A stretch of 64,000 nucleotides of DNA, from positions 1-64,000 of IMG/VR virus record IMGVR_UViG_3300002835_007523; one strand, written 5' to 3'. Origin of the DNA: a virus. Below the pieces are notes generated by a model that saw only the letters and a program-made list of their open reading frames with translations, did not search any database and had not been told where the DNA came from. Below, piece after piece: positions 1-64,000 of this stretch (positions are counted from its first letter, which is position 1; each line of letters opens with the position of its first letter). The translations under genes were made by a program, and so were the position numbers.

Positions 1-225
1 CTTTGCCTCGATCTTATCAAGATCTTCTGGCTTGGTTTCAGCAATACCGCGATGGACACGAGTGCGGAAAGACTCTAGTGCCTCATCGAGTGAGACACCA
101 GCGTTGAACGCATCGCACCATGCCTGACGAACAGATGGCTTGCTGTATGCCTGATTACCGTTGAAGAAACCGGCGTCAGCAGCAATAGTCAATACGTCAG
201 TATTGGCGAGTGTTGCATTGGTCAT
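1..225 (-). CDS. hypothetical protein, partial (runs off window start); absent from the ORF track
   Basis: Minus-strand ATG at 225 with AAGGAGGTGA Shine-Dalgarno (240-231); open frame MTNATLANTDVLTIAADAGFFNGNQAY...KIEAK to base 1. Confidence 0.85.
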   Translation of the reverse strand, partial: MTNATLANTDVLTIAADAGFFNGNQAYSKPSVRQAWCDAFNAGVSLDEALESFRTRVHRGIAETKPEDLDKIEAK

Positions 226-240
226 ATATATCACCTCCTT

Positions 241-541
241 TCCATTGACCATGAAGGGAACGGCGTTCCCCCGTGCGTAGCGTGGAATCGAACACCATAG
301 AAGAATGGCAGCCAAGGTAGTCTTGGACACACGGACACCCAGCAGCAATGTTTGTTGCGGCGAGGGTATCGTCACCAGACCTACGCTATGAAAGGCAGGG
401 TTGGCAACCCATTAGAGAGCGGTGGTCTAACCGACCGAGTGCTCCTAGGGTAGCGACCGACCAAATCCGAAGTGTTGAAGGATTAGGGCATGGCTCCGCC
501 ACGCTGGTCGCTTGCGGGCTATTTCATCAACCGCTTGCCAC
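241..541 (-). ncRNA. putative ~300-nt structured RNA or 5' leader ending in a tRNA-like T-loop motif
   Basis: Several GC-rich stems whose mismatches are G-U only on the minus strand; GTTCGATTCC motif near the 3' end; GATAAT -10-like box at 551-546. Confidence 0.5.
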
Positions 542-566
542 TTAGATTATCTCCCCGCCGTCATAC

Positions 567-638
567 TGTCCGTTATGTCCGTATCGTCCCTATTGTCCGT
601 TATGCCCCCTATGGGTTATTTGTCCCTTTTGTCTAGAA
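567..638. repeat. eight degenerate 9-bp tandem units, consensus TGTCCGTTA
   Basis: tgtccgtta tgtccgtat cgtccctat tgtccgtta tgcccccta tgggttatt tgtcccttt tgtctagaa in exact 9-bp phase. Confidence 0.8.
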
Positions 639-712
639 TCGCCAGGTTTGACAGACGACTAAGACCTTAGTTGCCTAGGCAGTGGCCTGGGGAATGATTT
701 ATCTAAGATCTT

Positions 713-721
713 TGTTACAAT
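713..721 (+). promoter_or_regulatory. extended -10 promoter element for hsp20
   Basis: TGTTACAAT (TGn + TAnnnT) about 60 nt upstream of the hsp20 start. Confidence 0.55.
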
Positions 722-725
722 TTGT

Positions 726-784
726 TAGCTTGCCGAATTCGCGGGAGCTACAAATAACTTGCTTAACTAAAGGAGTTAATCATG
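726..784 (+). promoter_or_regulatory. ROSE-like RNA thermometer in the hsp20 5' UTR
   Basis: UUGCU (759-763) pairs with the AGGAG SD leaving a bulged G (TAACTTGCTT/AAGGAGTTA); upstream TAGCT/AGCTA hairpin. Confidence 0.6.
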
Positions 785-1219
785 ATGGCATTTATGGGTC
801 AAACCCAAAATTCAATTCCCTTTACAGCCTGGCCATGGATGGTCGGCTTTGATCGTCAATTAGACACTATCGAAAAAATCCACTCTTCTGTAGGTCGAGG
901 CAGTGGCTATCCTCCATACAACATCATCAAGAACGACGAAGATAGCTATGTCGTCGAAATGGCGGTTGCGGGATTCACAAAGGATGAAATCTCTATTGAG
1001 GTCCAAGACTCTGTACTCACAGTCGAGGGTGAGAAGGCGGAAGCGACAGATCGAGATTACCTACACAAAGGGATCGGTACTCGTAGCTTCAGACAGACCT
1101 TTGTCCTAGCTGAGTACGTCGAGATCGCAAAAGCGGCCCTAACTGATGGTGTATTGACAATCTCTCTAATTCGTGAACTACCGGAGGCTAAAAAGCCTAA
1201 GACTATAGAGATCATCTGA
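782..1219 (+). CDS. hsp20: small heat-shock protein (Hsp20/IbpA family)
   Basis: YPPYNII, EMAVAGF, YLHKGIGTRSF, LTDGVLTI and C-terminal IEI motifs. Confidence 0.95.
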   Translation: MMAFMGQTQNSIPFTAWPWMVGFDRQLDTIEKIHSSVGRGSGYPPYNIIKNDEDSYVVEMAVAGFTKDEISIEVQDSVLTVEGEKAEATDRDYLHKGIGTRSFRQTFVLAEYVEIAKAALTDGVLTISLIRELPEAKKPKTIEII

Positions 1220-1310
1220 TATAGTTACCGGTGGCAGTCGCCTTTCACTGCCTTTAAGGATCCTCCTCTGTCTAGCTGCCTACCTCTCTTGCTACAGGGG
1301 AGGATCCCCT
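1217..1310 (+). ncRNA. putative two-hairpin small RNA with pyrimidine-rich, anti-SD-like loops
   Basis: TGATATAGT extended -10 at 1217-1225; hairpin 1233-1252 with loop CGCCTTTC; 14-bp stem 1258-1307 with loop TGCCTACCTCTCTT. Confidence 0.45.
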
Positions 1311-1332
1311 CACAGCTTAGAGAGGAGCTGTT

Positions 1333-1899
1333 ATGACAACACTTATCGCCATACAAGGCAAGGGTTGGTCTGTCATTGGATGTGATTCAAGAGCATCAGA
1401 TGAAAACGGCAGATTAACTGAAATGGCAACACATAAGATCGTAGAGAACAAAGGTGTACTTATTGCAGGCGCTGGTGCATCCCGCGGATCTAATATCCTG
1501 CAATTTGGTTGGACTCCACCTAAGCCACGTAGTAGTCAAGATCTAGATATCTTTATGACTAAAACTTTTATCCCAGCGATGCGTAAAGCATTCATTGAGT
1601 CTGGTTATGATATGAAAGAAGATGGCGATGCCGCAGCTCACGATTCTCATTTTATTATTTCAGTAAGGGGCGTTATCTATCCAATATACGGCGACTACTC
1701 ATGGGATAGAGAAGAACGAGGTATCTACTACGCAGGTAGCGGTGCAGACATTGCATTGGGAGCGTTAGAGGCGATGAACTATAAACGTGTCAAGACACCG
1801 GAGGCCGCCGAAAAAGTCCTCCGAAAGGCGATTGAAATTGCTATACGACACGACGTGTATTCTGGGGGAGAGATCCGCACACACATTCAAAAGTCTTAA
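1333..1899 (+). CDS. proteasome beta-subunit/HslV-like Ntn protease
   Basis: N-terminal MTTLIAI (Thr nucleophile), DSR, HKI, GSG..ALGAL and D.YSGG motifs. Confidence 0.85.
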   Translation: MTTLIAIQGKGWSVIGCDSRASDENGRLTEMATHKIVENKGVLIAGAGASRGSNILQFGWTPPKPRSSQDLDIFMTKTFIPAMRKAFIESGYDMKEDGDAAAHDSHFIISVRGVIYPIYGDYSWDREERGIYYAGSGADIALGALEAMNYKRVKTPEAAEKVLRKAIEIAIRHDVYSGGEIRTHIQKS

Positions 1900-1946
1900 T
1901 TGCGTATATACAAAAAAGGCTCGCGTTTGATGAGAAGATTACTCCA

Positions 1947-2192
1947 ATGAAACACGACAATAACCAATTCAAGGTTAAGCGCAGAGAACCATATACTGTT
2001 TCTGGCGTTTCTGTTCCCGTGCTCCCCTACTACTATCTATGGTACGGCACCGGTTTAATCGCCCCATACGGCGGACCAGGGGGATCCAATCAAACCGCCC
2101 AAAATGATTTTGGAAAGGACACTGATGGTGCACGTCCGGGTTCCGGAAGCGCCGCAGCTGGTGGAGACGCCTCGGCTGCCGCAACAGTGTGA
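1947..2192 (+). CDS. hypothetical protein
   Basis: ORF in operon orientation with a Gly/Ala-rich tail. Confidence 0.55.
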   Translation: MKHDNNQFKVKRREPYTVSGVSVPVLPYYYLWYGTGLIAPYGGPGGSNQTAQNDFGKDTDGARPGSGSAAAGGDASAAATV

Positions 2193-2346
2193 TTCCTGCT
2201 CCGCAAGGGCTATGGTTCACTGTTTACTTCCATTTGGGGAGTTATATTTCTGTTTACATCATTACAATAAGCATGCTACAGCCCTAAAAGGTAAAGGCGC
2301 TGTTTCGACCCTACTGGGGTCTACGCAAGTTGGGAGATCAGAGTAG
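2104..2346 (+). CDS. small Zn-binding protein (CxxC...CxHH); start uncertain
   Basis: CDSCSARAMV...GELYFCLHHYNKH. Confidence 0.6.
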   Translation: MILERTLMVHVRVPEAPQLVETPRLPQQCDSCSARAMVHCLLPFGELYFCLHHYNKHATALKGKGAVSTLLGSTQVGRSE

Positions 2347-3101
2347 TGGATCTGAATAAAGGTCAGCCTGGTATGGGCGGCAATGTTGTGCAGGCAGAGA
2401 ATACTCGCCCACGTTTTGGCAGCAGAGCTCTTACAGTTTTAAATAATCTTATGGGCCAAGCCTCAAGAAAAGAATTCATGGACTATCAACATAGTCTAAA
2501 TCTTGATCGTGATACTCACAGAGAAGCTACAAAAGTTACTGGAGATATTTTCAGAAAACGTGCAGACATGGAACACTGGAAAGAAGGCATTGACCATGTA
2601 CGCACTAATCCTAACGACCCAGATGGTCCAAAAGGTCCTATGCCACAATCTTTCCGTGTCGGTCAAGTAAGCCACGACACCGGTTCTTCTTATGCTAAAG
2701 ACATGCAAGATCTTATAAAGATGAAGCAAGACACTCTTAGACAACAGCAAGAACAAAAAGAGAAGAATAAGCAAACAAAAAATACAAACACCCCTGGTGG
2801 AAAAGGTGGCGGAAAAACAAAGAATAAAGTTTCTGAACCTAAAGAACGTCCAGGTACTTTAAAAGATACTACAGCTGCGTACAAAGCTGGCCACATTGAT
2901 GCTGAACAGGCTGCAGAGATTAGCCCTACCTTTGCAAGAAATTTAGGTAAGAAGGCTGCAGTACAAGAAGTTAAGGGTACTCCTGCAAAACCTAAGCAAC
3001 CAAAGCAGACTAAAAAAACACCCAACAAAGTTGCTAAACCAGAAACTCCTGGGTCAGTAAAGACCCCTAAACCACCTAAACCACCGAAGGTAGGAATGTA
3101 A
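2346..3101 (+). CDS. hypothetical protein with Lys/Pro-rich C-terminus
   Basis: 251-aa ORF coupled to its neighbours. Confidence 0.75.
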   Translation: MDLNKGQPGMGGNVVQAENTRPRFGSRALTVLNNLMGQASRKEFMDYQHSLNLDRDTHREATKVTGDIFRKRADMEHWKEGIDHVRTNPNDPDGPKGPMPQSFRVGQVSHDTGSSYAKDMQDLIKMKQDTLRQQQEQKEKNKQTKNTNTPGGKGGGKTKNKVSEPKERPGTLKDTTAAYKAGHIDAEQAAEISPTFARNLGKKAAVQEVKGTPAKPKQPKQTKKTPNKVAKPETPGSVKTPKPPKPPKVGM

Positions 3102-3104
3102 CCA

Positions 3105-4940
3105 ATGGCAAGCAAAGGTAATCGTGTCCTAAAAGTAAAGACGGACAAAGCTCGTAAGATGGACCGTGAATACGGTCGCTCACTAAAGTACGTTACAAAA
3201 GGTAACCCAGAAGGTACTGCTGGCGTCGAAAAACTCCCTACTAAGGCAGATGTTAATCTTGCACGTAAAGGTAAGAAGATTACTGGTGAGGAAGCAACTG
3301 AGTACACCAGTCAAATCGATGAGTACAACGAAACTCGCGCAAAGAAAAGCTCTGGTGGGGCTATTCGAGGCGTTAGTGATGCCGAAAAGCGTTCTGCTGA
3401 TGTTGCTGTTGAACGCCCACTTAAAGTTAATATCCCTACCCCTACAGACGCAAAAGAAAAGGCTGCAGCAAGATTAACAAAAAGAGCTGAAGGCCTAGGA
3501 ATTGTTCCTGGAATGTCTGCTGGTTCTCGTAAAGTTGTTGAATCAGAGCTTGGCGACGTACAAAAGAGGTCTGCAGCTAAAGGCCGACGTTCACGTCAAC
3601 GTGAAGAAGAAGAAGCAATCGTAAAGGGCATAAAGAGGGATCAAGATCTAAAGCCTGGACAGAAGAGCACTCTTGATGTTATGAAGGGTAGAGCAGAGAA
3701 GTCTGCTCGTAAAAGAAAAATTGATGATGCTCGTACCGTAGATGTTGGGTATGCAGCAAACCAGAAGCAGATAGAGGGTGAATTAAAGGCTCTTCCTAAA
3801 TCTGCTGGCACTCGAAAGAGGCCGGGAGTTACCCCAAGAAGTCTTGGACTTACTGAGTTTGGTGTATCTTCAGGTACTCGCCCAGTTGAAAGAGAAGTAA
3901 GCATTGCGCCAAATGAGGCTGGAATTCGCATTACTCCAACAACTGAACGTAAGTTGGGAAGAAAACTTCGCTATAACATTGTTAAGTCTCAAACAGATAA
4001 GGCAACTCCGGGCTATACAAAAGCAGCCGCTGGAAGCGAAAAGCAAGCTAAAGATACAAATAAGGCTAAAGAAAAGAAATTTAAGAATACTGCAAAGCGT
4101 TCTCTTGCCGTTGCACGTAACGTAGACATGAGACGTGATGAAGAAAAGCAGGCTCTATTAACTGCTGCCGAAGGATTGGGAGATTCTCCAACAGAAAAGA
4201 AAGAGAAGCAACGCCTAACTACAAAGGCAGAGACATTAATCCGTCCTGAAAAAGTAGACATAAAGGGCAAGGGCGGAAGAATCATTGCTAGTGGTGTTCA
4301 ACTTGGTCCAGAGACTACAAGAACAATAGTAGACCCTAATGCACTAGATAAGAAATATACTCGTGTTGTTCCTCTTGGAGCTCCTCGCATGATGGAGAGA
4401 ATTAAGGGTATGGGACCAGTAAGTATTAAATCTGGTGCTAATGCTCCGGTAACCGATGAAAAGCGCATGGCAAAACAAGCGGATCCTAAGGTTCAATACG
4501 CATCAAATAAGGCACCTAAGCTAGAGATTGTTCCACTAAATGCTCCAGATAAGACTACGGGCCTACTTCTTCGTGGAAGCCATGAAGAAGCCCTACATGC
4601 TGTGGCAAAACACGTCTTTGGTGAGAGGAATGCAATGAAGAACATGAAGCATGTTCGTACATTTGCACAGAACCTATCTAGAAACAATAGACATGTTGGG
4701 GGAGAACAAGCACTTGTTTCTGGAATGCTTGGCGTTTTAAACAAGGGAATTAAGCCTAAGACTGATGCAAACGTAAATGAGCACGCAGAAATAGATACTC
4801 ACGCTACAAGAATTAACACTCTTAAGTCATCTATTAAGTCACACGCTAAAGAAGCTAAGGGTAGAGCGTCTCTTAAGGCCGAAGAGCGTGCTGGAAAGGT
4901 CGCTCAGATCAAGGCAGCGGAAAAAGAGCAGAATACTTAA
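3105..4940 (+). CDS. large, highly basic (Lys/Arg-rich) hypothetical protein
   Basis: 611-aa ORF with no recognisable catalytic motif. Confidence 0.8.
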   Translation: MASKGNRVLKVKTDKARKMDREYGRSLKYVTKGNPEGTAGVEKLPTKADVNLARKGKKITGEEATEYTSQIDEYNETRAKKSSGGAIRGVSDAEKRSADVAVERPLKVNIPTPTDAKEKAAARLTKRAEGLGIVPGMSAGSRKVVESELGDVQKRSAAKGRRSRQREEEEAIVKGIKRDQDLKPGQKSTLDVMKGRAEKSARKRKIDDARTVDVGYAANQKQIEGELKALPKSAGTRKRPGVTPRSLGLTEFGVSSGTRPVEREVSIAPNEAGIRITPTTERKLGRKLRYNIVKSQTDKATPGYTKAAAGSEKQAKDTNKAKEKKFKNTAKRSLAVARNVDMRRDEEKQALLTAAEGLGDSPTEKKEKQRLTTKAETLIRPEKVDIKGKGGRIIASGVQLGPETTRTIVDPNALDKKYTRVVPLGAPRMMERIKGMGPVSIKSGANAPVTDEKRMAKQADPKVQYASNKAPKLEIVPLNAPDKTTGLLLRGSHEEALHAVAKHVFGERNAMKNMKHVRTFAQNLSRNNRHVGGEQALVSGMLGVLNKGIKPKTDANVNEHAEIDTHATRINTLKSSIKSHAKEAKGRASLKAEERAGKVAQIKAAEKEQNT

Positions 4941-4949
4941 GGCACTAGT

Positions 4950-5201
4950 GTGGGAAAAAGACGAGATAAAAGCACCACTTCTGCCGCCATACACGATAGG
5001 ACAGCAAAATCTGCACGTCCTTGGAATGATCCGGACGTTGTAGATGCTAATTCCTATCACGGAATGGGTAGAAAAGGCTTTGGAAGCTATAAAAAGGTGC
5101 ATGAATTTGAGAATACAATCGAAGATAAGGGCATTTTGTCCTCAGAAGATCGTCTTACATGCCGTCCTTGCGGTCAATTTAAGAAAAAATGTGGTTGCTA
5201 A
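4950..5201 (+). CDS. hypothetical protein with C-terminal CxxC...CxC
   Basis: CRPCGQFKKKCGC; TAATG overlap with the next gene. Confidence 0.7.
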   Translation: MGKRRDKSTTSAAIHDRTAKSARPWNDPDVVDANSYHGMGRKGFGSYKKVHEFENTIEDKGILSSEDRLTCRPCGQFKKKCGC

Positions 5202-5365
5202 TGACTAAAACATACTGCAAACACGTATATCAAGAGGTTAAAGAGAATCCTTGTGAGTTTTGTGGCAAAGAAACTCACTCTACTAACTGGGAATTTCAAC
5301 ATCAACTGCACCGAGAGTGGATATCAAGCGGAAAAGCTAGCTTACAGGGCTGGTGGAGCATATGA
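5201..5365 (+). CDS. 54-aa hypothetical Zn-binding protein (not in track)
   Basis: MTKTYCKH...CEFCGKETH...WWSI; TAATG and ATGA coupling on both sides. Confidence 0.65.
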   Translation: MTKTYCKHVYQEVKENPCEFCGKETHSTNWEFQHQLHREWISSGKASLQGWWSI

Positions 5366-5463
5366 GTTCAGTACAATTTGTTTGTCCAAAGTGCGGAAAA
5401 GTAAATCGAATACCCTACGGAGAACCATTAAAGTGCAAGGAGTGCGTACATGAGTTCCGGTAA
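5362..5463 (+). CDS. 33-aa zinc-ribbon peptide (not in track)
   Basis: MSSVQFVCPKCGKVNRIPYGEPLKCKECVHEFR; ATGA overlap. Confidence 0.55.
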   Translation: MSSVQFVCPKCGKVNRIPYGEPLKCKECVHEFR

Positions 5464-5584
5464 GTTTAAGTCCCATCATGGGTTCAATAAAACTCAGATA
5501 AAAGATGGATGGATTGTGCGTTTACGTAAAGATGGCCGTATTCAATCAAAATTAGAGCCATATCCTCGTAAAAAGGATAAATAA
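5450..5584 (+). CDS. 44-aa basic hypothetical protein (not in track)
   Basis: MSSGKFKSHHGFNKTQIKDGWIVRLRKDGRI...; AGGAG SD; TAATG overlap with the next gene. Confidence 0.65.
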   Translation: MSSGKFKSHHGFNKTQIKDGWIVRLRKDGRIQSKLEPYPRKKDK

Positions 5585-5823
5585 TGAAAAAACCTGGACT
5601 TCCCAACCACGGCATTTCCCCTCAATTTTTAAACTATGTGCCTTTAAATAAGCGTAATGTTATTCATATCGAGTCTGAAAATAAAAAACAAGACTTTAGT
5701 CATCGCTCTGATTACTGGAAAGACAAAAAGTACAGTCATGTTGCCCCAGATGGAACTGTTCACCCACAACGCTATGCAGATAGGCGTAAAGAACAAGCAG
5801 AATATGAAAGAAAGCACAAGTAA
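5584..5823 (+). CDS. hypothetical protein
   Basis: ORF with TAATG coupling on both sides. Confidence 0.7.
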   Translation: MKKPGLPNHGISPQFLNYVPLNKRNVIHIESENKKQDFSHRSDYWKDKKYSHVAPDGTVHPQRYADRRKEQAEYERKHK

Positions 5824-6122
5824 TGGCTGAGAAAAAAGTTGTTGCTAAAGGTAAAGCCTATAAGGGCTCTAAACAAAATGGCGGACGTAAGATCGTTGTT
5901 GTTCACTACAAAGACTCTTCTGGTAAGTGGAGAACTACCTCTAAGAATGCCGCACGCCATGAGTACGAAAAGCGTAACGGAAAGTTGCCTAAGGGCACTG
6001 ACGTCGACCACGTAGACAACAATAAAGATAACGATTCCTCAGGTAACCTGCGAGCGCTATCTCACAGTAAAAATGTTGGAAAAGAAAACAAACGTCGTGC
6101 TGGAAAGAAGAAAAAGAAATGA
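5823..6122 (+). CDS. HNH-motif protein
   Basis: DVDHVDNNKDND..NLRAL...N. Confidence 0.8.
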   Translation: MAEKKVVAKGKAYKGSKQNGGRKIVVVHYKDSSGKWRTTSKNAARHEYEKRNGKLPKGTDVDHVDNNKDNDSSGNLRALSHSKNVGKENKRRAGKKKKK

Positions 6123-6283
6123 TTCCACAACCACCTCAGATTCCAGATGACTGGAAACCCGGTAGAGACTGGACCTCTGAAATAAAAGAGGCCGGTAGAT
6201 CTATGGCTGCAAGCCGCAAGTCCATAGCTAAAAAGTATCAGGAAAAAAATCTGGAGGCAGAAGAAGATGCCCGCGACTACTAA
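6119..6283 (+). CDS. 54-aa hypothetical protein (not in track)
   Basis: MIPQPPQIPDDWKPGRDW...; ATGA overlap fills the gap between neighbours. Confidence 0.55.
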   Translation: MIPQPPQIPDDWKPGRDWTSEIKEAGRSMAASRKSIAKKYQEKNLEAEEDARDY

Positions 6284-6569
6284 GAAAAAGAAGAAGCACC
6301 ATAAGAGTCCGGCCTGGACACGCTCTGAGGGCAAGAACCCCGAGGGCGGACTAAACGCCAAAGGACGTGCCTCCTACAATCGAGAGACTGGTGGCAATCT
6401 AAAGGCCCCTGTAAAGAAGGCTGAAGCAGCTAAATCTAAGAAGTCAGCTGCTCGTCGCAAGTCCTTCTGTGCCCGTATGGAGGGTATGAAAAAACGCAAT
6501 ACGTCTAGCAAGACTGCTAGAGATCCAAATAGTAGAATTAACAAATCCCTTCGCGCATGGGATTGTTAA
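6267..6569 (+). CDS. conserved basic phage protein (DUF6321-like)
   Basis: AWTRSEGKNPEGGLNAKGRASY...RRKSFCARM...SRINKSLRAWDC. Confidence 0.8.
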   Translation: MPATTKKKKKHHKSPAWTRSEGKNPEGGLNAKGRASYNRETGGNLKAPVKKAEAAKSKKSAARRKSFCARMEGMKKRNTSSKTARDPNSRINKSLRAWDC

Positions 6570-6596
6570 AACCTCTCTAGAGAATAGGAAATTTTA

Positions 6597-7136
6597 ATGG
6601 CACGAGATAGCGGTTATCCACAAGTTACCGCCGGAAATATCGCCGTTGACTTCGTATGGGGAAACTTCCCTATGCAGCCAGACGATGATCGTACCGGAAA
6701 CGGAAGCGCTACTGTTGTAGTAGCAGCAAATGCTGCTCAAAACAACGACTGGAGCGGATACTCTGTATTTCAGAGCCCAGCTCTAACAAAAACAGATATC
6801 ACTGTAAACCTTAGTCCAGGATTAACCTCTGTTGTAGGAAACAACCACAGCGTTGCTCTAAACAACTGGAATGGTTATCCAGACTACACACCAGAAGCAC
6901 CTTATACAGACACAATTGATCAAGCAGCGGTTCCAAATGTTGTTGGATTAAGCGAGTCTGCAGCTAATACTGCACTTGTTGCAGCTGGCTTTGTTAAGGG
7001 CGCAGTTACAACAACTGCAGATGGTGCAACAGCACTAAACGACGGTCTTGTAAAGACACAGACTCCTGCAGCAGCATCAGTTAAGAATCTTGGTGATGCA
7101 GTAGCACTTGTCAAGTACGCTTACGTAGCTCCGTAA
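6597..7136 (+). CDS. protein with C-terminal PASTA-like domain, possibly a virion component
   Basis: VPNVVGLSESAANTALVAAGF...GLVKTQTPAA...GDAVAL; followed by a terminator. Confidence 0.75.
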   Translation: MARDSGYPQVTAGNIAVDFVWGNFPMQPDDDRTGNGSATVVVAANAAQNNDWSGYSVFQSPALTKTDITVNLSPGLTSVVGNNHSVALNNWNGYPDYTPEAPYTDTIDQAAVPNVVGLSESAANTALVAAGFVKGAVTTTADGATALNDGLVKTQTPAAASVKNLGDAVALVKYAYVAP

Positions 7137-7149
7137 TAGTTGTAAATAC

Positions 7150-7181
7150 AAAAAGAGCCGATCATATGATCGGCTTTTTTT
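7150..7181 (+). terminator. intrinsic terminator
   Basis: AGCCGATC-ATAT-GATCGGCT followed by a T-run. Confidence 0.85.
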
Positions 7182-7208
7182 GTTTTATTATGTTAATGTT
7201 TGCACTAG

Positions 7209-9782
7209 ATGAAACCACTGCGCCCATTCGCAGCACTAATTGGAATATCTAATAGAATTACTTTTGCCCTAGGAGCGGGCTTTATATATCTGCTTCTTGT
7301 GATAACGCCTACCTATGCGGAAGAAACTACTCCTTCCACAGAGTCTTCGACCTCAAGTTCTCCAGCTCCATCTCCAAGTCCAGAACCTTCTGCTTCAACT
7401 TCGGACCCTCAATCCTCCAGTACGACATATTCTGCTGAGGCAAGTCCATCCCCGACGCCAAGTTCTTCATCAACTTCTGGTTCATCCGATCCAAGTCCAG
7501 CTCCTGCGCCTTCACCTTCGCCTTCGCCCACTTCAACTCCTCTTGCAACTTCTGAACCTTCTCCTGCTCCAAGCGAAAGTAGTTCTCCGTCCGCAGGACC
7601 CTCTCCATCGACTTCTCCGAGTACAACGATTTCATCGTCTCCAGAACCCGCACCTTCTGCTTCAGCGGAGCCGTCCCCCATATCCAGCCCAGAACAATCC
7701 CCGTCATCAAGCAGTACAGTACAAACGCCCATTGCCACCAGTGTTGAAACACCTACGGTTACCTCCGTTCAATCAAAAATAGAGACAGCAACTGTAACAT
7801 TAAACACAGCCATTGAAGCAGCAACTACAGAGCAAAAATCAGCGGCCGCAACTCCAGTTGTTGAAGCTCAGGTGGCGATTGTACAGGCAGAGTCTGCCAC
7901 AGCCGTAGCCGTTATAGCTCAAGCCGCTGTAGATTCTCAGACGGTTGTAGTAGCTACCGCAACAAACAATTTGACTGCTGCTCAAACGGCTTTAGATGCC
8001 CTTAAAGATGCTCCTGAAAATACAAAAGTTTATACAACAGACGGGTATGTAGCACCAGTAGCGCCAGAAACAGCGACAGTTACTACAACCACTCTTCCGA
8101 CTATGTACGATGCATCAACTAAAATTCAAACCCCGTTTGATATTAAGATGGGCGATATCCTGTATAACGGTCAGGGCCCAAACAGCCAGATTTACGTAAC
8201 ATCCAAGGCAACTATTACTTTTGGCACTGGAGACCACACTTGGTGGGATTTCCCTGGTGGACCAAGTATTTCGGTATTTGCCAGCGACTATATGAATGCT
8301 GGACCAGGAACTTCTACTGTAGTGACTACTACAGAAACAACTTTAGAGGTTGATTGGAATCTTAAAAAATTTGGTGATAACAACGCCCCTATAACTAATA
8401 TTAATTGGAAAATGACAGTAAACCCAACAACTGGTGAATGGACGGGTATTGGAACTGTTGCTGGAAACACCACTAATCTTTGGTATCCGCAACGCACTGG
8501 AGTTAGAGAAACTGCGGGTCAACCTGTTCAACAAATGACTGAAGTTACTAGTGCGACAATTGCAGCAGCAGAAACGGTAGTTGCAGACAAGGCTGAAGTA
8601 AAAACAGAGGCTGTTGCTACATTAACCACTCTTACTGAAACAGCTACAGCAACGGTTGCTACTGCAAATCAGTTGGCAAATGTTGCTGTTGAGAAGGTTG
8701 AGGTTGCAGTAGCTGCGCTTTCAGCACCTGTAGTTTCGCCAGAGCCTCAACAGCCGTCGACACCGCCAGTCGAACCGACTCCTGAACCTGCTCCTTCTCC
8801 AAATCCTCCTGCTCAAGAATCTTCTCAATCAACAGCTCCTCAGAACCCTGAGCCGTCCACTCCTCAACAACCTGTCGAGCCTTCGCAACCTCAGCAGCCC
8901 ACAGAGCCTCAAACTCCTTCGGATCCATCTACTACTCCTTCTGATCCTGCTGACAATAACAACTCTGACAATAACACGTCCCCGGAGGAAGAGACTCCTG
9001 ACGTTCCTCCAACTCCAGAAGACGGAGACGATACATCAACTCCTGAGTCTGAGGATCCTCAACCAACTCCCGAAGAGCCTTCTGAAAACGAATCCTCCGA
9101 CGAAAGCGATGAAACATCTACTGAGTCACCCACAGAAGAGTCATCGAACCCCACAGAAGAGCCAACAGAGCCGGAAGATACCGAGCAAACAGACGAAGAA
9201 ACTTCGGAGCCTTCGGACCCAACTGACGTAGTTGAGGAACCAGAATCACCACAGCAGTCACAAGAGACAGAGCAAGAAAATCAGTCCACAGAATCATCCC
9301 AGAATGATACACCAACCGAGGAAAAGGTTACCGCCCTCTTAGAGCAGGCTGGATCTGCCCCAGTTAGTACAGAAGCTATAAAAGAAGCTGGACTAACCTA
9401 TTCAGACCTTCCACCAGCAACTCCAGTTGAGGTTAGAACTGATGAAGATGGAAATGCTGTCATAATTACTGCAGAAGTTGCTGCAGCTTTAGTTCTTTTA
9501 GAAAATCCTGCAGAACTCCTTGGAGCAATATTCGAGAACCCAGCTCAAGCATTAACAGCGCTAGGAAACATAGGCGCAGATATGTCTGAAGAAGAACGAC
9601 AAGAAGCTGAAAAAATAGTTGTAGCAGCGGTGATTGCCGGACAAGCGGCAGTAAACGCCGCAACTATGGCCGCTGCAGCCACAACCTCATCAACTACTGG
9701 AGGGTCTAGTGGTGGGGGAGGACCTTCAGGTGGAAGTTCAAAGGGCGGAGATAAAATACTAAGGAGACGAGGAAAATGGTAA
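7209..9782 (+). CDS. large exported or surface protein with Ser/Pro/Thr- and Pro/Glu-rich linkers and a central NIDO-like beta domain
   Basis: N-terminal hydrophobic signal ending TYA-E; PFDIKMG..Y...IYVTSKATITFG; C-terminal hydrophobic stretch and RRRGKW tail. Confidence 0.75.
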   Translation: MKPLRPFAALIGISNRITFALGAGFIYLLLVITPTYAEETTPSTESSTSSSPAPSPSPEPSASTSDPQSSSTTYSAEASPSPTPSSSSTSGSSDPSPAPAPSPSPSPTSTPLATSEPSPAPSESSSPSAGPSPSTSPSTTISSSPEPAPSASAEPSPISSPEQSPSSSSTVQTPIATSVETPTVTSVQSKIETATVTLNTAIEAATTEQKSAAATPVVEAQVAIVQAESATAVAVIAQAAVDSQTVVVATATNNLTAAQTALDALKDAPENTKVYTTDGYVAPVAPETATVTTTTLPTMYDASTKIQTPFDIKMGDILYNGQGPNSQIYVTSKATITFGTGDHTWWDFPGGPSISVFASDYMNAGPGTSTVVTTTETTLEVDWNLKKFGDNNAPITNINWKMTVNPTTGEWTGIGTVAGNTTNLWYPQRTGVRETAGQPVQQMTEVTSATIAAAETVVADKAEVKTEAVATLTTLTETATATVATANQLANVAVEKVEVAVAALSAPVVSPEPQQPSTPPVEPTPEPAPSPNPPAQESSQSTAPQNPEPSTPQQPVEPSQPQQPTEPQTPSDPSTTPSDPADNNNSDNNTSPEEETPDVPPTPEDGDDTSTPESEDPQPTPEEPSENESSDESDETSTESPTEESSNPTEEPTEPEDTEQTDEETSEPSDPTDVVEEPESPQQSQETEQENQSTESSQNDTPTEEKVTALLEQAGSAPVSTEAIKEAGLTYSDLPPATPVEVRTDEDGNAVIITAEVAAALVLLENPAELLGAIFENPAQALTALGNIGADMSEEERQEAEKIVVAAVIAGQAAVNAATMAAAATTSSTTGGSSGGGGPSGGSSKGGDKILRRRGKW

Positions 9783-9949
9783 AGCTACTAAAAGACATGG
9801 CAGATCAGCTATGGACTCTACTAGGCATGTTTATTGCTTGGGTTGTCCTAGACGGGTCAGCTAAGACTGTTGTAGGATACGCAATTATTGGAACATTTAT
9901 TGCCTGGGCAGTAACTTACCCCCTGAGGAACCCAAAGGATGAAGAATAA
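9776..9949 (+). CDS. 57-aa two-TM membrane protein, holin-like (not in track)
   Basis: MVKLLKDMADQLWTLLGMFIAWVVLDGSAKTVVGYAIIGTFIAWAVTYPLRNPKDEE; overlaps both neighbours. Confidence 0.7.
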   Translation: MVKLLKDMADQLWTLLGMFIAWVVLDGSAKTVVGYAIIGTFIAWAVTYPLRNPKDEE

Positions 9950-10139
9950 GAGTAGACTAGTCCTACTAGGACTATCATTACTGCTTTTGTCTGGCTGTGG
10001 GTATGACGGACATTTCCGTTATCCATGTCAAGACCCAGCTAATTGGGAAAAAGCAGAGTGTAAACCACCAGTATGTACTGCTAGTGGAACGTGCCCTGCG
10101 GACCTAGGCGTCAAACAAGAAGGAACATCAAATGGCTAA
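9939..10139 (+). CDS. small Cys-containing lipoprotein
   Basis: Basic N-terminus, hydrophobic core and lipobox LSGC; four further Cys. Confidence 0.75.
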   Translation: MKNKSRLVLLGLSLLLLSGCGYDGHFRYPCQDPANWEKAECKPPVCTASGTCPADLGVKQEGTSNG

Positions 10140-10542
10140 AGAAAGACTAACACCACAAGAACTAGACGCTAGATTAAAGTTTATTCTAGGAATCACCTTA
10201 GGTTCTATTTTATTTTTTACAGCTATAGGAATTCTCTATGGCCTTTTGTTCGTTACTCAACCTATTGGGGCACAGTCAGAAAATGACAAGATGTTCTTCA
10301 ATGTTTTGGGTAGCGTAGCTACATTTATTACTGGAACTTTGGCTGGACTTCTTATTGGTCAGTCTGGTGCAAAAGACATTATGGCTGCACAACTAGCCAA
10401 TAAAGAGATGGACTCAAAGAATACTCTTGCTGATAAAAAGCTTGAGGCAGAAATTGACGACGCTAAGGCTCGCAGACTTGCAAAGCCAGACGGAGCAGTT
10501 CCCCCAGCACATCCAGTTGACGAAGATTGGGATAAAGACTAA
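10132..10542 (+). CDS. two-TM membrane protein, holin candidate
   Basis: Two hydrophobic helices and a charged C-terminus; directly upstream of the endolysin. Confidence 0.65.
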   Translation: MAKERLTPQELDARLKFILGITLGSILFFTAIGILYGLLFVTQPIGAQSENDKMFFNVLGSVATFITGTLAGLLIGQSGAKDIMAAQLANKEMDSKNTLADKKLEAEIDDAKARRLAKPDGAVPPAHPVDEDWDKD

Positions 10543-11108
10543 TGGCGGAACAAGGAACAGCAGCTAAGCTTATTGAAGTTGCTACAGCAGAAGTAGGTAC
10601 AGTCGAAGGTCCAAAGGACAACGAGACTAAGTACGGTGCGTTTACTAAGGCTAACTTCTTGCCTTGGTGCGGAAGTTTTGTTATGTGGTGTGCCGATCAG
10701 GCTGGCGTAAAGGTACCAAATACTGTATCAACTCCAGCTGGCGCAGCAGCGTTTAAGAAGAAGAATGCTTGGATTGACGGTGATCTTGCAGATCCAGAGC
10801 CAGGTGATATTGCTTATTTTGATTTTCCATCAGATGGTGTAGATCGAATTTCCCATGTTGGAATTGTCATTAAGGACAATGAAGACGGCACTGTATGGTG
10901 CATAGAGGGAAATACCTCTGGAGACTCCAAAGGTAGCCAACGTAATGGAGGAGAGGTCTGCAAAAAACTACGTGCATATAAAAAGAATAAAAAGAATGTG
11001 CAAGTCTCTATCGTTGGATTTGGTCGACCAAAGTTTAAGGGTGCGGCTAAATCATCCGTCCCAGCATCACCTGCTGAGACATGCGACCGTTGTGGAAAAC
11101 TTTTGTAA
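10542..11108 (+). CDS. CHAP-domain endolysin
   Basis: PWCGSFVMWC, PGDIAYFD, HVGIV and IEGNT motifs. Confidence 0.9.
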   Translation: MAEQGTAAKLIEVATAEVGTVEGPKDNETKYGAFTKANFLPWCGSFVMWCADQAGVKVPNTVSTPAGAAAFKKKNAWIDGDLADPEPGDIAYFDFPSDGVDRISHVGIVIKDNEDGTVWCIEGNTSGDSKGSQRNGGEVCKKLRAYKKNKKNVQVSIVGFGRPKFKGAAKSSVPASPAETCDRCGKLL

Positions 11109-11133
11109 AAGGATGTGATCCTTATCTAGAGAT

Positions 11134-11164
11134 AAGGGGCCGGATTTCTCCGGCCCCTTTCTTT
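11134..11164. terminator. terminator hairpin between convergent genes
   Basis: AAGGGGCCGGA-TTTC-TCCGGCCCCTT followed by T-rich sequence. Confidence 0.8.
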
Positions 11165-11165
11165 A

Positions 11166-11729
11166 TTACTCCGAGAATCTACTAATCCAGAGTTCTATCC
11201 CAGGCTCTGATGGGTCTCCATCATAAGCGTGAGGGCCATAGCCCCAAGAACCCCAGTTAGTGCCCTTAGCCGTCATATAGAAGGCTATTTGAGCATTTAC
11301 TACTGGGTCAAATAATTGTTTCTTTGTATCGATTTGTATTCCGTTTTGTTGAAATTTATCTATCCTGTCCGAACCTAAAGTTCCAATCATGTTTATTTGA
11401 AATAGCCCATAAGAGTCATCTCCTGTAGACGGAGTATCATTATGGGAAGTAGGACGTCCTGTGGACTCCCTCATAGCTACGGCCCAAGCTATTTTTAACT
11501 TTTCCCCCTTAAAGCCAGTAAGCTTTAAAAGGTCGATTAATTCATCATTTGATAGCTTTTTAGCGTTTCTGTATTTTTCAATAGGGTCAACTTCTTCTAC
11601 CGCAACTGTTACGGTAGTTCCATCAGACGGTAAGATCTGATTTGACCAGGCCCATGCTACGTCTACACTCATTACAAATAAAAGTGCTAGCAATGAGGTT
11701 AATATCTTAACTTTTGCACTATACTTCAC
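11166..11729 (-). CDS. secreted lysozyme-like or lytic transglycosylase protein
   Basis: Signal peptide; AWAVAMRES..G (catalytic Glu), SYGLFQIN, LFDPVVNA, W..W. Confidence 0.85.
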   Translation of the reverse strand: MKYSAKVKILTSLLALLFVMSVDVAWAWSNQILPSDGTTVTVAVEEVDPIEKYRNAKKLSNDELIDLLKLTGFKGEKLKIAWAVAMRESTGRPTSHNDTPSTGDDSYGLFQINMIGTLGSDRIDKFQQNGIQIDTKKQLFDPVVNAQIAFYMTAKGTNWGSWGYGPHAYDGDPSEPGIELWISRFSE

Positions 11730-11744
11730 TTCATCCCCTGGGTC

Positions 11745-11870
11745 TAGAGGGCCAGATTGTTACCCATAACAACTGTCACTTGCCATGAGCGATACGGCCT
11801 CTTTCTGCCGCATCTATCTGCAACCCCTTTACTTGCGAGACTACAAATGCCCGGTTTCCCAGGCATTAGT
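11745..11870 (-). promoter_or_regulatory. putative structured cis-regulatory leader of the transglycosylase gene
   Basis: GAAA-capped hairpin plus a multi-stem junction; mismatches are G-U on the minus strand. Confidence 0.5.
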
Positions 11871-11925
11871 AGAACCGTAGCAGTAAATACAGGGGGTCCG
11901 CAACCCTGAAGTGAAAAGGAAAAAA

Positions 11926-12219
11926 ATGTCTAAATGTCTGAATTGTGATGATAATGCGGTGTATATTTTGGAAAAAAGGGGACAAAGCCCACAATTATTT
12001 TGTGAGAAAGATCTCCCTTGGTTTTTAAAATCTGCGCTACCAGCTGAAGGATTAAAGAAGATCTCTGATCTTGTAGTTGAAGAAGAGCCTAAGATTGAAG
12101 AAAAATCAAAGAAGCCTTCAAAGAAGGAAGAACCAGTTGTGGTTTCTGAACCGGAACCAGTAGTCGAAGAAACTGTAGCGGAAGAAGAGATCAATGAAGA
12201 TAGAGACGATAATAACTAA
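11926..12219 (+). CDS. hypothetical protein (CxxC...C, Glu-rich tail)
   Basis: ATG at 11926 after AAGGA, chosen over the track start at 11911. Confidence 0.65.
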   Translation: MSKCLNCDDNAVYILEKRGQSPQLFCEKDLPWFLKSALPAEGLKKISDLVVEEEPKIEEKSKKPSKKEEPVVVSEPEPVVEETVAEEEINEDRDDNN

Positions 12220-12454
12220 GCAGGGACATCCTGTTCCTAACACTGTTATGCAGCCTAGAGGACCATTTCCTCCTGAGCTTCTTGAGGAACCAAAAATCGT
12301 ATATGAATACGATAAGCAGGCTGAGAATGGCGGTTATGAGCTGCCAGTTGAGGGCACTGCACAAAATGACTATAAAGAACTTCGTTGGTTTAAGTGCAAT
12401 ATCTGTTTAACAGTTATATCTGAAAATCATCTAGAGACACATCTTTGTGAGTAA
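12194..12454 (+). CDS. hypothetical protein with C-terminal C2HC zinc finger
   Basis: FKCNIC...LETHLC. Confidence 0.7.
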   Translation: MKIETIITKQGHPVPNTVMQPRGPFPPELLEEPKIVYEYDKQAENGGYELPVEGTAQNDYKELRWFKCNICLTVISENHLETHLCE

Positions 12455-12459
12455 GGCTC

Positions 12460-13104
12460 ATGGTAAATAGAAGAGGCTGGAATAGAATAAGCGCTGCAGA
12501 AGAAGCTGCACGTAGAGCCCGCAATGCCATGAACAGAATGGATGCGAGTGATTTAGAAAACTATCTCCCTCAAGAGATAATACGAGCAATAAAAAAAGAA
12601 AGAAGAAGTCTAGGAGAGCAGCTTTCTAGAGGCGTAACTCGTCCGGGATATACAACAAATGAGATCGATGTAAATATAGATCCTAGAGGCGCATACTACG
12701 AAAACGAGATGATGTATCTCGATCCGGCCCTAGCAATATACCCTGAACCGGGTGAAGAGGCGTATGCTCCAGTATCTTTTAGGGGTAACCTTACAGAGGC
12801 GCCAACAGCTACTAGCAAACCAGAACGCCCAAGAACTGTTGCAGCAGCATACGACCCAAATAGAAGCACATTAACAATCGTCTTTAGAGACTCCACCGTA
12901 TATAACTATTACGACGTTAGTATGGATGAGTGGGAAGATTTTAGAGAAAAACCAAGCAAGTATGAATACATTAGGGATGTTTTAGACTACAAACCTAGAG
13001 GCCCTGCAGATATAAGCTCTGTCCCTACTGATGTAAGAATGTTTGCTTATAGGGCAACCAGAGCGGCTCAGCTTGCTGCTGAAAAGAAGAAACGGAGTAA
13101 GTAA
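12460..13104 (+). CDS. KTSC-domain protein
   Basis: AAYDPNRSTLTIVFRDSTVYNYYDVSMDEWEDF...SK..YI. Confidence 0.75.
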   Translation: MVNRRGWNRISAAEEAARRARNAMNRMDASDLENYLPQEIIRAIKKERRSLGEQLSRGVTRPGYTTNEIDVNIDPRGAYYENEMMYLDPALAIYPEPGEEAYAPVSFRGNLTEAPTATSKPERPRTVAAAYDPNRSTLTIVFRDSTVYNYYDVSMDEWEDFREKPSKYEYIRDVLDYKPRGPADISSVPTDVRMFAYRATRAAQLAAEKKKRSK

Positions 13105-13397
13105 TGGCTACAACAAAAGATATAGGAAACTATTACTGGCATGGCCTAACCTATCCGTACAAGCCAAAAGGTCTGTATGAAAAAGCTGAGACTCAGGAAA
13201 TTGACGAACCTTTTAGGCATGGGTCCGGGGTATCTATACGCATACCCTTTACAAAAAGGGCAATAGTTATGGGTAAGTGGGCAAAAACTGGATATACAGA
13301 GAGCGAGGCTCTAACCTACGCCATACGGGGTAGAGGATTAAAAAAGGACGAGGTAAACTGGGATGCTATACGTCAAGGAGTAAAAGAGAGTAACTGA
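13104..13397 (+). CDS. hypothetical protein
   Basis: Translationally coupled ORF. Confidence 0.7.
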   Translation: MATTKDIGNYYWHGLTYPYKPKGLYEKAETQEIDEPFRHGSGVSIRIPFTKRAIVMGKWAKTGYTESEALTYAIRGRGLKKDEVNWDAIRQGVKESN

Positions 13398-13627
13398 TGT
13401 TTAAGAAGCGTAAACAACAGCGTGAAATAACACGGGTTCAAAAACGAATACAAACCCTTCCTTCAGGAGAAATAGTGGGGTGGGTAAATAACTCTATTTA
13501 TAACATTGATCGTAACCTATCCATGTGGAGCCGTACAGAAGACGCTACATTTTTAGAAGAAGCTCGATTAGCATCAGAGGTGCTACATGAGGCCCTAGAG
13601 TCGTTAAGTAGGAGAGTAAATGCGTGA
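13397..13627 (+). CDS. hypothetical protein immediately upstream of terminase
   Basis: Coupled helical ORF. Confidence 0.7.
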   Translation: MFKKRKQQREITRVQKRIQTLPSGEIVGWVNNSIYNIDRNLSMWSRTEDATFLEEARLASEVLHEALESLSRRVNA

Positions 13628-15248
13628 AGACTTTGAGTTCAACGACTTTGAGGATGAGGATGACGATCTTGACTATGAAGATGATTCACAGTTTGAAGAG
13701 GTAGATGGTCCTGAGGACGAAGAAGATTACGAAACCCTAGAGTCCGATGAGGACGAGATGGATGAACTATCTAAAGAGTTCGTAGCTGTCCTAGTAGATA
13801 AGATCCTTTCCTTTATGGTTTTGCTTGTTGGGCACGACCTACACCCCTACCAGAAACCGTTAGCTAAAAGAATTATAGAAAGCGTCATAGTCAATGACGG
13901 AGAAGAAATAACTGCTCTTGCAGCTCGTCAGTCTGGAAAGTCAGAAACAATAGCAAACGTTGTAGCTACTCTTATGGTTATTCTGCCTAGGTTGGCTAAG
14001 ATGTATCCAGATCTATTGGGTAAGTTTACGTCTGGTTTATGGGTTGGAATGTTTGCTCCTATTCAAGCACAGGCAGAAACTCTTTACTCAAGAACAGTAA
14101 GTCGATTAACAAGCCCACAGGCACTAGAGGTTCTTGGCGATCCGGAAATTGATGATATGCCTGGAAAGAACCCTGGAGTTACAAGAAATATAAAGCTTAA
14201 AAACTCGGGCTCAACACTAATGATGATGACAGCTAACCCTCGTGCAAAGATTGAATCTAAGTCTTTCCACCTAATGGTCATTGATGAGTGTCAAGAGGCA
14301 GACGACTTTATAGTCTCTAAGTCTATTGCCCCTATGGGTGCGTACTACAACGCAACGATGGTTAAGACCGGGACCCCATCTACCATGAAAAACAACTTCT
14401 ACAGATCTATACAGCTAAATAAGAGACGTCAAGTGGGACGTACAAGCAGGCAAAATCATTTTCAGTGGGACTGGAGAGATGTTGCCAAGTTCAATGAAAA
14501 CTATGAAAAGTTTATTCGTAAAGAGATGTTACGAATTGGTGAAGATTCTGACGAGTTTCAGCTCTCCTACAATTGCAAATGGTTACTAGAGCGGGGTATG
14601 TTCGTAACTTCATCTGTAATGGATGATTTGGGAGACACTTCTCAACAGCTAGTCAAGAGTTGGCACGCATCCCCAGTAGTAGTGGGGATAGATCCTGCAC
14701 GTAAGATGGACTCAACCGTAGTTACCGTTGTATGGGTTGACTGGGATCGTCCAGATGAGTTTGGCTATTACGACCATAGAATTCTAAATTGGATGGAAAT
14801 CCAGGGAGACGATTGGGAAGAACAGTACTTCCAAATAGTTAACTTCCTAGGAAACTACGACGTTTTGGCCATTGCGGTAGACGCAAACGGGGTTGGAGAT
14901 GCGGTAGCTCAACGACTAAAGGTTCTTATTCCTAGAGCCCAGGTTGTTGCAACCACCTCTAGCCAGAGCGATCAATCTAAGCGTTGGAAGCATTTACAGG
15001 CCCTAATACAGCGCCAGATGATTTCTTGGCCTTCCCACGCTAAAACACGAAATCTTCGTATTTGGAAGCGTTTCTACCAACAAATGACGGATGCCGAAGT
15101 ACAATATAAGGGTCCCAACTTCTTAGTTGAAGCCCCTAAAGAGGCACACGCACACGACGATTTTGTGGACTCTTTGGCACTAGCGTGTTCTCTAACACAA
15201 GAAATGGTCATGCCAACCGTAGAGGTTAGCGCATCTCCATTCTTTTAA
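13620..15248 (+). CDS. terL: terminase large subunit
   Basis: ARQSGKS Walker A, VIDECQ Walker B, GIDPA nuclease motif, HDDFVDS. Confidence 0.95.
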   Translation: MREDFEFNDFEDEDDDLDYEDDSQFEEVDGPEDEEDYETLESDEDEMDELSKEFVAVLVDKILSFMVLLVGHDLHPYQKPLAKRIIESVIVNDGEEITALAARQSGKSETIANVVATLMVILPRLAKMYPDLLGKFTSGLWVGMFAPIQAQAETLYSRTVSRLTSPQALEVLGDPEIDDMPGKNPGVTRNIKLKNSGSTLMMMTANPRAKIESKSFHLMVIDECQEADDFIVSKSIAPMGAYYNATMVKTGTPSTMKNNFYRSIQLNKRRQVGRTSRQNHFQWDWRDVAKFNENYEKFIRKEMLRIGEDSDEFQLSYNCKWLLERGMFVTSSVMDDLGDTSQQLVKSWHASPVVVGIDPARKMDSTVVTVVWVDWDRPDEFGYYDHRILNWMEIQGDDWEEQYFQIVNFLGNYDVLAIAVDANGVGDAVAQRLKVLIPRAQVVATTSSQSDQSKRWKHLQALIQRQMISWPSHAKTRNLRIWKRFYQQMTDAEVQYKGPNFLVEAPKEAHAHDDFVDSLALACSLTQEMVMPTVEVSASPFF

Positions 15249-15333
15249 TAGAAATTCGTTTAGGACCAAAAATATCCTTGTAGGTACCAAACTTATATAC
15301 AAGGATCCTTAAAAACCTTATAAGGAGTAAATA

Positions 15334-15732
15334 ATGGCAATTGCACCAAACCCTGGCTTTCCTGAGAAGACCGGCTCAGTTTACGAACGTAAAATGGCTG
15401 GAGCTGTTCCAGGACAGCGCGGACCTCTTCGCTTTGAAGAGGGAGTAGCAACTGATACCGATGTTCCAAATGATTTTCAACTTGGACTTGATCAGGGCTA
15501 CGACACACCAGCTGGGCGTCCTAACCACAATCTAAATGTTTTTGAGAAGTCTGCAGAAGAGACTATGAGAGAGCGTGCCCACGTCGGTTCAGCCGCATGG
15601 GTTGAAGCTCCTACTTATGTAAATGAGTTTTCTCAGGGTAACTTCCAAGACTACGCAGAACCACGGATTGAAGAGGTTGCTCGTTCAGGCGGTCGTTATC
15701 AAAGAATGAACCCTGCAGCTGTAACTGACTAA
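15334..15732 (+). CDS. hypothetical protein between terminase and portal
   Basis: Strong AAGGAG SD; head-module position. Confidence 0.8.
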   Translation: MAIAPNPGFPEKTGSVYERKMAGAVPGQRGPLRFEEGVATDTDVPNDFQLGLDQGYDTPAGRPNHNLNVFEKSAEETMRERAHVGSAAWVEAPTYVNEFSQGNFQDYAEPRIEEVARSGGRYQRMNPAAVTD

Positions 15733-15753
15733 TCAGGGTAAACTTTCGTACTA

Positions 15754-15793
15754 GGTACCCGGCTTCGTTACCCCTTCTCCGAAGCCGGGCACC
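15754..15793 (+). other. stem-loop with anti-SD-like loop TTACCCCTTCTC
   Basis: GGTACCCGGCTTCG/CGAAGCCGGGCACC stem with no U-tract; TAAACT -10-like box at 15739-15744. Confidence 0.6.
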
Positions 15794-15811
15794 ACTTACT
15801 TTAGGAGAGCG

Positions 15812-16081
15812 ATGGCTGAATCAGGAGTACCTTCAAATCAGGTATTGTGGAATAGCTTAGTGTCACAAGCAAAAGCTAAATACCCATCAAGAAGAAGCAA
15901 AGGACTTTCATTTGCTGCCGCTTCTTGGGTAAAACAACAGTACGCTTCAAAAGGTGGTCAATACGTTTCTTCAAAAGCAGAAGTAGAAATTCGTGATACT
16001 AAAAAAGAACTGATAGATAAAAAGAAAAGAAAAGAAGCGGACATTAAAAGAAGAAAAAAGTTAAATCATCAGCTTAGCTAA
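15812..16081 (+). CDS. basic hypothetical protein
   Basis: AGGAG SD; PSNQVLW...AKAKY...WVKQQY..KGG.Y. Confidence 0.7.
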   Translation: MAESGVPSNQVLWNSLVSQAKAKYPSRRSKGLSFAAASWVKQQYASKGGQYVSSKAEVEIRDTKKELIDKKKRKEADIKRRKKLNHQLS

Positions 16082-16096
16082 CGAGAGTGAAATAGA

Positions 16097-17809
16097 GTGA
16101 GTATAGATTTTAGTCCTCCGTCGTATAGGGCGGCATCCTCTGATTTAACTATTTCAATTTCTCCACTAGGATTAGTGGAATTAGCAGATGAAGAGTTTGA
16201 GGTTCACGGTCCTCGTCTAAACCGTTATTCATTAAACTGGGCAATGTATCTTGGCCATCACTGGGCTTATCGCAGAGAAATTGGCGAAGCTCAAATGGTA
16301 TTTAATTACTATAGAGCCTTTACAGATTATATATGTAACTTCACCTTTGGTCGAGGAGTTACCTTCCAGAGCAGCTACGCTACAAATGCGATACTTCCAG
16401 ATATTCTAAAAAGAGTTTGGGAAACCGACAATGAAAAGCATAGCGTTCTTTGGGAAATGGGACAACAGGGCGGAGTATCTGGGGACTGCTTTGTAAAGGT
16501 AGCTTACGAAGAGGCATTTACAGACTCTACTGGGCGAGTCCATCCTGGACGTGTACGTATTCTTCCGTTGAACGCATCATTTTGTTTTCCAGAGTTTCAT
16601 CCACATGATCGCTCCCGTTTAATTAGATTTAAGCTTAAGTACCGTTTCTGGGGAACATCCCTAGAAGGAACTCGTCAGGTATACACATATACTGAAATTC
16701 TTACTGACGATCGCATCGAAGAATACATTAATGATGAGTTGATTGATTCAAGAGCAAACCCTATTGGAACAATTCCAGTAGTTCATATTCCTAACGTCCG
16801 TGTTTCTGGATCCCCTTGGGGACTTTCTGATTGCCATGACATTATTGTTTTAAATAGAAACTATAACGAAGTAGCTACAGATATTGCCGACATCGTGAAC
16901 TATCACGCAGCCCCGGTCACAGTGATCACGGGCGCCAAGGCATCCTCCCTTGAAAAGGGACCGAAGAAGGTCTGGGGCGGTCTACCCAAGGATGCTCAGG
17001 TATTTAATCTAGAAGGTGGCGGACAAGGTCTTGCCGGAGCAATGCAGTATCTTGCAACTCTAAAGACCTCAATGCACGAAATGATGGGGGTTCCCGAAAC
17101 TGCCCTAGGCCAAGTTCAGCCAATCTCAAACACCTCTGGAACAGCTCTATCTATTCAATATCAGCCTCTTATGAACCGCTATAACCAGAAAATGACTCAA
17201 TATAGCGAGGGAATTAAGAAGATCAACGAGCTTGCTCTTTTGACCATTGCGATCAAAGAACCAGAGCTTTTTACCTACAACCCAGATTTTAATGGCCCAA
17301 TAAAATTAGATCAAATAGCCCAATTAGATCCAAACGACCCTGTAACATATGAGACAGTGGTTCACTTCCCTCAACCACTTCCTCTAGACAAGCTCATTCT
17401 CTTGAGCGAAATTCAACAGAAGATGGCTTTAAATCTAGAGAGTAGGGAAGGGGCTTTAAGAACTTTGGGAGAAGAATTCCCAGATGAAAAGCTTCAAGAA
17501 ATTCGTCAAGAGCTTATTGCAGACGCAAAAGCAGATGGCGCATTGAATCTTGTAAAGAAGCAAATCGATGCAGCAATTGCATCGTTAACTGGATTGCTAC
17601 CAGATGGATCAGGGGGCTCAACGCCTGCACCTGGTTCAGAAGTTGGTAGCGGAGTTGGTCCAGGACCAATGGGTCAGCCAGGAGTTATGTCTCCTGAAGA
17701 GGCTCAAACAATCGAACAACTCCAAATAGATTTGGTCACCAAAGCATATGGAACCAGACTTCCAGGACGTAAGATGCCTGGAACAGATTCTAAGTTTGGT
17801 GATCAATAA
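16097..17809 (+). CDS. portal protein
   Basis: Size, position between terminase and scaffold, and NPIGTIPVVHIPN...GLSD and SGTAL motifs of SPP1-like portals. Confidence 0.9.
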   Translation: MSIDFSPPSYRAASSDLTISISPLGLVELADEEFEVHGPRLNRYSLNWAMYLGHHWAYRREIGEAQMVFNYYRAFTDYICNFTFGRGVTFQSSYATNAILPDILKRVWETDNEKHSVLWEMGQQGGVSGDCFVKVAYEEAFTDSTGRVHPGRVRILPLNASFCFPEFHPHDRSRLIRFKLKYRFWGTSLEGTRQVYTYTEILTDDRIEEYINDELIDSRANPIGTIPVVHIPNVRVSGSPWGLSDCHDIIVLNRNYNEVATDIADIVNYHAAPVTVITGAKASSLEKGPKKVWGGLPKDAQVFNLEGGGQGLAGAMQYLATLKTSMHEMMGVPETALGQVQPISNTSGTALSIQYQPLMNRYNQKMTQYSEGIKKINELALLTIAIKEPELFTYNPDFNGPIKLDQIAQLDPNDPVTYETVVHFPQPLPLDKLILLSEIQQKMALNLESREGALRTLGEEFPDEKLQEIRQELIADAKADGALNLVKKQIDAAIASLTGLLPDGSGGSTPAPGSEVGSGVGPGPMGQPGVMSPEEAQTIEQLQIDLVTKAYGTRLPGRKMPGTDSKFGDQ

Positions 17810-17873
17810 AATAAATCCGCAGGTCATCGTGGCATTAATTCGGACAACGACCTCTTAAACCTAAGGAATAAAC

Positions 17874-18650
17874 ATGTCAGAAGCAACAAATGTTGTTGAC
17901 ACTCCAGAAGTGCGTGAAGCATTTCAAACGGATATGCCAACACAAACAGAAACTCTAGTAACACCGGTTCAGCCTAAAGAAGCCGCAACTGGTAAGTCAT
18001 ACACCGAAGAGGATCTACGTAAGGTACGAGAGCAGGAGAAGTCCAAACTCTACCCACAGATTGATTCCCTTAAAGAAGAAGTATCCCTTCTAAAGAAGGA
18101 ACGCGAAGATCGTCAAGCAGAGGCTGACCGTCTTCGTCAGGAACAAGAGGCTGAAGCCCGTAAGAAGGCAGAGGCTGAAATGGATGTTCGCCAGCTCCTA
18201 GAGTCTAAAGAAAAAGAGTGGGCGGAAAGAATTGAGCAAGAGCGCGTAGAGCGCGAAAAAGCCTTTCTTCTTCTCGAAAGAGAGCGTCAGTTTGCAGAAC
18301 TCAATGAGTACCGCAATCAGCGCCTACAGGATGAAAGGGACAATGTTTTACCAGAGCTATTGGACTTAATTACAGGTAATACTAAAGAGGAAATTGAATC
18401 CAGTATCTCAGGTCTAAAGGAACGTTCATCACGTATCCTTGACTCTGCACAGCAGGCTATGCAGTCTGCTCGTAGAGAAATGACAGGCAGCCGGGTAACC
18501 GCGCCGCCTTCCGGACCCCTCGACACCAATTCGGATCAACAACAGTTCACGGCGGAGCAAATAGCCGCTATGTCGGTTACCGAGTACGCAAAACACCGTC
18601 AACGTTTGCTGGGATCAGCAACCGATCGCGGTAAGGGAATATTCGGATAA
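17874..18650 (+). CDS. capsid scaffolding protein
   Basis: Glu/Arg-rich coiled coil before the MCP; C-terminal IAAMSVTEYAKHR. Confidence 0.8.
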   Translation: MSEATNVVDTPEVREAFQTDMPTQTETLVTPVQPKEAATGKSYTEEDLRKVREQEKSKLYPQIDSLKEEVSLLKKEREDRQAEADRLRQEQEAEARKKAEAEMDVRQLLESKEKEWAERIEQERVEREKAFLLLERERQFAELNEYRNQRLQDERDNVLPELLDLITGNTKEEIESSISGLKERSSRILDSAQQAMQSARREMTGSRVTAPPSGPLDTNSDQQQFTAEQIAAMSVTEYAKHRQRLLGSATDRGKGIFG

Positions 18651-18696
18651 AAAGTAATTTCAACTATGTTAATTAACACTAAGGAGTAATACCGAC

Positions 18697-19773
18697 ATGG
18701 CATCAGCCGTAACAGGTACCGGTAATCTCGCCGCGTCACCTACAGCGTATTCTGGCGCTAATAGCCAGCTTACCCAAGCAATTCAAACAATCTGGTCAAA
18801 GGAAATCCTTTTCCAGTCAATGCCGATTCTTCGCTTCGAACAGTTCGCTGTTAAGAAGACTGAACTAGGCGTTGCACCTGGTCTCCAGATTAACTTTATG
18901 CGTTACAACAACCTCGGCTTCGCTTCAGCGCTTGTTGAAGGTGTTCGTATGCAGACAAACGCATTGACAGCACAGCAATTTTCAATTACTGTTGCAGAGC
19001 ACGGATACGCAATTGCAGTATCTGAACTTCTTCTCAATGCATCCTTCGACGATGTGATGGCATCTGCTTCACGTCTTCTTGGTCGCAACATGGCCCTCTA
19101 TCTTGATGGCCAGGCACGCGACACACTCATGGCAGCATCTTCCGTTATTTACGGTTATGATCGTTCTGCTAACGTAGCAGTCAATGACTGGTACACATCA
19201 GGTACTGTTGGATCTTCCCGTGCTTCTTTGACCGGTAACTTCCACCTAACCACCTCTACTGTTAAGGATGCAGTCGAGACTCTAGCAACCAAGAACATTC
19301 CACGGTTGGGCGAAACCTACGTGGCATTCGTTCACCCACACCAGAGCCGTCGTCTTCGTGATCTTCCAGAATTTATTGAAGTCACTAAGTACGCTGCTCC
19401 AGGTAACTTCATGCTCGGTGAAATTGGTCGTCTATACGACACAGTATTCATTGAGACCACACAGATCCAGAAGGTAACAAACGGTGCAGGTTCAGGTTAC
19501 ACAACTGACACCGCTGTTGCTCCTGGCTCAATTGTCTACCCAACTGGTGGAGGTTACACCACCCCAGTAACAAAGACCGGTAACGGTAACAAGGATCGCT
19601 ACACAGCAATCTTTATTGGTGACAATGCATTCGGTCACGCAATCTCCCTTCCAGTCGAACTCCGCGATGGCGGTATTCTTGACTTCGGTCGTGAGCATGC
19701 GCTTGCTTGGTACGCTATCTATGGTCTTGGTCTTATTACTGACCAGTCTGTAGTCTTGGCAGAAACCAACTAA
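18697..19773 (+). CDS. major capsid protein (N4-gp56-like)
   Basis: 358 aa after the scaffold; YVAFVHP, GEIGRL, FIET and ALAWYAIYG motifs. Confidence 0.92.
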   Translation: MASAVTGTGNLAASPTAYSGANSQLTQAIQTIWSKEILFQSMPILRFEQFAVKKTELGVAPGLQINFMRYNNLGFASALVEGVRMQTNALTAQQFSITVAEHGYAIAVSELLLNASFDDVMASASRLLGRNMALYLDGQARDTLMAASSVIYGYDRSANVAVNDWYTSGTVGSSRASLTGNFHLTTSTVKDAVETLATKNIPRLGETYVAFVHPHQSRRLRDLPEFIEVTKYAAPGNFMLGEIGRLYDTVFIETTQIQKVTNGAGSGYTTDTAVAPGSIVYPTGGGYTTPVTKTGNGNKDRYTAIFIGDNAFGHAISLPVELRDGGILDFGREHALAWYAIYGLGLITDQSVVLAETN

Positions 19774-19782
19774 GAACTTTAT

Positions 19783-19809
19783 GACCTGGGTATGTCTTAA
19801 AACTGCCCA
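19783..19809 (+). other. compact H-type pseudoknot candidate after the MCP stop
   Basis: GAC/GTC and TGGGTA/TGCCCA interleaved. Confidence 0.45.
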
Positions 19810-19840
19810 CTAAAAACAAGAACTTAGGAGAATAATAATC

Positions 19841-20206
19841 GTGGCAAAAGCAAAAGTTACTGATTTTACTGGCCGTCAACGTGAAGAAATGATGAAGGCC
19901 AACGCAGAAGCTCTCGCAAAGAGGGCTGAAGAAATGACACTAGCCTCACAAGTTGAGGCGGAGAGACTAGAGACTGAAGTCTATGATCTTACAACAGGAT
20001 CAGAGCCAACAGTTATCGATGAAGTCGAGTCTCTGGGCGTAACAAGTGCAGACGACAGTCAAGTTATTCGTCTAGCTGAAGATCTAGAATTTGTAACAAT
20101 CGGCGTAGGAAATAACTATTCCTTTAAGGCCGGACAAAAGTATAAGGTTCCGAAGAATGTGGCAGCACACCTTCAAGAAAAAGGATACCTATACGAGCGC
20201 CTCTAA
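19841..20206 (+). CDS. head-associated hypothetical protein
   Basis: AGGAG SD, GTG start, directly after the MCP. Confidence 0.75.
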   Translation: MAKAKVTDFTGRQREEMMKANAEALAKRAEEMTLASQVEAERLETEVYDLTTGSEPTVIDEVESLGVTSADDSQVIRLAEDLEFVTIGVGNNYSFKAGQKYKVPKNVAAHLQEKGYLYERL

Positions 20207-20222
20207 GGCACATATCTAGGAC

Positions 20223-20267
20223 GCCCGCTTCGACTAAACGCCCTCCTGTCGAAGCGGGTCTTTTTTT
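20223..20267 (+). terminator. intrinsic terminator with a 13-nt anti-SD loop
   Basis: GCCCGCTTCGAC/GTCGAAGCGGGT stem, loop TAAACGCCCTCCT, T7 tail. Confidence 0.85.
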
Positions 20268-20331
20268 AACCTGTACAACTTAAGCTTATTTGAGATTATT
20301 AGATAAGTAGATCTTGAGGATATGAGGATAA

Positions 20332-21401
20332 GTGGCAACTTTAGCATCCCTCGCTGACCGCTTGAGGGCAGAAATTGGCGATATAGCCCGCTCATTCACT
20401 GAGGAGTTACGCGGTGACGGAGAATCAAAAAGATTCCAATTAACTGAGGCCCCAATAAATGCAGCTTCACTTTCGATAAAGGTGAACGGCGTAGAAGTAT
20501 CCTCCACCGCAACTATAGAAGAAGTTACTGGAATGATTCAGCTATCTTCTGCCCCTATTGATGGGGCAACCGTATATATTTCTGGAACCTCATTTAAATA
20601 CTTTACAGATACAGAAATTCAATACTATGTAAACACTGCGTTTATAGAGCACGCAAGAAGCATTACAGACAGTAACGGTAGCCGAGTTACTATGGCAACC
20701 CTTCCAGCTATTGACGAGTATCCAGTAGTTCTTTTGGCATCTACTATGGCCCTGTATACCCTGGCTACAGATGCAGCTTTTGATATTGACATTATCTCTC
20801 CAGACGGAGTTTCTATTCCTCGTTCCGAGCGTTATCGCCAGCTCATGGAAACAGTTACAAATAGAAAAGAACAATACCGAGAGCTTTGCAACATGCTTGG
20901 CACCGGTATGTACAAGATCGAAGTATTCACTCTACGCAAGATTAGTCGACGTACAAACAAGTACGTACCGATTTATCGTCCACAGGAAATCGACGATGGG
21001 TCTATGCCACAAAGAGTCTACCTACAAATGCCAGACTATGGCGACATTACCTTGCCAAGTCCAGTTACTAATAAAGATCTTTCTTTGTACTCAGGAGACG
21101 ACTTTGACATCCAGCTCAAATTCTCTATGGACCTATCAACTTACACGCCTCTTGCACAAATTAGACTTTTCCCAACATTCCCATCAAATCAGGTGGGCCC
21201 AGTTATCCTTACTACCTTTGAAACTACGATAACAGCATCTGTACCTGGAGGAATACTCGATACATTAAATCTTCACTTGGATAGTGATGTTACTGCAAAG
21301 CTTCCAAGAACGGCATATTACGACATACAACTTACATCAAGCACAGGTCTTGTTAGAACGTATCTAGAGGGCAAAGTATTTACTAAACCTCAGGTATCGA
21401 A

Positions 21402-21405
<4 letters not shown>
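20332..21405 (+). CDS. head-tail adaptor or neck protein with C-terminal Ig/BppU-like domain
   Basis: LRAEIGD and YFTDTEI adaptor motifs; C-terminal YDIQLT...YLEGKV. Confidence 0.6.
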
Positions 21406-23567
<2,162 letters not shown>

Positions 23568-23576
23568 GGAGACATA

Positions 23577-24290
23577 GTGCCAATTAATCCCAGTTTTTCT
23601 GCTCTAGAAGCAGTCATTACTGCCAAGGTAGAGTCAGTAGCTACCAACATTGACAACAAAGACCTTCTAATTCAGATGAAGGCTCTTGAAGCTGCAGTAG
23701 CAAACCTAGCTTTAACTAAAGTTATTGCTGAGGGTACCTTCCAACAAGGTCAGGTAACCAGCACTGCAAATACTGCAATCTCAACACTGAATACTGGAGT
23801 AACTACTGCTCAAACAAATTTAAATAATATTGTTACTACAGCAACCTCAAACCTAAATACCGCGGCATCAAATGCCATTGATGACTTTAATGATGTAGCT
23901 ACCCCAGTAATTGCAACCATCAACGATCTCCTTGCAGACCTTGGTGAGACAAATACTCAGGACATTATCGATCTGGTTACTGCGTCTTTGGGACAGATAA
24001 CTACCGCTGCAAATACAGCTACAGGTCAGATAGCTTCAGCTCAAAGCGATGCCCTAACCATCATTGCCTCGACCGGAACCTCAGCCATAGGAAACATTAC
24101 CGATACCCGAGACCTTGCCCTAGGAGCTTTAACCACCCAACAGACCTCATCTATTACGGCTATAAATACCGCTAGAGATGCGGCAGTTGCTGCGGTTAGT
24201 GCCTCCGGAGACGTAACCAATCAGATAAACTTCCTAAGAAATGACCGTTGGCTTGGTCTTAACATATTTGGGCCATCAACAGGCAATTAA
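23577..24290 (+). CDS. helical Ala/Thr-rich fibre protein
   Basis: Coiled-coil-like; N-terminus similar to that of 24356..25732. Confidence 0.65.
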   Translation: MPINPSFSALEAVITAKVESVATNIDNKDLLIQMKALEAAVANLALTKVIAEGTFQQGQVTSTANTAISTLNTGVTTAQTNLNNIVTTATSNLNTAASNAIDDFNDVATPVIATINDLLADLGETNTQDIIDLVTASLGQITTAANTATGQIASAQSDALTIIASTGTSAIGNITDTRDLALGALTTQQTSSITAINTARDAAVAAVSASGDVTNQINFLRNDRWLGLNIFGPSTGN

Positions 24291-24355
24291 GGGTTCAAAT
24301 TGACAATTTTTACTTATACTAGCTTACTGGGTAAATCCCTCGAAGGAGAAAACTA

Positions 24356-25732
24356 ATGCCATCCTACTCAGCGCTTAATACGCAAATCGATGCGGTCAAG
24401 GCAGAGATCACCACATCACTTGCTGCAAGCACTTATACTGCTCAAGACTTGGTTTATATTGCCAAGACACTTGAAACTCTTGGCAACCTACTTGGCATTA
24501 ATGACCTAGTAGCAGCATCAGCCGATGCTCAAGATGCACTTAATGATCAACTCGAAGCAATTCTAGACGGAACTGCTCCGGCTAACGTAGGTAAGCTATA
24601 CGTAGGCGCTGAAGCGCAGTCCTTTGAATTGTCAGCTGGTCTACAAGACCCTGCAGTTATTGCAAGTATTAATACTCCAGACTATGCACAGATTGCTTTC
24701 CAAAATAAGGGAAATGGTGCAAACTCTTCAACAGACTTTATTGCCTATTCAAATAACGGAACAGATGATTCTGGATATATTGATATGGGTATTACATCTG
24801 CAACATTTGCTGACCCAGACTTTACAATTACCGGACCTAACGATGGTTATATTTTCTTCGAAGCACCAAGAGTTTTAACCTCATCCGTAAATGGTAAGTC
24901 TCTAACAAATAACGTAGCAACACTTACTACACCTACAGCCCACGGATTCCGTGTTGGCATGCCTGTAGTTGTTACCGGCGTTGACGGTATCTTTAACGGA
25001 ACTTACACAATTGCATCTATTCCAACAACTACTAGCTTTACATACGCTAAAACAAATGGTGACGTAACTTTCTTAGCGGTATCTCCGGCAGGAAACGCAG
25101 TTGCTGGAACCACTGGTAAGGGTAACCTAATATTTGCAACATCAGATAACGGTACTGAAAATAATATTATTTTTGCAGCTGGTGGTCTTGCATCTGACAA
25201 TACTCAGATGGTTATCATTCCAGACCAAACTGTACACGTTGAGATCGCTACCCAATCTACTTCCACAACTACCGGTGCTCTTGTAGTAGCCGGAGGTATG
25301 GGTGTTACTGGTGACGTAAATATCGGTGGTGACGTAAACATCACGGGTACTATCTCCTTTACAGGCGGTGGAACAACAGTTGAAACTGCAAACATTTCTA
25401 TCGTTGCACCTATGGTATTCACCGCACAGGACAATCCATCAAATCTGCTAGACTTTGCCCTTGTCGGAGAATACAATATTAGTGGATCTGATAAGTGGAC
25501 TGCGGTCTCTAAGGATGCAGATACCGGTGTTTGGAACTTTGTATCTAATATTACAACAAAGCCAACAACCACTATTAACTACTCACAAGCAGGACTTGCT
25601 TATGACAAGATTAAAGTGGATCAAGTTGAGCTTGTTTCTGCCCCAGCAACAGCTACACAAGCTGCAAATAAGGGGTATGTAGACACTGCTCGTGCTCAAG
25701 AGCAGCTTGCAGCAGTTATGGGAATATTCTAA
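24356..25732 (+). CDS. fibre or structural protein
   Basis: HGFRVGMPVVVTGV...NGTYTI beta domain, STSTTTGALVVAGGMGV and AANKGYVD fibre motifs. Confidence 0.75.
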   Translation: MPSYSALNTQIDAVKAEITTSLAASTYTAQDLVYIAKTLETLGNLLGINDLVAASADAQDALNDQLEAILDGTAPANVGKLYVGAEAQSFELSAGLQDPAVIASINTPDYAQIAFQNKGNGANSSTDFIAYSNNGTDDSGYIDMGITSATFADPDFTITGPNDGYIFFEAPRVLTSSVNGKSLTNNVATLTTPTAHGFRVGMPVVVTGVDGIFNGTYTIASIPTTTSFTYAKTNGDVTFLAVSPAGNAVAGTTGKGNLIFATSDNGTENNIIFAAGGLASDNTQMVIIPDQTVHVEIATQSTSTTTGALVVAGGMGVTGDVNIGGDVNITGTISFTGGGTTVETANISIVAPMVFTAQDNPSNLLDFALVGEYNISGSDKWTAVSKDADTGVWNFVSNITTKPTTTINYSQAGLAYDKIKVDQVELVSAPATATQAANKGYVDTARAQEQLAAVMGIF

Positions 25733-25775
25733 CCGACGGGTAAGAACTAATAGTTACTTAGGAGGTAACAAATAA

Positions 25776-26078
25776 ATGGCAAATACAGTAAAGAAGCTGT
25801 TCCGCGGCAACGTGGCAACATCTGCAGCAGATGTGTACACAGTGCCATCAGCTACTACTGCAGTAATCACCAATATCGTGCTAACAAACACCACTAGCAA
25901 CGTATTGACTGGAACAGTAAAGCTATCTACACATGAAGTGCTCTCTGCAGTAACAGTTCCTGCAAACGGCATTTTTGCTCTAGACATTAAGCAGGTTATG
26001 GATGCATCTGAAACCGTAAACGCAGTTGGTTCTGCTGCAGGTCTAAAGCTTCACGTCTCAGGGATGGAGATTAACTAA
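25776..26078 (+). CDS. small beta-rich fibre adaptor protein
   Basis: YTVPSATTAVITNIVLTN...HVSGMEI; similar to 34778..35110. Confidence 0.7.
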   Translation: MANTVKKLFRGNVATSAADVYTVPSATTAVITNIVLTNTTSNVLTGTVKLSTHEVLSAVTVPANGIFALDIKQVMDASETVNAVGSAAGLKLHVSGMEIN

Positions 26079-26080
26079 CA

Positions 26081-28927
26081 ATGGGAGCTCTAGTCTATCC
26101 TTCAACATCTGGCCAAGGCGTAGGTGCATTAACCTATAGCTTTGCTGCCGCTCCTGGTGCTGAATACAACACCACTGAATTAAATGCTAACGGAATCTAT
26201 GAGTTTCGTGCTCAAGAAGAGCCACTAACCGTAGCTATCTACGCTGTTGGTAATCTTACTTCTCCTATTGAGACAGTAGCTCTTGCTAAGAATAAAGCAT
26301 TTACTCATAATGGAACCATTGCTCGTATCCGTATTTTGAGCTCATCTACTGGTGGAAACACTGCTGGTACTGGTTCAACACTTCTTATTATTAAGTACAG
26401 CTCTTCAACACCATCTCGTACAGGATCTGCAATCGATGGTCTTGGCGATGTTTACGCACACACTGAGAAGTCAACTGACTGGTTTGCTTACGAAGGTTAC
26501 GGAATGAATACCAGCCGTAACCCAATGACAGCTCGTCTTGATGGAACTGGAAGCACTGCAGCTTGGGTGTGCTGGACATATAACTCAGCCGGAGATGGCG
26601 TATACCGTTTCCGTAACACCCCAAGTACAGGACAAGGAATTGGTACCTCCTCAACTACCTTCTCAGGTATTGCTGGAAACTTCTTCTTCAAGTCCATGTC
26701 CAATACGACAAATACTTGGACTCGTCTTGCAGACATTCCTCTACCTCCACAAGCTATTGAAAACGGAACTACATTTGCTGAGCAGCGTCTACGCCGTGCA
26801 GTAATGTGGGATACCGGAGATGACCTTATTGTTTGGTTCCGCTGCGTTGATAACAGAACCCAGACAATTAACTCTGTTCAATATACTTCAGTAGATACAT
26901 ACCTATACATCTATACAAAAGCTACTGATACTTGGACATTTGTTGGTGCGTGGAACCTTGGCGCAACAGGCTATAACTCATATGTTGATGGTCCTCAAAT
27001 GTCGTTTACTCACGTTATAAATGGCGTTCGCTTCTGGTACAACTGGCAGCAAGAGCGTTCAAGTAACGGATTTATTCGTTATAACCTAGCAACAGGTGTT
27101 CGTGAAGCAATCACTTCAGCAGCTGATACTTGGCATGAAGGATCTTATGTAAATAACTACTTCCTTGCTAGCCCAACTCAAGGTATTGGTAACACTGATG
27201 GTGGTTCAACTGACTATCAGATTTACGACCCAACTAACAACGTATGGGCAAAGGTAACCCCCCCATCACGTCTAAATGAGGCATCAACTTGGTTCCGTGG
27301 CGGTCAGATTTTCCGTTACAACGCAACTTCGTTTGGTGTTATCGGTCGTCGTACATATACCACAGACAACACAGCTCCAGGAAACGGAGACCGCTATTGG
27401 GGACGCCGTCTATGGATCTATGACACCGCTACTCAGTCACTTGATCGTTGGTTAGATAAGTCCTTTGAAATGGAAGATTTCTACCCAGTAGCAATGCGTC
27501 CAGGACATGATACTTATGGTTCAACCTTTATTTGGCAGCCAGCAGGTTCTTCTTGGAATGGTCGTTTCTTCCGCTTCCGAAACAACTATGGTAGTTCAGC
27601 GCTATCTCGTCATAACCACGACTATGTAGACGTTACAAGGCCAAAGAAAGTAGATCTTATTGGAGCATATCGTCCTCGTGGCGAAATGTCTGTAGGTCTA
27701 AATACCGTTCTTGCATTTGGTTTACACAGAAACCCATTCGCTAGAGCTGTGATCTGGGCATCCTATGGTCAAAATACCTGGGATTCTGAAGTTCGTGGAG
27801 GACGTTCAGCTGGATCAACATATGACTCTACAGGTAGAAGCCGACATGGTTTTGAGAGCATGGGTGCAGAACTCATCTCTACAGCTGGAGAAATTTATCC
27901 AGTTCTAAATGATATGCAAATCATTCAATCTATTTACGACCCACAAATGCGTCGTTATTATGTAACTGGTTTTAGACCATCTCGTTTGGGATTTGTTTGG
28001 AACAACGGTAACTATCCATTCTCCACATTCAACCGCTCTCCATGGCGTCAAGTTTCAGCGTGGGTCGAAGAAGATACCGGAAGATTTGAGTATCTAGATT
28101 ACAACCAGGGTGGTGATGATACATCTGACGATACCTCTAGAACATGGGCGCAAGGTCAACCGTTCATTTCCTCAACTGAAAACCCAGGTGAAATCTCAAT
28201 CTTCTCAAACGGCCGTGCATATCGTCCAGGAGTCCACTTCATTCGTCCATACGACTCTGATGTGTGGGAAGTTTATAATATCTGGAACCTCTTTAACTGG
28301 GAGTATGGATTTACACAACGCTTCGTAAGCTATACCTGGATCAGCTCACAGTGGCAAGGAGATGGCCGCGTACCTCAGACCTATACATTTACACATGACG
28401 CAATCTCTAATAACTTTGTGCAAGTTGTTAAGTTTGGAGCCGGTCGTCTAAGCCGTACAGGTATTCCAGAGGGAACAATATTCTGGGATGGACGTTCACT
28501 CCTTCAGTATAGCCAGGAATCTGGTGTAGCCCCATTTGCTGCTACACAAACCGGATGGCGTCGTTTGCATACAACCTCTAGCCCATATTGGTCTCAAGAC
28601 ACTACTATGAACCGTACACCTCACGTATGGTACGACGGTCGATATGCGATCTGCGAAAAGCCTGACAGCACAGGTTACTATGTCTTTGATATGGACAACC
28701 TTTCTGCAGAGCCTAAAGTAATTGTTTCTCATATCCCAATTAACTCTCGTCCTACCCCTAACTATCAGGGCGGTAACTCTGGAAGTATTGGTAGCTTCTG
28801 GTGGTACTTCTCCTATAATAAGGCTTGCCTCGGTGGCGTAGAAATCATCGCAGGTGGTTCTGAACAGGACAGCGTACGTACTTGGAGAAATCCAAACTAC
28901 TACCTAGTAAGATCTAAGGAGGCATAA
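26081..28927 (+). CDS. large beta-rich (Kelch/propeller-like) putative receptor-binding protein
   Basis: Repeated (I)YD..T.TW blade motifs (YTKATDTW, IYDPTNNVW, IYDTATQS); aromatic-rich. Confidence 0.6.
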   Translation: MGALVYPSTSGQGVGALTYSFAAAPGAEYNTTELNANGIYEFRAQEEPLTVAIYAVGNLTSPIETVALAKNKAFTHNGTIARIRILSSSTGGNTAGTGSTLLIIKYSSSTPSRTGSAIDGLGDVYAHTEKSTDWFAYEGYGMNTSRNPMTARLDGTGSTAAWVCWTYNSAGDGVYRFRNTPSTGQGIGTSSTTFSGIAGNFFFKSMSNTTNTWTRLADIPLPPQAIENGTTFAEQRLRRAVMWDTGDDLIVWFRCVDNRTQTINSVQYTSVDTYLYIYTKATDTWTFVGAWNLGATGYNSYVDGPQMSFTHVINGVRFWYNWQQERSSNGFIRYNLATGVREAITSAADTWHEGSYVNNYFLASPTQGIGNTDGGSTDYQIYDPTNNVWAKVTPPSRLNEASTWFRGGQIFRYNATSFGVIGRRTYTTDNTAPGNGDRYWGRRLWIYDTATQSLDRWLDKSFEMEDFYPVAMRPGHDTYGSTFIWQPAGSSWNGRFFRFRNNYGSSALSRHNHDYVDVTRPKKVDLIGAYRPRGEMSVGLNTVLAFGLHRNPFARAVIWASYGQNTWDSEVRGGRSAGSTYDSTGRSRHGFESMGAELISTAGEIYPVLNDMQIIQSIYDPQMRRYYVTGFRPSRLGFVWNNGNYPFSTFNRSPWRQVSAWVEEDTGRFEYLDYNQGGDDTSDDTSRTWAQGQPFISSTENPGEISIFSNGRAYRPGVHFIRPYDSDVWEVYNIWNLFNWEYGFTQRFVSYTWISSQWQGDGRVPQTYTFTHDAISNNFVQVVKFGAGRLSRTGIPEGTIFWDGRSLLQYSQESGVAPFAATQTGWRRLHTTSSPYWSQDTTMNRTPHVWYDGRYAICEKPDSTGYYVFDMDNLSAEPKVIVSHIPINSRPTPNYQGGNSGSIGSFWWYFSYNKACLGGVEIIAGGSEQDSVRTWRNPNYYLVRSKEA

Positions 28928-28930
28928 CAA

Positions 28931-29200
28931 ATGGCGTTTACAGTAGAAGTAGATAAGAAAGTAGCCACTATTCTTCGAGATGGTGGAGTGTTTCTTACTC
29001 AATCTTTTGATCCTCGTGAAGAGGGCAACACTCCGTTTGACTCAAATGCAGACGCTCAAGCATGGGCAGAAGCATTTGTTGCTCAAACAGAGGTTGAAGA
29101 AGCTGCAAAGGCTGCTGAAGAAGCGGAAAAGAAAGCCGCTTTTGAAGCAGAAGAAGCAGCTCTAAAGGCCGCTATTGAGGCACCTGCAGAAGAAGAATAA
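28931..29200 (+). CDS. small acidic protein, possible fibre chaperone
   Basis: Q.FDP...PF...AQAWAE motif; follows the large fibre gene. Confidence 0.6.
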   Translation: MAFTVEVDKKVATILRDGGVFLTQSFDPREEGNTPFDSNADAQAWAEAFVAQTEVEEAAKAAEEAEKKAAFEAEEAALKAAIEAPAEEE

Positions 29201-29215
29201 TTAAATAGCTTGTAG

Positions 29216-29250
29216 AATAGGCGGGTCTATATGGCCCGCCTATTTTATTT
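29216..29250 (+). terminator. intrinsic terminator
   Basis: AATAGGCGGGTC/GGCCCGCCTATT followed by a T-rich tail. Confidence 0.8.
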
Positions 29251-29261
29251 GGAGTAACTAT

Positions 29262-29945
29262 ATGAAAGTACTAATATCTACTCAATCGCCAAATCCCCAG
29301 ATATCTGCTTTTTTTGCAAAAAGCCTTGCTGAAACCTACGCTCTGGGAGAAAAAGAAGGTATTGAATTTAGATTTATGTGGTCTCCGGATGAGTTTAGTT
29401 TTCGAAACGAAGCGGCAGAAATTGTAATAGAAAAAAACTATGACGCCCTAATATTTATAAAGCCACATATTCAATGGGTAGCTACAGATTTAGTAGGGAT
29501 AATTAAGGGCGAATCTTTAATTGAGGGCGTACCAACAAAACAATACTTTGCTCCAGAACAATTTTATAAAGCAGTATTAAATGACTCCCCTAATCAGGAT
29601 TCAGATAGTCCTATAACTGCAAAGCTTATGGATCTAGATATGGTAGTAATTAAGAAAGAAGTATTTGATCGCATAAATGACTTTGTAATCAAGGCTAACT
29701 ATCCAAAAGAAGACGGAATAATTGAACAAATACCTATTTATTTTTATTCGTCCACGGATGAAAATGGCCCTATGAGTCAAGACATTAACTTTTGTAAGGC
29801 TGCAGAAAAAGCAGAGATACCAATAGTTATAAATAAAGACATGGCTATATTTGAGCATGTATGGGTTCCATATAAAACATACATAGGCAACGATATTAGA
29901 AAAGACTTTATCAATAAGGGGTTTGAAGAAGTTGAGCAACTTTAA
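29262..29945 (+). CDS. GT-A glycosyltransferase-like protein with degenerate motifs
   Basis: RN....YDALIFI(KPH)I.W, VVIKKEVFD and SQDINFC follow the GT-A pattern but lack DxD. Confidence 0.55.
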   Translation: MKVLISTQSPNPQISAFFAKSLAETYALGEKEGIEFRFMWSPDEFSFRNEAAEIVIEKNYDALIFIKPHIQWVATDLVGIIKGESLIEGVPTKQYFAPEQFYKAVLNDSPNQDSDSPITAKLMDLDMVVIKKEVFDRINDFVIKANYPKEDGIIEQIPIYFYSSTDENGPMSQDINFCKAAEKAEIPIVINKDMAIFEHVWVPYKTYIGNDIRKDFINKGFEEVEQL

Positions 29946-30462
29946 AAGTCAAGCCGGACAAGATCTATTTGCACTGTCTAAAAATGACTATAAAGTTGGT
30001 GGAACTTTTTTAGAGATAGGCGCCTATGACTCGGAAAGCATATCTAATACATATGTTTTGGAGGTAGAGTATGGCTGGACGGGGTTAGCTATAGAGATAA
30101 TTCCAGAAAGAGCAGAGCAGTACATCAGTAAACGGTCCTCCCCATGCATAGTAGCCGACGCAACAAAACTAGACTATAAAAAGCTTTTAATGGGGCACGA
30201 ATTGCCCCAGACCATAGATTATTTATCTCTAGATATAGAGCCTGCTACACAGACCCTAGAAGCTTTAGAAAAAATATTAGAATCTGGCTATGAATTTAAA
30301 ACAATAACTTTTGAGCATGACTTGTACGTAAGCAAAGACAACCTTATTATAAAAAATAAACAAAAAGAGATTCTTTTAGATAAAGGATATGTCTTGTATA
30401 AAGAAAACGTGTGCTCTCAAAATAACCCTAGGTTTCCTTTTGAAGATTGGTGGGTAAAATGA
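29923..30462 (+). CDS. FkbM-family SAM methyltransferase
   Basis: SQAGQD, FLEIGAYD..SNT, WTGLAIE and IDYLSLDIE motifs. Confidence 0.85.
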   Translation: MKKLSNFKSQAGQDLFALSKNDYKVGGTFLEIGAYDSESISNTYVLEVEYGWTGLAIEIIPERAEQYISKRSSPCIVADATKLDYKKLLMGHELPQTIDYLSLDIEPATQTLEALEKILESGYEFKTITFEHDLYVSKDNLIIKNKQKEILLDKGYVLYKENVCSQNNPRFPFEDWWVK

Positions 30463-31472
30463 TTTACATATCCCTTGCAGCATACAGAGACCCATTGCTT
30501 CAATCCACTATAGACCACGCATTTAAAATGGCAGAAAGACCAGAGGAGATCAGGGTTGGATGCTATATAACTGTTCTTCCAAATACTTCGGGGGAAGAGG
30601 ATAAGTATGGGATAAAAAATAACCATGGTGGAAAAGTAATGTCTACAATAGACTTTGCTGGAGAATGGTTTAGTGTATGTAAGGCTAGGAACTTAGCTAA
30701 TCAGTGGCTTACTGAGGAGTACGATTATGTACTACAGATTGATTCTCACACAAGATTTGAGCCTAATTGGGATACTTGGTTAACAGAGCAACATAAGAAA
30801 ATAGATTATCCAAAAGCAATAATTGCTGGTTATCCAAAACCTTGGTGGCCAAAGGGTAGCCCTGAACAATCGTATAACTTAGAGGATGGATCCTACGGAA
30901 TGAAGGATCACTATAATGATACGCTTTTTGAGCAGACTAGCTTTAATGTATTTGGATCTAGAGGAGAGTTTTTAAACGGATATGAATTAAAGCCGGTACA
31001 TTACTACGTTAAAAAACAAGTAAAAGAAGGTCTGGATAGGGGCTGGTACACGTCTGGTTGCTTCTTTTTTGCTCCAGCAAAATATGCTATAGACCTTCCA
31101 CAGCCCGAATGGATTGTTTTTTGGGGTGAAGAAGTCTATAACAGTATGCGTGCATTCACTCATGGGTGGAACGTATACATACCTATAAAAGTACCCATAC
31201 ATCATTTATTTCCAGGATACGAAGTTATTCAAAAATCTAATGTTCCTAAATTAGCTATGAATAAGCCAAGTCAAGATTTTCCAGAAGAATGGAAAAAAGA
31301 AAAAATGGCTGGAACAGATCGATGTATAGACGCCATTGCTGCTGGAACTATTGGGCCTGAGCATTTTGGTACTGAACGGCCTATTTCTGAGCTCTATGAA
31401 TACCTAGGATATGACCTATCTGAGATGTTTCCTAAGTGGCGAGAAGAATATTGGCAAAGACACGGTAAATAA
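30459..31472 (+). CDS. GlcNAc-transferase (GT60/Skp1-GlcNAcT-like)
   Basis: IYISLAAYRDP, ARN, YVLQIDSHTRFEPNWD and FWGEE...RAFTHGW motifs. Confidence 0.85.
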   Translation: MIYISLAAYRDPLLQSTIDHAFKMAERPEEIRVGCYITVLPNTSGEEDKYGIKNNHGGKVMSTIDFAGEWFSVCKARNLANQWLTEEYDYVLQIDSHTRFEPNWDTWLTEQHKKIDYPKAIIAGYPKPWWPKGSPEQSYNLEDGSYGMKDHYNDTLFEQTSFNVFGSRGEFLNGYELKPVHYYVKKQVKEGLDRGWYTSGCFFFAPAKYAIDLPQPEWIVFWGEEVYNSMRAFTHGWNVYIPIKVPIHHLFPGYEVIQKSNVPKLAMNKPSQDFPEEWKKEKMAGTDRCIDAIAAGTIGPEHFGTERPISELYEYLGYDLSEMFPKWREEYWQRHGK

Positions 31473-31493
31473 AGCGCCTTATACTGTCATACT

Positions 31494-31859
31494 ATGCCTA
31501 TAGATTTTCCAGATACCCCCACGCTCAATCAACAGTTCACTGTTGGTGAGACTACTTGGTATTGGAATGGATCAGTTTGGCGCCTTTTAGTATCTGAAGG
31601 TGTGCAAGGAGATTTAGGACCTACAGGACCTATTGGACCAACAGGTCCTACCGGTCCCGGCATAACCGGTCCTACGGGCCCTACAGGGCCTGGAATAACC
31701 GGCCCAACAGGACCTACTGGACCAGTGTCTACAACTCCTGGACCTCTAGGGCCTACTGGACCTACTGGACCAGAAAACGACAACGTAGATGGTGGCGTTC
31801 CAAACTCGGTATACGGCGGCGGCATTACTCTCAACGGCGGAAATGTGCAAGGAGTTTAA
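31494..31859 (+). CDS. short collagen-like protein
   Basis: IDFP.TP...W.WNG..W head, GPT repeats, DGG tail. Confidence 0.8.
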
Positions 31860-33593
31860 ATGGCAGTAAAGATTCAGTTTAGACGAGGCACTGCTTCTGA
31901 ATGGAACTTGGCAAACCCAATTCTTTCTCAAGGTGAAGCAGGATTTGAAACAGACACTGGACGTTTCAAAGTAGGTAACGGTTTAACTCCTTGGAACTCA
32001 TTAGTTTATTCCTCAGGTGTTACTGGACCAACAGGACCTACACCTACAGTTACAGTTGGTACAACTACAACTTTAAATCCTGGAGTAAACGCCTCGGTTG
32101 CAAATAGCGGAACAGCAACTGCCGCAGTTTTAAATTTTGGTATTCCTCAGGGAGCTACAGGCCCACAAGGAATACAAGGACCCACTGGTCCTACAGGTCC
32201 AACTGGAGCTCAAGGCATTACTGGTCCAACCGGTGCTGCATCACAAGTTACTGGACCAACAGGACCAACGGGCCCAACGGGTGCACAAGGAGTTACGGGC
32301 CCTACAGGCGCAGCTTCTCAAGTAACCGGACCTACAGGCCCAACCGGTGCCACAGGACCTCAAGGCGTCCCAATTACTCTTAAAGGATCTAAAGCAACTG
32401 TTGGTGATTTGCCGTCAACAGGTAACGCTTTAAATGACGCTTGGATCGTGGATGCTGACGGAGATGTCTACGTTTGGGATGGAACACAGTGGTATAGCGC
32501 AGGACAGATTGTTGGCGCAACCGGCCCAACTGGACCAGATGGCGCAGATGGCGCAGATGGCGCAGACGGTGCTCAAGGTCCTACCGGTCCACAGGGAGAT
32601 TTAGGCCCTACCGGTCCATCTGGAGTTATTTCAGTAACTGGTCCAGTAACAAATACTGGAACCCCTACAGCTGCAGTACTCGGTCTAGATCAATCGCTAC
32701 TATCTATATCTAACACACAAGTAACTGGTCTTGGAACCGCTTCCACAAAAAACATACCTGTTACAGGAAATGCTTCAAATACTGAGGTTGTATACGGAAC
32801 CGATACTCGCCTATCAGACACCCGCACCCCTACTGACGGCACCGTAACAACAGCAAAGATTGTTGATTCTAATGTTACTGAGGACAAATTAGCAACAAAT
32901 TCAGTTACTACTAGTAAGATTGTAGATCTAAACGTAACAACTGCCAAGTTAGCTGATCTTAATGTCACTACTGGTAAGATTGCTGATCTAAATGTCACCA
33001 CTGCAAAGCTTGCAGATGCAAGCGTTACTTTGGCAAAGCTTAACTCAAATGCCTTTACAAATCTTGCAGGAAACCTAAATCAAAGCCTATCTATAGTAGA
33101 TGTTGCCCCAAGATACGGAAACACTACGGGAACAATGTCTAGCGGAACTGTTTACTTCTCAATGTTTACCCCAATGTGGACAGCCACTATAAGCTCAATA
33201 AGTGTGGTTTCCGGAACAACTCAGGCAACTGGAGCAACGCTAGTACGTTTTGGTTTATATACGGTTGTAAATGACACAGCAACACTTGTAGCCCAAACAG
33301 CTTCAGATACAACAATCTTTAGTTCAACTAACACGCTGTATAACAGGGTGTTTAGTACAGTTGGCGGTCTTCCAGCAACCTATACGCTTCAAGCAGGAAC
33401 TCGATACGCTATTGGAATCATTATAGTAGCAACTACGCCTGGAAACGTGTACACAGCTTTTGGTCCAAACCCATCTGCAATCAGTACACTATCACCAAGA
33501 ATTACTGGAGCAGTGGCTCTGCAGTCAGACCTACCGGCATCAGTAGCATCGTTTGCATCAACTACCGTTGGACCTTGGGGAAGACTATCATGA
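31860..33593 (+). CDS. collagen-containing fibre protein with Mtd-like N-terminal domain
   Basis: [12 protein letters not shown]...[19 protein letters not shown]; GPT repeats; VTTAKLAD repeats. Confidence 0.85.
32843..33040 (+). repeat. 30-bp/10-aa coding repeats (VTTAKxxDxN)
   Basis: [60 protein letters not shown]. Confidence 0.8.
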
Positions 33594-33703
33594 CAACTAA
33601 AGTAAGCTTAGGAATAGACCCTGCCACAGGCGCAGAAAAAATCGAGGTACGAGACGACGAGGGAACAGTAATAGGTTACGACCTAGTATTCCCTGAAGAA
33701 TAA
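33590..33703 (+). CDS. 37-aa protein after the fibre gene (not in track)
   Basis: [37 protein letters not shown]; ATGA overlap. Confidence 0.6.
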
Positions 33704-33720
33704 CGGCCATCGGAGGGCCA

Positions 33721-34794
33721 ATGAAAATAGCTGTATACACGATTGCATTAAACGAAGAGCAGTTTGTAGAAAAATGGTATCAGTCAGCAAAAGAAGCTGA
33801 CTATCTACTAATTGCAGATACTGGTTCTACTGACCTAACTAAAAAATATGCCAGGAACTACGGCATAAATGTCATTGACATCTCTGTAAAACCTTGGCGT
33901 TTTGATGATGCTCGTAACGCTGCCCTTGCAGCTTTACCCAACGACATTGATATATGTATAGCCTTGGATATGGACGAAGTTCTAGTGCCTGGATGGCGTT
34001 GGCACCTAGACCGAATGTCAAAAGATACTACCCGTCCAAGATACAAGTACACGTGGAATTGGAATGAAGACGGAACTCCAGGCCTTCAGTACGGTGGAGA
34101 TAAGATACATGCTCGTCACGGCTATCGGTGGAAACACCCAGTTCATGAAGTATTAACTACCGACCGTATAGATGAGATTCAAACCTGGATAGGTTTAGAG
34201 ATTCACCACCATGCAGACAACTCAAAGCCTAGATCTCAATATATGCCCCTTCTTGCACAGTCTGTAAAAGAAGACCCATATGACGATAGAAATGCCTTTT
34301 ACTACGCTAGAGAATTATTCTTCTATGGACAATTTGATGCGGCCATTGAAGAATTTAAACGTCACCTATCTTTACCAAAAGCGGTATGGAGACCAGAACG
34401 AGCAGCATCTATGAGGTATATATCTAAACTTATGAAAGAATTTACAGAAAAAGAAGCTTGGCTTAAGAAGGCAGTTAATGAGGCTCCCGATAGAAGAGAG
34501 CCCTATGTAGAACTAGCAAAGCTGTACTATGAAAATAACCGTTGGTTTGACTGTCTAGATGCCGCAGAAAACGCACTTGAAATTACTGAAAAGCCCCTAG
34601 AGTATTTATGTGAGGAGTTTGCCTGGGGTTCTGCGCCCTGGGACTATGCGGCTATAGCGGCCCATAACCTAGGTTTATCGGATAAAGCCATTCAATACGG
34701 CACTAAGGCCGTAGAATTAAACCCGAATGATCAACGCCTAATAACAAACTTGGCTTTCTACACTAAGGAGCACCCTCTTGGCGACAATATATAA
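33721..34794 (+). CDS. GT2 glycosyltransferase with C-terminal TPR repeats
   Basis: IALNEE, DTGSTD, FDDARN, LDMDE, HPVHE; helical TPR C-terminus. Confidence 0.9.
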   Translation: MKIAVYTIALNEEQFVEKWYQSAKEADYLLIADTGSTDLTKKYARNYGINVIDISVKPWRFDDARNAALAALPNDIDICIALDMDEVLVPGWRWHLDRMSKDTTRPRYKYTWNWNEDGTPGLQYGGDKIHARHGYRWKHPVHEVLTTDRIDEIQTWIGLEIHHHADNSKPRSQYMPLLAQSVKEDPYDDRNAFYYARELFFYGQFDAAIEEFKRHLSLPKAVWRPERAASMRYISKLMKEFTEKEAWLKKAVNEAPDRREPYVELAKLYYENNRWFDCLDAAENALEITEKPLEYLCEEFAWGSAPWDYAAIAAHNLGLSDKAIQYGTKAVELNPNDQRLITNLAFYTKEHPLGDNI

Positions 34795-35110
34795 AGTCCT
34801 GGGTCAGCTGGCTGCAGCTGCATCTAATGCTGGAGAAACCCTATATGCAGTTCCTTCTGGATCCTCAGCCGTAGTATCTAGCATCACAGTCTGTAATCGC
34901 GGCACAGCCGCAGCAACCTATAGAATTGCTATACGAAAAGCTGCTGCCCCATTAGCTAATAACCAGTATCTTGTTTACGACACAAACATTCCTGGTAATA
35001 CTACGACTAGCTACACCCTTGGAGTTACTCTTGCCAGCACAGATGTAATAACAGTTGCTAGCGCATCTACAGCTAACCTAACCTTTCAAGCTTTCGGCTC
35101 TGAGATTTAG
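34778..35110 (+). CDS. small beta-rich fibre adaptor protein
   Basis: ATIYKVLGQ...LYAVPS...FQAFGSEI; AAGGAG SD and TTG start. Confidence 0.75.
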   Translation: MATIYKVLGQLAAAASNAGETLYAVPSGSSAVVSSITVCNRGTAAATYRIAIRKAAAPLANNQYLVYDTNIPGNTTTSYTLGVTLASTDVITVASASTANLTFQAFGSEI

Positions 35111-35118
35111 GGGCTACT

Positions 35119-35688
35119 GTGGCTATAACTAATAATGGCCAGCCTCAAGGCCCAATACAATTTACAGACGCTGCCTCCGGAGCACGAGTATTTATTGGAG
35201 GCACAACTCCAACAACTCCTGCCCCAGGAGATATCTGGATAGATTCTGATGTACAGAATAATGCTGGAAAAAACACTATATCTGAAACCACATTATCAAC
35301 AGCCTCTGTGTCTCTTACAGTCCCAAACTCTTATAAAGACGTATGCCTAGTACTAAAAAACGTACAGCTATCTACAAACGGAGACATACTTGTCAGATTA
35401 AATGCTGACTCTACCGGAGCCAACTATCTTGGCGGATCAGCTCTACACACAATTAGTTCTGTAAAAGCTGGCGGTAACAACCTTATAGTAATAACCATAC
35501 AGGAGAGCCAGGCACTTACTCCTAAATTTTCAAGAATAGAGGGAGTATACGTAAACTCCTCTAATGCTTTAGCCTCTGTAACTGCTGCAGGTGGGTATAG
35601 TCAAACTACCGCATTAACAACAATTAATTTAGCAACCTCAACCGGCACCTTTGCTGGCGGAACTGCAACCGTATATGGAGTTAACTAA
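35119..35688 (+). CDS. fibre-associated structural protein
   Basis: P.PGDIWID motif; C-terminal GTATVYGV. Confidence 0.7.
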   Translation: MAITNNGQPQGPIQFTDAASGARVFIGGTTPTTPAPGDIWIDSDVQNNAGKNTISETTLSTASVSLTVPNSYKDVCLVLKNVQLSTNGDILVRLNADSTGANYLGGSALHTISSVKAGGNNLIVITIQESQALTPKFSRIEGVYVNSSNALASVTAAGGYSQTTALTTINLATSTGTFAGGTATVYGVN

Positions 35689-35924
35689 TGGCAATTAAAA
35701 GATGGAATGGAACAACTAGCTCCTGGGAAGCATTTGGAAGTCCCCAGGTAAACATTGCTGCTTTAGGTATAACCGCAGAATCTATTGGCGCAGTATCAAA
35801 AACTAATGGATCTATGACCTCTTCAAGCACTAGCTTGACCGCAGTTAGAAATATGACGGTATCCACAAGTGCTCCAACATCTGGTCAAGGATCTGATGGA
35901 GACGTCTGGCTGCAGTACGTATAG
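35688..35924 (+). CDS. small fibre-associated protein
   Basis: STSAPTSGQGSDGDVWLQY motif. Confidence 0.7.
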   Translation: MAIKRWNGTTSSWEAFGSPQVNIAALGITAESIGAVSKTNGSMTSSSTSLTAVRNMTVSTSAPTSGQGSDGDVWLQYV

Positions 35925-35933
35925 GACTAACAA

Positions 35934-37601
35934 ATGCCAGGTTCTATTAAAAATGGCGGTATCTGGAGATCCGCAACCGGTCTATACATAAAAGTAGGCG
36001 GTACTTGGCGTACCGTCACTTCAGCGTATGTAAAGGTTGGCGGACAATGGAAGCAGTGGTTTGCTTCTAAAATTCAAGACGCATTTAATAGGACATCAAC
36101 CGCTGCTGGTTTAGGCACTGCAGATAGCGGACAGGCTTGGAATGCTACTTCAGGAAACTGGCGCATTAACGGCTCTAATCAAGCACAGAGCGATGATTCA
36201 GCAAGCAATTATCCAATAGTCTCTGCAAATCTTGGAAACACCGACGTAAAAGTTCAAGCGGATGTATCAGGTGGAGTTGGTCCAGCATTTTGGGTAAGCA
36301 GCGCCGGATCATGGTGGGCTGCAGTCCCTCGTTACACTACCGTTACAACAAACTCTACATCTATAGTATGTGATCAAAACTTGGCATCATGTAACGGATC
36401 TGGATGTAGTCCTTCAGGAAGTTGTTGCTCAGGAGTATCTGAAAGCTCCTCCAGCAACTGCAATGGTGGGTACGTACAATGTTCAAACTCTTCATGCAGC
36501 GACTATCCAAATAGATGTGCAGGACCTTTTAGCAGCACAAGCGGTGGCGGACAAACCTGTAATGCTGGTTGCAGTTCAAATCAAAGCGGATGTCCTGCTG
36601 GAAGTTGTTCGTGTTCTTCCTCTACTTCTGGTGGAACCCAATCCTGTACTGGTGGAAAAACAGACGTATTTCAAGGCTCTAACTGCTCTAGTCTTGGTGG
36701 AAACTGTGGTTCTGGGCCGTTTACTGAAACGGTAAATAGCAGCTATTGCGGTGGAAACGCTTGCTATGGAAGCGACTTTATGACTGCTCTTACAGCACCA
36801 GGTTGCGGTCTTCCTGTCGATAACGGAAGTTACCAATGTTCTGGTGGACAAGTATACGGATCATTTAATGGACAGCCATTTGGATGCTATACATATAGCT
36901 CTGGTGGAACTCAATATCAAGTAAATGATGGAGGAACCTGTTCAACTTTAGGGTCTGGTTGGTCACAAGTAGGGTGTTCAAACTGCGCTGGTATGGGCCC
37001 TTGCGGTACTGGAGGATTTGTTTGCTGCTCTAAAAGTGGAACAGCCGGGTATACCTACGTTGGCCCAGGAACATATGTAACTAACTACTGTAAGGGAACT
37101 GGAGAAGTCCCATTTAGTTATACAAACTACTATTGTTATACTGCTCTTGTCGGCAGCCCATCAGTTACTACCTATAACTACTGTACGGGATATACTCAGA
37201 ACCCAGTAGTAACCACGTACTATGCATATACTTCTTCTACAACAACAATTACTCGCTCATGCTATACGGGTACTAGAACTATTTCAAATCCAATTACTAA
37301 TTATAAGACTGAGTTAGTGCTACTAAGCTCTGTCTCTGGCTCTGTAGTTAGCTCAGCATCATCTACAATCTCTGATAATACCTCTGGGTTTACAACTGTA
37401 GGGTCAGTGTACGTACAGACTGGAGGAAATGCCATATCTGCATATGCGTATTCCTCAGCAAACCTTGGTGGAAGCCAACTTGGCGCCACCCTTACCCACA
37501 CAGCCTCAAACCCTACTAAGGGAACTTCTGTTGGTATAATTAAGACGCCATCTACGGGAAGTCAAGGCTCTACAGCCGATAACTTCTTAGCCACTATATA
37601 G
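35934..37601 (+). CDS. Cys-rich putative fibre tip or receptor-binding protein
   Basis: KVGGTW repeats, DAFNR-type beta-sandwich halves flanking an insert with 32 Cys. Confidence 0.8.
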   Translation: MPGSIKNGGIWRSATGLYIKVGGTWRTVTSAYVKVGGQWKQWFASKIQDAFNRTSTAAGLGTADSGQAWNATSGNWRINGSNQAQSDDSASNYPIVSANLGNTDVKVQADVSGGVGPAFWVSSAGSWWAAVPRYTTVTTNSTSIVCDQNLASCNGSGCSPSGSCCSGVSESSSSNCNGGYVQCSNSSCSDYPNRCAGPFSSTSGGGQTCNAGCSSNQSGCPAGSCSCSSSTSGGTQSCTGGKTDVFQGSNCSSLGGNCGSGPFTETVNSSYCGGNACYGSDFMTALTAPGCGLPVDNGSYQCSGGQVYGSFNGQPFGCYTYSSGGTQYQVNDGGTCSTLGSGWSQVGCSNCAGMGPCGTGGFVCCSKSGTAGYTYVGPGTYVTNYCKGTGEVPFSYTNYYCYTALVGSPSVTTYNYCTGYTQNPVVTTYYAYTSSTTTITRSCYTGTRTISNPITNYKTELVLLSSVSGSVVSSASSTISDNTSGFTTVGSVYVQTGGNAISAYAYSSANLGGSQLGATLTHTASNPTKGTSVGIIKTPSTGSQGSTADNFLATI

Positions 37602-37609
37602 GAGCACAA

Positions 37610-37849
37610 ATGAGCGATAGACCAGCACGTCCCTGGGATTTGTTTAATAAAAACATAGGCCGGGTAGAAAGCGACATAGCCGTAAAGAGACTAGAAATCT
37701 GCAAAGGCTGTGAAAAGTTTATAAAAGCAACAACCCAATGTAAGGAGTGCGGCTGCATAATGAAGCTAAAGACTAAGCTACCAAATGCATCCTGCCCCCT
37801 ACACAAGTGGGAAGCAGTATCCGACAAAATCTATAAGGAAGAAATCTAA
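37610..37849 (+). CDS. small Cys-motif protein (DUF6171-like)
   Basis: RLEICKGC...QCKECGCIM.LK.KL..ASCPLHKW. Confidence 0.8.
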   Translation: MSDRPARPWDLFNKNIGRVESDIAVKRLEICKGCEKFIKATTQCKECGCIMKLKTKLPNASCPLHKWEAVSDKIYKEEI

Positions 37850-38076
37850 TGGCAGAAACAGTAGATAAAGCAAACATACCGCCTATTAAGATAGCTTTTG
37901 TAATTGATGGAGAAGTTGTAGACGTTCTTCATACTGATTCAAGACTTGCCGCTATCTTTTTAAGTGAACCTAAAATTGTAGACGTTACCGACCTTTATGA
38001 AGCAGGATCACCTGTATTTGTAGGAGCTATCGATAACGAGGATGGAACCTTTACAAATCCTGAGAAGAAGGACTAA
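37849..38076 (+). CDS. hypothetical protein
   Basis: IAFVIDGEVVD...AIFLSEPKIVDVT; TAATG-coupled to the previous gene. Confidence 0.75.
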   Translation: MAETVDKANIPPIKIAFVIDGEVVDVLHTDSRLAAIFLSEPKIVDVTDLYEAGSPVFVGAIDNEDGTFTNPEKKD

Positions 38077-38081
38077 TTTAA

Positions 38082-38672
38082 ATGCGTGGTGAAAGAAGGT
38101 TGGGACGTTTTGATATTAACCACGAACGTGGCTCAATCATTTCTGGCACCACACGAGAAGTGGTTCGTACAGTCGGATACATTATTGAGTGGTGGCTATA
38201 TGATGAGGAAAACACTCTCATAGACCCAATTTATGATGTTGGATCTGACGGTGGCGGAAGAAGATGGCATGGACCACATCACATTCCAACAATTAATGCT
38301 GCCCTATATCAGGGTGCTGCCCCTCAAAATGACCGAGGTCTCTATAACGCCGATATTTTGCGTGTAACTCTCAACATGGACATCATTGAAGGTAACAAGC
38401 GTACAGGCGGAGAAGCTTTAGTTATCCCAGAACTACGCAGCATGCCTACTAACCCAGATGCTTATCTGCGAGATCGAATAGTCTTTAGAAATGAAGTTTT
38501 CTCTATAAAGCAGCTTTATCCAAAAGGTATTATTACTGATGACTATACCCTTTTTACTATAGACTGCGTTCAGGTAAACCCTGAAGAACTTATTAATGAT
38601 CCTCAGTTTCAACAATACTCAACATATAGTCCATTTGGTCCTAAGGATCAATATGACTGGGAAGGACCATAA
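38082..38672 (+). CDS. putative head-closure or neck protein
   Basis: DRIVFRNEVFSI motif; position before tail completion genes. Confidence 0.55.
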   Translation: MRGERRLGRFDINHERGSIISGTTREVVRTVGYIIEWWLYDEENTLIDPIYDVGSDGGGRRWHGPHHIPTINAALYQGAAPQNDRGLYNADILRVTLNMDIIEGNKRTGGEALVIPELRSMPTNPDAYLRDRIVFRNEVFSIKQLYPKGIITDDYTLFTIDCVQVNPEELINDPQFQQYSTYSPFGPKDQYDWEGP

Positions 38673-38673
38673 A

Positions 38674-38814
38674 ATGGCAAAAAACAATCCATGCTGGGAC
38701 GGCTATGTTCAGGTAGGATTTAAAAGTCAAGGTGGTAAAAAGGTCCCCAACTGTGTGCCGGAAGGTAAGGGAAAAGACAAGGTTCCGGCCCCTAAAAAGA
38801 AAAAAGGTAAATAA
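38674..38814 (+). CDS. 46-aa CW.GY...VPNCV motif peptide
   Basis: MAKNNPCWDGYVQVGFKSQGGKKVPNCVP; start moved from the track's 38596. Confidence 0.75.
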   Translation: MAKNNPCWDGYVQVGFKSQGGKKVPNCVPEGKGKDKVPAPKKKKGK

Positions 38815-38816
38815 AT

Positions 38817-38990
38817 ATGTGCGCTGTCTGTGGTTGTGGAAAGAAAAAGGGACAAGCCGGATACGGTAAGGGCAAGGCAGGAAAGAAAACCCTATCTCCA
38901 AAGCAAAAGAAGATTGCCGGTGCTGTAAACCCTAAAGGAAAGATTACAGGAGCCGACTTTAAGGCTCTCAAGAACAGAAAGGGTATGTAA
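38817..38990 (+). CDS. 57-aa MCxxCGC Lys-rich peptide (not in track)
   Basis: MCAVCGCGKKKG...LSPKQKKIA...ITGADFKALK. Confidence 0.7.
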   Translation: MCAVCGCGKKKGQAGYGKGKAGKKTLSPKQKKIAGAVNPKGKITGADFKALKNRKGM

Positions 38991-38992
38991 CT

Positions 38993-39115
38993 ATGTGTGC
39001 TACCTGCGGATGTATGAAACCAAAAGACAAGCATGGCATGAAAACCCTTGCCGCCGCTAACAAAAAGTTTGCTAAAACTAAGAAAAAAGCGGCTAAAAAG
39101 AAAGAGAAGAAGTGA
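38993..39115 (+). CDS. 40-aa MCxxCGC Lys-rich peptide (not in track)
   Basis: MCATCGCMKPKDKHGMKTLAAANKK... Confidence 0.7.
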   Translation: MCATCGCMKPKDKHGMKTLAAANKKFAKTKKKAAKKKEKK

Positions 39116-39192
39116 CAGACCTACCTCTAGCGAAAGAACAATGCAAGTGTGGCAACTGCGCCTGTGGAAAGGGTCAAAATGAAGAAGCCTAA
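39112..39192 (+). CDS. 26-aa CxCxxCxC micropeptide (not in track)
   Basis: GTGA overlap; (M)TDLPLAKEQCKCGNCACGKGQNEEA. Confidence 0.45.
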   Translation: MTDLPLAKEQCKCGNCACGKGQNEEA

Positions 39193-39469
39193 AGCTAAAA
39201 TGATGAAGGGCAAATACGTCAAGTCTAAAGACGAACCAGTTGATGCCTATCTTACTCGAAATCTTGATGAAGAACAAAAAGAAGAGTTTGAGAAAAAAGA
39301 TAAAGCTCATGGCAAAAAAGCCGACCCCAAAACTATGCGTAAAGACATATCTATCGATAAGAAGATTATCAAGGGGATAGAAAAGAAGGAAAAAGCCCAC
39401 GAAAAGAAGGAAGGCAAAAAGGGCGAAAAAGCTGAGGAAAAACGAGAGAAAAAGAAGAAAAAGAAGTAA
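39179..39469 (+). CDS. Lys/Glu-rich hypothetical protein
   Basis: MKKPKAK...; start moved from the track's 39149. Confidence 0.7.
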   Translation: MKKPKAKMMKGKYVKSKDEPVDAYLTRNLDEEQKEEFEKKDKAHGKKADPKTMRKDISIDKKIIKGIEKKEKAHEKKEGKKGEKAEEKREKKKKKK

Positions 39470-39475
39470 TGATTT

Positions 39476-39499
39476 AGCCCCCTATACGGGGGCTTTTTC
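39476..39499 (+). terminator. intrinsic terminator
   Basis: AGCCCCC-TATAC-GGGGGCT followed by TTTT. Confidence 0.85.
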
Positions 39500-39577
39500 A
39501 TTTATCCTTGGACTTGACGCCGGGGAAACCCGGAACCCTGCTGATTTACCCTGCAACCTCTATGGAGGATTTTTACG

Positions 39578-39751
39578 ATGATACTATTAGCCAAACGGCT
39601 AGCCCGTCAAGAAACTGATGCTGACAAAATTGAGTTTGTCAAAGGCATCACTGGTTTTACACCAGAAGAAGGAAGAAAGAAAGCCGTTAAAGGCTTTGTG
39701 GCTGGTTACTTGTTAACCACCGCTGCTCTTGCTTCTAAATGGCGTCGTTAG
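39578..39751 (+). CDS. 57-aa hypothetical protein (not in track)
   Basis: GGAGG SD; MILLAKRLARQETDADK...SKWRR. Confidence 0.65.
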   Translation: MILLAKRLARQETDADKIEFVKGITGFTPEEGRKKAVKGFVAGYLLTTAALASKWRR

Positions 39752-40062
39752 AACACTTCATCGTAAAAACAGTATCTCAGGGTCAGCAGAGAACAGCAAA
39801 GCAACTAACAGCAAAACTCCGTCGTCGTGCGTATGACGCGGGGTGGCCTAGCCATGCCGGAAGACATTTGACTGTCGTTCCAGAAAATAAAGGATTTGGA
39901 GTAACCTACCCAAAACAGCACGCTAGTCGAATTGAAGCTATGGAGTATGGAACTCAAGATACACCACCATCTCCGGTAGTTCGCCAGTTTTTAGCTGGAA
40001 GTAAGGACACCGATCTTTCTCGACATATTGGTAGCGCAATGCGGAAGGCTGGGTGGATCTAA
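39739..40062 (+). CDS. putative tail completion or neck protein
   Basis: MEYGT...PP.PV.R motif of HK97-gp10-like proteins. Confidence 0.55.
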   Translation: MASLEHFIVKTVSQGQQRTAKQLTAKLRRRAYDAGWPSHAGRHLTVVPENKGFGVTYPKQHASRIEAMEYGTQDTPPSPVVRQFLAGSKDTDLSRHIGSAMRKAGWI

Positions 40063-40667
40063 TGCCATTTATCATGAATGAAGACAAAGCCTTAAAGGCA
40101 AAGCTATCTGGCATAACTGTTGCAGATAGTGGAAACCCTACTCGTCCTGTTGGAGTGTGGTTTGGTCAACCAGATAAAGAAATTAGACATCAGTCTTATC
40201 CATATATAACTATAGATCTTATAGCTGTAAATGTTGGAAAAGAAAGAGAGCACAGGGGAGATGTAGTTTTAACTTATACCCCTGAAGGAGCAAACCCAAA
40301 TCAAGAATATAGAACCTATTTTCCAATACCTATAGATTTAGATTATCAAGTATCGACGTGGTCTCGTCAACCAAGGCACGATCGACAAATAATGGCTGAA
40401 CTGTTTAAAACAGATCGGCTTCCATTTAGATTTGGAGGGGTAGTAGTCGAAGAAGACAATACAATTCGTCGTCTAGACCTACTGAGCTTCGCCAAAAGAG
40501 ACGCCACAGATCAGGACGGAAAACGTCTGTTCAATAACGTCTACACTGTAAGAATAAGTTCGGAAATTCTTCCGTACCCTCTCGAGCAGTTGCAGTACCA
40601 AGTAACCCAAAACCCAAACATATCGTTCACTTATCAAAATACCCCATTTACGGTCATAAACTCATAA
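40062..40667 (+). CDS. putative tail terminator or sheath stabiliser
   Basis: YPYITI and PIPIDLDYQV motifs; directly before the sheath gene. Confidence 0.65.
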   Translation: MPFIMNEDKALKAKLSGITVADSGNPTRPVGVWFGQPDKEIRHQSYPYITIDLIAVNVGKEREHRGDVVLTYTPEGANPNQEYRTYFPIPIDLDYQVSTWSRQPRHDRQIMAELFKTDRLPFRFGGVVVEEDNTIRRLDLLSFAKRDATDQDGKRLFNNVYTVRISSEILPYPLEQLQYQVTQNPNISFTYQNTPFTVINS

Positions 40668-40711
40668 CAATACGGTCCCCCAAGTAAACTAACGATTAAG
40701 GAGAATATCGA

Positions 40712-42277
40712 ATGGCTACATACAGTAGACCAGGCGTGTTTATTCAAGAAGTGGAGCTTCCACAAGCTATTGAGCTTGGCGAAGGCGGTTCTGCTATTGG
40801 AGCTTTTGTTGGCGCTCTAAATCAGGGTCCAACATCTGCACCGGTACTAGTAAGCTCTTGGTCAGAATTTACCAAGACTTTTGGTTCATTGAATGACGCT
40901 TACCCAACAACCTGGGCTGCCTACAATTTCTTTGCAAATGGCGGCCGTCAACTATACGTTAAGAGAATTACTGGAAGCGGTGCTGCGGCAGCGAATGTAA
41001 CTCTTACAGATAGAGCTCAAACCCCTCAAGACACATTAACTCTTACAGCAAAAAGTGCTGGTACCTGGGCAAATAGCCTTGCAGTATCTGTAACTGCTGC
41101 TGGAACAGATACTCGCTTTAACCTAACTGTGTACGGTGCTCCTACAATTTCTGGAGTTGCAACATCTAATGTTCTTGAAACCTTCACAGATCTAAGCATG
41201 GATTCAACAGATCCTCGTTACGCAGTTACAGCAATCAATGCAGACTCAGCATATCTAGTAGCGGTAGATGAGCAATCACCTACAGTAGCACCAGATGATA
41301 TGCCAGATATTTCTGGACTCGTTGCTTTAGCTGGTGGTTCAAACGGCTCTCAACCAGCCCTAAACGACTACACTTCAGGTCTAAACTCTTTAGATCCAAT
41401 TACTAGTCCACTAGTTATTAATATCCCTGCAGCTGCATATGTGTATACCACTTCAGGTACTGGTGCAGAAAGAACATTCTCACTAGATCTTAGTGCTGCT
41501 GCGGTAGCTTACGCACAAGGTCGTGGAGATGCATTTGCTGTTGTAGATCTTCCTCAAGGCCTAACTGTTGCTGAAGCAAAAACTTACGCATCAGACCTTA
41601 AGGCTAAGTACGCTGCTAACTCTGATGGTGGAGTTGCTGCAATGTACTACCCATGGGTACAGATTCCAGATTCACTAAAGGCATCCAGATCTGCACTTCG
41701 TAATCAAGCTCCTGGAGCAATTATGGTTGGACAGTATCTAGCTACAGATGCATCTAAGGGTGTATTTAAAACTCCAGCTGGATTTACAACTCGCCTAGCG
41801 CTTGCAGTTAATACTCAAAGACTGTTGACAAATGCTGAGCTAGATGCACTAAACACTGGAACTGAACCAATAAACGCTATTCGTCAGGTTCCTGGCGCTG
41901 GCATTGTTGTTATGGGCGGTCGTACCATGAACAATACTACAAACGACCGATACATCAACATCCGTCGTTCTCTTATCTACATCAAGAAAGAGCTTGAAGA
42001 TCGAAGCTCTTTTGCAGTGTTTGAGAACAACGATTCAATTTTGTGGAACAGACTATCTGTGGCCCTATCTACGTTCCTACGTGGTTACTGGCAGCAAGGC
42101 GGTCTGCGTGGGGCTAGCCCTCAACAGGCTTTCTATGTAAAAGTAGATGCTACTACCACATCATTTGCAGACATACAGAACGGCCGAGTTAACATTGAGG
42201 TGGGAGTTGCGCTGCAATACCCATCTGAGTTCATTGTTATCAAGCTTGGTCAAATTACCGGAAACGCCACTGCGTAA
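40712..42277 (+). CDS. tail sheath protein
   Basis: YSRPGVFIQE, FFANGG, YYPW, RYINIRR, VFENND and PSEFIVI motifs. Confidence 0.95.
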   Translation: MATYSRPGVFIQEVELPQAIELGEGGSAIGAFVGALNQGPTSAPVLVSSWSEFTKTFGSLNDAYPTTWAAYNFFANGGRQLYVKRITGSGAAAANVTLTDRAQTPQDTLTLTAKSAGTWANSLAVSVTAAGTDTRFNLTVYGAPTISGVATSNVLETFTDLSMDSTDPRYAVTAINADSAYLVAVDEQSPTVAPDDMPDISGLVALAGGSNGSQPALNDYTSGLNSLDPITSPLVINIPAAAYVYTTSGTGAERTFSLDLSAAAVAYAQGRGDAFAVVDLPQGLTVAEAKTYASDLKAKYAANSDGGVAAMYYPWVQIPDSLKASRSALRNQAPGAIMVGQYLATDASKGVFKTPAGFTTRLALAVNTQRLLTNAELDALNTGTEPINAIRQVPGAGIVVMGGRTMNNTTNDRYINIRRSLIYIKKELEDRSSFAVFENNDSILWNRLSVALSTFLRGYWQQGGLRGASPQQAFYVKVDATTTSFADIQNGRVNIEVGVALQYPSEFIVIKLGQITGNATA

Positions 42278-42291
42278 GGAGATAAATACTA

Positions 42292-42918
42292 ATGGCTAAT
42301 CTATTCGAGCTAAGTACTTTACAGACGGATCCGTTCCGTAATTTTAAGTTCTTAGTTAACTTTACCCTCAATGACGGTAAGAACGCTACCATAGGACCAA
42401 AGTTTGGAAGCATGGGATTTGTCTCTGTTTCTGGTCTAAGCGTTGCTACCGAAGCAATTAGCTACCGTGAAGGCGGCTACAACACAAACATGCATCAGAT
42501 TCCTGGTCAAAGCTCGTTTACCCCAATCACCCTTTCAAAGGGCATTGCTTTGGGTCAAAGCGAACACTCCCTATGGATGAAGAGACTATTTTCAGTACTA
42601 ACTGGCGCACAGGGAGTAGCTGGAGTTGGAACTGAGTTCCGCTGCACAGTGGATATCTCAGTACTAAGTCACCCAAATCCAAAGGGCGTTTCAGGATCTG
42701 ATTCAACAGCTACTGTAGCTGAGGCAAAAAACCAGCATACTGCTATGCGCTTCCGCGTATATAATGCATGGGTTACAAGTCTTGCATACAGCAACCTTGA
42801 CGCAGGCGGAAGCTCGCTAATGGTTGAAGAAATGACACTCGTCCACGAAGGATTTGACGTCTCATTTGCTACAGGATACAAGACAGCAGAAGACGCCCCA
42901 GATCTACTCAGCGTATAA
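42292..42918 (+). CDS. tail tube protein (T4 gp19-like)
   Basis: DPFRNFKF, YREGG, PG...F.PITL.KG, NAW and EEMTLVHEG motifs. Confidence 0.92.
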   Translation: MANLFELSTLQTDPFRNFKFLVNFTLNDGKNATIGPKFGSMGFVSVSGLSVATEAISYREGGYNTNMHQIPGQSSFTPITLSKGIALGQSEHSLWMKRLFSVLTGAQGVAGVGTEFRCTVDISVLSHPNPKGVSGSDSTATVAEAKNQHTAMRFRVYNAWVTSLAYSNLDAGGSSLMVEEMTLVHEGFDVSFATGYKTAEDAPDLLSV

Positions 42919-42941
42919 CTAAAAAGAAATAGGTGAACTAC

Positions 42942-43769
42942 ATGACTACAGAAACGACAATTGCTGCGGCAGATAACCCTGGTCTTGCTAATAAGCTTGC
43001 ATCAGAAGCTGTTGCATTAGCAGAACAAGAAAAAGCAGCTACACCGGTAAGGGCTGAGATTAGAAACCCAGCCAATCCGATAGTGGAGCTAGCAGTTGGA
43101 TTAGATGTTCCATTTGAAGAGCGTATAACGACAGCCGAAATACGTGAGCTTAATGGAGCAGATGAAGAAGCTATTGCACGTCTAAATGACCCTGCAAAAG
43201 CCTTAATGTTAATCCTAGAGCGTGCTGTAGTCAAGTTGGGAAATAAACCCACTGAAAAAGACCTACTTGACGCGTTGCTGGCAGGAGATAGAGAACTTCT
43301 CCTGCTAGCAATTCGCAAGTTAACCTTTGGAAATGAAGTTAACCTAGAAGGAAACATTTGTCAGGCATGTGTTGAACCTCAAAAGATTCAAATAGACCTA
43401 GATACAGATGTAGAAGTAAAAAAACTTAATATAGAAGATGTCGAGTTTACTGTGCCATGTAAGGCTGGAGAAGTTCGAGTAAAGCTTCCTACAGGATTTA
43501 CACAAAAAGCATTAGTAGCCTCTACTAACAAGACTGCAGCTGAATTGGACTCCGTTGTATTAAAAAACTGCATCCTTAGTATTAATGATAAGCCCTTGTT
43601 AAATCAATCAGAGGTACTAAGGCTTAGCATTAAAGATAGACGTGACATTCTTAAAGAGATCTCTAATCGTAACCCTGGACCACAACTTAGTGAAATAAGT
43701 AAACCTTGCCCAAACTGCGGCCAGGAGGTGTCGCTACCGCTAACCCTAGCGGATTTGTTTCAGGAATGA
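42942..43769 (+). CDS. tail assembly chaperone or baseplate hub assembly protein (T4 gp26-like)
   Basis: RELNGADEE, GDR..LLL.IR, two CxxC pairs; between tube and tape measure. Confidence 0.75.
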   Translation: MTTETTIAAADNPGLANKLASEAVALAEQEKAATPVRAEIRNPANPIVELAVGLDVPFEERITTAEIRELNGADEEAIARLNDPAKALMLILERAVVKLGNKPTEKDLLDALLAGDRELLLLAIRKLTFGNEVNLEGNICQACVEPQKIQIDLDTDVEVKKLNIEDVEFTVPCKAGEVRVKLPTGFTQKALVASTNKTAAELDSVVLKNCILSINDKPLLNQSEVLRLSIKDRRDILKEISNRNPGPQLSEISKPCPNCGQEVSLPLTLADLFQE

Positions 43770-43917
43770 AATAAGTTATGAGATCTTGGTAGAAGCCATA
43801 GATCTTTTATCTCAGTTCTATCCTGGATGGACACTAACAGAGTTAATGAATTTAAGCGTAAGAGAAAGAGTCAACTGGCTTAACAAAGCCTCGAGCAGAC
43901 CAAGAATGGTTAAGTAA
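43759..43917 (+). CDS. putative frameshifted extension of the tail chaperone (+1 frame; not in track)
   Basis: FRNEISYEILVEAIDLLSQFYPGWTLTELMNLSVRERVNWL...; no good ATG start; ends 2 nt before the tape measure start. Confidence 0.6.
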   Translation, partial: FRNEISYEILVEAIDLLSQFYPGWTLTELMNLSVRERVNWLNKASSRPRMVK

Positions 43918-43919
43918 AC

Positions 43920-46901
43920 ATGGCAACTCAGCAGATCTTTTCAGCTAGTGATGATGAGAATCCCTTTTCATCACAAAGTGTTGATAAGTTCTTTAAGTCC
44001 ATGGAAAAAGGACTGCAGCAGGACTTAAAACTTATTAAAGAATTCCGTAAAGTAACGGAAGATATTAAGAAAAACATGCAAGAAGCCCTCAAAGCTGGGG
44101 GCGGATCTAGCGCCGGATCAGGAAAAGTTGGTCTTGGTGCTATGCCAAATAAGGCAGTTGTTGGTGGTTTACTAGCCGCTGGAGCTGCCTATGGCGGAAC
44201 AAAAATGTTTATGGGAATGGCGCCCAATACAATGGCCGCTGTTACCCAAAGAATGTCTGCTGACACCGTTGCTGGCATCAGTGGACTAAATGCACGTCAA
44301 GTAATACTTCGTTCAAATGCTAGAGTAGGTAACGGCGCAACAAGCGCTATGGGCCCAACTATGGCTCAAATGAACATGTTGTACGGTGGTGGATACACTG
44401 CAACTAGCCTAAGCTCTAGAAACGTAATGTCCCAACTAGGCGGACTAAGCGCAATAACTGGCGGAACAAATGAGCAGATGGCTCAAGGCATGGCGGGCAT
44501 TAATGCTATGCGTTTCTTACGTATTGGTGTGCAAGCTCGTGACTCTAAGGGAAATCTACGTCCGCCAAACCAATTAATTAATGAAACTTATCGTTTCTTG
44601 TACGGTGGACGAAAAATAACCCCAGAGCAAGCAGCTATGGTTTTAAACCCAGGATCAAAGGGATATCAGACGATATCAATGATCGCTGGTGGTGATTCTA
44701 ATCTTATGTCTATTTTGCAGATGGGTATTATTGCTCGTGCCAAAAAAGACTCACCATTAAGTAAAAAAGATTTAGGAAATGCTCAAAGATCATTAGATGT
44801 AATGGGTGTAGGAAAAGAAAGTCCAATACGAAAACTCTTTAACTATAACACCAGTGAAGCTAGGAAACTACAGGCAACAGAAAAAGGATTAGTTGGCGGA
44901 TATAACACAGCACTTAGCGCAACCACTGCTGTAAACAATGGTTTTAGTAGTTTAGCAGAAGCAACTGATGGGTTGACTCAAGCATTTATGGGACTAAAAG
45001 GATTTTTACAAACCCTTCCTGGAGCGGGAAATACCGGTGCAACACTAGCGGGTATGGGAAGCTCGATAATGGGTATGGGATCAGCAGCCCTTCAATTTGG
45101 AATGCTTCGTATGATGATGGGTAAAAGCGCAGTGCCCGCTGCACTTACTGCAGGAGCCAGCCGGTTAGCCGCTGGAGCCGGACTTAGTGCTGTTGGTGCT
45201 GGAGCAACTGGCGCAATGTTTAGCAAAGGATCACTGTTAAAAAGAGGTGGTAGAGCTGCATTAGCTGCTGGTGCGTATTATGGGATGGAAAAACTTCAAG
45301 GATTTTTAAATAAAGCTAATGTACCTAGCTGGCTTCGTAGAGGTGGAAACGTAGCTTTTGATGCTCTACAAGGAGGAGTAACTGGAGGAATTGCTGCAGG
45401 ACCTTACGGTGCTTTAGCGGGCTCAGTTGTAGGCACAGGCGCTGGAGTAGTCAATCCTTATGGTCAAGGTGGAGGAGACTGCGCTCACGGAAATATAGGC
45501 TCCCATAACTGTGGAGGAATGGGTGGTGGACAAGACAACATGGTCTTGCAAATGCCAGTTCCTCCAGGAACACGAGTAACTTCAGGTTTTGGTCCAAGAG
45601 ACAATTCAAAAAACCCACAGATATCTAGAAACCACACAGGTATTGACTACGCGGTAAAGGTAGGTACGCCAATTGTTGCCGCCGGAGCTGGCGTAGTAAC
45701 TGAAACCGGATTGCACAGACAATACGGAAACTATGTGATTATTAGACACGGATCAAGATCTACTCTTTATGCTCACTTAAGTAAAATCTTAGTTAATAAG
45801 GGCGAAAAAGTTGTTGCTGGACAGCAGATTGCACTATCTGGAGGTAAGAAGGGTGCTCAAGGAGCAGGAACCTCTACAGGTCCACACCTTCACTTTGAGG
45901 TAAGAGCAAATGGTGGAGTTGGAGCTCAAGGAAGAAAAGATCCTCAAGGACTATTTGGAAAAGCATTTAGCTTTATAAAGGGCAAAGTAACCTCAGGACT
46001 TAACTTCTTAAAAAGAACTTCTAACAGGCTTTTTGGAACAAATTTTGCGTACTCTGATGCTGGAGATGACAAGTTTAACTTTAATGCAAGAAAGCACGAT
46101 ATAACAAAGAAAACGCTAGGTCAATATAACAGTGCTAGCGTCTCAGATATTATTGCTGGATTAAACTTTAGTCCTACGAGCTATTCAGAGCTATCTAAGC
46201 ATATAAATCCAAACGACCCCAAATTTGGAAAGATATTAAACCAAAACTATGACGAGGGTCATGGAAACGAAAAAGGCATTTATGGAGGAAGCCGACAGGC
46301 TCTCATGCAGGCCCTACATGCACAGGGGTTTAGAGGTAAATCCCTAAGAACCGCTTTTGCAGTTGCTCTTGCTGAATCCGGAGGAAGGCCATCAGCTATA
46401 GGAGACGTAGATCTACAAGATAAGAAGTGGGGCCCAAGCTACGGAATCTTCCAGATTAGATCTTTAAAGAATTGGCAAAATCATGATGGAAAAGGCTCAT
46501 CTGATCCATGGAGAAATGCTAAAAAGCTTAGAGACCCTAAATTTAACATAGAAGCTGCCTGGGTAAAAAGCAGCAAGGGTAAAAAGTGGGAGGCTTGGTC
46601 TGCTTACAATAATGGGGCGTTTACTAAATTCTTAGATGATGCCGATAGAGTTGCCACTAAAGCAGGAATTGGTGGCGGTCCAGAAACAGCTGGCGGATTT
46701 AACATGGCTCATGTGGCACCAACAGAGACTAGTCACAGCCCTGGAGCTAGAAGCGTATCTTCAAACTCAAATGTAAACATAAAGGTAAATATGCAGGTAA
46801 CTCTTGCCAATTCTGGGCCAGGTGAAGCTCAGAGGCTTTTGCGTACCTTTAAAGAGGGTATTGAAAAGGAACTAGAGATTAAAGGAATTGGTGGATACTA
46901 A
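43920..46901 (+). CDS. tape measure protein with M23 peptidase and lysozyme-like domains
   Basis: Ala/Gly helical N-half; HTGID, YAHL and HLHFE (M23); AVALAESGG and SYGIFQI (lysozyme-like). Confidence 0.9.
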   Translation: MATQQIFSASDDENPFSSQSVDKFFKSMEKGLQQDLKLIKEFRKVTEDIKKNMQEALKAGGGSSAGSGKVGLGAMPNKAVVGGLLAAGAAYGGTKMFMGMAPNTMAAVTQRMSADTVAGISGLNARQVILRSNARVGNGATSAMGPTMAQMNMLYGGGYTATSLSSRNVMSQLGGLSAITGGTNEQMAQGMAGINAMRFLRIGVQARDSKGNLRPPNQLINETYRFLYGGRKITPEQAAMVLNPGSKGYQTISMIAGGDSNLMSILQMGIIARAKKDSPLSKKDLGNAQRSLDVMGVGKESPIRKLFNYNTSEARKLQATEKGLVGGYNTALSATTAVNNGFSSLAEATDGLTQAFMGLKGFLQTLPGAGNTGATLAGMGSSIMGMGSAALQFGMLRMMMGKSAVPAALTAGASRLAAGAGLSAVGAGATGAMFSKGSLLKRGGRAALAAGAYYGMEKLQGFLNKANVPSWLRRGGNVAFDALQGGVTGGIAAGPYGALAGSVVGTGAGVVNPYGQGGGDCAHGNIGSHNCGGMGGGQDNMVLQMPVPPGTRVTSGFGPRDNSKNPQISRNHTGIDYAVKVGTPIVAAGAGVVTETGLHRQYGNYVIIRHGSRSTLYAHLSKILVNKGEKVVAGQQIALSGGKKGAQGAGTSTGPHLHFEVRANGGVGAQGRKDPQGLFGKAFSFIKGKVTSGLNFLKRTSNRLFGTNFAYSDAGDDKFNFNARKHDITKKTLGQYNSASVSDIIAGLNFSPTSYSELSKHINPNDPKFGKILNQNYDEGHGNEKGIYGGSRQALMQALHAQGFRGKSLRTAFAVALAESGGRPSAIGDVDLQDKKWGPSYGIFQIRSLKNWQNHDGKGSSDPWRNAKKLRDPKFNIEAAWVKSSKGKKWEAWSAYNNGAFTKFLDDADRVATKAGIGGGPETAGGFNMAHVAPTETSHSPGARSVSSNSNVNIKVNMQVTLANSGPGEAQRLLRTFKEGIEKELEIKGIGGY

Positions 46902-48604
46902 TGGCTGCTCCGCTACCCGTATATTACACAATTAAAGCTTACGAAAAGATTGTAGAAAACTTAAACCCAACCGCAGAAGACCAGCAAGGATCTCAAGGTG
47001 GTTGGATTGAGATTACTACAGATAGCAAGCTAGTTAACTATAAGCATCCAGTCAAGTATGTTTTGCAGTTCTTTTTGCAGAGCGATATACTCGGCCTTAA
47101 TCCACTAGAGGATAGCCAAGGCGTTAATATTGCTGGTGGTGATGGAACAGTTTTTAAGCAATGGGTAGACGATAATGCTGACAAACTAAAAGTTAAGGGT
47201 TGGAACACATATCAAGACAATAGGTTTGAGCTTATTGTTACAGCTAAAGTAAAAAGTGCTTCAGGTACCCCTAAGTTTAAAGCACAGACTGTTCCAAACT
47301 CAAACGTAAACTCTAGCCCTAATTATTATACCGTAAATATAAAAGCAGGAAAAAAGATTCCTTCAGTTAAGTTTACCGAGGCACAATCAGAGCCAAATAA
47401 ACCAAATGAAGTAAAAAATGACGTGACTGAACAAGGTCAGGGATACACCCAGTGGAATGAGTGTAAAAAAGAATGGGTAGTAGTTACCTATGCTCAGACC
47501 ACTAAAAATAACGTATTTGGATATGACGTATATTTAATAAAAAGAGACGTAAATGGCACACAGCTAAGTAGACAGCTATTAGGATTTGAGCCATCTACTG
47601 CTACTAAACGACCTTATTCTGATATTGGAAGAAAAGCTCTTCAAGAAGCATATCAGTGCGTAAAGGCTTCAGAAGACGCCCCAAATGTTCCGACACCCTC
47701 TGTTACGGTGCAGGAGTACCCACAAGACGAAAGAATAAACCCACCTAACCATAGAATTACTCGAGATGTCTCTTTATCTCAAAAACTTTATTATTCTTTG
47801 TCTGAGGCTAAGCGACGAGGATCTAAGACAAATCCTGGACTTTATTTTGCTAACTCTACGGAAGAGGCTAGACAACGAGCTGAACAGCGTTACTTAGACT
47901 CAACAGCTAGAGGACGTCTTGGAACTATATTTCAGGATAAAGATAGTGCTATAGCCCTAAACACCAACAATGACGATAAAAAGCCTTGGGGTTTTAGATT
48001 TATATATAACCCCCAAACTATTGAGTATTCTACCGGTGCAGATATGTCTGTAGACTGGATGCTAAGCTCTAAAGATCCTGCAAACTATATTGGTGGAAAT
48101 ACCGTTGTTAACTTTATGCTGTATTTAAACAGAATTGCAGACATGACTGAACTACGTCATTTAAAGTCTAATCCAACCGATTACATTAATGGATACCCCA
48201 GAAAACTTACCGCAGAATCAGTTGCCGGACTACTAAACAGAGGCACGGAGTACGACATAGAGTTCTTATACCGGGTATTGAATGGAAGCCCAAGACCAAG
48301 CATAAATGGTCTTCTTACCTATACAGTAAACGGCAAACCAGCTGTAACTTCAGATTTTGGATATATAACTGGAACCCCTGTGTGGATAAGATTTCACGAA
48401 AACCTTAGGTATAAAGGCTCTATAAACAGTATTTCTGTAAATCACCTAATTTTTAATGAAGAAATGGTGCCTATGTTTTCAACAATGTCTGTATCGTTTA
48501 CTCGTTACCCAATTACCGGAGAAACAGACCCTGCAGTCATTGCAGCCTACTCAGAAAAGATTGCTAAAGACCTTAAAGCTGGAGAGGAGCCACCTAGAAC
48601 ATAA
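46901..48604 (+). CDS. baseplate or tube-initiator protein with long N-terminal extension
   Basis: F.YNPQTI and PV...F....YKG.I.SISV....F...MVP tube-initiator pattern in the C-half. Confidence 0.65.
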   Translation: MAAPLPVYYTIKAYEKIVENLNPTAEDQQGSQGGWIEITTDSKLVNYKHPVKYVLQFFLQSDILGLNPLEDSQGVNIAGGDGTVFKQWVDDNADKLKVKGWNTYQDNRFELIVTAKVKSASGTPKFKAQTVPNSNVNSSPNYYTVNIKAGKKIPSVKFTEAQSEPNKPNEVKNDVTEQGQGYTQWNECKKEWVVVTYAQTTKNNVFGYDVYLIKRDVNGTQLSRQLLGFEPSTATKRPYSDIGRKALQEAYQCVKASEDAPNVPTPSVTVQEYPQDERINPPNHRITRDVSLSQKLYYSLSEAKRRGSKTNPGLYFANSTEEARQRAEQRYLDSTARGRLGTIFQDKDSAIALNTNNDDKKPWGFRFIYNPQTIEYSTGADMSVDWMLSSKDPANYIGGNTVVNFMLYLNRIADMTELRHLKSNPTDYINGYPRKLTAESVAGLLNRGTEYDIEFLYRVLNGSPRPSINGLLTYTVNGKPAVTSDFGYITGTPVWIRFHENLRYKGSINSISVNHLIFNEEMVPMFSTMSVSFTRYPITGETDPAVIAAYSEKIAKDLKAGEEPPRT

Positions 48605-48894
48605 TGCCTAACATAAATAGACTATCTAGATATTATGATGGAAAACTTGCCCAGATCTATAACTCAAAAACCAAGCAATATGACATTGCTGTTTTTAAAG
48701 CAGAATCTGATGAAGTTACCTCTTCTTACATAAACTATACCTGGAAGTATGGAGATTCTCTTGCTGCCTTGTCCGATAAATATTTAGGTATTCCGGGATA
48801 CTGGTGGAAGATTATGGAAATAAATCCAGAAATAACAGACCCCTTCTCAATAGAGCCAGGAACAGTTATAAGGGTGCCGTATGTCACAAGATGA
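48604..48894 (+). CDS. LysM/tail-X-like baseplate protein
   Basis: SRY...GDSLAALSDKYLG...WWKIMEINP...PGTVIRVP. Confidence 0.85.
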   Translation: MPNINRLSRYYDGKLAQIYNSKTKQYDIAVFKAESDEVTSSYINYTWKYGDSLAALSDKYLGIPGYWWKIMEINPEITDPFSIEPGTVIRVPYVTR

Positions 48895-49732
48895 TCGTAA
48901 TAACTTTACCTTTACTCAAAACTATACCTGGGAGTCAACTGCTCGTTGGTCTGATTATAAGGCGTACTTTCCATCTACACCAAAGCACGAAATGATATTA
49001 ATGGGTGCTGAGCTTTATCAAGTTGTTGAGGCCCACGATGTGCTTGTCCTAACCTTTAAAGGTAAGCCAGAGAGTGATTTGACTAACTTTGTTTCTGGAG
49101 ATCCCGTGGTATTTAGCTATTCTAGTGGAGCTAATAAAAGCAAGTTTAATGGGTACATTTATAAAATACGTCCGGTAACTGATATGAAAACCCACATGGT
49201 ACGTATCATATGTGTGTCTGCATCCTACGTGCTAAAGAATGGTGCTCAAAAGATTTTTAAGAATGTTACAGCAGATCAGGTCGTTTCTAAGGTGTGCGCT
49301 CGCCACGGCTTAGCTACGGTCACTCAAAGACACCCTAGATTAAGAGATAACGTCTCACAATCTGGAGAAACAGACTGGCAGCTGCTACAAAGACTAGCTA
49401 GACAAACAGGGTTTGCATTAAAGTGTGAAAATACTACTGTATTTTTTGTAAGCAAGTCTAAGATATATAATGCCAAGAAAAAGGGTGCTCCCTACTTTAA
49501 GTATGTAGACGGTAAAAACCAAAAACAAAGAACTACTGGAACTTGTCTATATTTTGAGCCAGTTGTTTCAGATGAGGTTTTAGAGCTCGGCACAAGAGTT
49601 GATAGAATTATTACAGGCATAAGCAGCACTACTGGTGAAGTAATATCTGCTACTCACTCACTAAAGGACTTTACTAAACCTGAACTTGGTGTAGTAACTG
49701 TGCCGGATGAGGATTACCTAAATGACATCTAA
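48881..49732 (+). CDS. baseplate hub protein (gpD/gp27-like), N-terminal part
   Basis: FNGYI and Q.GETDWQLL.RLA..TGF motifs. Confidence 0.8.
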   Translation: MSQDDRNNFTFTQNYTWESTARWSDYKAYFPSTPKHEMILMGAELYQVVEAHDVLVLTFKGKPESDLTNFVSGDPVVFSYSSGANKSKFNGYIYKIRPVTDMKTHMVRIICVSASYVLKNGAQKIFKNVTADQVVSKVCARHGLATVTQRHPRLRDNVSQSGETDWQLLQRLARQTGFALKCENTTVFFVSKSKIYNAKKKGAPYFKYVDGKNQKQRTTGTCLYFEPVVSDEVLELGTRVDRIITGISSTTGEVISATHSLKDFTKPELGVVTVPDEDYLNDI

Positions 49733-50318
49733 GTTTTCTAAACAAAAAGCAAAAGCTAAGTGGAAGTCCTATAACCCTTATGAGGTAGCCGATAGCCTTA
49801 CCGACTCTAAGCTCATTGCTTCAGACATTTCGGATGCTCGTAGATATGCACACCGTGCAAAGGCTACAATAGTTGGAGACTCTAGAGTTAAACCATATGA
49901 ACCCATTTATTTAGATGGGCTACCTAACGGCATGTCTGGATACTGGACAGTCCTATCTGTAAAGCATATCTTTGGATCAGAGCTTGCTAGATACATGATT
50001 GAGGTGGAACTGGGGACCGATGTTTTAGGTGAAACGGACCCTAACGCATATAAACAGCAGCAATATCGAGACGTAAACAGTGAGATATCAAAGCAGGCGA
50101 TACGTACATCTGACTCTAGATTAGTTGATTATTCTTTGTCCGTAAACTCTTCAGCTTTAACAACCCCCAAGGTTTCTTCTCCCGCTATTTCAACCCCGGC
50201 AAGAGCCTTATCTCCTGACCCAACATCTCCAGATCTGTATCAAACAGCTGTGCCAGATTTTTCATCTATATCTCGTACAACTACTTGGGTTGCAAATAGC
50301 TCTAGGACAGTACTATGA
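49722..50318 (+). CDS. baseplate hub protein, C-terminal part
   Basis: A.ATIVGD.RVKP...IYL.GL....SGYW.V.SVKH motif typical of hub C-termini. Confidence 0.7.
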   Translation: MTSKFSKQKAKAKWKSYNPYEVADSLTDSKLIASDISDARRYAHRAKATIVGDSRVKPYEPIYLDGLPNGMSGYWTVLSVKHIFGSELARYMIEVELGTDVLGETDPNAYKQQQYRDVNSEISKQAIRTSDSRLVDYSLSVNSSALTTPKVSSPAISTPARALSPDPTSPDLYQTAVPDFSSISRTTTWVANSSRTVL

Positions 50319-50932
50319 GCACAAGTTCATTTTTAGACTATGGGATGGACCCTCAAGGTCGTCACAGGTTTTATGGCATATACGAGGGCAAAGTGGTATC
50401 TGTTAATGATCCCCTAAAAAGAAACAGAATACAGGTAAAGGTGTTTCAAACTACGGGGCAGGAGACTACCGCTTGGGCAAGAGCTTGCCTTCCAATAACT
50501 GATTCATCATACCATCCAGATCATGCTCCCCACACTGCAGCTCAAATAGCCGCTATGCTGACAACTACCCCCGTATCGGTTACCGACTCCAGAGGGGATA
50601 CGGAGACTGTACCGGCCCTAACTATTGTTCCAAAATCTCCAGGAAATCAACAGCTTAATCATCAACACGTGGTTACTAAGAAAAAGACAAAGATTAAAGG
50701 CAAAAGCATATTTGTAGATAATGCGCCCACATCTACGACAGACTCAAAAGAAAATAGTCTTTATACTACAGCTAGTGGATTAAGTGCCCCAGGAACAACC
50801 ACTACAGACACCTCTATAAAGGCTCCAGAGCATACCTTTCATAGAAGCGTCCCTGTAGTAGGCCAAATGGTTTGGGTTATGTTTGTTGCGGGAGATCCAG
50901 AATATCCGGTATGGGTTGGAGTACAGCAATGA
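50315..50932 (+). CDS. baseplate spike (gp5/gpV OB-fold) with His-rich internal insertion
   Basis: YGIYEGKVV..NDP...RIQVKV..WA..C.P and P.VG..VWVMF.AGDP.YPVW.G. Confidence 0.85.
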   Translation: MSTSSFLDYGMDPQGRHRFYGIYEGKVVSVNDPLKRNRIQVKVFQTTGQETTAWARACLPITDSSYHPDHAPHTAAQIAAMLTTTPVSVTDSRGDTETVPALTIVPKSPGNQQLNHQHVVTKKKTKIKGKSIFVDNAPTSTTDSKENSLYTTASGLSAPGTTTTDTSIKAPEHTFHRSVPVVGQMVWVMFVAGDPEYPVWVGVQQ

Positions 50933-51321
50933 TATCTATAAGCTATCCCTTTACACTAGACGCCTTTGGTAAAACAGACTCTACATATAGAGAGTCAAAA
51001 ATTTACTTAGATAAATTAGTTACCCTGTTGTCTACCCATATTGGGCAAAGACCTATGCTTCCAGAATATGGAACAGATATAGCAACCGCCTTATTTGAGA
51101 ACGATAATGATTTTGTTGCGGCAGTCCGTGCTGCAATAACTACTGCAGTAGCTAGGTGGATACCGGCTATTACAATTAGCAGTGTTGATATCTCCACCCC
51201 TGATTTTGATGGTTATTCAAGTATTATTTTAGGAATAGAGCTTCCAAACGATACTACAACATCAATCACTGTAAATTCAGCTATTTTTGGAGCTGACGGA
51301 TCCGTTAGCAGATTAGGATAA
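50929..51321 (+). CDS. baseplate wedge gp25-like protein
   Basis: ISYPF, T.IGQRPM.PEYGT, ARWIP motifs. Confidence 0.9.
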   Translation: MISISYPFTLDAFGKTDSTYRESKIYLDKLVTLLSTHIGQRPMLPEYGTDIATALFENDNDFVAAVRAAITTAVARWIPAITISSVDISTPDFDGYSSIILGIELPNDTTTSITVNSAIFGADGSVSRLG

Positions 51322-51323
51322 AA

Positions 51324-52862
51324 ATGAGCCAAATAGACTATACCTCAAGAGACTTTGAATCTCTAAAACTGGATCTTATAAATCTTGTAAATGTTAGGAC
51401 TGGATATGACTGGGTTGTTGATGACCCGTCTGATTTAGGCTCAGTTCTTCTAGAAGCTGTTGCATATATGGGAGACGTCATGTCTTACTATATAGACCGA
51501 GTCGCAAATGAAACCTCTGTAGAAACAGCAGTAAAACGAGAGACCTTACTTAAATTTGCAGAGCTGTACGGCTATAGGCCTTCTGGTCCTATTCCGGCAC
51601 AGGTAAGCGTTGCTTTTACAAATATAAGCACCGAAACTCTAGACCTACCTATTGGTACGCAGGTTATGGCCCCATTAACCTATGGTCCATTTACCGAAGT
51701 ATTCTTTGAAACAACTCAGGCTGTAGTTCAATTACAGCCCGATCAAACAATCACAGTTACAGCTAGAGAAGGAAAGACGGTAAATACAGATCGTCCAGAC
51801 CTTATTAATCCAGCTACTAATAAACCCCTACCTGTTAACTTGGGAACATCGTCAGGACTAGCCAACCAAGAATTTTACATTTATGAGCCTGGAGTTGTAG
51901 ATAACTCTCTTGTAGTATACGTTGGTCAGGGAGTAGCTTTTGGTTCTTGGAGGTATGTAGATAGCTTAGCTGATTATGGTCCAAACTCACTAATTTTTAC
52001 GACAAGAATTGACGAAGATGGGTCTACTACCGTTGTATTTGGAGATGGAGTTAATGGAGCAATACCTCCAGTCAATCAGTTGATTTCTGCACTGTATAAA
52101 AACAGTTTGGGCATAGCTGGAAACGTAATTGCTAACGCTATAAAAGAAGTGACATTTATTCCTGGAAACGGAAATCCGGAAGCACTCTCATACCTTTCAG
52201 TGTCTAATGCTTCAGCCGCAATTGGAGGGGCAGACGCAGACTCCTTAGAGCAGCTTCGTAAAGGAATTAAGTCAGCAATCATATCAAGAAAAAGAGCAGT
52301 TACTTTAGAAGATTATGAAAAGCTTGCTATGCAGGTCTCTGGAGTAGCTAAGGTAAAAGCAGTTGCTGGAGTCTATAGCTCAGTAACCCTATATGTACAG
52401 TCACCAGATGACGGAAGCACGACTCCTGGAATATATAATGGAAGCACCACTACTGCTTGGAATACGTCAGCTGCAGCAATTTCTGCGTATCTTGAAGATA
52501 AAATTCCAGTTGGAACAACAGTTACAGTTCAAAACCCAACATATGTACCTATCTATCTAACTGTAGCTTTAACCTTGGCAGACCAATATAAGCACTCTGC
52601 TGTAAAACTTGCAGTATCTAAAGCCCTTTTAAATCCAGGTGGCCTATTCCACTACGACAAAAATGAGTTTGGAAGATCCATTCCTAAGTCCTCAGTTATT
52701 GCTACAATTGCGGGTATAGAGGGCGTAGTGTCCGTAGACATAACCAAAATGAATACGGATAATGGGGCTAGCTCAGCATCTATAACTTTAGCTGCTGGTC
52801 AAATACCATACCTGCTTCCAGCCAATCTAGTGTTCCCCACCCCAATCGGTGGAATAGCGTAA
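51324..52862 (+). CDS. baseplate wedge protein (gp6/J-like)
   Basis: IDYTSRDFES, YYIDR.ANE, FGDGVNG.IP, GGADA and RAVT.EDY motifs. Confidence 0.92.
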   Translation: MSQIDYTSRDFESLKLDLINLVNVRTGYDWVVDDPSDLGSVLLEAVAYMGDVMSYYIDRVANETSVETAVKRETLLKFAELYGYRPSGPIPAQVSVAFTNISTETLDLPIGTQVMAPLTYGPFTEVFFETTQAVVQLQPDQTITVTAREGKTVNTDRPDLINPATNKPLPVNLGTSSGLANQEFYIYEPGVVDNSLVVYVGQGVAFGSWRYVDSLADYGPNSLIFTTRIDEDGSTTVVFGDGVNGAIPPVNQLISALYKNSLGIAGNVIANAIKEVTFIPGNGNPEALSYLSVSNASAAIGGADADSLEQLRKGIKSAIISRKRAVTLEDYEKLAMQVSGVAKVKAVAGVYSSVTLYVQSPDDGSTTPGIYNGSTTTAWNTSAAAISAYLEDKIPVGTTVTVQNPTYVPIYLTVALTLADQYKHSAVKLAVSKALLNPGGLFHYDKNEFGRSIPKSSVIATIAGIEGVVSVDITKMNTDNGASSASITLAAGQIPYLLPANLVFPTPIGGIA

Positions 52863-52871
52863 GGATAAAAA

Positions 52872-53414
52872 ATGCCAGCATCATTTCCCACTACCGTAAG
52901 ACAGTTTACGGCAAAAGTAGATCTACAAGATACGATTCTTGCAGATCACATTAACGCTCTACAAGATGAAGTTAGAGCTATAGAAATAACCCTAAATGGA
53001 ACTACGGATGCAACAAACGGCCTACTTACGTCAAATTATTCGGGAACATTTTCATCTACAAGCACTTGGAACTCTTTAGACGATAGAATCTCTAATATTG
53101 AGGCTGGACTTGTAAATGGCTTAGCTATAAGCCCATACGTAAAAAAAGCTGGGGACAACATGTCTGTCTCCAATGCAGTTGCTTTAACATTAAAGAATAC
53201 CAGTGCAACAACCACCTCTAACCTATTTGAGGCATATAACTCTGCAAATATTCTAGGGTTTGCTTTAAATGGTTCAGGTTTACCAAAAGTGGGAACTGCT
53301 AACGTACTATACGTTGGAAGCTCTGAGTACACAACTCTAGACAACAAAGCTCAAACAGCACTAGAAACAGCAGAGTCTGCTCCGTTTAATTCATTTTTGT
53401 TAGCGGGTATGTAA
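52872..53414 (+). CDS. baseplate-associated fibre anchor protein
   Basis: A.HINALQDEV.AIE motif; C-terminal FNSFLLAGM. Confidence 0.65.
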   Translation: MPASFPTTVRQFTAKVDLQDTILADHINALQDEVRAIEITLNGTTDATNGLLTSNYSGTFSSTSTWNSLDDRISNIEAGLVNGLAISPYVKKAGDNMSVSNAVALTLKNTSATTTSNLFEAYNSANILGFALNGSGLPKVGTANVLYVGSSEYTTLDNKAQTALETAESAPFNSFLLAGM

Positions 53415-53420
53415 CCTTAA

Positions 53421-56051
53421 ATGGCTAGATATTCGTTTGCAACATACGGTTCTCCTAACCTTAGATACGGTCAGGTAGAAAATAATAGAGCTTACTATAA
53501 CGTAAGCCTATTTGCATGGAGCTATACGTATAATGCTGTTTCTTTAATCTGGGGCTCAGTTTTAACAGACCCCCTAGATCCAGCCCCAACACACTGGAAG
53601 CTAGTAAAGAACACTACTGGAAATCCAGACACTCCGTATGATGCCGAAGTTGTAGACCAGGGAACAATTTCTGAATATCGATTATCAGCAATAGATTCAG
53701 ACCTAGTTGAGGGTCAACAGATAATTTATTCTTTTTGGATATTTAATGGAGTAAAGTGGATTAACTGTGGATACTCAGACGTAATAACAGTCGGTGATTC
53801 TGGAACTCTAGGTAAAGTAGAAAAATGGATTCCTTCAGCATGGCTAAATGCTATAGCTGGTACGGGAGACGCTACTGGAGAACCTAGCGATCTAGATCTA
53901 AATAAAATATTATCTGCCTATACATTTTTTTATGACTCTTTAAGAGCAAAAATTCAACTTTTAGAAAGCTCTATGTCTTATAAAGACATACCCATACAAT
54001 TTCTTAAGTCTAAGATACAGGATTTGGGATTTAATTATGAGCCAGTTTTGGGAGACATTTACCATAGAAGTCTTTACAGAATAGGTGATGAGGTAAATTC
54101 TGAAAAGGGAACAACAATCGGAATTAAAGAGTTTACTACCGCATTAACTCACTGGAATAGCAGGGTTTCTGTAGGAAAAAATCTACTATTAGACTATAAC
54201 GACTCTTCATTTGAAGAATCTGCTGGAAGATGGTCTACTACTGCCGGAACAGTTCAACACATTCATTTTACAGAGTCTCTTTCTACTGTTGGGGTTTTAG
54301 TAGCAGCACCTACTCCAACAATTAATTATAACTATGGACTTTTTGGTCCTAGATCTGTAGGTTTTGGATGGGTTCATGGGCATAATACCTCTCCAGTATT
54401 GACTTTACCAGCATCATCTTCAGACATAATTAAGTATGGTGTTCCAGTTAAACCTAATACTAGGTACTTATTTAGCGGATACTTTAGAGTAAAAGATACA
54501 ACTAAAGCGGGGTCTGCTAAAGTAAAAATTAGTTGGTATAACCAATCCGGAACCCTAATATCAACAACTCTTGACGGAACAGCAGTTACTTTAACTAGTT
54601 CTTGGCAACAAGTATTCTCTAAATCAGACTCTGGAACAAATGGACAACTTGCACCAAGCAATGCATATTACGCACAGCTAACAATAACATTTACAAACTC
54701 AAGCAACCAAGCAGAATACATAATGGATATGTTTCAGTTTGAAGTTGTTAATGGATCATCTACCTATGAAGATGCAAGAAAAGCCATCGTATATGTTGAG
54801 GGTGAGACCGTAAACTATATTCATAACCCATCTTTTGAATCAAATACAAACGGTTGGACAGCCCTAAACGGAACATTGACGACTGCAACTAGCCCATCAG
54901 GAGCAATAGTATTTGGGTCAAAATTTGCGAAACTTACCGCTAGTTCAGACGGTAGAACAGGCATAACCTCTGAGTGGATGCCTATAGATCCCAATGAAAA
55001 CTATACCTTTAGCGCACATGTGTCCTCAAATACAACAAAGGTTGTAAAAGCAAGAATTGAGTTTTCATCCGCCCTTAGTCAAGAAGAACAAAACACAATA
55101 CTTACTGACGAAGACGGAAGCTACTACTCAACCGCGGTTTACTATGTTGATTCAGATCCACTAACTTTAAGTGCTACCCCACAAAGGCTGCACATAACTG
55201 CTCTCGCCCCAGACTTCTCAACTGATGCTGGGTACCCCCTTGCTAAAGTATCTTTATATGTAGATGATGCAGTCTCTGGAGAAATGCTCTATATAGACGC
55301 CCTACAGCTAGAGGATTCTTTAGAGCCTACTTCATATTTTGATGGGTCTGGAGCCCCAGCAATAACTAACCCACTTACTCAAGAATATATAGATGCTTTT
55401 GACTGCCTTTGGGAAGACGAAACAAATTCTCACGGTAGAAGCTATCGTTGGCAGAACTACGCAAACAAGCTAGCTAGACTTGCAGCAAACATGGTAAAAG
55501 TTGTACCAAATGGATCTAGTTGGGAAATTAGGTCTGGATTCCCAACACCTGCATACCAAGAGCTATCCCCATCAGTTCTAACTGCTCCATCATTTGAGCA
55601 GAGCACTACAGGTTGGAACGGCGGGAACGCAACAATCTCCAGAAGCGTAACTCGAGGCAGCTTATTTGATGAATACACTACTCATGGAAGCGCATTTGGA
55701 AAAGTAACCTCTACAAATGGATCTTCAACATTCTCTGCATATACGGACAACACTCCTATAGTAACTAACGCTGGATACTATGCATCTATCGCTGTCAAAC
55801 CAGAAAACGAAGACGCATATGGAAACTACACGTTAGAAGTAAAGTTTTATGACGATTTCAACATCGTAGTAACAACAAAAACAGCGTCAGCAAGAAACAT
55901 AAGGTTTGATCGATGGGGATATCTGGGGGTATTTGCCCAGAAGTCAGAAATTTATGGAGCTACCTACGCCGTACTAAAAGTAACGTGTACTCCAGACTCC
56001 CCAGCAGCCGGTCGAGTGTTCTATCTTGACAGGGTTGTATTTAGGCAGTAG
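53421..56051 (+). CDS. baseplate wedge (gpI/gp7-like) protein with tandem carbohydrate-binding-like domains
   Basis: KGT..GI motif; three N/D/A-x-SFE...W beta-sandwich repeats. Confidence 0.75.
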   Translation: MARYSFATYGSPNLRYGQVENNRAYYNVSLFAWSYTYNAVSLIWGSVLTDPLDPAPTHWKLVKNTTGNPDTPYDAEVVDQGTISEYRLSAIDSDLVEGQQIIYSFWIFNGVKWINCGYSDVITVGDSGTLGKVEKWIPSAWLNAIAGTGDATGEPSDLDLNKILSAYTFFYDSLRAKIQLLESSMSYKDIPIQFLKSKIQDLGFNYEPVLGDIYHRSLYRIGDEVNSEKGTTIGIKEFTTALTHWNSRVSVGKNLLLDYNDSSFEESAGRWSTTAGTVQHIHFTESLSTVGVLVAAPTPTINYNYGLFGPRSVGFGWVHGHNTSPVLTLPASSSDIIKYGVPVKPNTRYLFSGYFRVKDTTKAGSAKVKISWYNQSGTLISTTLDGTAVTLTSSWQQVFSKSDSGTNGQLAPSNAYYAQLTITFTNSSNQAEYIMDMFQFEVVNGSSTYEDARKAIVYVEGETVNYIHNPSFESNTNGWTALNGTLTTATSPSGAIVFGSKFAKLTASSDGRTGITSEWMPIDPNENYTFSAHVSSNTTKVVKARIEFSSALSQEEQNTILTDEDGSYYSTAVYYVDSDPLTLSATPQRLHITALAPDFSTDAGYPLAKVSLYVDDAVSGEMLYIDALQLEDSLEPTSYFDGSGAPAITNPLTQEYIDAFDCLWEDETNSHGRSYRWQNYANKLARLAANMVKVVPNGSSWEIRSGFPTPAYQELSPSVLTAPSFEQSTTGWNGGNATISRSVTRGSLFDEYTTHGSAFGKVTSTNGSSTFSAYTDNTPIVTNAGYYASIAVKPENEDAYGNYTLEVKFYDDFNIVVTTKTASARNIRFDRWGYLGVFAQKSEIYGATYAVLKVTCTPDSPAAGRVFYLDRVVFRQ

Positions 56052-56060
56052 GTTCCTGCC

Positions 56061-56336
56061 ATGACTACTGTTTTAATTGCCGGACTTGCCTCTGCATGCG
56101 TACTTACCGCTGTAGAAGGTCTTTTAATATCTCTTGGAAAATGGCGGGGATTGCTAAGCCTAATAATGTCCACAACTGGAATACTGGTTATGGCTGGCTA
56201 TAGTAAATTTACTATATTTGAGATCCTGGCCGCAACATTTGTTGGACTAGTCCTATCCCTTGCCGTAGAGCAGGTTTTTACGGGCGTATCCCTGCGTGAG
56301 GTACGCAATTTGCCAAAGAGGGTAGATAGGCTGTAG
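56061..56336 (+). CDS. small multi-TM membrane protein
   Basis: About three hydrophobic segments. Confidence 0.65.
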   Translation: MTTVLIAGLASACVLTAVEGLLISLGKWRGLLSLIMSTTGILVMAGYSKFTIFEILAATFVGLVLSLAVEQVFTGVSLREVRNLPKRVDRL

Positions 56337-56365
56337 AACTACACCATTGAGGCTAGGAGGGCCAA

Positions 56366-57277
56366 ATGAAAGCCGAAGTGTATGACAACCCAATGTTGTC
56401 AATGAATGCTCGTTTCCTATATCTGTACTTCCTTCGTATAGGTCGAGTAGCCACAGTTGAAGAGCTAACAACAGCTCTTGCTGAAAGCGAATACGCAATC
56501 AAGAATGCAATGAAGGAACTAAAGAAGCTTGACTACATACGGGCAGTCAAGTATCAGGTCAATGGTCAGTGGCGGACTTTATTGAAGTTTTCGGACGAGT
56601 CCCTTAATGTTACCGTAAAAACCATGCTTGAGATTCAGGCACCGACAGACGAAATACCGACGGTCGGTAAAACGCCTGTTCTATCTGTCTGCAATACTAG
56701 TGATAAGTCTATTAGTGATATAGATAGCTTAGAAGTACTACGTACTTCTAATCTAGGAATTCATCCTGAATTCCAAGGAGATGAAATGAACTGGCCAATA
56801 CTGGGCGATGAAACCCCCCGAAAAAAGACTGACGATGAAGTGGGCGTTGTTGGGAAGATCGATGATCAACAAAAGCGGATCAACTCAAAATACAAACCAA
56901 CCCGTTTTGAGGACACCCCTCAAAGCAAGCATCGATCTAACCGGCCCGAAGAGGACTGGACAACAACCGACCTTGTTGCGGAGTTTTATTATCTTTATCG
57001 GGAGAAGTGCGGTAATGTTCCGGCTCAAGTCAATGGACAGCAGTTTACTGTTTGGATCAACCGTCAAGTTGGCGAAGGTACCCATCGCACTGTTATCCTA
57101 AAGGCTATTCGTAAATTCTTTAATGATCGTAGGTTGTTAAAGGATCCCGGTGTTGGAGAACCCTTATGGCGAAAGTTTATAAAGTTCTACTACACTGTGT
57201 ACGGAACAGTTTCTAAGGATACGAAGCAAGAGAATCTCTCAAACCAAGAGAAGATGCTAAAGCTTCTAGAGGGGTAA
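56366..57277 (+). CDS. putative replication initiator (N-terminal winged helix)
   Basis: LS.NAR.LY...AI..AMKEL....YI pattern; upstream of the DnaC-like ATPase; internal palindromes. Confidence 0.6.
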   Translation: MKAEVYDNPMLSMNARFLYLYFLRIGRVATVEELTTALAESEYAIKNAMKELKKLDYIRAVKYQVNGQWRTLLKFSDESLNVTVKTMLEIQAPTDEIPTVGKTPVLSVCNTSDKSISDIDSLEVLRTSNLGIHPEFQGDEMNWPILGDETPRKKTDDEVGVVGKIDDQQKRINSKYKPTRFEDTPQSKHRSNRPEEDWTTTDLVAEFYYLYREKCGNVPAQVNGQQFTVWINRQVGEGTHRTVILKAIRKFFNDRRLLKDPGVGEPLWRKFIKFYYTVYGTVSKDTKQENLSNQEKMLKLLEG

Positions 57278-57280
57278 GTT

Positions 57281-57982
57281 GTGTACAGCTTAGAAGAAAT
57301 ATCTCCACGTACTAGGGCGCAAATAAATGCTGCACAGTTTCCATTAAAAACTATTGGCAGAGAATTTGAAGATCTAGATTCTTATTACCCAAACAAAGAG
57401 CAAACATCTGTTGTAGAGATCGCTCATGATTGGATGCAAGAAGTTATCGATGGAGATGTTATTAGAGCTAAGGGTTCAGATACTTGTGGTCTTGGGCTGC
57501 TCTTGATTGGAGAGCCTGGCCACGGAAAAACAACTCTTGCATCTGTGATTGGTCAGACACTTATACGGTTATCTCCAAAAGAAGTTTGGGGACCTACAGA
57601 TCAAGTAATAACCCGACCAGTTTTCTTTGCGGATTATCCAAAGCTTCTTCGTTTACAAAAACGTCAATGGTCGGATGAAGACGAAACAGAAAAGTCTCTC
57701 ATAGATTGTATTTATGGTGAGGCTAAACCCGGAGACAATGTTCGTCTGCTTATACTTGATGATTTAGGTAAAGAATATAGAACTGCTTCTGGTTGGTCAG
57801 AAAACACATTTGATGCTTTACTGCGTGCAAGGTACAACGCTGGGTTACCTACGATTGTAACTACCAATACACCTATGGGTGAATGGGCAGATACATACGG
57901 AGATTCCATGGCGAGTTTCGCACACGAAGCGTTTGTTCCAATTGCAATAATATCTACTAGGGGGGACAGAAGAAGAAAATGA
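57281..57982 (+). CDS. DnaC/IstB-like AAA+ helicase loader
   Basis: GEPGHGKT, LLILDDLGKE, R....LPTIVTTN and GDRR motifs. Confidence 0.88.
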   Translation: MYSLEEISPRTRAQINAAQFPLKTIGREFEDLDSYYPNKEQTSVVEIAHDWMQEVIDGDVIRAKGSDTCGLGLLLIGEPGHGKTTLASVIGQTLIRLSPKEVWGPTDQVITRPVFFADYPKLLRLQKRQWSDEDETEKSLIDCIYGEAKPGDNVRLLILDDLGKEYRTASGWSENTFDALLRARYNAGLPTIVTTNTPMGEWADTYGDSMASFAHEAFVPIAIISTRGDRRRK

Positions 57983-58287
57983 AAATGAAAGAGTTAAAGA
58001 ACGTGCCCGCTTATGAATGGAAAACCATTCAGTTCTTTGTATCGTTGAATGGTATCTCTGAGGTACAGATATCTAACGATAATACTATGCGCTGCACTTG
58101 TGATGGTTACAAGTCTCGCAAAAAGTGTAAGCACATAGTCTTCTGTCTAAATGAAACTAATGACGATTTTGTATATCCAATAAAAATATCTGAGGCGACA
58201 CCACAGGAATACATAGATCGAGCAAAAACATCCGCAGAGGAGTTTAGAAATCTACTCCTCAAATACGGGAGAATATTGGCTCTATAG
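57979..58287 (+). CDS. SWIM zinc-finger protein
   Basis: CTC.GY..RK.CKHI. Confidence 0.75.
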   Translation: MKMKELKNVPAYEWKTIQFFVSLNGISEVQISNDNTMRCTCDGYKSRKKCKHIVFCLNETNDDFVYPIKISEATPQEYIDRAKTSAEEFRNLLLKYGRILAL

Positions 58288-58290
58288 ACT

Positions 58291-58695
58291 ATGAAGGGGG
58301 GCGATATCTCAAACGAAGTGCCGCAGAGAATTGCGGTTACTTTAGACTGCATTCTTGACAAAACACCGACATCAAAACGTGTGCTTGGAATTCCTGTCTT
58401 TTCTGAAGAGGTTTCTTATAACAGACAGGCTCTAGCTAGGTTCTGGAATTTTGCTCAAAAGTACGGCTACGTTATGGAGTTAGTTGGTTTTGGGTATACA
58501 CGAAAAGAAATGAAAGAGATTATGGATGACCTAGATAATCTAGGAACAAATCCTTTTAACTATTCTGCGGCGTATAAGGTAATATCAGACTTTTCATCAC
58601 AACTCCCATATAGACCAGAATTAAAACATGTGGTAGACATACCCACTCGCGGTCTTATGTACGGAAGTTGGTATCTAGAAATGGGGGCTCTCTAA
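58291..58695 (+). CDS. hypothetical protein, possible HAD-like fold
   Basis: MKGGDISNE; ORF in the replication operon. Confidence 0.7.
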   Translation: MKGGDISNEVPQRIAVTLDCILDKTPTSKRVLGIPVFSEEVSYNRQALARFWNFAQKYGYVMELVGFGYTRKEMKEIMDDLDNLGTNPFNYSAAYKVISDFSSQLPYRPELKHVVDIPTRGLMYGSWYLEMGAL

Positions 58696-59921
58696 TGGCA
58701 GCAGATAATGAGATTCGCCTCCTGTCAAAAGCAATACGAGATAGGGATATATCTCCACTTTTAGATCGAGGCATTCAAGACGGTTGGTTTTACGTAGATG
58801 AAAATAGGGCTGTTTGGAAGTTCCTACGGGAGCATGTAGCCAAGTATTCCGAGGTACCCACAGCAACTACCGTAAAGGATAATTTTCCTAACTTTAGGCT
58901 TTTAAACGTAGAGGACTCCCTGGAGTACCTGGTAGATCAGCTCTCTGAGTTTCGTATCCGCCAAAAGACCATAGAGCTGGTTCAGACGGCCGGAACCCTT
59001 ATTGCCGACGGAGATCATAGGGGAGCCCTTGAACAGGTCTCTATGGGCCTTGCAAAGCTCCAGGACGAGGGCGTAGGAAAGTCCTCAGACATAGACCTGA
59101 CCAAAGAGCCTCTAAGTCGCTTTGACGAGTACTTGAATATTAAAACCCGCCCTAACGGGCTCCTTGGCATGTCCACAGGATTTAAGGGTATAGACGTTGC
59201 AACTGCCGGTTTACAGCCCCAACAGTTAGTGACAATTGTTGCTCCCCCTAAAACTGGTAAATCAGTGCTCTCAATGCAGATGGCAGTAAATATTCATGAA
59301 GATGGTTTTGTTCCTATGTTTCAGTCTTTTGAAATGACTAATCTTGAGCAACAGAGACGACATGACTCAATGAGGGCGCACATCTCTCATTCTCGTTTAA
59401 TTCGTGGAGCTTTGAAACCAGAAGAAGAAGAGCGCTATAGACTGATGTTGGAACGCATGGAAAAAATGCACAACTTCTATTTAACGGATTCTGTCTCTGC
59501 CCTAACTTTAACTTCATTGTCTATAAAAATAGACAAGATTAGGCCTGATGCTGTTTTTGTTGACGGTGTTTATTTGATGGTTGACGAGATGACGGGTGAG
59601 TCAAATACCCCTATGGCGCTTACCAACATAACCCGCGGAATGAAGCGACTTGCACAAAAGCATAATGTTCCTATTGTCATGAGCACTCAAGCTCTTCGTC
59701 ACAAAATGCGTGGAGGAAAAGTTACCTCTGACTCAATCGGTTATTCGTCTTCCTTTGTCCAAGACTCTGACATAGTTATGACTTTAGAGCGTCAGGACGA
59801 GGAAGACGATAGTTCAAGAGTTCTTAGAATAGATAAAAGCCGTAATAGCGCTCCTGCAGAGATAGAGCTTTTGTGGGACTGGGAGGAAGGAAAGTTCCAA
59901 GAGTATGGACAGTCCATTTAA
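58695..59921 (+). CDS. dnaB: replicative DNA helicase (DnaB-like)
   Basis: TGF..ID...GL, APPKTGKS, SFEM, VFVDG, QDSD and K.R motifs; TAATG start at 58695. Confidence 0.92.
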   Translation: MAADNEIRLLSKAIRDRDISPLLDRGIQDGWFYVDENRAVWKFLREHVAKYSEVPTATTVKDNFPNFRLLNVEDSLEYLVDQLSEFRIRQKTIELVQTAGTLIADGDHRGALEQVSMGLAKLQDEGVGKSSDIDLTKEPLSRFDEYLNIKTRPNGLLGMSTGFKGIDVATAGLQPQQLVTIVAPPKTGKSVLSMQMAVNIHEDGFVPMFQSFEMTNLEQQRRHDSMRAHISHSRLIRGALKPEEEERYRLMLERMEKMHNFYLTDSVSALTLTSLSIKIDKIRPDAVFVDGVYLMVDEMTGESNTPMALTNITRGMKRLAQKHNVPIVMSTQALRHKMRGGKVTSDSIGYSSSFVQDSDIVMTLERQDEEDDSSRVLRIDKSRNSAPAEIELLWDWEEGKFQEYGQSI

Positions 59922-60147
59922 CGGAACTCAACTTTGTTCTAAAGTTGATGATCCTGAAATTTTCTTTCCAGAAGATTACTTAGATACTAAGCATCTTTCT
60001 ATGGTAAGGGCTATTTGTAACGGGTGCCCAATAATTTCTGGATGTTTAGAGTATGCGATAAAGGATCCTTCTTTAGAGGGTATCTGGGCTGGAACAACTC
60101 CTAGACAGAGATTAAAGATTCGTTCTAGAAGGAGACAGTCCGCATGA
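59905..60147 (+). CDS. whiB: WhiB-family transcription regulator
   Basis: C...DPEIFFP...C.GCP....CLEYA...GIWAG. Confidence 0.93.
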   Translation: MDSPFNGTQLCSKVDDPEIFFPEDYLDTKHLSMVRAICNGCPIISGCLEYAIKDPSLEGIWAGTTPRQRLKIRSRRRQSA

Positions 60148-60362
60148 GCTCTATACGACAGTTAAAGCCAGACTATACCGGCACGATGGAGTATGAAAAC
60201 CAGGTAATGCATGAGTGCCCGGTATGTGAGTCCACTATTTGGAATATAAAAGCGCAGTTTGAAGATTATGAAATATCAATGTACTTTTTAGATATGGAAT
60301 GCGCTAGTTGTGGGACGTATGCAAAGGCGCCTACTCCTTTAGATAGGCCAAATCTTGTTTAG
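60144..60362 (+). CDS. small zinc-ribbon protein
   Basis: CPVC...CASCG..A.APTP.D. Confidence 0.75.
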   Translation: MSSIRQLKPDYTGTMEYENQVMHECPVCESTIWNIKAQFEDYEISMYFLDMECASCGTYAKAPTPLDRPNLV

Positions 60363-61299
60363 TGACGGCATAGTAGAGGAGGCTGCAAGACGCCTTGGCA
60401 TAGTTACTTGGGGTAGGGGCGATGAGCTTCGCTCTAACTGTCCTATGCATCGTAAGCGCACAGGAAAAGAAGATGATAATCCCTCTTGGTCAATAAACGC
60501 TGTGTCTGGAGCCCATCACTGTTTTTCTTGCGGGTATAAGGGCAACTTAATAACTCTTGTATGTGAAATAAAAGAGTTAGATTACGATGATGCACGATCT
60601 TGGATATATTCAAACCTTGATGTAGATCTAGAAGCCTTATCTAAACAGCTTGAGGAAATAAAAGATTCTTATATACCTCCTGCTCAGCTTGTTCCTATGA
60701 GTGAGGCAAGGCTTGCTGTCTTTTCTACTCCGCCAGACTGGGCATTAGAGGCTAGGGGTTTGACTGAAGATGCATGCAAAAAGTATGGTGTTTTGTGGAA
60801 CACCAAGTCAAATGAGTGGGTACTTCCAATACGTGAGCCAGATAGCAATAAGCTTTTAGGTTGGCAAGAAAAGGGGCAAGTAACAAGGTCTTTTTTTAAC
60901 CGTCCTGTTGGAGTTCCTAAATCAAAAACTATGTTTGGTCTTAACGCCTGGCAAGGGGGAACAATGATCGTTGTTGAGTCTCCTTTGGACGCTGTAAAAC
61001 TAGAGAGCGTTGGAGTTTCTGGAGGGGTAGCAATATACGGCGCCTCGTACAGTTTTCAGCAAATAGATCTTATGAGAAGAGCTGATCGTTTAATCTTTGC
61101 GATAGATAATCCAGCCGTAGATCCTGCCGGTAAGAAGTCCTTCAATCAGTTTTTAGTTGACTCTAGAAAAAATGGGTTAGAGTTTCTTATGTTTAACTAC
61201 TCAGATCAATCAAAAGATATTGGAGATATGTCCGCAGAAGCAATACGTTTAGGAGTAACAACCGCTACACATTGTGTGCTTTTAAAGGAATTAAAGTGA
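60355..61299 (+). CDS. dnaG: DNA primase (CHC2 Zn finger + TOPRIM)
   Basis: CPMH...PSWSIN...CFSCG; VVESPLD; DN..D.AG; KDIGD. Confidence 0.88.
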   Translation: MFSDGIVEEAARRLGIVTWGRGDELRSNCPMHRKRTGKEDDNPSWSINAVSGAHHCFSCGYKGNLITLVCEIKELDYDDARSWIYSNLDVDLEALSKQLEEIKDSYIPPAQLVPMSEARLAVFSTPPDWALEARGLTEDACKKYGVLWNTKSNEWVLPIREPDSNKLLGWQEKGQVTRSFFNRPVGVPKSKTMFGLNAWQGGTMIVVESPLDAVKLESVGVSGGVAIYGASYSFQQIDLMRRADRLIFAIDNPAVDPAGKKSFNQFLVDSRKNGLEFLMFNYSDQSKDIGDMSAEAIRLGVTTATHCVLLKELK

Positions 61300-62885
61300 C
61301 ATTTACAGGAACTCTCCTTCCATATCAACCAGAGGCCGTAGACAAGATGTGCGATCGCGGCAAGGTTTTGGTTGCTTACGATTTAGGGCTAGGCAAGACA
61401 GTGTTGACTATAGCTGCGCTAGAGCGGTTGATGGACAACCGTTCCGTACGTGAGCCGGGTATAATCATCTGCTTGTCTAGCCTTAAATACCAATGGGCAG
61501 ACCAAATAAGGAGATTTACAAGTGATACTTCAAACCCTTTGGTCATTGATGGAACGCCAAAGCAAAGAGCAGCTCAGTATGCCAAAGCGCTCGACTGGGC
61601 TAATTCAGGGGTTGATTACATCATTCTCAATTACGAGCAGGTTGTTAACGACTGGGCTACCGTGTCCAAACTGCCAAGAGGATTTATCGTCTGTGACGAA
61701 GCAACAGCAATCAAATCCTTTAGATCAAAAAGATCAAAATACATAAAGAAGCTATCCAGTAATTATAAGTTTGCTCTAACAGGCACTCCCGTAGAGAACG
61801 GTAAGCCAGAAGAGTTATATTCAATAATGCAGTTTGTTGACCCAACTGTTTTAGGAAGATTTGATCTTTTTGATAAAACATTTATAGTTAGAAATCGTTT
61901 TGGTGGTGTTGAAAGATATAGAAATATAGACATCCTCAGTAAAACAATAAAAGACGCTGCAGTAAGAAAGCGTCAAGAAGATCCTGATGTATCTCCTTAT
62001 CTTCCCGACGTTATTACAAAAGAACCAATACTTGTTCCTTTTTCTAAAGCTGCCAAAGAAATTTATACTAAGATAACTGATGACCTTTTACTAGATCTAG
62101 ATGATGCTATGGAGTCCTTCGGTTCTTCATTTGACATATTTTCCCATTATGGTCAGGGAGATCAAGGCGGACCTATGGATGAACTCAGGGGAAGAATTAT
62201 GTCAAAACTAACTGCCTTAAGAATGTGGTGTGATCATCCGGATCTGTTAATACATTCCGGCAAGATTTACAACCCTATGCAGGGAGTGGGGTCTAAATAT
62301 GCGTTTGAGTGCATACAAGACGGTTTACTAGACGGTACTTGGAAGTCTCCAAAGCTTGAGATTTTAAAAAACTATGTAGACGAGTTCTTGTCTTTAGACG
62401 AAAGTAATAAAGTTGTTATATTTACTACCTACGTAAATATGGTTACTTTTATACAGCAGGCATTGCCGTATGAGTCTGTTATTTACACCGGCAAACTAAA
62501 TGCAAAAGAGAAAGAGTTAGCAAAAACAAAGTTTCAAACTTCACCAGATTGTAGAGTTTTTATATCCTCTGACGCCGGTGGATATGGTATAGATCTTCCT
62601 CAAGCAAATCTATTAATTAACTATGATTTACCATGGAATGCCGGGTTAGCGGTTCAGAGAAATGGTAGAATTAAGCGTGCCTCAAGCTCTTGGAAGAGCG
62701 TAGTTATTCAGGACATACTGATGGACGGATCTATTGAGCAGAGGCAACATGAGCTCCTAATACAAAAAGCCGCAGTAGCAAGCGCTGTAGTAGACGGTGC
62801 AGGATTAGATGATCGAGGCGGAATAAAACTAACGGCTGGATCTCTGAGGGCTTTTTTAGTTAATGCTTCAACAATTATAGTTTAG
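61296..62885 (+). CDS. SNF2-like SF2 helicase
   Basis: LPYQ, GLGKT, DEAT, LTGTP.EN and G..L..A...INYD.PWN...QR.GRI.R motifs. Confidence 0.9.
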   Translation: MTFTGTLLPYQPEAVDKMCDRGKVLVAYDLGLGKTVLTIAALERLMDNRSVREPGIIICLSSLKYQWADQIRRFTSDTSNPLVIDGTPKQRAAQYAKALDWANSGVDYIILNYEQVVNDWATVSKLPRGFIVCDEATAIKSFRSKRSKYIKKLSSNYKFALTGTPVENGKPEELYSIMQFVDPTVLGRFDLFDKTFIVRNRFGGVERYRNIDILSKTIKDAAVRKRQEDPDVSPYLPDVITKEPILVPFSKAAKEIYTKITDDLLLDLDDAMESFGSSFDIFSHYGQGDQGGPMDELRGRIMSKLTALRMWCDHPDLLIHSGKIYNPMQGVGSKYAFECIQDGLLDGTWKSPKLEILKNYVDEFLSLDESNKVVIFTTYVNMVTFIQQALPYESVIYTGKLNAKEKELAKTKFQTSPDCRVFISSDAGGYGIDLPQANLLINYDLPWNAGLAVQRNGRIKRASSSWKSVVIQDILMDGSIEQRQHELLIQKAAVASAVVDGAGLDDRGGIKLTAGSLRAFLVNASTIIV

Positions 62886-62893
62886 GAGAGATA

Positions 62894-63037
62894 ATGCCAA
62901 ACTCACCAAAGACTCCTACCCGCACAATTCGGGTTTCCAACGAGCTATGGGCTGCCGTTAAGGAGAGGGCTAAAATAGACGGGCGTACCGTCACAGACGT
63001 GATTATAGAGGCCCTAAAGAACTATATAAAGGACTAG
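62894..63037 (+). CDS. ribbon-helix-helix DNA-binding protein (not in track)
   Basis: AGGAG SD; MPNSPKTPTRTIRVSNELWAAVKERA...VTDVIIEAL..Y. Confidence 0.8.
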   Translation: MPNSPKTPTRTIRVSNELWAAVKERAKIDGRTVTDVIIEALKNYIKD

Positions 63038-63104
63038 GCTACCGGGTTGCACTTTGTCAGTGGGTGGGTATAAGCTATAGCAAAACTTACCTAGGAGGGT
63101 AATC

Positions 63105-63542
63105 ATGGCAAAAGTTGCTACACCACCACGCAAACCGAGCTCTAATCCATTGATGGTTAAAGTTCGTGAATTTATTTCATATAAAAAGCAAATAGATAAA
63201 CTATCTAAAGCGCAGGACGAGATTAAAAAAGATCTCATGCAAACCGTTGAAGAAATTGGAGAGGTCGATGATGCTGGTCATCAGTGGCTTCAACTTCCAG
63301 AAGAAGTAGACGGCTATGCTGCTCTACAGCGTCAGCGTCGTGTATCTCAAAAGCTTGATATGGATGCTGCTGAAGAGATCCTAAAGAAAAAGGGCCTATA
63401 CGAAAAGTGCGTAACTATGGTTCCTATGATTGAAGAGGACGCTGTTATGGGCGCCCTATATCTTGGTGAACTTACTGAGGAAGAAGTAGATCAGATATTC
63501 CCAAAGACTATAACTTGGGCATTCGTTCCTAAGAAAGCTTAA
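63105..63542 (+). CDS. hypothetical protein with coiled-coil N-terminus
   Basis: AGGAGG SD; upstream GGGTATAAG -10-like box. Confidence 0.75.
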   Translation: MAKVATPPRKPSSNPLMVKVREFISYKKQIDKLSKAQDEIKKDLMQTVEEIGEVDDAGHQWLQLPEEVDGYAALQRQRRVSQKLDMDAAEEILKKKGLYEKCVTMVPMIEEDAVMGALYLGELTEEEVDQIFPKTITWAFVPKKA

Positions 63543-63548
63543 TATTTT

Positions 63549-64000
63549 ATGCCTGATGTAATTGACAAAATGTTCGGAGAGGTGGGAGAGTTCTACCCCG
63601 GCTCTAAGAAAAAGAGACGTCCAAAGTCAGGTGAACAAAAAAAAGTAAATAACGAAAAAGAACTCTGGCAAGAAAAGCCTCAAGTAAAGAAACTTCCAAA
63701 TGGAAAAGTAGTAGAGCTCTACAGCGTAGGCGCTTTATCTGTTGCATTAGGAAGACCTTTAGTTACTCTTCGTTTATGGGAGAGAAAGGGCTATATTCCC
63801 AGAGCTCCATACAGACTAAAATCTGTAGTTGTTGGCGATAAAAAGAGGCCAGGCAATCGCATGTATAGCCGTGCTATAATTGAGTCAACAATAAAGAGTT
63901 TTCAATCTCGGGGACTTCTCGAAGCCCCCAGGATTGATTGGAATCGCTTTCCTGATCTTTCAATAGAACTATTGGAGAACTGGACAGAGATTCACAAAAA
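63549..64000 (+). CDS. MerR-like HTH protein, partial (runs off window end; not in track)
   Basis: YSVGALSVALGRPLVTLRLWERKGYIP...R.Y. Confidence 0.75.
   Translation, partial: MPDVIDKMFGEVGEFYPGSKKKRRPKSGEQKKVNNEKELWQEKPQVKKLPNGKVVELYSVGALSVALGRPLVTLRLWERKGYIPRAPYRLKSVVVGDKKRPGNRMYSRAIIESTIKSFQSRGLLEAPRIDWNRFPDLSIELLENWTEIHK

Follow-up and report, generated by a model that had tools for sequence, protein, structure and literature searches.

tRNA-like structures that punctuate mRNAs are classic in organelles and are known for a few long RNAs of eukaryotes; to our knowledge, they have hardly been documented in the mRNA leaders of phages or bacteria. The mascRNA element of MALAT1 is an analogue of the mitochondrial t-elements. 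Phages also make tRNA-like stable RNAs without an explained function, such as species 1 / RNA C and D of T4 and RNA1 and RNA2 of T5. The t-elements of plant mitochondria are tRNA-like structures that set the 5' and 3' ends of mRNAs via RNase P and RNase Z (PMC1920247).

Here we describe an RNA from a freshwater phage with a complete 99-kb genome, of which the window analysed comprises the first 64,000 nucleotides (record IMGVR_UViG_3300002835_007523). Positions 541-226 (minus strand) form the 5' leader of a leftward early operon, and the 3' module of this leader (386-274) is, in our model, tRNA-like with a covarying acceptor stem. Like the t-elements and mascRNA, it would be a non-decoding tRNA mimic in a longer transcript beside a coding region, with the proposed role of a cleavage signal for tRNA-processing enzymes, and its architecture is of the t-element type: the acceptor/T stack and elbow are conserved, the anticodon region is dispensable, and the whole is embedded in an mRNA. 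It differs from both in its location in a phage early-operon leader, in the presence of an anti-Shine-Dalgarno (anti-SD) segment and of a separate conserved 5' junction domain, and in a T arm that bears an insertion; cleavage is here a proposal. With the stable RNAs of T4 and T5, to which we liken it by description, it shares a phage origin, tRNA-like ends, oversized or odd arms, a non-decoding nature and a location with or near tRNA genes, although those are separate RNAs within tRNA gene clusters and this one lies in an mRNA leader, 30 nt away from a ribosome-binding site.

Three further kinds of RNA resemble it in part. The tRNA-like domain of tmRNA (RF00023) also has an acceptor stem, a T-loop and a reduced D element with UCUGG, lacks an anticodon arm and has a large insertion replacing the tRNA body, but our RNA has no tag reading frame, no pseudoknots, no G3-U70 and no encoded CCA, and its T stem is interrupted. 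We rejected tmRNA, including the permuted forms, as there is no ARAGORN or Rfam call, the acceptor is all Watson-Crick and the trailer reads A-CGGG. YrlA and other bacterial Y RNAs are likewise two-part RNAs, with a paired-end stem and a tRNA-like module bearing T-loop and D-loop mimics, but in our RNA the tRNA-like unit comes after the paired-end domain instead of being enclosed by it. The YrlA/Ro system was also discarded, with no Rfam match and with PF05731 found neither in this phage nor in G051 (a Deinococcus control matched). Finally, the features of a canonical tRNA (RF00005) found here are an acceptor stem, a U8-like position, a D-loop GG, a GUUCGAUUC T-loop with G53-C61, and a discriminator A with a C74-G trailer as in the real tRNAs of the phage. 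It departs from a canonical tRNA in its 6-bp acceptor, its 3-bp D stem with a 4-nt loop, the lack of a conserved 7-nt anticodon loop, a T stem into which 24-35 nt are inserted and a length of 113 nt, and it has no RF00005 match at E up to 10.

Source phage, homologues and searches

The phage carries a WhiB gene, which suggests an actinobacterial host, and BLAST against GenBank phages found nothing. The first leftward gene, left1, has its N-terminal 75 codons at 225-1 (minus strand) and the remainder at the other end of the contig; its Shine-Dalgarno sequence AAGGAGGUGAU lies at 240-230 and its AUG at 225-223. Full-length homologues of left1 (184 aa) are present in the related phages G027 and G051, the identity between our protein and that of G027 being just 32-39%, and the family has no match in Pfam, PHROGs or ESM Atlas. 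Additional left1 homologues were found (P0002-P0010), of which P0007-P0010 are 54-56% identical. In related phages genuine tRNAs lie directly downstream in the same operon, and the genuine tRNAs of our own phage have no encoded CCA.

The leader was compared in five distinct sequences (our phage, G027, L505, L518, and L504) that represent three sequence types; as these are only three independent lineages, statistical power is low. Folding was assessed with the four other distinct homologues, with partition-function pairing probabilities calculated for the 541-223 transcript, and with RNAalifold. All five sequences share a set of invariant blocks, namely a GAUGA hairpin, CCUGCCUU, GUC-UGGU-GAC, UGUUCGAUUCCAC, and ACGGG, within leader DNA that is otherwise unalignable, and identity across lineages reaches 100% in blocks of 10 and 13 nt. 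The first-pass annotation had proposed a structured RNA on the minus strand that belongs to no recognised class, and every sequence element it had listed is indeed found there in its place; the homologues and their covarying helices support a conserved RNA of about 315 nt. MFE folding, done independently for our sequence, L518 and L504, arrives each time at the same four-way topology.

The folding energy of the leader alone is weak evidence and does not decide the strand (z = -2.0 for the minus strand vs -1.9 for the plus strand), while the tRNA-like unit alone gives z = -2.8. We chose the minus strand because of the orientation of the T-loop, the -10 box and the gene direction, because of the G-U pairs in hp1, in arm A and in P1 of L504 (see below), and because relatives have hairpins with U-tracts that point leftward.

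No Rfam family matched the RNA or two compact homologues, whether matches had to reach the gathering score or were accepted up to E = 10; the scope of this negative is Rfam, as distinct from the 10,006 candidate viral RNAs catalogued in 2023 (PMC10690425). The sub-threshold Rfam matches were only noise (RAGATH-28 at 14 bits, RT-1, MIR162, and Sphinx). ARAGORN at its default setting called no tRNA and no tmRNA in the window; at a relaxed 80% threshold it reported the unit of G027 as a poor "tRNA-Gly" whose T stem is a single pair. The 80 loci examined that were anchored on the HslV-like gene belong to a different phage group without this intergenic region, and the 80 anchored on hsp20 are unrelated and gave no match in a search with model R1. 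Pattern scans for GGCCACTG..TAGGTC and GGTTGATGA..TAGCC returned, among the matches listed, mostly chance hits, and a scan of one-per-species bacterial genomes yielded chance matches only, without the acceptor complement.

A hammerhead had been dismissed from the outset, and rightly so: only the GAUGA of the core CUGANGA ... GAAA is conserved, the C3 U4 positions are UU or GC, no stem II stands between the boxes, and Rfam gave no hammerhead match.

Promoter and 5' domain

The probable promoter of the leader is GATAAT at 551-546 (minus strand), with a predicted start near 541-539. This -10-like hexamer, already noticed in the first reading of the sequence, has equivalents at the same spot in relatives (TAGAAT three times and TACTAT), and the 5' strand of the first helix, P1, begins 6 nt after it in four sequences, the distance being 1-2 nt in L504. 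A strict sigma-70 scan did not call GATAAT, the -35-like CGGACA being placed 15 nt upstream and the scan range being 16-18 nt. Further upstream the DNA contains repeated operator-like boxes (GGCCACTG, CGGACA repeats, and a G-rich box).

The 5' domain is a multi-helix junction in which P1 encloses a hairpin, hp1, and the P2 domain. P1 is formed by UGGCAA (540-535) and UUGCCA (407-402), with a probability of 0.7-0.9, and appears in relatives as a helix of 7-9 bp with a different sequence at the same anchored positions. It replaces the closing stem of the original proposal (GTGGCA/TGCCAT), which has a probability of about 0.08 and no counterpart in relatives. Two more of the proposed stems fall as well, AGCGGT/ACCGCT and GGGTT/AACCC, both with a probability of 0.0 and the latter overlapping the 3' strand of P1. 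The earlier fold stands in its other stems and in its tRNA-like 3' module, but not in its closing helix or in these two. P2 (GCGACC/GGUCGC, 511-453), as had been proposed, pairs with a probability of 1.0 and encloses hairpins at 504-488 and 484-464; relatives have at this place in the junction a 7-bp helix of different sequence. P1 and P2 exist in four sequence versions each, at anchored positions. An extra hairpin, GGUC-GGUUA-GACC (436-424), is part of the MFE structure of our phage only and is absent from relatives.

Hairpin hp1 (GGUU-GAUGAAAU-AGCC, 532-517) presents the invariant GAUGA loop. The block is conserved in our phage, G027, L505 and L518, while L504 keeps GAUGA in a hairpin with a different stem sequence; in the four sequences with a discrete hp1 it lies at most about 10 nt from the predicted start. 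We also considered a conserved two-codon reading frame (AUG AAA UAG) in hp1, and rejected it because a frame of 21 codons takes its place in L504.

tRNA-like unit

The 113-nt unit copies, in our model, the top half of a tRNA. Its acceptor-like stem, which the first-pass annotation had suspected, pairs GCGUAG (386-381) with CUACGC (280-275). Each of the three sequence types has 6/6 Watson-Crick pairs here, and at 4/6 pairs both sides have changed; pairing the strands of one type with those of another leaves 3-4/6 Watson-Crick pairs (3-5/6 counting G-U), and sliding the partner by 1-3 columns lowers pairing from 100% to 17-60%. The discriminator A (274) follows, and then an invariant CGGG without CCA. 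This N73-C-G/U trailer (A-C-G in our unit) is the trailer of the genuine CCA-less tRNAs of these phages.

Next to the acceptor is a mini D arm, GUC-UGGU-GAC (380-371), with a GG loop and a probability of 0.63, which is invariant in 5/5 sequences and, like the acceptor stem, the T stem and the insertion hairpin, is independently recovered by RNAalifold. The anticodon-arm position is occupied by arm A (GAUACCC...GGGUGUC, 370-334), one of the stems first noted, with a probability of about 1.0. Among the five sequences this arm varies in length or is absent, and the three closest relatives have candidate loops of 7, 8 and 11 nt. Since neither length nor loop is conserved, arm A is not a decoding arm.

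The T arm is non-canonical. Its 5' strand, either CGUG (333-330) or UGUG (331-328), pairs with CACG (284-281) with a probability of 0.4, the relatives having UGUG/CACA, a single one-sided change. Between positions 52 and 53 there is an insertion of 24-35 nt (326-294 in our phage), which in our phage folds into two hairpins, CCAAG/CUUGG (326-312), confirmed as first proposed, and GCCAU/AUGGU (309-294), with probabilities of 0.8-0.86 (0.8 for the first), and in relatives into a single hairpin abutting G53. The T-loop block G53-UUCGAUU-C61 followed by the 3' strand CACG (293-281) contains UGUUCGAUUCCAC, invariant in 5/5. The original description of this block as T-loop-like holds; it does not sit in a simple hairpin, and in the best model the insertion interrupts the T stem. 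A T arm split by an inserted hairpin would be an unusual way of presenting a T-loop. The T-loop GUUCGAUUC and the D-loop UGGU do not vary in the five sequences, and what is conserved is exactly what tRNA-processing enzymes read, namely the D/T elbow and the acceptor/T stack; the arm in the anticodon position varies.

Leaders of other related phages (G006, G008, and G015) have T-loop-capped tRNA-like modules of other designs at the same position, and in total 5/13 leaders contain such a module vs 0.18 expected. These independently built modules at one position suggest that there may be a general strategy of exploiting the host tRNA-processing machinery, and the uncultured freshwater phages using it would probably infect actinobacteria.

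A putative processing signal in the leader

We tentatively favor, with rather less than even confidence, a tRNA-like processing signal as the best explanation of this leader; that the leader is processed, one of the options first put forward, is something we infer. Host RNase P would cut between A387 and G386, and the 3' tRNA-processing enzyme (RNase Z or an equivalent) would cut 3' of A274 or C273, in the way it handles the CCA-less tRNAs of the phage itself. Both cuts together would free the message of its 5' domain and anti-SD segment. The candidate anti-SD is the invariant CCUGCCUU (399-392), extended to CCUGCCUUUC (399-390; 5/5 sequences), which lies between the two domains as the 5' leader of the tRNA-like unit. 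In the full leader it pairs with GAAAGG-AGG (242-234) with a probability of 0.8-0.9, so that before cleavage CCUGCCUU(UC) would mask the Shine-Dalgarno sequence of left1, about 30-50 nt downstream of the tRNA-like unit. Compared with shuffled sequences, the duplex has P 0.09 in our phage and 0.02-0.04 in the G027 type, and there is no pairing in L504, an absence that is counted against the processing model.

The message left after cleavage would begin with the hairpin GGGAAC-GCC-GUUCCC (270-256), another of the stems first noticed (probability 0.93), which has analogous GGG...CCC hairpins at the same position in relatives and would protect the 5' end. In the fold of this hypothetical processed mRNA the hairpin is at the 5' end and the Shine-Dalgarno sequence is free for the ribosome. 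With such cuts and the removal of the anti-SD, both translation and stability of the early gene would depend on the processing of a tRNA mimic, a control of left1 that may be comparable to that by the plant mitochondrial t-elements. The case is compact and concrete, with predicted cut sites at 387/386 and 274/273, an anti-SD that the cut would take away and a hairpin that would remain to protect the message, and these make the idea directly testable.

The non-canonical T arm with its insertion of 24-35 nt and the 6-bp acceptor mean that recognition by RNase P and RNase Z is not assured. The small number of lineages, the lack of any variation in the D hairpin and the one-sided nature of the T-stem change are also counted against the processing model.

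Alternative explanations

The foremost alternative, which we consider unlikely but of some weight, is that the RNA itself is the product, the tRNA-like unit, with or without the 5' domain, being set free as a stable RNA that does not decode. Such an effector would engage or divert a host factor that recognises the elbow and acceptor of tRNAs; RNase P, EF-Tu, the CCA-adding enzyme or a tRNA nuclease directed against phages are candidates. It would be akin to the stable tRNA-like RNAs of T4 and T5, or to YrlA of bacteria. The invariance of T-loop, T-stem sequence, D loop and discriminator region goes beyond what structure demands, which is in keeping with recognition by a specific factor; indeed, the invariant T-stem sequence and GAUGA loop suggest the binding of a sequence-specific factor, of which the processing model has no need. 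The variable anticodon-arm position, by which the unit cannot decode, is in line with an effector, as are the recurrence of different tRNA top-half mimics in related phages and the paired ends of the 5' domain (P1), like those of stable small RNAs. However, the unit has no separate gene and lies within an mRNA leader right before a ribosome-binding site, it is present in one copy per genome, and no partner protein is evident, the phage having no Ro/TROVE gene and left1 no known fold or family.

Next comes control at the level of transcription, also unlikely, in which the leader would act by attenuation or processive antitermination: the GAUGA hairpin hp1 would, in the manner of nut and put sites, contact RNA polymerase itself or a factor encoded by phage or host and so decide read-through into the early operon, with the tRNA-like part serving as a scaffold or as another binding site. 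It is supported by the position of hp1 near the predicted start with its invariant loop, by the repeated operator-like boxes upstream and by the relatives. At the tip of P2, 40-60 nt after hp1, G027, L505, L518, and L504 have a strong hairpin of -17 to -25 kcal/mol with U7 behind it, in three unrelated sequences; the terminator scan called the site in L504, and folds were computed for those of G027, L505, and L504. This hairpin with U7 hints at attenuation or at a separate small RNA, and the processing model does not explain it. Yet our own leader has no intrinsic terminator (GC-rich hairpin and U tract) and keeps all the conserved blocks. In addition, P1 and P2 join sequences that flank the terminator-like hairpin and can therefore form only in the read-through RNA, and transcriptional control requires neither the covarying acceptor stem nor the T-loop.

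More speculative, and to our mind doubtful, is an extension of the effector explanation to the whole freshwater lineage, whose leaders would have repeatedly evolved different tRNA top-half mimics (this RNA and the designs of G006, G008, and G015). The excised mimic and its 5' partner domain would then be an effector RNA that captures or blinds an elbow-reading host factor, such as the machinery of tRNA maturation or a defence nuclease that targets tRNAs. If true, it would be a new class of phage counter-measure RNA, the release of which is coupled to the activation of the first early gene.

It is quite improbable that the unit is a functionless tRNA gene decaying in the leader of a tRNA-carrying operon. 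The genuine tRNAs directly downstream in related phages, the poor "tRNA-Gly" that ARAGORN finds in G027 at the 80% threshold, the interrupted T arm and the degenerate anticodon-arm position could all be read in this way. Decay does not fit the 10- and 13-nt blocks that are 100% identical in an unalignable leader next to a protein only 32-39% identical, nor an acceptor stem kept perfect by compensatory changes in three versions, nor the co-conservation of a linked 5' domain.

Finally, a DNA-level site, be it an attP with the 3' end of a host tRNA or an origin or operator whose inverted repeats mimic RNA stems, is very improbable: many attP sites contain a T-arm and acceptor 3' strand, and this is a divergent control region rich in repeated boxes, but the complete 99-kb genome has no tyrosine or serine recombinase (no PF00589 or PF00239, with positive controls matched), for which attP was rejected, bacterial genomes (one per species) yield chance matches only, the 5' acceptor strand, unneeded by attP, is present and covaries, and the G-U pairs occur on one strand only.

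Genomic setting of the leader RNA

The source phage record (99,093 bp, rated complete in IMG/VR), whose first 64 kb make up the window, has rightward genes from 782 to about 84.3 kb and leftward genes between 99,093 and 84.6 kb. The leftward arm crosses the contig ends into positions 225–1, the N-terminal part of left1, the first leftward early gene (roughly 170 aa). Its C-terminal part lies at 98,812–99,091 (-), in a frame differing from that of 1–225 (-), indicating that the contig was cut within left1 and therefore that either a few bases were lost or its ends do not join in an exact circle. The related genomes G027 and G051 have full-length left1 homologues (184 aa), and nine further clusters of left1 homologues exist. 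The leader RNA (541–226, minus strand) is contained in a 556-bp divergent control region (226–781) flanked by left1 and hsp20 (782–1219, +; Pfam HSP20). Metagenomes are the sole source of the related contigs; the host may be actinobacterial, to judge from a WhiB gene in the leftward operon.

Within the window, neither Rfam 15 at the gathering score nor ARAGORN at default settings (tRNA or tmRNA) gave a match, no credible Rfam match appeared within 150–800 at E up to 10, and the compact homologues of the leader had no Rfam match either. Membership tests rejected the leader as a tRNA, tmRNA, YrlA or hammerhead RNA, in agreement with the first-pass annotation, which had recognized none of tRNA, tmRNA or hammerhead. 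A catalogue published in 2023, with about 10,000 candidate viral RNAs, refers to tRNA-like ones among them (PMC10690425), and the leader may already be listed there. Folding energy did not stand out and was the same for the two strands (z = -2.0 and -1.9), and the case must therefore rest on comparison.

A family of leaders in related phages

Direct nucleotide searches did not recover relatives of the region. A terminase search yielded a large group of related phages (77–87% amino-acid identity), from which 13 syntenic control regions were taken. All 13 show the same order on the leftward strand, namely GGCYACTG boxes, a G-rich box, a structured leader of 211–262 nt and a fast-evolving left1, the distance from box to left1 start being 377 nt in G027 versus 462 nt in our phage. 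The G027 control region is a true homologue of the leader RNA, and pattern scans with the shared blocks added loci L505 (from the complete 99-kb genome G051), L504 (identical with L546 and L551) and L518, while L540, from another metagenome, is an identical copy of our sequence. The family comprises five distinct sequences of three types, that is, only three independent lineages. A covariance model found a single copy per genome, in two of nine near-complete relatives, and no match in any other locus examined.

Five blocks are invariant in all five sequences: GAUGA (in hairpin hp1 of the 5' domain), CCUGCCUU, GUCUGGUGAC, UGUUCGAUUCCAC and ACGGG. Outside them the leaders are unalignable, and the left1 proteins of our phage and G027 are only 32–39% identical. 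A -10-like hexamer precedes the first helix in every sequence (GATAAT, TAGAAT three times, TACTAT), at 6 nt in four and 1–2 nt in L504. This conserved placement supports the GATAAT promoter proposed at first pass, with a predicted start near 541–539, although a strict sigma-70 scan did not call it. We conclude that the leader is a real, conserved and structured RNA, uncatalogued in Rfam, with a non-canonical tRNA-like module.

The tRNA-like 3' domain

The tRNA-like unit (386–274) is closed by an acceptor-like stem whose strands lie immediately upstream of GUCUGGUGAC and immediately downstream of UUCCACN. It occurs in three versions, each with 6/6 Watson-Crick pairs (GCGUAG/CUACGC, GUGCUG/CAGCAC and GUCUAG/CUAGAC), and cross-combining the strands leaves only 3–4 (3–5 counting G-U). 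In the family alignment 70/70 cells are paired, and in four of the six acceptor pairs both bases have changed; a shift of the partner strand by 1–3 columns lowers pairing to 17–60%. RNAalifold independently returned the same stem, an invariant GUC-UGGU-GAC mini hairpin, a 4-bp stem NGUG/CACN and a hairpin abutting the T-loop. The tRNA-like module with acceptor-like stem claimed at first pass is thereby borne out, its changes being compensatory across three lineages. Single-sequence MFE folds of our leader, L518 and L504 have the same four-way shape.

In tRNA numbering the unit reads N49-G-U-G52, a 24–35 nt hairpin insertion, then G53-UUCGAUU-C61-C-A-C-N65, and as modelled it carries a complete T arm, interrupted on the 5' strand. 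Since the T stem has one compatible change only (U-A in relatives, U-G or C-G in our phage) and the D hairpin none, the support for both comes from thermodynamics and invariance rather than covariation. Decoding is impossible, because the arm in the place of the anticodon arm differs in length and loop size between sequences. A discriminator A followed by C-GGG ends the unit; the genuine tRNAs of these phages likewise lack CCA, ending N73-C-G/U. That this is a dead tRNA gene is very doubtful, the blocks and stems being perfectly maintained.

The 5' domain

The closing helix, P1, comes in four different versions, all at anchored positions (UGGCAA/UUGCCA in our phage, with probability 0.7–0.9 in its ensemble; GAACGGC/GCCGUUC, GAACGCG/CGCGUUC and AGUGUGGC/GCCACGCU in relatives), and helix P2 also has four versions. 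The closing stem drawn earlier (541–536 with 310–305) has a probability of about 0.08, and the AGCGGT/ACCGCT and GGGTT/AACCC stems 0.0, leaving these pairings unsupported. Relatives form a tight three-way junction of P1, hp1 and P2, to which our phage adds extra hairpins. In the four other sequences P2 is tipped by a strong hairpin (-17 to -25 kcal/mol), after which come U7 and a conserved UAAAU (L441:12353–12403, +; L505:4615–4670, -; L504:6423–6457, -); this arrangement looks like an intrinsic terminator within the leader.

Possible function

The conserved parts (acceptor/T stack, D/T elbow, discriminator) are those that tRNA-processing enzymes read. The invariant CCUGCCUU(UC), immediately upstream of the unit, pairs with the left1 Shine-Dalgarno (SD) region (GAAAGG-AGG) with probability 0.8–0.9 in our phage; in the G027 type, though not in L504, this pairing is better than in shuffled sequences. 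Excision of the unit would leave an mRNA starting at CGGG, with a terminal hairpin (270–256) and a free SD. Because the enzyme-read parts are conserved and the SD is predicted to be masked but free after excision, we tentatively infer a t-element-like processing signal that may activate and stabilise the first early message. We take mascRNA to be among the closest functional analogues, and the unexplained tRNA-like stable RNAs of T4 and T5 to be the closest phage ones. Plant mitochondrial t-elements are likewise closest functionally (PMC1920247).

Processing does not explain the invariant T-stem sequence, the GAUGA loop or the P2 hairpins with U7, which the four other sequences have and the leader of our phage lacks. 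These features keep two rivals alive, a released effector or decoy RNA and an attenuation or antitermination leader, both unlikely and almost equally so. A DNA site such as attP is extremely improbable, given that the 5' strand covaries, that no recombinase was found in the complete genome of our phage and that bacterial genomes, taken one per species, gave only chance matches.

Different T-loop modules occupy the same leader position in other relatives: a 44-nt acceptor/D-like/T-arm unit in G008 (L258), a Y-shaped unit with a canonical 6-bp T arm in G006 (L256) and a 12–15 bp minihelix capped by UUCAACU in G015 (L383). The motif G-UUC[AG]AN[CU]-C occurs in 5/13 leaders against 0.18 expected from shuffles; mimics of the tRNA top half thus recur in the early leaders of this phage group.

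Other features of the control region and genome

The GGCYACTG(CC) box (678–687, -) is present in 1–3 copies in all 13 related regions (e.g., L256, L257, L379), always oriented leftward, and recurs just after left1 in most of them and in our phage (98659, -); an operator or an element of a phage-specific promoter is its probable nature. In our phage (about 555–600, -) and in relatives such as G015 and G010, ACGGACA/CGGACAAA repeats (three copies in our phage, five in G015) and the G-rich box (AACCCATAGGGGGCA in our phage, TTAAGGGTGGGGGG in others) precede the -10 box and look like protein-binding repeats. The only notable sub-threshold Rfam match in 150–800, a ROSE_3-like RNA thermometer (727–790, +; 26.9 bits at E 0.0021, the gathering score being 43), belongs to hsp20, which it precedes; between its UAACUU-G-CUU and the SD AAGGAGUUA a duplex could form that has a bulged G, like those of ROSE elements.

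The leftward operon with WhiB (84.6–92.2 kb; L082:604–8200, -) also encodes a MoxR-type AAA_5 ATPase adjoining a 663-aa VWA-domain protein, a denV-like pyrimidine-dimer glycosylase and DUF3846, and the single tRNA of the phage is a tRNA-Met (94166–94240, -). Relatives of the HslV/proteasome-like peptidase (1333–1899, +) occur at 66–70% protein identity in >200 IMG/VR contigs; the 80 loci examined come from another group of apparently smaller phages (contigs of up to about 40 kb), which suggests that the gene has been exchanged between groups.

Follow-up and report, generated by a model that had tools for sequence, protein, structure and literature searches.

Why should the terminator behind the head genes of a freshwater phage carry an apical loop of 13 nucleotides, when the other clear terminators of the same genome have loops of 3-7 nt? 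A sequence-only reading of this locus had remarked on the unusual size of the loop, which these measurements bear out, and had proposed that the loop is an antisense RNA directed at the ribosome binding site (RBS) of a replication initiator. The locus belongs to a single phage contig of 99,093 bp with a G+C content of 43%, and its first 64 kb (64,000 nucleotides) form the whole stretch of DNA under analysis, called the window here. The phage is a freshwater myophage, with tail sheath and baseplate genes following the head genes; close relatives of its capsid protein are encoded by about 600 IMG/VR contigs, and its DNA is present in many lake metagenomes as well as in contigs from six lake metatranscriptome runs. 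The host is probably an actinobacterium, because the phage carries three WhiB-family genes and because the bacterial relatives found for one of these WhiB proteins belong to the Actinomycetota, or to the Saccharibacteria and one Phycisphaerales MAG. The features around the hairpin, designated hairpin B, are as follows.

13620: large terminase gene of the structural block, in which the order is large terminase, portal, scaffold, major capsid protein, then tail sheath and baseplate
18697..19773, plus strand: major capsid protein gene, 73-75% amino acid identity to the capsid proteins of the Streptomyces phages LuckySocke and BRock
19841..20206, plus strand: last gene of the head block, 121 aa
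20223..20259, plus strand: hairpin B, stem-loop of an intrinsic terminator, from the fold, covariation in 34 relatives and a covariance model
20235..20247, plus strand: apical loop B, 13 nt, TAAACGCCCTCCT; in relatives, loops of 10-17 nt with the same core
20239..20247, plus strand: loop core CGCCCTCCT, family consensus YGCCCUCYU, including the anti-SD hexamer CCUCCU
20260..20267, plus strand: C and T7 tract after the stem (T7 = 20261-20267)
20271..20299, plus strand: promoter-like boxes, inferred from intergenic alignment columns (CTGAC, 17 nt, GAT[G/T]AT in relatives)
20332..21405, plus strand: first gene of the tail block, with a weak LtfC-like match below the Pfam cut-off
59905-60147 of the window, and 69043-69360 and 94552-94881 of the genome: the three WhiB-family genes

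The stem of hairpin B (20223-20234 with 20248-20259) has 12 base pairs, eight of them G-C and one a G.U pair at the base, and folds with a minimum free energy of -24.6 kcal/mol (z = -3.9 against shuffles), while its loop contains seven C. Its base lies 16 nt (20207-20222) past the stop of the 121-aa gene, and the next gene begins 72 nt beyond it. With a GC-rich hairpin, an immediate U-tract and a position between the last head gene and promoter-like boxes, hairpin B is predicted to end the transcript of the head genes (portal, scaffold, capsid and 121-aa gene) as a Rho-independent terminator. The U-tract is weaker in many relatives (CCTTAACGTTTG type). Ordinary terminators of the same phage family resemble hairpin B in position, GC-rich stem and U-rich tail, but the fixed loop of 10-17 nt sets it apart, as such a loop is unneeded for termination and normally weakens it. 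Further downstream, within 20268-20334, the start region of the first tail gene, GGAGGAT-N3-GTG, is nearly invariant in relatives; the window itself has a weaker version of this start region and weaker promoter-like boxes than its relatives, the -35-like box being poor.

The target originally proposed for loop B lies at the start of the replication block.

56355..56362, plus strand: AGGAGGGC, RBS of the first replication gene (weak DnaD-like match)
56366: start of the replication block, with a weak DnaD-like match, a DnaC-like loader, a DnaB-like helicase, a WhiB gene and a helicase
64842 of the genome, beyond the window: DNA polymerase gene (DNA polymerase I) of the replication block

According to the sequence-only reading, loop B would be a specific antisense RNA on this RBS and would work as a late-to-early switch. 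The complementarity itself is confirmed: GCCCTCCT in loop B is the exact reverse complement, over 8 nt, of AGGAGGGC, which lies 3 nt before the ATG of 56366, and their duplex is the best among all RBS windows (-16.6 kcal/mol). The further complements named in that reading, AGGAGGGT at 63093 and GGAGGGC at 33712, before the gene at 33721, are present as well, and the initiator-like gene does lead the replication block. However, chance alone would be expected to produce such a match (P about 0.6): AGGAGG occurs in the RBS windows of 11 of the 131 called genes and GGAGG in 18, and at least 8 nt match some RBS in 60% of trials with random 13-nt loops in which CCTCCT is retained, against 24% with permuted loops. 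The energies of loop-RBS duplexes track those of the 16S tail (r = 0.62), and the 16S tail outcompetes loop B on every RBS class. Nor are replication genes favoured as a class, as the enrichment of early over late targets would have it, since their RBSs pair with the loop no better than those of structural genes. Moreover, the loop is found in 34 relatives, yet a high-identity copy of the initiator-like gene occurs in this phage only, and its homologues of about 38% identity in three full relatives carry AGGAGGAG, AGGAGGGG or AGGAGGGT, from which the GC extension is absent. The two further RBSs were likewise rejected as targets; the match at 33721 is lost altogether in homologues, and at 63105 the extension is absent in homologues, save for AGGAGGGT at the 63105 homologue of one relative. 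The comparative data largely refute the initiator switch, which now appears hardly credible. Of the original antisense idea, the part that stands is that a C/U-rich, anti-SD-like terminator loop is under selection; the RBS-specific action on the initiator does not stand.

The evidence for selection comes from the relatives. At the same intergenic spot, all 80 syntenic relatives have a hairpin. Within the nearest clade (capsid identity mostly at least 86%) its stems vary widely, for example GCCCGCTTCGAC, GCCCTCGTAGACA and GCTCAACTCCGACA, and despite these differing stems the loop still reads (A)NCGCCCTCC(T). Across 34 distinct IMG/VR relatives, 99% of the cells of the stem alignment are paired and compensatory double changes occur in 9 of the 12 pairs, with 79 double-changed cells against 20.7 in shuffles (0/500), while slid controls are only 35-44% paired; RNAalifold independently recovers the same stem. 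The 11-pair helix contains G.U pairs and zero non-standard cells (A.C included), and the only four unpaired cells of the stem are in the loop-closing pair. As G.U cells occur and A.C cells do not, the plus strand is the strand that is folded, as RNA. Reading the loop on the minus strand as an exposed SD was rejected, as no start codon follows the loop there and the G.U pattern favours the plus strand.

Pairwise identity is 0.88 in the loop core, 0.68 in the stem arms and 0.53-0.59 in the flanks. All changes within the core are C/T transitions, after two sequences (L010 and L047) that stood one column out of register are corrected by eye, and the top base pairs A18-U39 and C19-G38 are invariant across the 34 sequences. 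The loop is thus nearly unchanged while the stem is rewritten, so that loop B is a real RNA signal, and the loop with its two top pairs is a sequence-specific RNA signal that is under selection. The conservation of the loop presumed by the antisense idea is thereby borne out in 34 distinct relatives with differing stems, and it is the pattern looked for in C-rich-loop antisense regulators, a loop that is kept while its stem varies. In farther relatives the terminator at this position is a simple one with a UUCG tetraloop, and the large loop is therefore an added, clade-specific feature. With a covariance model of the hairpin, each of four full genomes yields exactly one copy, and none is found in the distant clade or in the loci of cultured Streptomyces phages; in LuckySocke and BRock no intergenic gap follows the homologous gene, so that there is no hairpin B. 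Where the core 8-mer recurs elsewhere in these four genomes, it does not lie within a hairpin loop, and no avoidance of CCTCC was seen on the sense strand. The window has no Rfam match at gathering score, and the Rfam 6C family gives no match over 20150-20340 at E<=10, other matches there being at chance level. Hairpin B matches no catalogued RNA family, and it represents an uncatalogued motif of freshwater actinophages that is built into an mRNA terminator.

Four further hairpins of the genome bear on this signal.

1258..1306, plus strand: sibling hairpin, 14 bp, loop TGCCTACCTCTCTT, between hsp20 and an HslV-like gene
15758..15789, plus strand: hairpin A, stem of 10-14 bp, 12-nt CU-rich loop TTACCCCTTCTC (UUACCCCUUCUC), no U-tract
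19787..19809, plus strand: hairpin M, directly after the capsid gene, weak here, with strong G/C-rich stems in relatives
64777-64825 of the genome, beyond the window: hairpin C, immediately upstream of the DNA polymerase gene

Hairpin A lies 10 nt before the SD of a small gene ahead of portal; 12 relatives have CU-rich loops of the UAYCCYUUCUC type there on nine different stems, and some relatives have a GNRA tetraloop at this site instead. Hairpin C is kept in about 40 distinct relatives, the farthest of them with a polymerase identity of 57%, and its loops include UUUUACCUCCUUUCU, CCCUCCUCC and ACYUCCRUUU; ACCUCCUUUCU resembles the 16S tail, and UUUUACCUCCUUUCU is identical over 11 nt to the 3' tail of 16S rRNA. 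LuckySocke also has a hairpin with a pyrimidine loop at the place of hairpin C, between its SSB and DNA polymerase genes. By their loops and conservation, A and C are sibling hairpins of the same kind as B. The loop at 1258-1306 (CCTCTCT) is an exact 7-nt complement of the AGAGAGG RBS 13 nt downstream, and this hairpin is absent, together with its gene neighbourhood, from three full-length relatives. The sequence-only reading had placed both this hairpin and A beside B as anti-SD loops; both exist and A is conserved, but the one at 1258-1306 is not conserved in the three relatives. The same region of the window (782-1899) holds an Hsp20 small heat-shock gene beside a gene for an HslV/proteasome-like peptidase. 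In relatives (L002-L081), hairpin M reads GGGGGCGGG...CCCGCCCCC and has no U-tract; it is followed by AACACAAAC, which resembles the CCAACACAAACAT repeat of this genome.

What could a conserved loop on conserved top pairs be recognised by? One answer is a protein. The loop and the invariant apical pairs (GAC(A)...(U)GUC) could form the site of an RNA-binding protein of phage or host, as an operator or as a signal for stability or processing, in the manner of the protein-binding hairpins of boxB-N, T4 gene 43 and the MS2 operators. Such a site would explain that A18-U39 and C19-G38 are invariant while nine other pairs co-vary, that the loop sequence is fixed beyond its SD-complementary part, and that no conserved RNA partner is found. 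Hairpin C also stands directly before the DNA polymerase gene, as does the operator hairpin that the polymerase of T4 binds before its own gene (gene 43). No candidate protein was found, however. The 121-aa gene adjoins the capsid gene in all relatives examined, and this includes those in which the terminator has a plain tetraloop; its product has neither a Pfam nor a PHROG match and thus no known domain, and its AlphaFold model is of low confidence (pLDDT 63.7), too poor for a structure search. In addition, transitions between C and U only would equally fit pairing with G. Recognition by a protein is a possible, if somewhat unlikely, explanation.

The other answer is an RNA, and a partner was sought accordingly in the phage genomes. 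In a comparison across four full genomes, the top complementary sites are not orthologous and none is conserved, so that the predicted covariation of loop and target is not seen in these relatives; neither a conserved nor a co-varying G-rich target, the second mark of a C-rich-loop regulator, is found among the phage sites. This genome contains no GGAGGGCG to match the conserved CG on the 5' side of the core. A site before a WhiB gene in one relative (G003) was discarded, as it reads GGGAGGAAGG in this phage, and a second recurrent site lies within the coding sequence of the portal gene. A strong duplex that recurs in relatives, about 455 nt upstream, is formed with the G-rich arm of hairpin M; this arm varies freely while the loop does not, and the duplex is therefore regarded as a compositional effect. 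Within +/-4 kb more generally, the sites that pair best belong to G-rich stem arms or to coding sequence and show no co-variation.

The most obvious partner in cis would be the next tail gene. On read-through RNA, loop B could pair with the GGAGGAT SD of this gene, which would then be translated only from transcripts of its own promoter. The strong conservation of GGAGGAT-N3-GTG about 75 nt after the hairpin speaks for this arrangement, as do the weak U-tracts of many relatives, which would permit read-through. However, the pairing amounts to 5 bp at most, with cognate and non-cognate energies of -8.10 and -8.07 kcal/mol, the same loop occurs in relatives with a weaker GAGGA SD, and the conserved CG of the core finds no partner at the downstream SD. 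For loops A, B and C alike, pairing with the next RBS was the same for cognate and non-cognate combinations; only site A was marginal (P = 0.04). For loops A and C, cognate pairing also equals that of shuffled loops, while for loop B shuffled loops pair less well, which is expected for any anti-SD-like loop. Masking of the downstream SD is improbable on these grounds.

The sequence might alternatively be read as DNA. A transcription factor, for instance a WhiB-like protein of the phage, could bind the motif and act on the downstream promoter, and the motif would lie between the arms of the terminator by chance. It does precede the next transcription unit, with about 60 bp between the motif and the inferred start of that unit, and the phage encodes three WhiB proteins. 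The alignment shows, however, that the spacing between the loop core and the -35-like box is not constant in relatives, ranging from 22 to 26 nt; loops A and C leave no room for a promoter after them, and all the loops are pyrimidine-rich on the transcribed strand. A DNA-level site is very improbable, and together with cis masking and the initiator switch it is less likely than pairing, protein binding or cleavage by RNase E.

The last of these would act on the loop as an exposed, C-rich segment. In mycobacteria, RNase E has a preference for C-rich RNA, in which it cuts just ahead of a cytidine, and most of its sites fall within UTRs or between genes (PMC10641625). As the actinobacterial enzyme cleaves single-stranded C-rich RNA on the 5' side of C, loop B could be a programmed entry site. 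A cut there would deprive the head mRNA of its protective 3' hairpin and thereby determine how long this mRNA lasts, or, at the sibling hairpins, would split the operon. Contigs from lake metatranscriptomes offer weak hints in this direction, as one stops inside loop B at 20242 and another inside loop A at 15774, where it passes straight into Illumina adapter sequence; contigs cannot, however, define RNA ends. The head genes are covered by contigs from four such RNA-library runs, which do not prove transcription. The depth of contigs peaks over the capsid gene and drops after 19773, across hairpin M, and again after about 20375, again a weak hint; uncovered stretches and depths per bin are not interpretable. 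At hairpin B itself, two contigs stop before or inside it and two run through, all of them assembled contigs only. Richness in C would moreover call for neither a near-invariant 9-mer nor invariant closing pairs, and destabilising the late mRNA that is most needed would bring the phage little gain. I consider an RNase E site unlikely.

The explanation I prefer, tentatively, is that loop B acts by base pairing with G-rich RNA of the SD type, in the manner of the 6C sRNA, although its partner would not be the initiator RBS. Several observations favour it, namely the CCUCCU within the motif, the restriction to C/U changes, by which pairing with G is kept, the probable actinobacterial host, a setting in which C-rich loops work without chaperones, and the siblings that resemble the 16S tail. 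Loop B would display the sequence-specific YGCCCUCYU with its anti-SD hexamer as a single strand, and every transcript that ends at the terminator would bear the motif on a nuclease-resistant 3' hairpin. Candidate partners are host mRNAs or the very strong SDs of a block of 22 minus-strand genes (84.6-98 kb of the genome), which has much stronger, extended SDs (e.g. AAGGAGGTGAT) and a mean duplex energy with the 16S tail of -12.5 kcal/mol, compared with about -7.3 kcal/mol in all other blocks. The minus-strand genes pair better with the loop only because their SDs are generally much stronger. In three actinobacterial genomes, which were reached via WhiB homologues, GGAGGGCGG is as frequent as its reversed control, a comparison that lacks the power to speak for or against host targets. 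Against pairing stand the results given above: no complementary phage site is conserved in the four full genomes, the cognate downstream RBS pairs no better than non-cognate ones, the conserved 5' CG of the core is without its GGAGGGCG counterpart, and the 16S tail outcompetes the loop. The invariant A-U and C-G pairs at the top are, furthermore, unneeded for antisense action and more typical of recognition by a protein.

C-rich anti-SD loops are already a known device, and the statement of the sequence-only reading that nothing like this had been described was too strong. In Actinobacteria, the 6C sRNA represses translation by binding its C-rich loops to G-rich RBSs without Hfq or ProQ (PMC6486639). 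Like 6C, hairpin B exposes an apical C-rich loop on a stable hairpin, and the inferred host is of the same phylum; unlike it, hairpin B is a single hairpin and the terminator of a phage mRNA, whereas 6C is host-encoded, stands alone and has several hairpins. Hairpin B neither fits the 6C covariance model nor has the two hairpins with loops of at least six C that define the family. In the Bacillota (RsaE/RoxS) and the Alphaproteobacteria (Cuckoo/CcsR RNAs), loops of the CCUCC type bind SD regions (PMC4615179). These share with hairpin B conserved CCUCC-type loops on variable stems, but they are tandem hairpins, encoded by cellular genes with their own promoters and belonging to different families. 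The seed position at the 3' end of an mRNA recalls the sRNAs CpxQ and NarS, which derive from 3'UTRs (PMC7038943). These enterobacterial RNAs require Hfq and processing by RNase E, and the likeness to hairpin B is one of 3'-end position. An SD-complementary sequence beside a terminator at the end of an mRNA is also known from icaR of Staphylococcus aureus, in which an anti-SD motif in the 3'UTR pairs with the 5'UTR of the same mRNA. In contrast to icaR, the SDs of the head operon itself (AAGGAG of the capsid gene, AGGAG of the 121-aa gene) give 5 bp only with loop B, and inspection of the sequences reveals no extended complementarity of the icaR type to an SD of the same mRNA.

A variant of the pairing idea, which I consider distinctly unlikely, is that hairpins A, B and C display mimics of the anti-SD tail of 16S rRNA on phage RNAs that are abundant. 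Such mimics could soak up the strongest SD leaders, those of the phage's own minus-strand block or of host messages, as infection proceeds, or they could act as decoys and lure away host factors by which the 16S tail is recognised. In Actinobacteria the anti-SD is a cleavage site of MazF-type toxins (PMC12274833), which would be an example of a factor to be decoyed. If true, this would be an undescribed phage strategy of anti-SD mimicry.

The comparative analysis removes the initiator RBS as a false lead and adds a well-supported RNA motif, with 34 distinct sequences, strong covariation and a single copy per genome. The phages that carry it are abundant in freshwater and probably infect uncultured Actinobacteria. 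The analysis also shows that, within an intergenic region, conservation can be highest in the loop of a terminator, although such loops are usually taken as spacers. Should this loop pair with SD-type RNA, phages of Actinobacteria that lack Hfq would share with the 6C sRNA of their hosts the logic of a C-rich loop that works without a chaperone, and they would have attached this logic to their most abundant late mRNAs.

Follow-up and report, generated by a model that had tools for sequence, protein, structure and literature searches.

We propose that the gene at positions 35,934–37,601 (+ strand) of the window, a stretch of 64,000 nucleotides of viral DNA taken from an IMG/VR record, codes for an adhesin on the virion surface of a phage with a contractile tail. 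In this adhesin, a lectin-like base would carry a disulfide-stapled out-and-back stalk with a swappable knob at its end. The probability of this reading is, in our estimate, about 0.6. The open reading frame and its translation correspond to a cysteine-rich virion-module protein of 555 aa (P0001), which belongs to a large, unannotated family not described before.

Cysteine Layout of the Protein

All 32 cysteines of P0001 were found at residues 146–443, with none in residues 1–145 or 444–555. The first 45 residues (35,934–36,068; this and all following features are on the + strand) contain three short beta-hairpin repeats of the G-x-W-K/R type, seen as six short strands by DSSP, and constitute a putative docking module. 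They are absent from some homologues, whose matches start at query residue ~45. The N-terminal half of a concanavalin A-like (ConA-like) beta-sandwich follows (residues 46–145, 36,069–36,368), and the C-terminal half corresponds to residues 446–555 (37,269–37,598).

The outgoing leg of the stalk (residues 146–301, 36,369–36,836) comprises five modules with 5, 4, 5, 3 and 3 cysteines, located at residues 146/153/158/164/165, 176/183/188/195, 209/213/220/225/227, 238/251/258 and 272/277/291, respectively. The knob (residues 302–380, 36,837–37,073; pLDDT ~85) contains eight cysteines at residues 302/318/336/348/351/357/364/365. The return leg (residues 381–445, 37,074–37,268) is made of five Tyr/Thr-rich strands with four cysteines: NYCK (C386), YYCY (C401), NYCT (C417), the Cys-free YYAY (residues 428–431) and RSCY (C443). 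When the modules are paired with the return strands in reverse order, layers of 6, 4, 6, 4 and 4 cysteines are obtained. An earlier note, made without database searches, had described an insert of about 310 aa with 32 cysteines between two halves of a beta-sandwich, this same partition and these layer sums. The insert and its cysteine number were confirmed, and the partition and the sums held exactly. The module boundaries in P0001 had been set by eye in that note; a rule-based parse reproduced modules 1–4, and the module types that it distinguished on the outgoing leg (B5, E4, Q5 and D3) were found again in homologues. Taken alone, the meeting of the even module with the sole Cys-free strand has a chance value of 1 in 5. 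It is the even counts across the family, together with the module types recurring in homologues, that place the pattern beyond chance.

Predicted Fold of the Base Domain and of the Stalk

In the AlphaFold model of P0001, the two flanks without cysteines formed a single ConA-like sandwich, with a flank pLDDT above 90 (80–96 over the N-terminal half and 90–97 over the C-terminal half). Comparison of the model with known structures matched it to the carbohydrate-binding module CBM66 (4b1m; Z 17.2, alignment of 149 of 165 residues at rmsd 2.4), to two mycobacteriophage proteins, namely the receptor-binding domain of TM4 gp23 (Z 15.1) and the Douge baseplate protein (Z 14.4), and to the CBM2 of the phage J-1 Dit (Z 12.4). 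More than 40 further ConA-like lectins, CBMs and GH16/GH43 sandwiches matched at Z ≥ 10, using both flanks. The alignments to single-domain sandwiches covered 149–180 residues over the model range ~45–555; because this exceeds what one flank of ~100 residues supplies, both flanks build one domain. The model thus predicts that the base domain has the ConA-like lectin/glucanase fold and qualifies as a member of that group. The split of the lectin fold, which the earlier note had set as a check, came out in its favour, as a prediction of the model. When the whole P0001 model was searched against the PDB with Foldseek, no match reached an E value of 0.001 or less. The bovine ultralong antibody 6e9i, considered as a structural relative, ranked 12th in Foldseek with an E value of 1.8, which is noise, and was rejected.

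The base and the stalk are connected by two very long strands, at residues 127–154 and 426–467 (42 residues) by DSSP. Further strands were assigned at residues 169–183 and 196–203 of the outgoing leg, with loops between them, and at residues 390–402 of the return leg. In the model of the homologue P0010, outgoing strands of 12–15 residues alternated with ~13-residue loops and faced a near-continuous return strand (residues 384–495). The middle of the stalk was of low confidence, with a pLDDT below 50 at residues 203–260 and 403–425 in P0001 and of 50–65 in P0010. The pairing of strands from leg to leg was deduced from DSSP and topology only, without coordinates, contact map or PAE.

A Large Family with a Hypervariable Insert

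The searches yielded 60 close homologues, 443 cluster representatives at 50% identity and 107 further IMG/VR stretches matching the family, in which the number of cysteines per protein ranged from 6 to 64. In Pfam, the only hit to P0001 was DUF7937 at 13.2 bits, below the cut-off of 31, and neither granulin nor any other Cys-repeat family was matched. PHROGs matched residues 4–46 only (phrog_25859 and phrog_36019, both of unknown function). A profile search of the PDB found no sequence relative, a search of the ESM Atlas gave no usable match, and neither the protein nor the 12-kb region had a counterpart among INPHARED phage records by tblastn or megablast.

The median identity to homologues was 64% in the N flank, 58% in the C flank, 27–28% in the stalk and only 9% in the knob (scored block 291–385). 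The knob cassette of P0001 was found on different stalks in P0005, P0014, P0024, P0048 and P0061. The knob is variable, as had been claimed, and it is exchanged between stalks. No tandem or direct repeats were detected at the DNA level in the P0001 gene or in one regular homologue, and recent expansion of the slippage type is therefore not supported. The possibility that the gene is the target of a diversity-generating retroelement was rejected, as no RVT_1 match was present in the complete 99-kb genome and no long repeats were present in the gene.

Evidence for Nested Pairing of the Two Legs

Cysteine counts were even in 173 of the 192 full-length homologues (binomial p = 3e-32). The gaps between cysteines were mirror-symmetric at p < 0.05 in 39 of 169 members (~8.5 expected by chance) and at p < 0.01 in 24 of them (~1.7 expected), with examples of aperiodic mirror-symmetric spacing in P0062, P0098, P0186 and P0166. 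The lengths of the layers were correlated when the legs were read in nested order (r = 0.63, 90 layer pairs) as compared to r = −0.37 in parallel order, and the matching in nested order was supported by permutation in P0030 (p = 0.006) and P0017 (p = 0.008). For P0001 itself the register signal was weak (permutation p = 0.75). The period of a module minus that of the mirrored return strand was 16 for 3-Cys modules and 18–19 for 5-Cys modules. These homologue counts ignore phylogenetic relatedness and are not independent.

The numbers of modules and strands were also paired. In the P0001 subfamily, the number of outgoing modules with an odd number of cysteines equalled that of single-Cys return strands (3/3, 6/6, 7/7 and 8/8). 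P0050 has outgoing counts of 3, 3, 2, 4 and 4 facing return counts of 0, 0, 0, 1 and 1, and in P0070, as read from the sequences, each leg is shorter by one layer (4+4 versus 5+5). Even modules opposite Cys-free strands were observed in two lineages besides that of P0001. The polarity of two base layers is swapped in P0024, P0031 and P0033, where single-Cys strands come first and 5-Cys modules last. In P0034–P0041 the swapped pattern was seen in the innermost base layer only, and the rest of these inserts could not be parsed into layers. P0032 breaks the pairing rule, with five outgoing modules and a tip for eight return strands, two of which are unmatched. The expectation that modules and return strands would be gained or lost in pairs was therefore favoured, with P0032 as an exception; the hairpin stalk with nested pairing and a terminal knob, also proposed in the earlier note, is supported within the limits of the models given above.

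Two counting tools were abandoned. HMMs of the outgoing and return modules picked up the most regular subfamily alone and lacked power for the other members, and regular-expression counts of CC doublets and aromatic-Cys strands were too noisy.

Proposed Architecture

In the model that we propose, an N-terminal hairpin-repeat module would be followed by a ConA-like lectin domain in which one loop is enlarged into a stalk and knob of ~300 residues. The chain would run out via five small loop modules, form the 8-Cys knob and come back, antiparallel, as five aromatic/Thr strands, so that outgoing layer k would face return layer k counted from the end. One or two internal disulfides would close each outgoing module. 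Where a module has an extra cysteine, usually the second of a CC doublet, this cysteine would staple the return strand, and modules without an extra cysteine would lie opposite a Cys-free strand. All 32 cysteines would be paired in 16 disulfides, probably formed on exposure to oxygen after lysis. The stalk would serve as a rigid spacer whose length can be adjusted, a ligand at the host surface would be bound by the knob and possibly also by the lectin face, and specificity would evolve as knobs are exchanged and as stalk layers are gained or lost on both legs together. The bonds, their pattern and the rigidity of the stalk are inferred, without experimental data.

The earlier note had left open whether the knots were of disulfide or metal. 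Family members with a cysteine count of 4n (88) and of 4n + 2 (85) were equally represented, and histidine averaged 1.5 per protein. Because the even counts show no preference for multiples of four and histidine is almost absent, disulfides are favoured over Zn(Cys)4. Cysteines in sets of four, as required for a zinc or other metal Cys4 cluster, were not found; this argument is indirect, from counts, without metal data.

The assembly of virions in a reducing cytoplasm counts against a disulfide scheme. Disulfide-bonded virions are known in Pam3 (PMC9942802), Milano (PMC10811340) and Jabs (PMC13419713). The formation of at least 16 disulfides in a protein from this compartment would be a folding puzzle, to which the neighbouring DUF6171 protein (see below) may contribute.

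A bolder reading, which we offer tentatively, is that the protein represents a new architecture: a beta-ribbon, telescopic and open-ended, whose loop modules are closed by disulfides and are each stapled to the return strand that mirrors them. In phages it would be the germline-encoded equivalent of the stalk and knob of the cow ultralong CDR, holding an exchangeable mini-binder ~20–30 nm from the lectin base (a distance estimated from extended strand lengths only). Its length would be tuned by insertion or deletion of whole layers and its polarity would be reversible in some lineages.

Alternative Explanations

The insert might instead be a string of beads or a solenoid, with small disulfide domains that follow one another along the chain and are independent of each other, the Tyr/Thr-rich single-Cys repeats forming a separate repeat domain and the odd cysteines pairing with neighbours on the same leg. 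Parity alone cannot separate cross-leg from neighbour pairing, the middle of the stalk is of low confidence in both models, and the layer lengths of P0001 itself do not discriminate. We nevertheless consider this arrangement unlikely. The insert emerges from a loop of a single compact domain, so its two ends must meet; the long DSSP strands require partners all along the return leg; aperiodic mirror symmetry of the cysteine gaps and length matching in the mirrored order only are not expected of linear arrays; and in P0050 and P0070 the even modules lie opposite Cys-free strands in the mirrored order only. A stack of metal knots, in which the cysteines bind zinc or iron as Cys4 clusters, would fit the reducing assembly of a protein made in the cytoplasm, the conserved small CxxC protein (DUF6171) encoded next to the gene and the several layers with four cysteines. 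It appears very improbable, as multiples of four are not enriched and histidine is scarce. The 6-Cys layers are incompatible with Cys4, and in ladder-type members the cysteines of each leg come as isolated pairs with a spacing of ~12 residues, not enough to make up a Cys4 site.

The same chain topology could also belong to a trimeric fibre or a covalent cross-linker, where some cysteines would bond with other copies or with other virion proteins and the insert would have its role in assembly or stability and not in recognising a ligand. Phage fibres are mostly trimers. The fibres of Pam3 are disulfide-linked to the baseplate (PMC9942802), ~1,700 disulfides join the virion parts of Jabs (PMC13419713), and symmetric inter-chain bonds also allow even parity. 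A structural role predicts conservation, yet no part of the protein varies more than the insert (9–28% identity compared to 58–64% in the flanks), and knobs are swapped between stalk types, as is usual for specificity determinants. We regard this possibility as unlikely too, and retain the adhesin with an intrachain disulfide-stapled stalk.

Relation to Known Systems

The proposed adhesin resembles the bovine ultralong CDR H3 (PMC8602281, PMC10523490), where a loop of a beta-sandwich extends into an antiparallel two-stranded stalk bearing a small, disulfide-rich, hypervariable knob, the knob does the binding and the length of the stalk is a design variable. This resemblance is an analogy and not a homology. 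The base of P0001 is a ConA-like lectin and not an Ig domain, so that the protein does not qualify as a member of that group. Its stalk is several times longer (~60–90 residues per return leg) and, unlike that of the bovine CDR H3, would itself consist of loop modules that disulfides close and staple to the return strand. Its diversity is germline and evolutionary, through cassette exchange and paired layer gain or loss, whereas that of the bovine CDR H3 is somatic.

The base fold is common to P0001 and CBM66 (4b1m), the C-terminal domain of TM4 gp23 (9n6a), the Douge baseplate protein (8zdo) and the CBM2 of the J-1 evolved Dit (5ly8), with Z of 12–17. ConA-like domains are also used on the adhesion devices of phages with Gram-positive and actinobacterial hosts. 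P0001 has no detectable sequence relationship with these modules (no Pfam and no PDB profile match), and to our knowledge none of the matched ConA-like entries carries a comparable Cys-rich insert. Theta-defensins, granulins and disulfide-braced beta-helical antifreeze proteins consist of antiparallel strands or stacked hairpins with a regular disulfide ladder, and granulins use CC doublets, as the P0001 modules do. These cystine-ladder mini-proteins are small and free-standing, with a fixed number of cysteines, whereas a ladder of the P0001 type would be open-ended and nested in another domain. Pam3 (PMC9942802), Milano (PMC10811340) and Jabs (PMC13419713) show that virions assembled in the cytoplasm can bear many structural disulfides, fibres included. 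Their bonds link or stabilise conserved structural proteins, while those of P0001 are proposed to build a hypervariable projection within one chain.

If the proposal is correct, hosts would be recognised by a modular, extendable, disulfide-laddered stalk that emerges from within a lectin domain and presents interchangeable knobs; such a principle has not been described for phages. The model predicts that host range evolves through knob swaps and the number of layers. It would also offer protein engineers a naturally occurring scaffold for binders, analogous to the ultralong-CDR scaffold.

Genome Context and Host

The gene belongs to a block of fibre genes that separates the capsid from the sheath genes, and it comes after collagen-like fibre genes. 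Such a place among the structural genes of the virion is what is expected of a tail fibre or receptor-binding protein. That the protein is part of the virion and attaches to the host surface is inferred. The receptor-binding architecture suggested in the earlier note likewise remains an inference from context and fold, without binding data. The phage genome is 99 kb in size and contains three WhiB genes, and its nearest sheath relative belongs to a Streptomyces phage (37%). From the WhiB genes and the sheath, in the absence of experimental data, the host is likely to be an actinobacterium, and the family is probably carried by ~100-kb phages with actinobacterial hosts.

The gene order around P0001 homologues is conserved in IMG/VR loci. 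The next gene (37,610–37,849) encodes a 79-aa CxxC...CxxCGC...C protein assigned to DUF6171 (Pfam 29.9 bits, cut-off 27) and follows the P0001 homologue in 75 of the 79 loci. It is possible that this neighbour is a folding or assembly partner, although no data support such a role. A second conserved downstream neighbour (37,849–38,076), a protein of 75 aa without a family match, was present in 71 of the 79 loci.

The Cysteine-Rich Gene and Its Base Domain

The virus record is a single contig of 99,093 bp. Its ORF at 35934–37601 (+ strand) encodes a protein of 555 residues (the query) with an extreme composition (91 Ser, 84 Gly, 66 Thr, 32 Tyr, 32 Cys and a single His), in which all 32 cysteines are confined to residues 146–443. 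We read it most readily, with a probability of about 0.6, as a ConA-like adhesin whose stalk is nested and stapled by disulfides and whose knob is exchangeable. This supports the overall interpretation of the earlier note, which had proposed from sequence alone a hairpin stalk and knob inserted into a lectin-like domain. The adhesin function itself is inferred only from the fold, the context and the variability.

No Pfam family matched the query, no sequence relative was found in the PDB, profile search included, and PHROGs matches were restricted to the first 46 residues. The AlphaFold2 model, built from a 53-sequence alignment, had a mean pLDDT of 76.7, with values above 90 in the flanks. 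In a structural search against representatives, ConA-like sandwiches ranked at the top: CBM66 (4b1m; Z 17.2, 149 of 165 residues, rmsd 2.4), the receptor-binding domain of mycobacteriophage TM4 gp23 (9n6a; Z 15.1), a baseplate protein of mycobacteriophage Douge (8zdo; Z 14.4), CBM2 of the phage J-1 evolved Dit (5ly8; Z 12.4) and many entries for legume lectins, ERGIC-53, GH16 and GH43 sandwiches (Z ≥ 10). The alignments invariably spanned residues ~45 to 555, with 149–180 residues aligned. This is more than either flank of ~100 residues could provide; therefore the two flanks form one ConA-like domain and the intervening 300 residues are an insertion. The claim of a split lectin-like domain thus held.

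A word-indexed search returned 60 homologues, and an exhaustive search 443 cluster representatives (E ≤ 1e-3), mostly as two stretches corresponding to the N and C flanks. The IMG/VR contigs, several of ~100 kb, gave 107 matching stretches, from which 79 distinct loci were kept. Six BFVD models matched, each labelled “uncharacterized protein, uncultured Caudovirales phage”, and no such phage protein was described in the full-text literature searched. Median identity to the query fell from 58–64% in the flanks to 27–28% along both stalk legs and to 9% at the knob. The Cys-rich insert was present at the same site in all full-length members inspected, the shortest being ~40 residues long. In database proteins it ranged from 6 Cys in ~40 residues up to 46 Cys, and ORFs of the IMG/VR loci reached 52–64 Cys. 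Two homologues with much larger inserts, at L007:5001–7031 (677 aa, 64 Cys) and L015:703–3162 (820 aa, 52 Cys), widen the family range well past the query.

Proposed Nested Order of the Two Legs

The earlier note had divided the cysteines by eye into five outgoing modules (5, 4, 5, 3 and 3 Cys), a tip of 8 and five return segments (NYCK, YYCY, NYCT, YYAY and RSCY). Both the partition and the segments held exactly, and the cysteine observation in the query is confirmed as a whole. A rule-based parse, designed without regard to Cys parity, found modules 1–4 of the query again as recurring types; the types are B5 (C..C..C..CC), E4 (four single Cys), Q5 (a five-Cys variant in the query and close homologues) and D3 (C-x9-14-C-x3-7-C). 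Five lines of evidence favour an out-and-back, nested topology, and none uses the by-eye boundaries.

The Cys-gap vector of each protein was compared with its own reverse, with 2000 shuffles. Mirror symmetry was found in 39 of 169 proteins at p < 0.05 and in 24 at p < 0.01, where ~8.5 and ~1.7 are expected by chance. The best cases were aperiodic, a pattern that tandem repeats could not produce. In the homologue P0062 the gaps run 5,5,6,8,2,13,2,17,4,3,4 outward and 4,4,6,10,2,13,2,15,4,9,3 backward; the mirrored series are 7,9,9,11,9 and 7,9,9,11,10 in P0186, and 7,7,6,5,7,5 and 7,7,5,5,7,5 in P0166.

The subfamily of the query is asymmetric, with 3–5 Cys per outgoing module and one Cys per return strand. 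From the rule-based parse and sequence reading, odd-Cys outgoing units equal single-Cys return strands in number: 3/3 in P0043, P0049, P0071 and P0086; 6/6 in P0011–P0013 and P0018, and also, without any knob Cys, in P0015, P0016, P0021, P0028 and P0029; 7/7 in P0005, P0007–P0010, P0017, P0019–P0022 and P0025–P0027; and 8/8 in P0006 and P0030. P0017 and P0013 carry the same knob, and exactly one 3-Cys module plus one strand sets them apart. The paired gain and loss of modules and strands that the earlier note expected in homologues therefore held from 3/3 to 8/8, with the exception of P0032. This protein is P0030 without its first two outgoing modules and with all eight return strands retained, so that two single-Cys strands are left without a partner, breaking the pairing rule. 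P0032 may be a natural variant in which the two spare Cys bond to one another, or a repeat may have been collapsed in the assembly. The inserts of P0034–P0041 did not parse into layers (a module with the strand facing it) beyond the base.

Outgoing module spacing minus mirrored return-Cys spacing was constant, at 16 residues for 3-Cys and 18–19 residues for 5-Cys modules. The spacings in P0030 are 28,26,29,28,33,31 on the outgoing leg and 12,10,13,12,15,15 on the mirrored return leg, and shifting the register of P0032 by two restored the 16/18 offsets. Over 90 layer pairs the spacings correlated with r = 0.63 in nested (mirrored) order, compared with r = −0.37 in parallel order. The exact permutation p for length matching was 0.006 for P0030 and 0.008 for P0017; the query's own length matching carried no signal (p = 0.75).

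Cys-free strands stand opposite even modules in mirrored order only. The query has 5,4,5,3,3 Cys outgoing and 1,1,1,0,1 returning (N to C), P0050 has 3,3,2,4,4 and 0,0,0,1,1, and P0070 has 3,3,2,4 and 0,0,1,1. P0070 is therefore P0050 minus a single 4-Cys module and a single Cys-free strand, both adjacent to the tip. P0085, P0104 and P0107 also contain four-Cys modules of this type, in inserts without single-Cys return strands. Because even modules oppose Cys-free strands, the extra Cys of odd modules, usually the second of the CC doublet, is inferred to be a staple to the return strand. In a subfamily comprising P0024, P0031 and P0033, the polarity of the base is swapped over two layers: the N flank is followed by two single-Cys strands, and the C flank is reached through two 5-Cys CC modules. 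This is intelligible only if module and strand make up one spatial layer.

In the query model, DSSP extended the last N-flank strand to residue 154 and placed a 42-residue strand (426–467) entering the C flank; the low-confidence stretches 203–260 and 403–425 occupy roughly mirrored positions on opposite legs. In the model of P0010, strands of 12–15 residues, made of the linker and the first Cys of a module, alternate on the outgoing leg with loops of ~13 residues that hold the CC doublet, and the return leg is nearly one unbroken strand (384–495). The predicted ~13-residue loop-out agrees with the constant ~16-residue offset. Since a continuous return strand needs hydrogen bonding throughout and ends in the domain from which the outgoing leg originates, an antiparallel and nested pairing is implied in the model. 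This prediction, read from DSSP and topology only, is supportive and not decisive because the mid-stalk pLDDT is merely 50–65. If the legs are truly extended, the strand lengths alone would suggest a stalk of the order of 20–30 nm. By analogy, the stalk and knob would recall the cow ultralong CDR H3, which is nevertheless unrelated.

Disulfides, Metal and the Origin of Diversity

The earlier note had left open whether disulfides or metal hold the knots. An even Cys number was found in 173 of the 192 homologues that are 250 residues or longer (p = 3e-32), although here, as in the other homologue counts, the sequences are related and not independent. The counts fell equally into 0 and 2 mod 4 (88 versus 85). 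Even counts without a preference for multiples of four are what full disulfide pairing predicts, and not Cys4 metal sites. Histidine is scarce, with a per-protein average of 1.5 for 21 Cys. In ladder-type members Cys4 sites are not possible, as the cysteines are single and ~12 residues apart along each leg. The disulfide side is thus favoured. Disulfide-rich virions are known in Pam3 (PMC9942802) and Milano (PMC10811340), and the virion of the M. abscessus phage Jabs contains about 1700 disulfides (PMC13419713).

The 8-Cys knob of the query, with the motifs VNDGG, GCSNC and FVCC, is also found in P0005 (on a regular 3-Cys stalk), P0014, P0024 (swapped polarity), P0048 and P0061, the last having a quite different stalk. 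Near-identical stalks bear differing knobs with 2, 4 or 8 Cys. The neck motifs, outgoing below the knob and return after it, enclose 73–123 variable residues; both were present in 17 proteins, the outgoing motif alone in none and the return motif alone in 3. Knobs are therefore exchangeable cassettes in a conserved two-legged neck. A diversity-generating retroelement (DGR) as the source of the variation is disfavoured by the absence of a reverse transcriptase anywhere in the genome. Slippage is disfavoured as well: in DNA, neither the Cys-rich gene nor a regular homologue has tandem or long direct repeats, and at the homologue locus L003:4900–6900 no tandem repeat was detected despite near-identical protein modules. 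It follows that the repeats seen in the protein are old and that their synonymous sites have diverged. Exchange of cassettes by recombination, with rare paired indels, fits better than slippage or a DGR.

Genomic Context and Host

The gene is located within the virion module. The terminase (13620), portal (16097) and capsid (18697) genes are followed by a ~14-kb block of collagen-like fibre and glycosyltransferase genes (21402–35688), then by the Cys-rich gene. Between it and the sheath (40712) lie, in this order, two small conserved genes and two of unknown function. The protein in the tape-measure position (43920–46901, 993 aa) has M23 peptidase and lytic transglycosylase domains, two cell-wall-degrading activities. 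The fibre block separates the capsid from the sheath genes and does not adjoin the baseplate genes (46901–56051); its fibres are possibly head or neck appendages. With the block placed between the genes for head and tail, the gene order does not settle where on the virion the protein would attach (baseplate, neck or head), and we therefore name the query a virion adhesin and not a tail fibre. An unlisted 78-aa ORF at 35689–35925 occupies the “intergenic” gap upstream of the Cys-rich gene. The encoded protein begins with IKRWNG..SWE, similar to the hairpin repeats at the N-terminus of the Cys-rich protein, and closes with GDVW..Y, a motif that fibre N-termini typically carry; it may be a small fibre adaptor.

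The two small genes, within 37610–38076, encode a 79-aa protein directly 3′ of the Cys-rich gene (CxxC...CxxCGC...C; Pfam DUF6171, 29.9 bits for a cut-off of 27) and a 75-aa protein. They come after the homologous gene in 75 and 71 of 79 IMG/VR loci, respectively, with 54–88% identity across related loci, far above the conservation of the insert. As all loci derive from related phages, this is conserved synteny and no proof of function. A role as folding or assembly partners, in folding, metal-assisted holding or oxidation, remains a possible hypothesis.

WhiB proteins are typical of Actinobacteria and of the phages infecting them. Three WhiB-family genes, all exceeding the Pfam cut-off, are present, at 59932–60114 and, in the complete 99-kb genome, at G000:C1:69073–69297 and G000:C1:94597–94797. 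Among sheaths in the phage collection, the one from Streptomyces phage BRock comes closest (37% identity). On these two grounds an actinobacterial host is likely, without being shown. The three WhiB genes point to such a host, whereas G+C (40–47%) stands at only ~43%.
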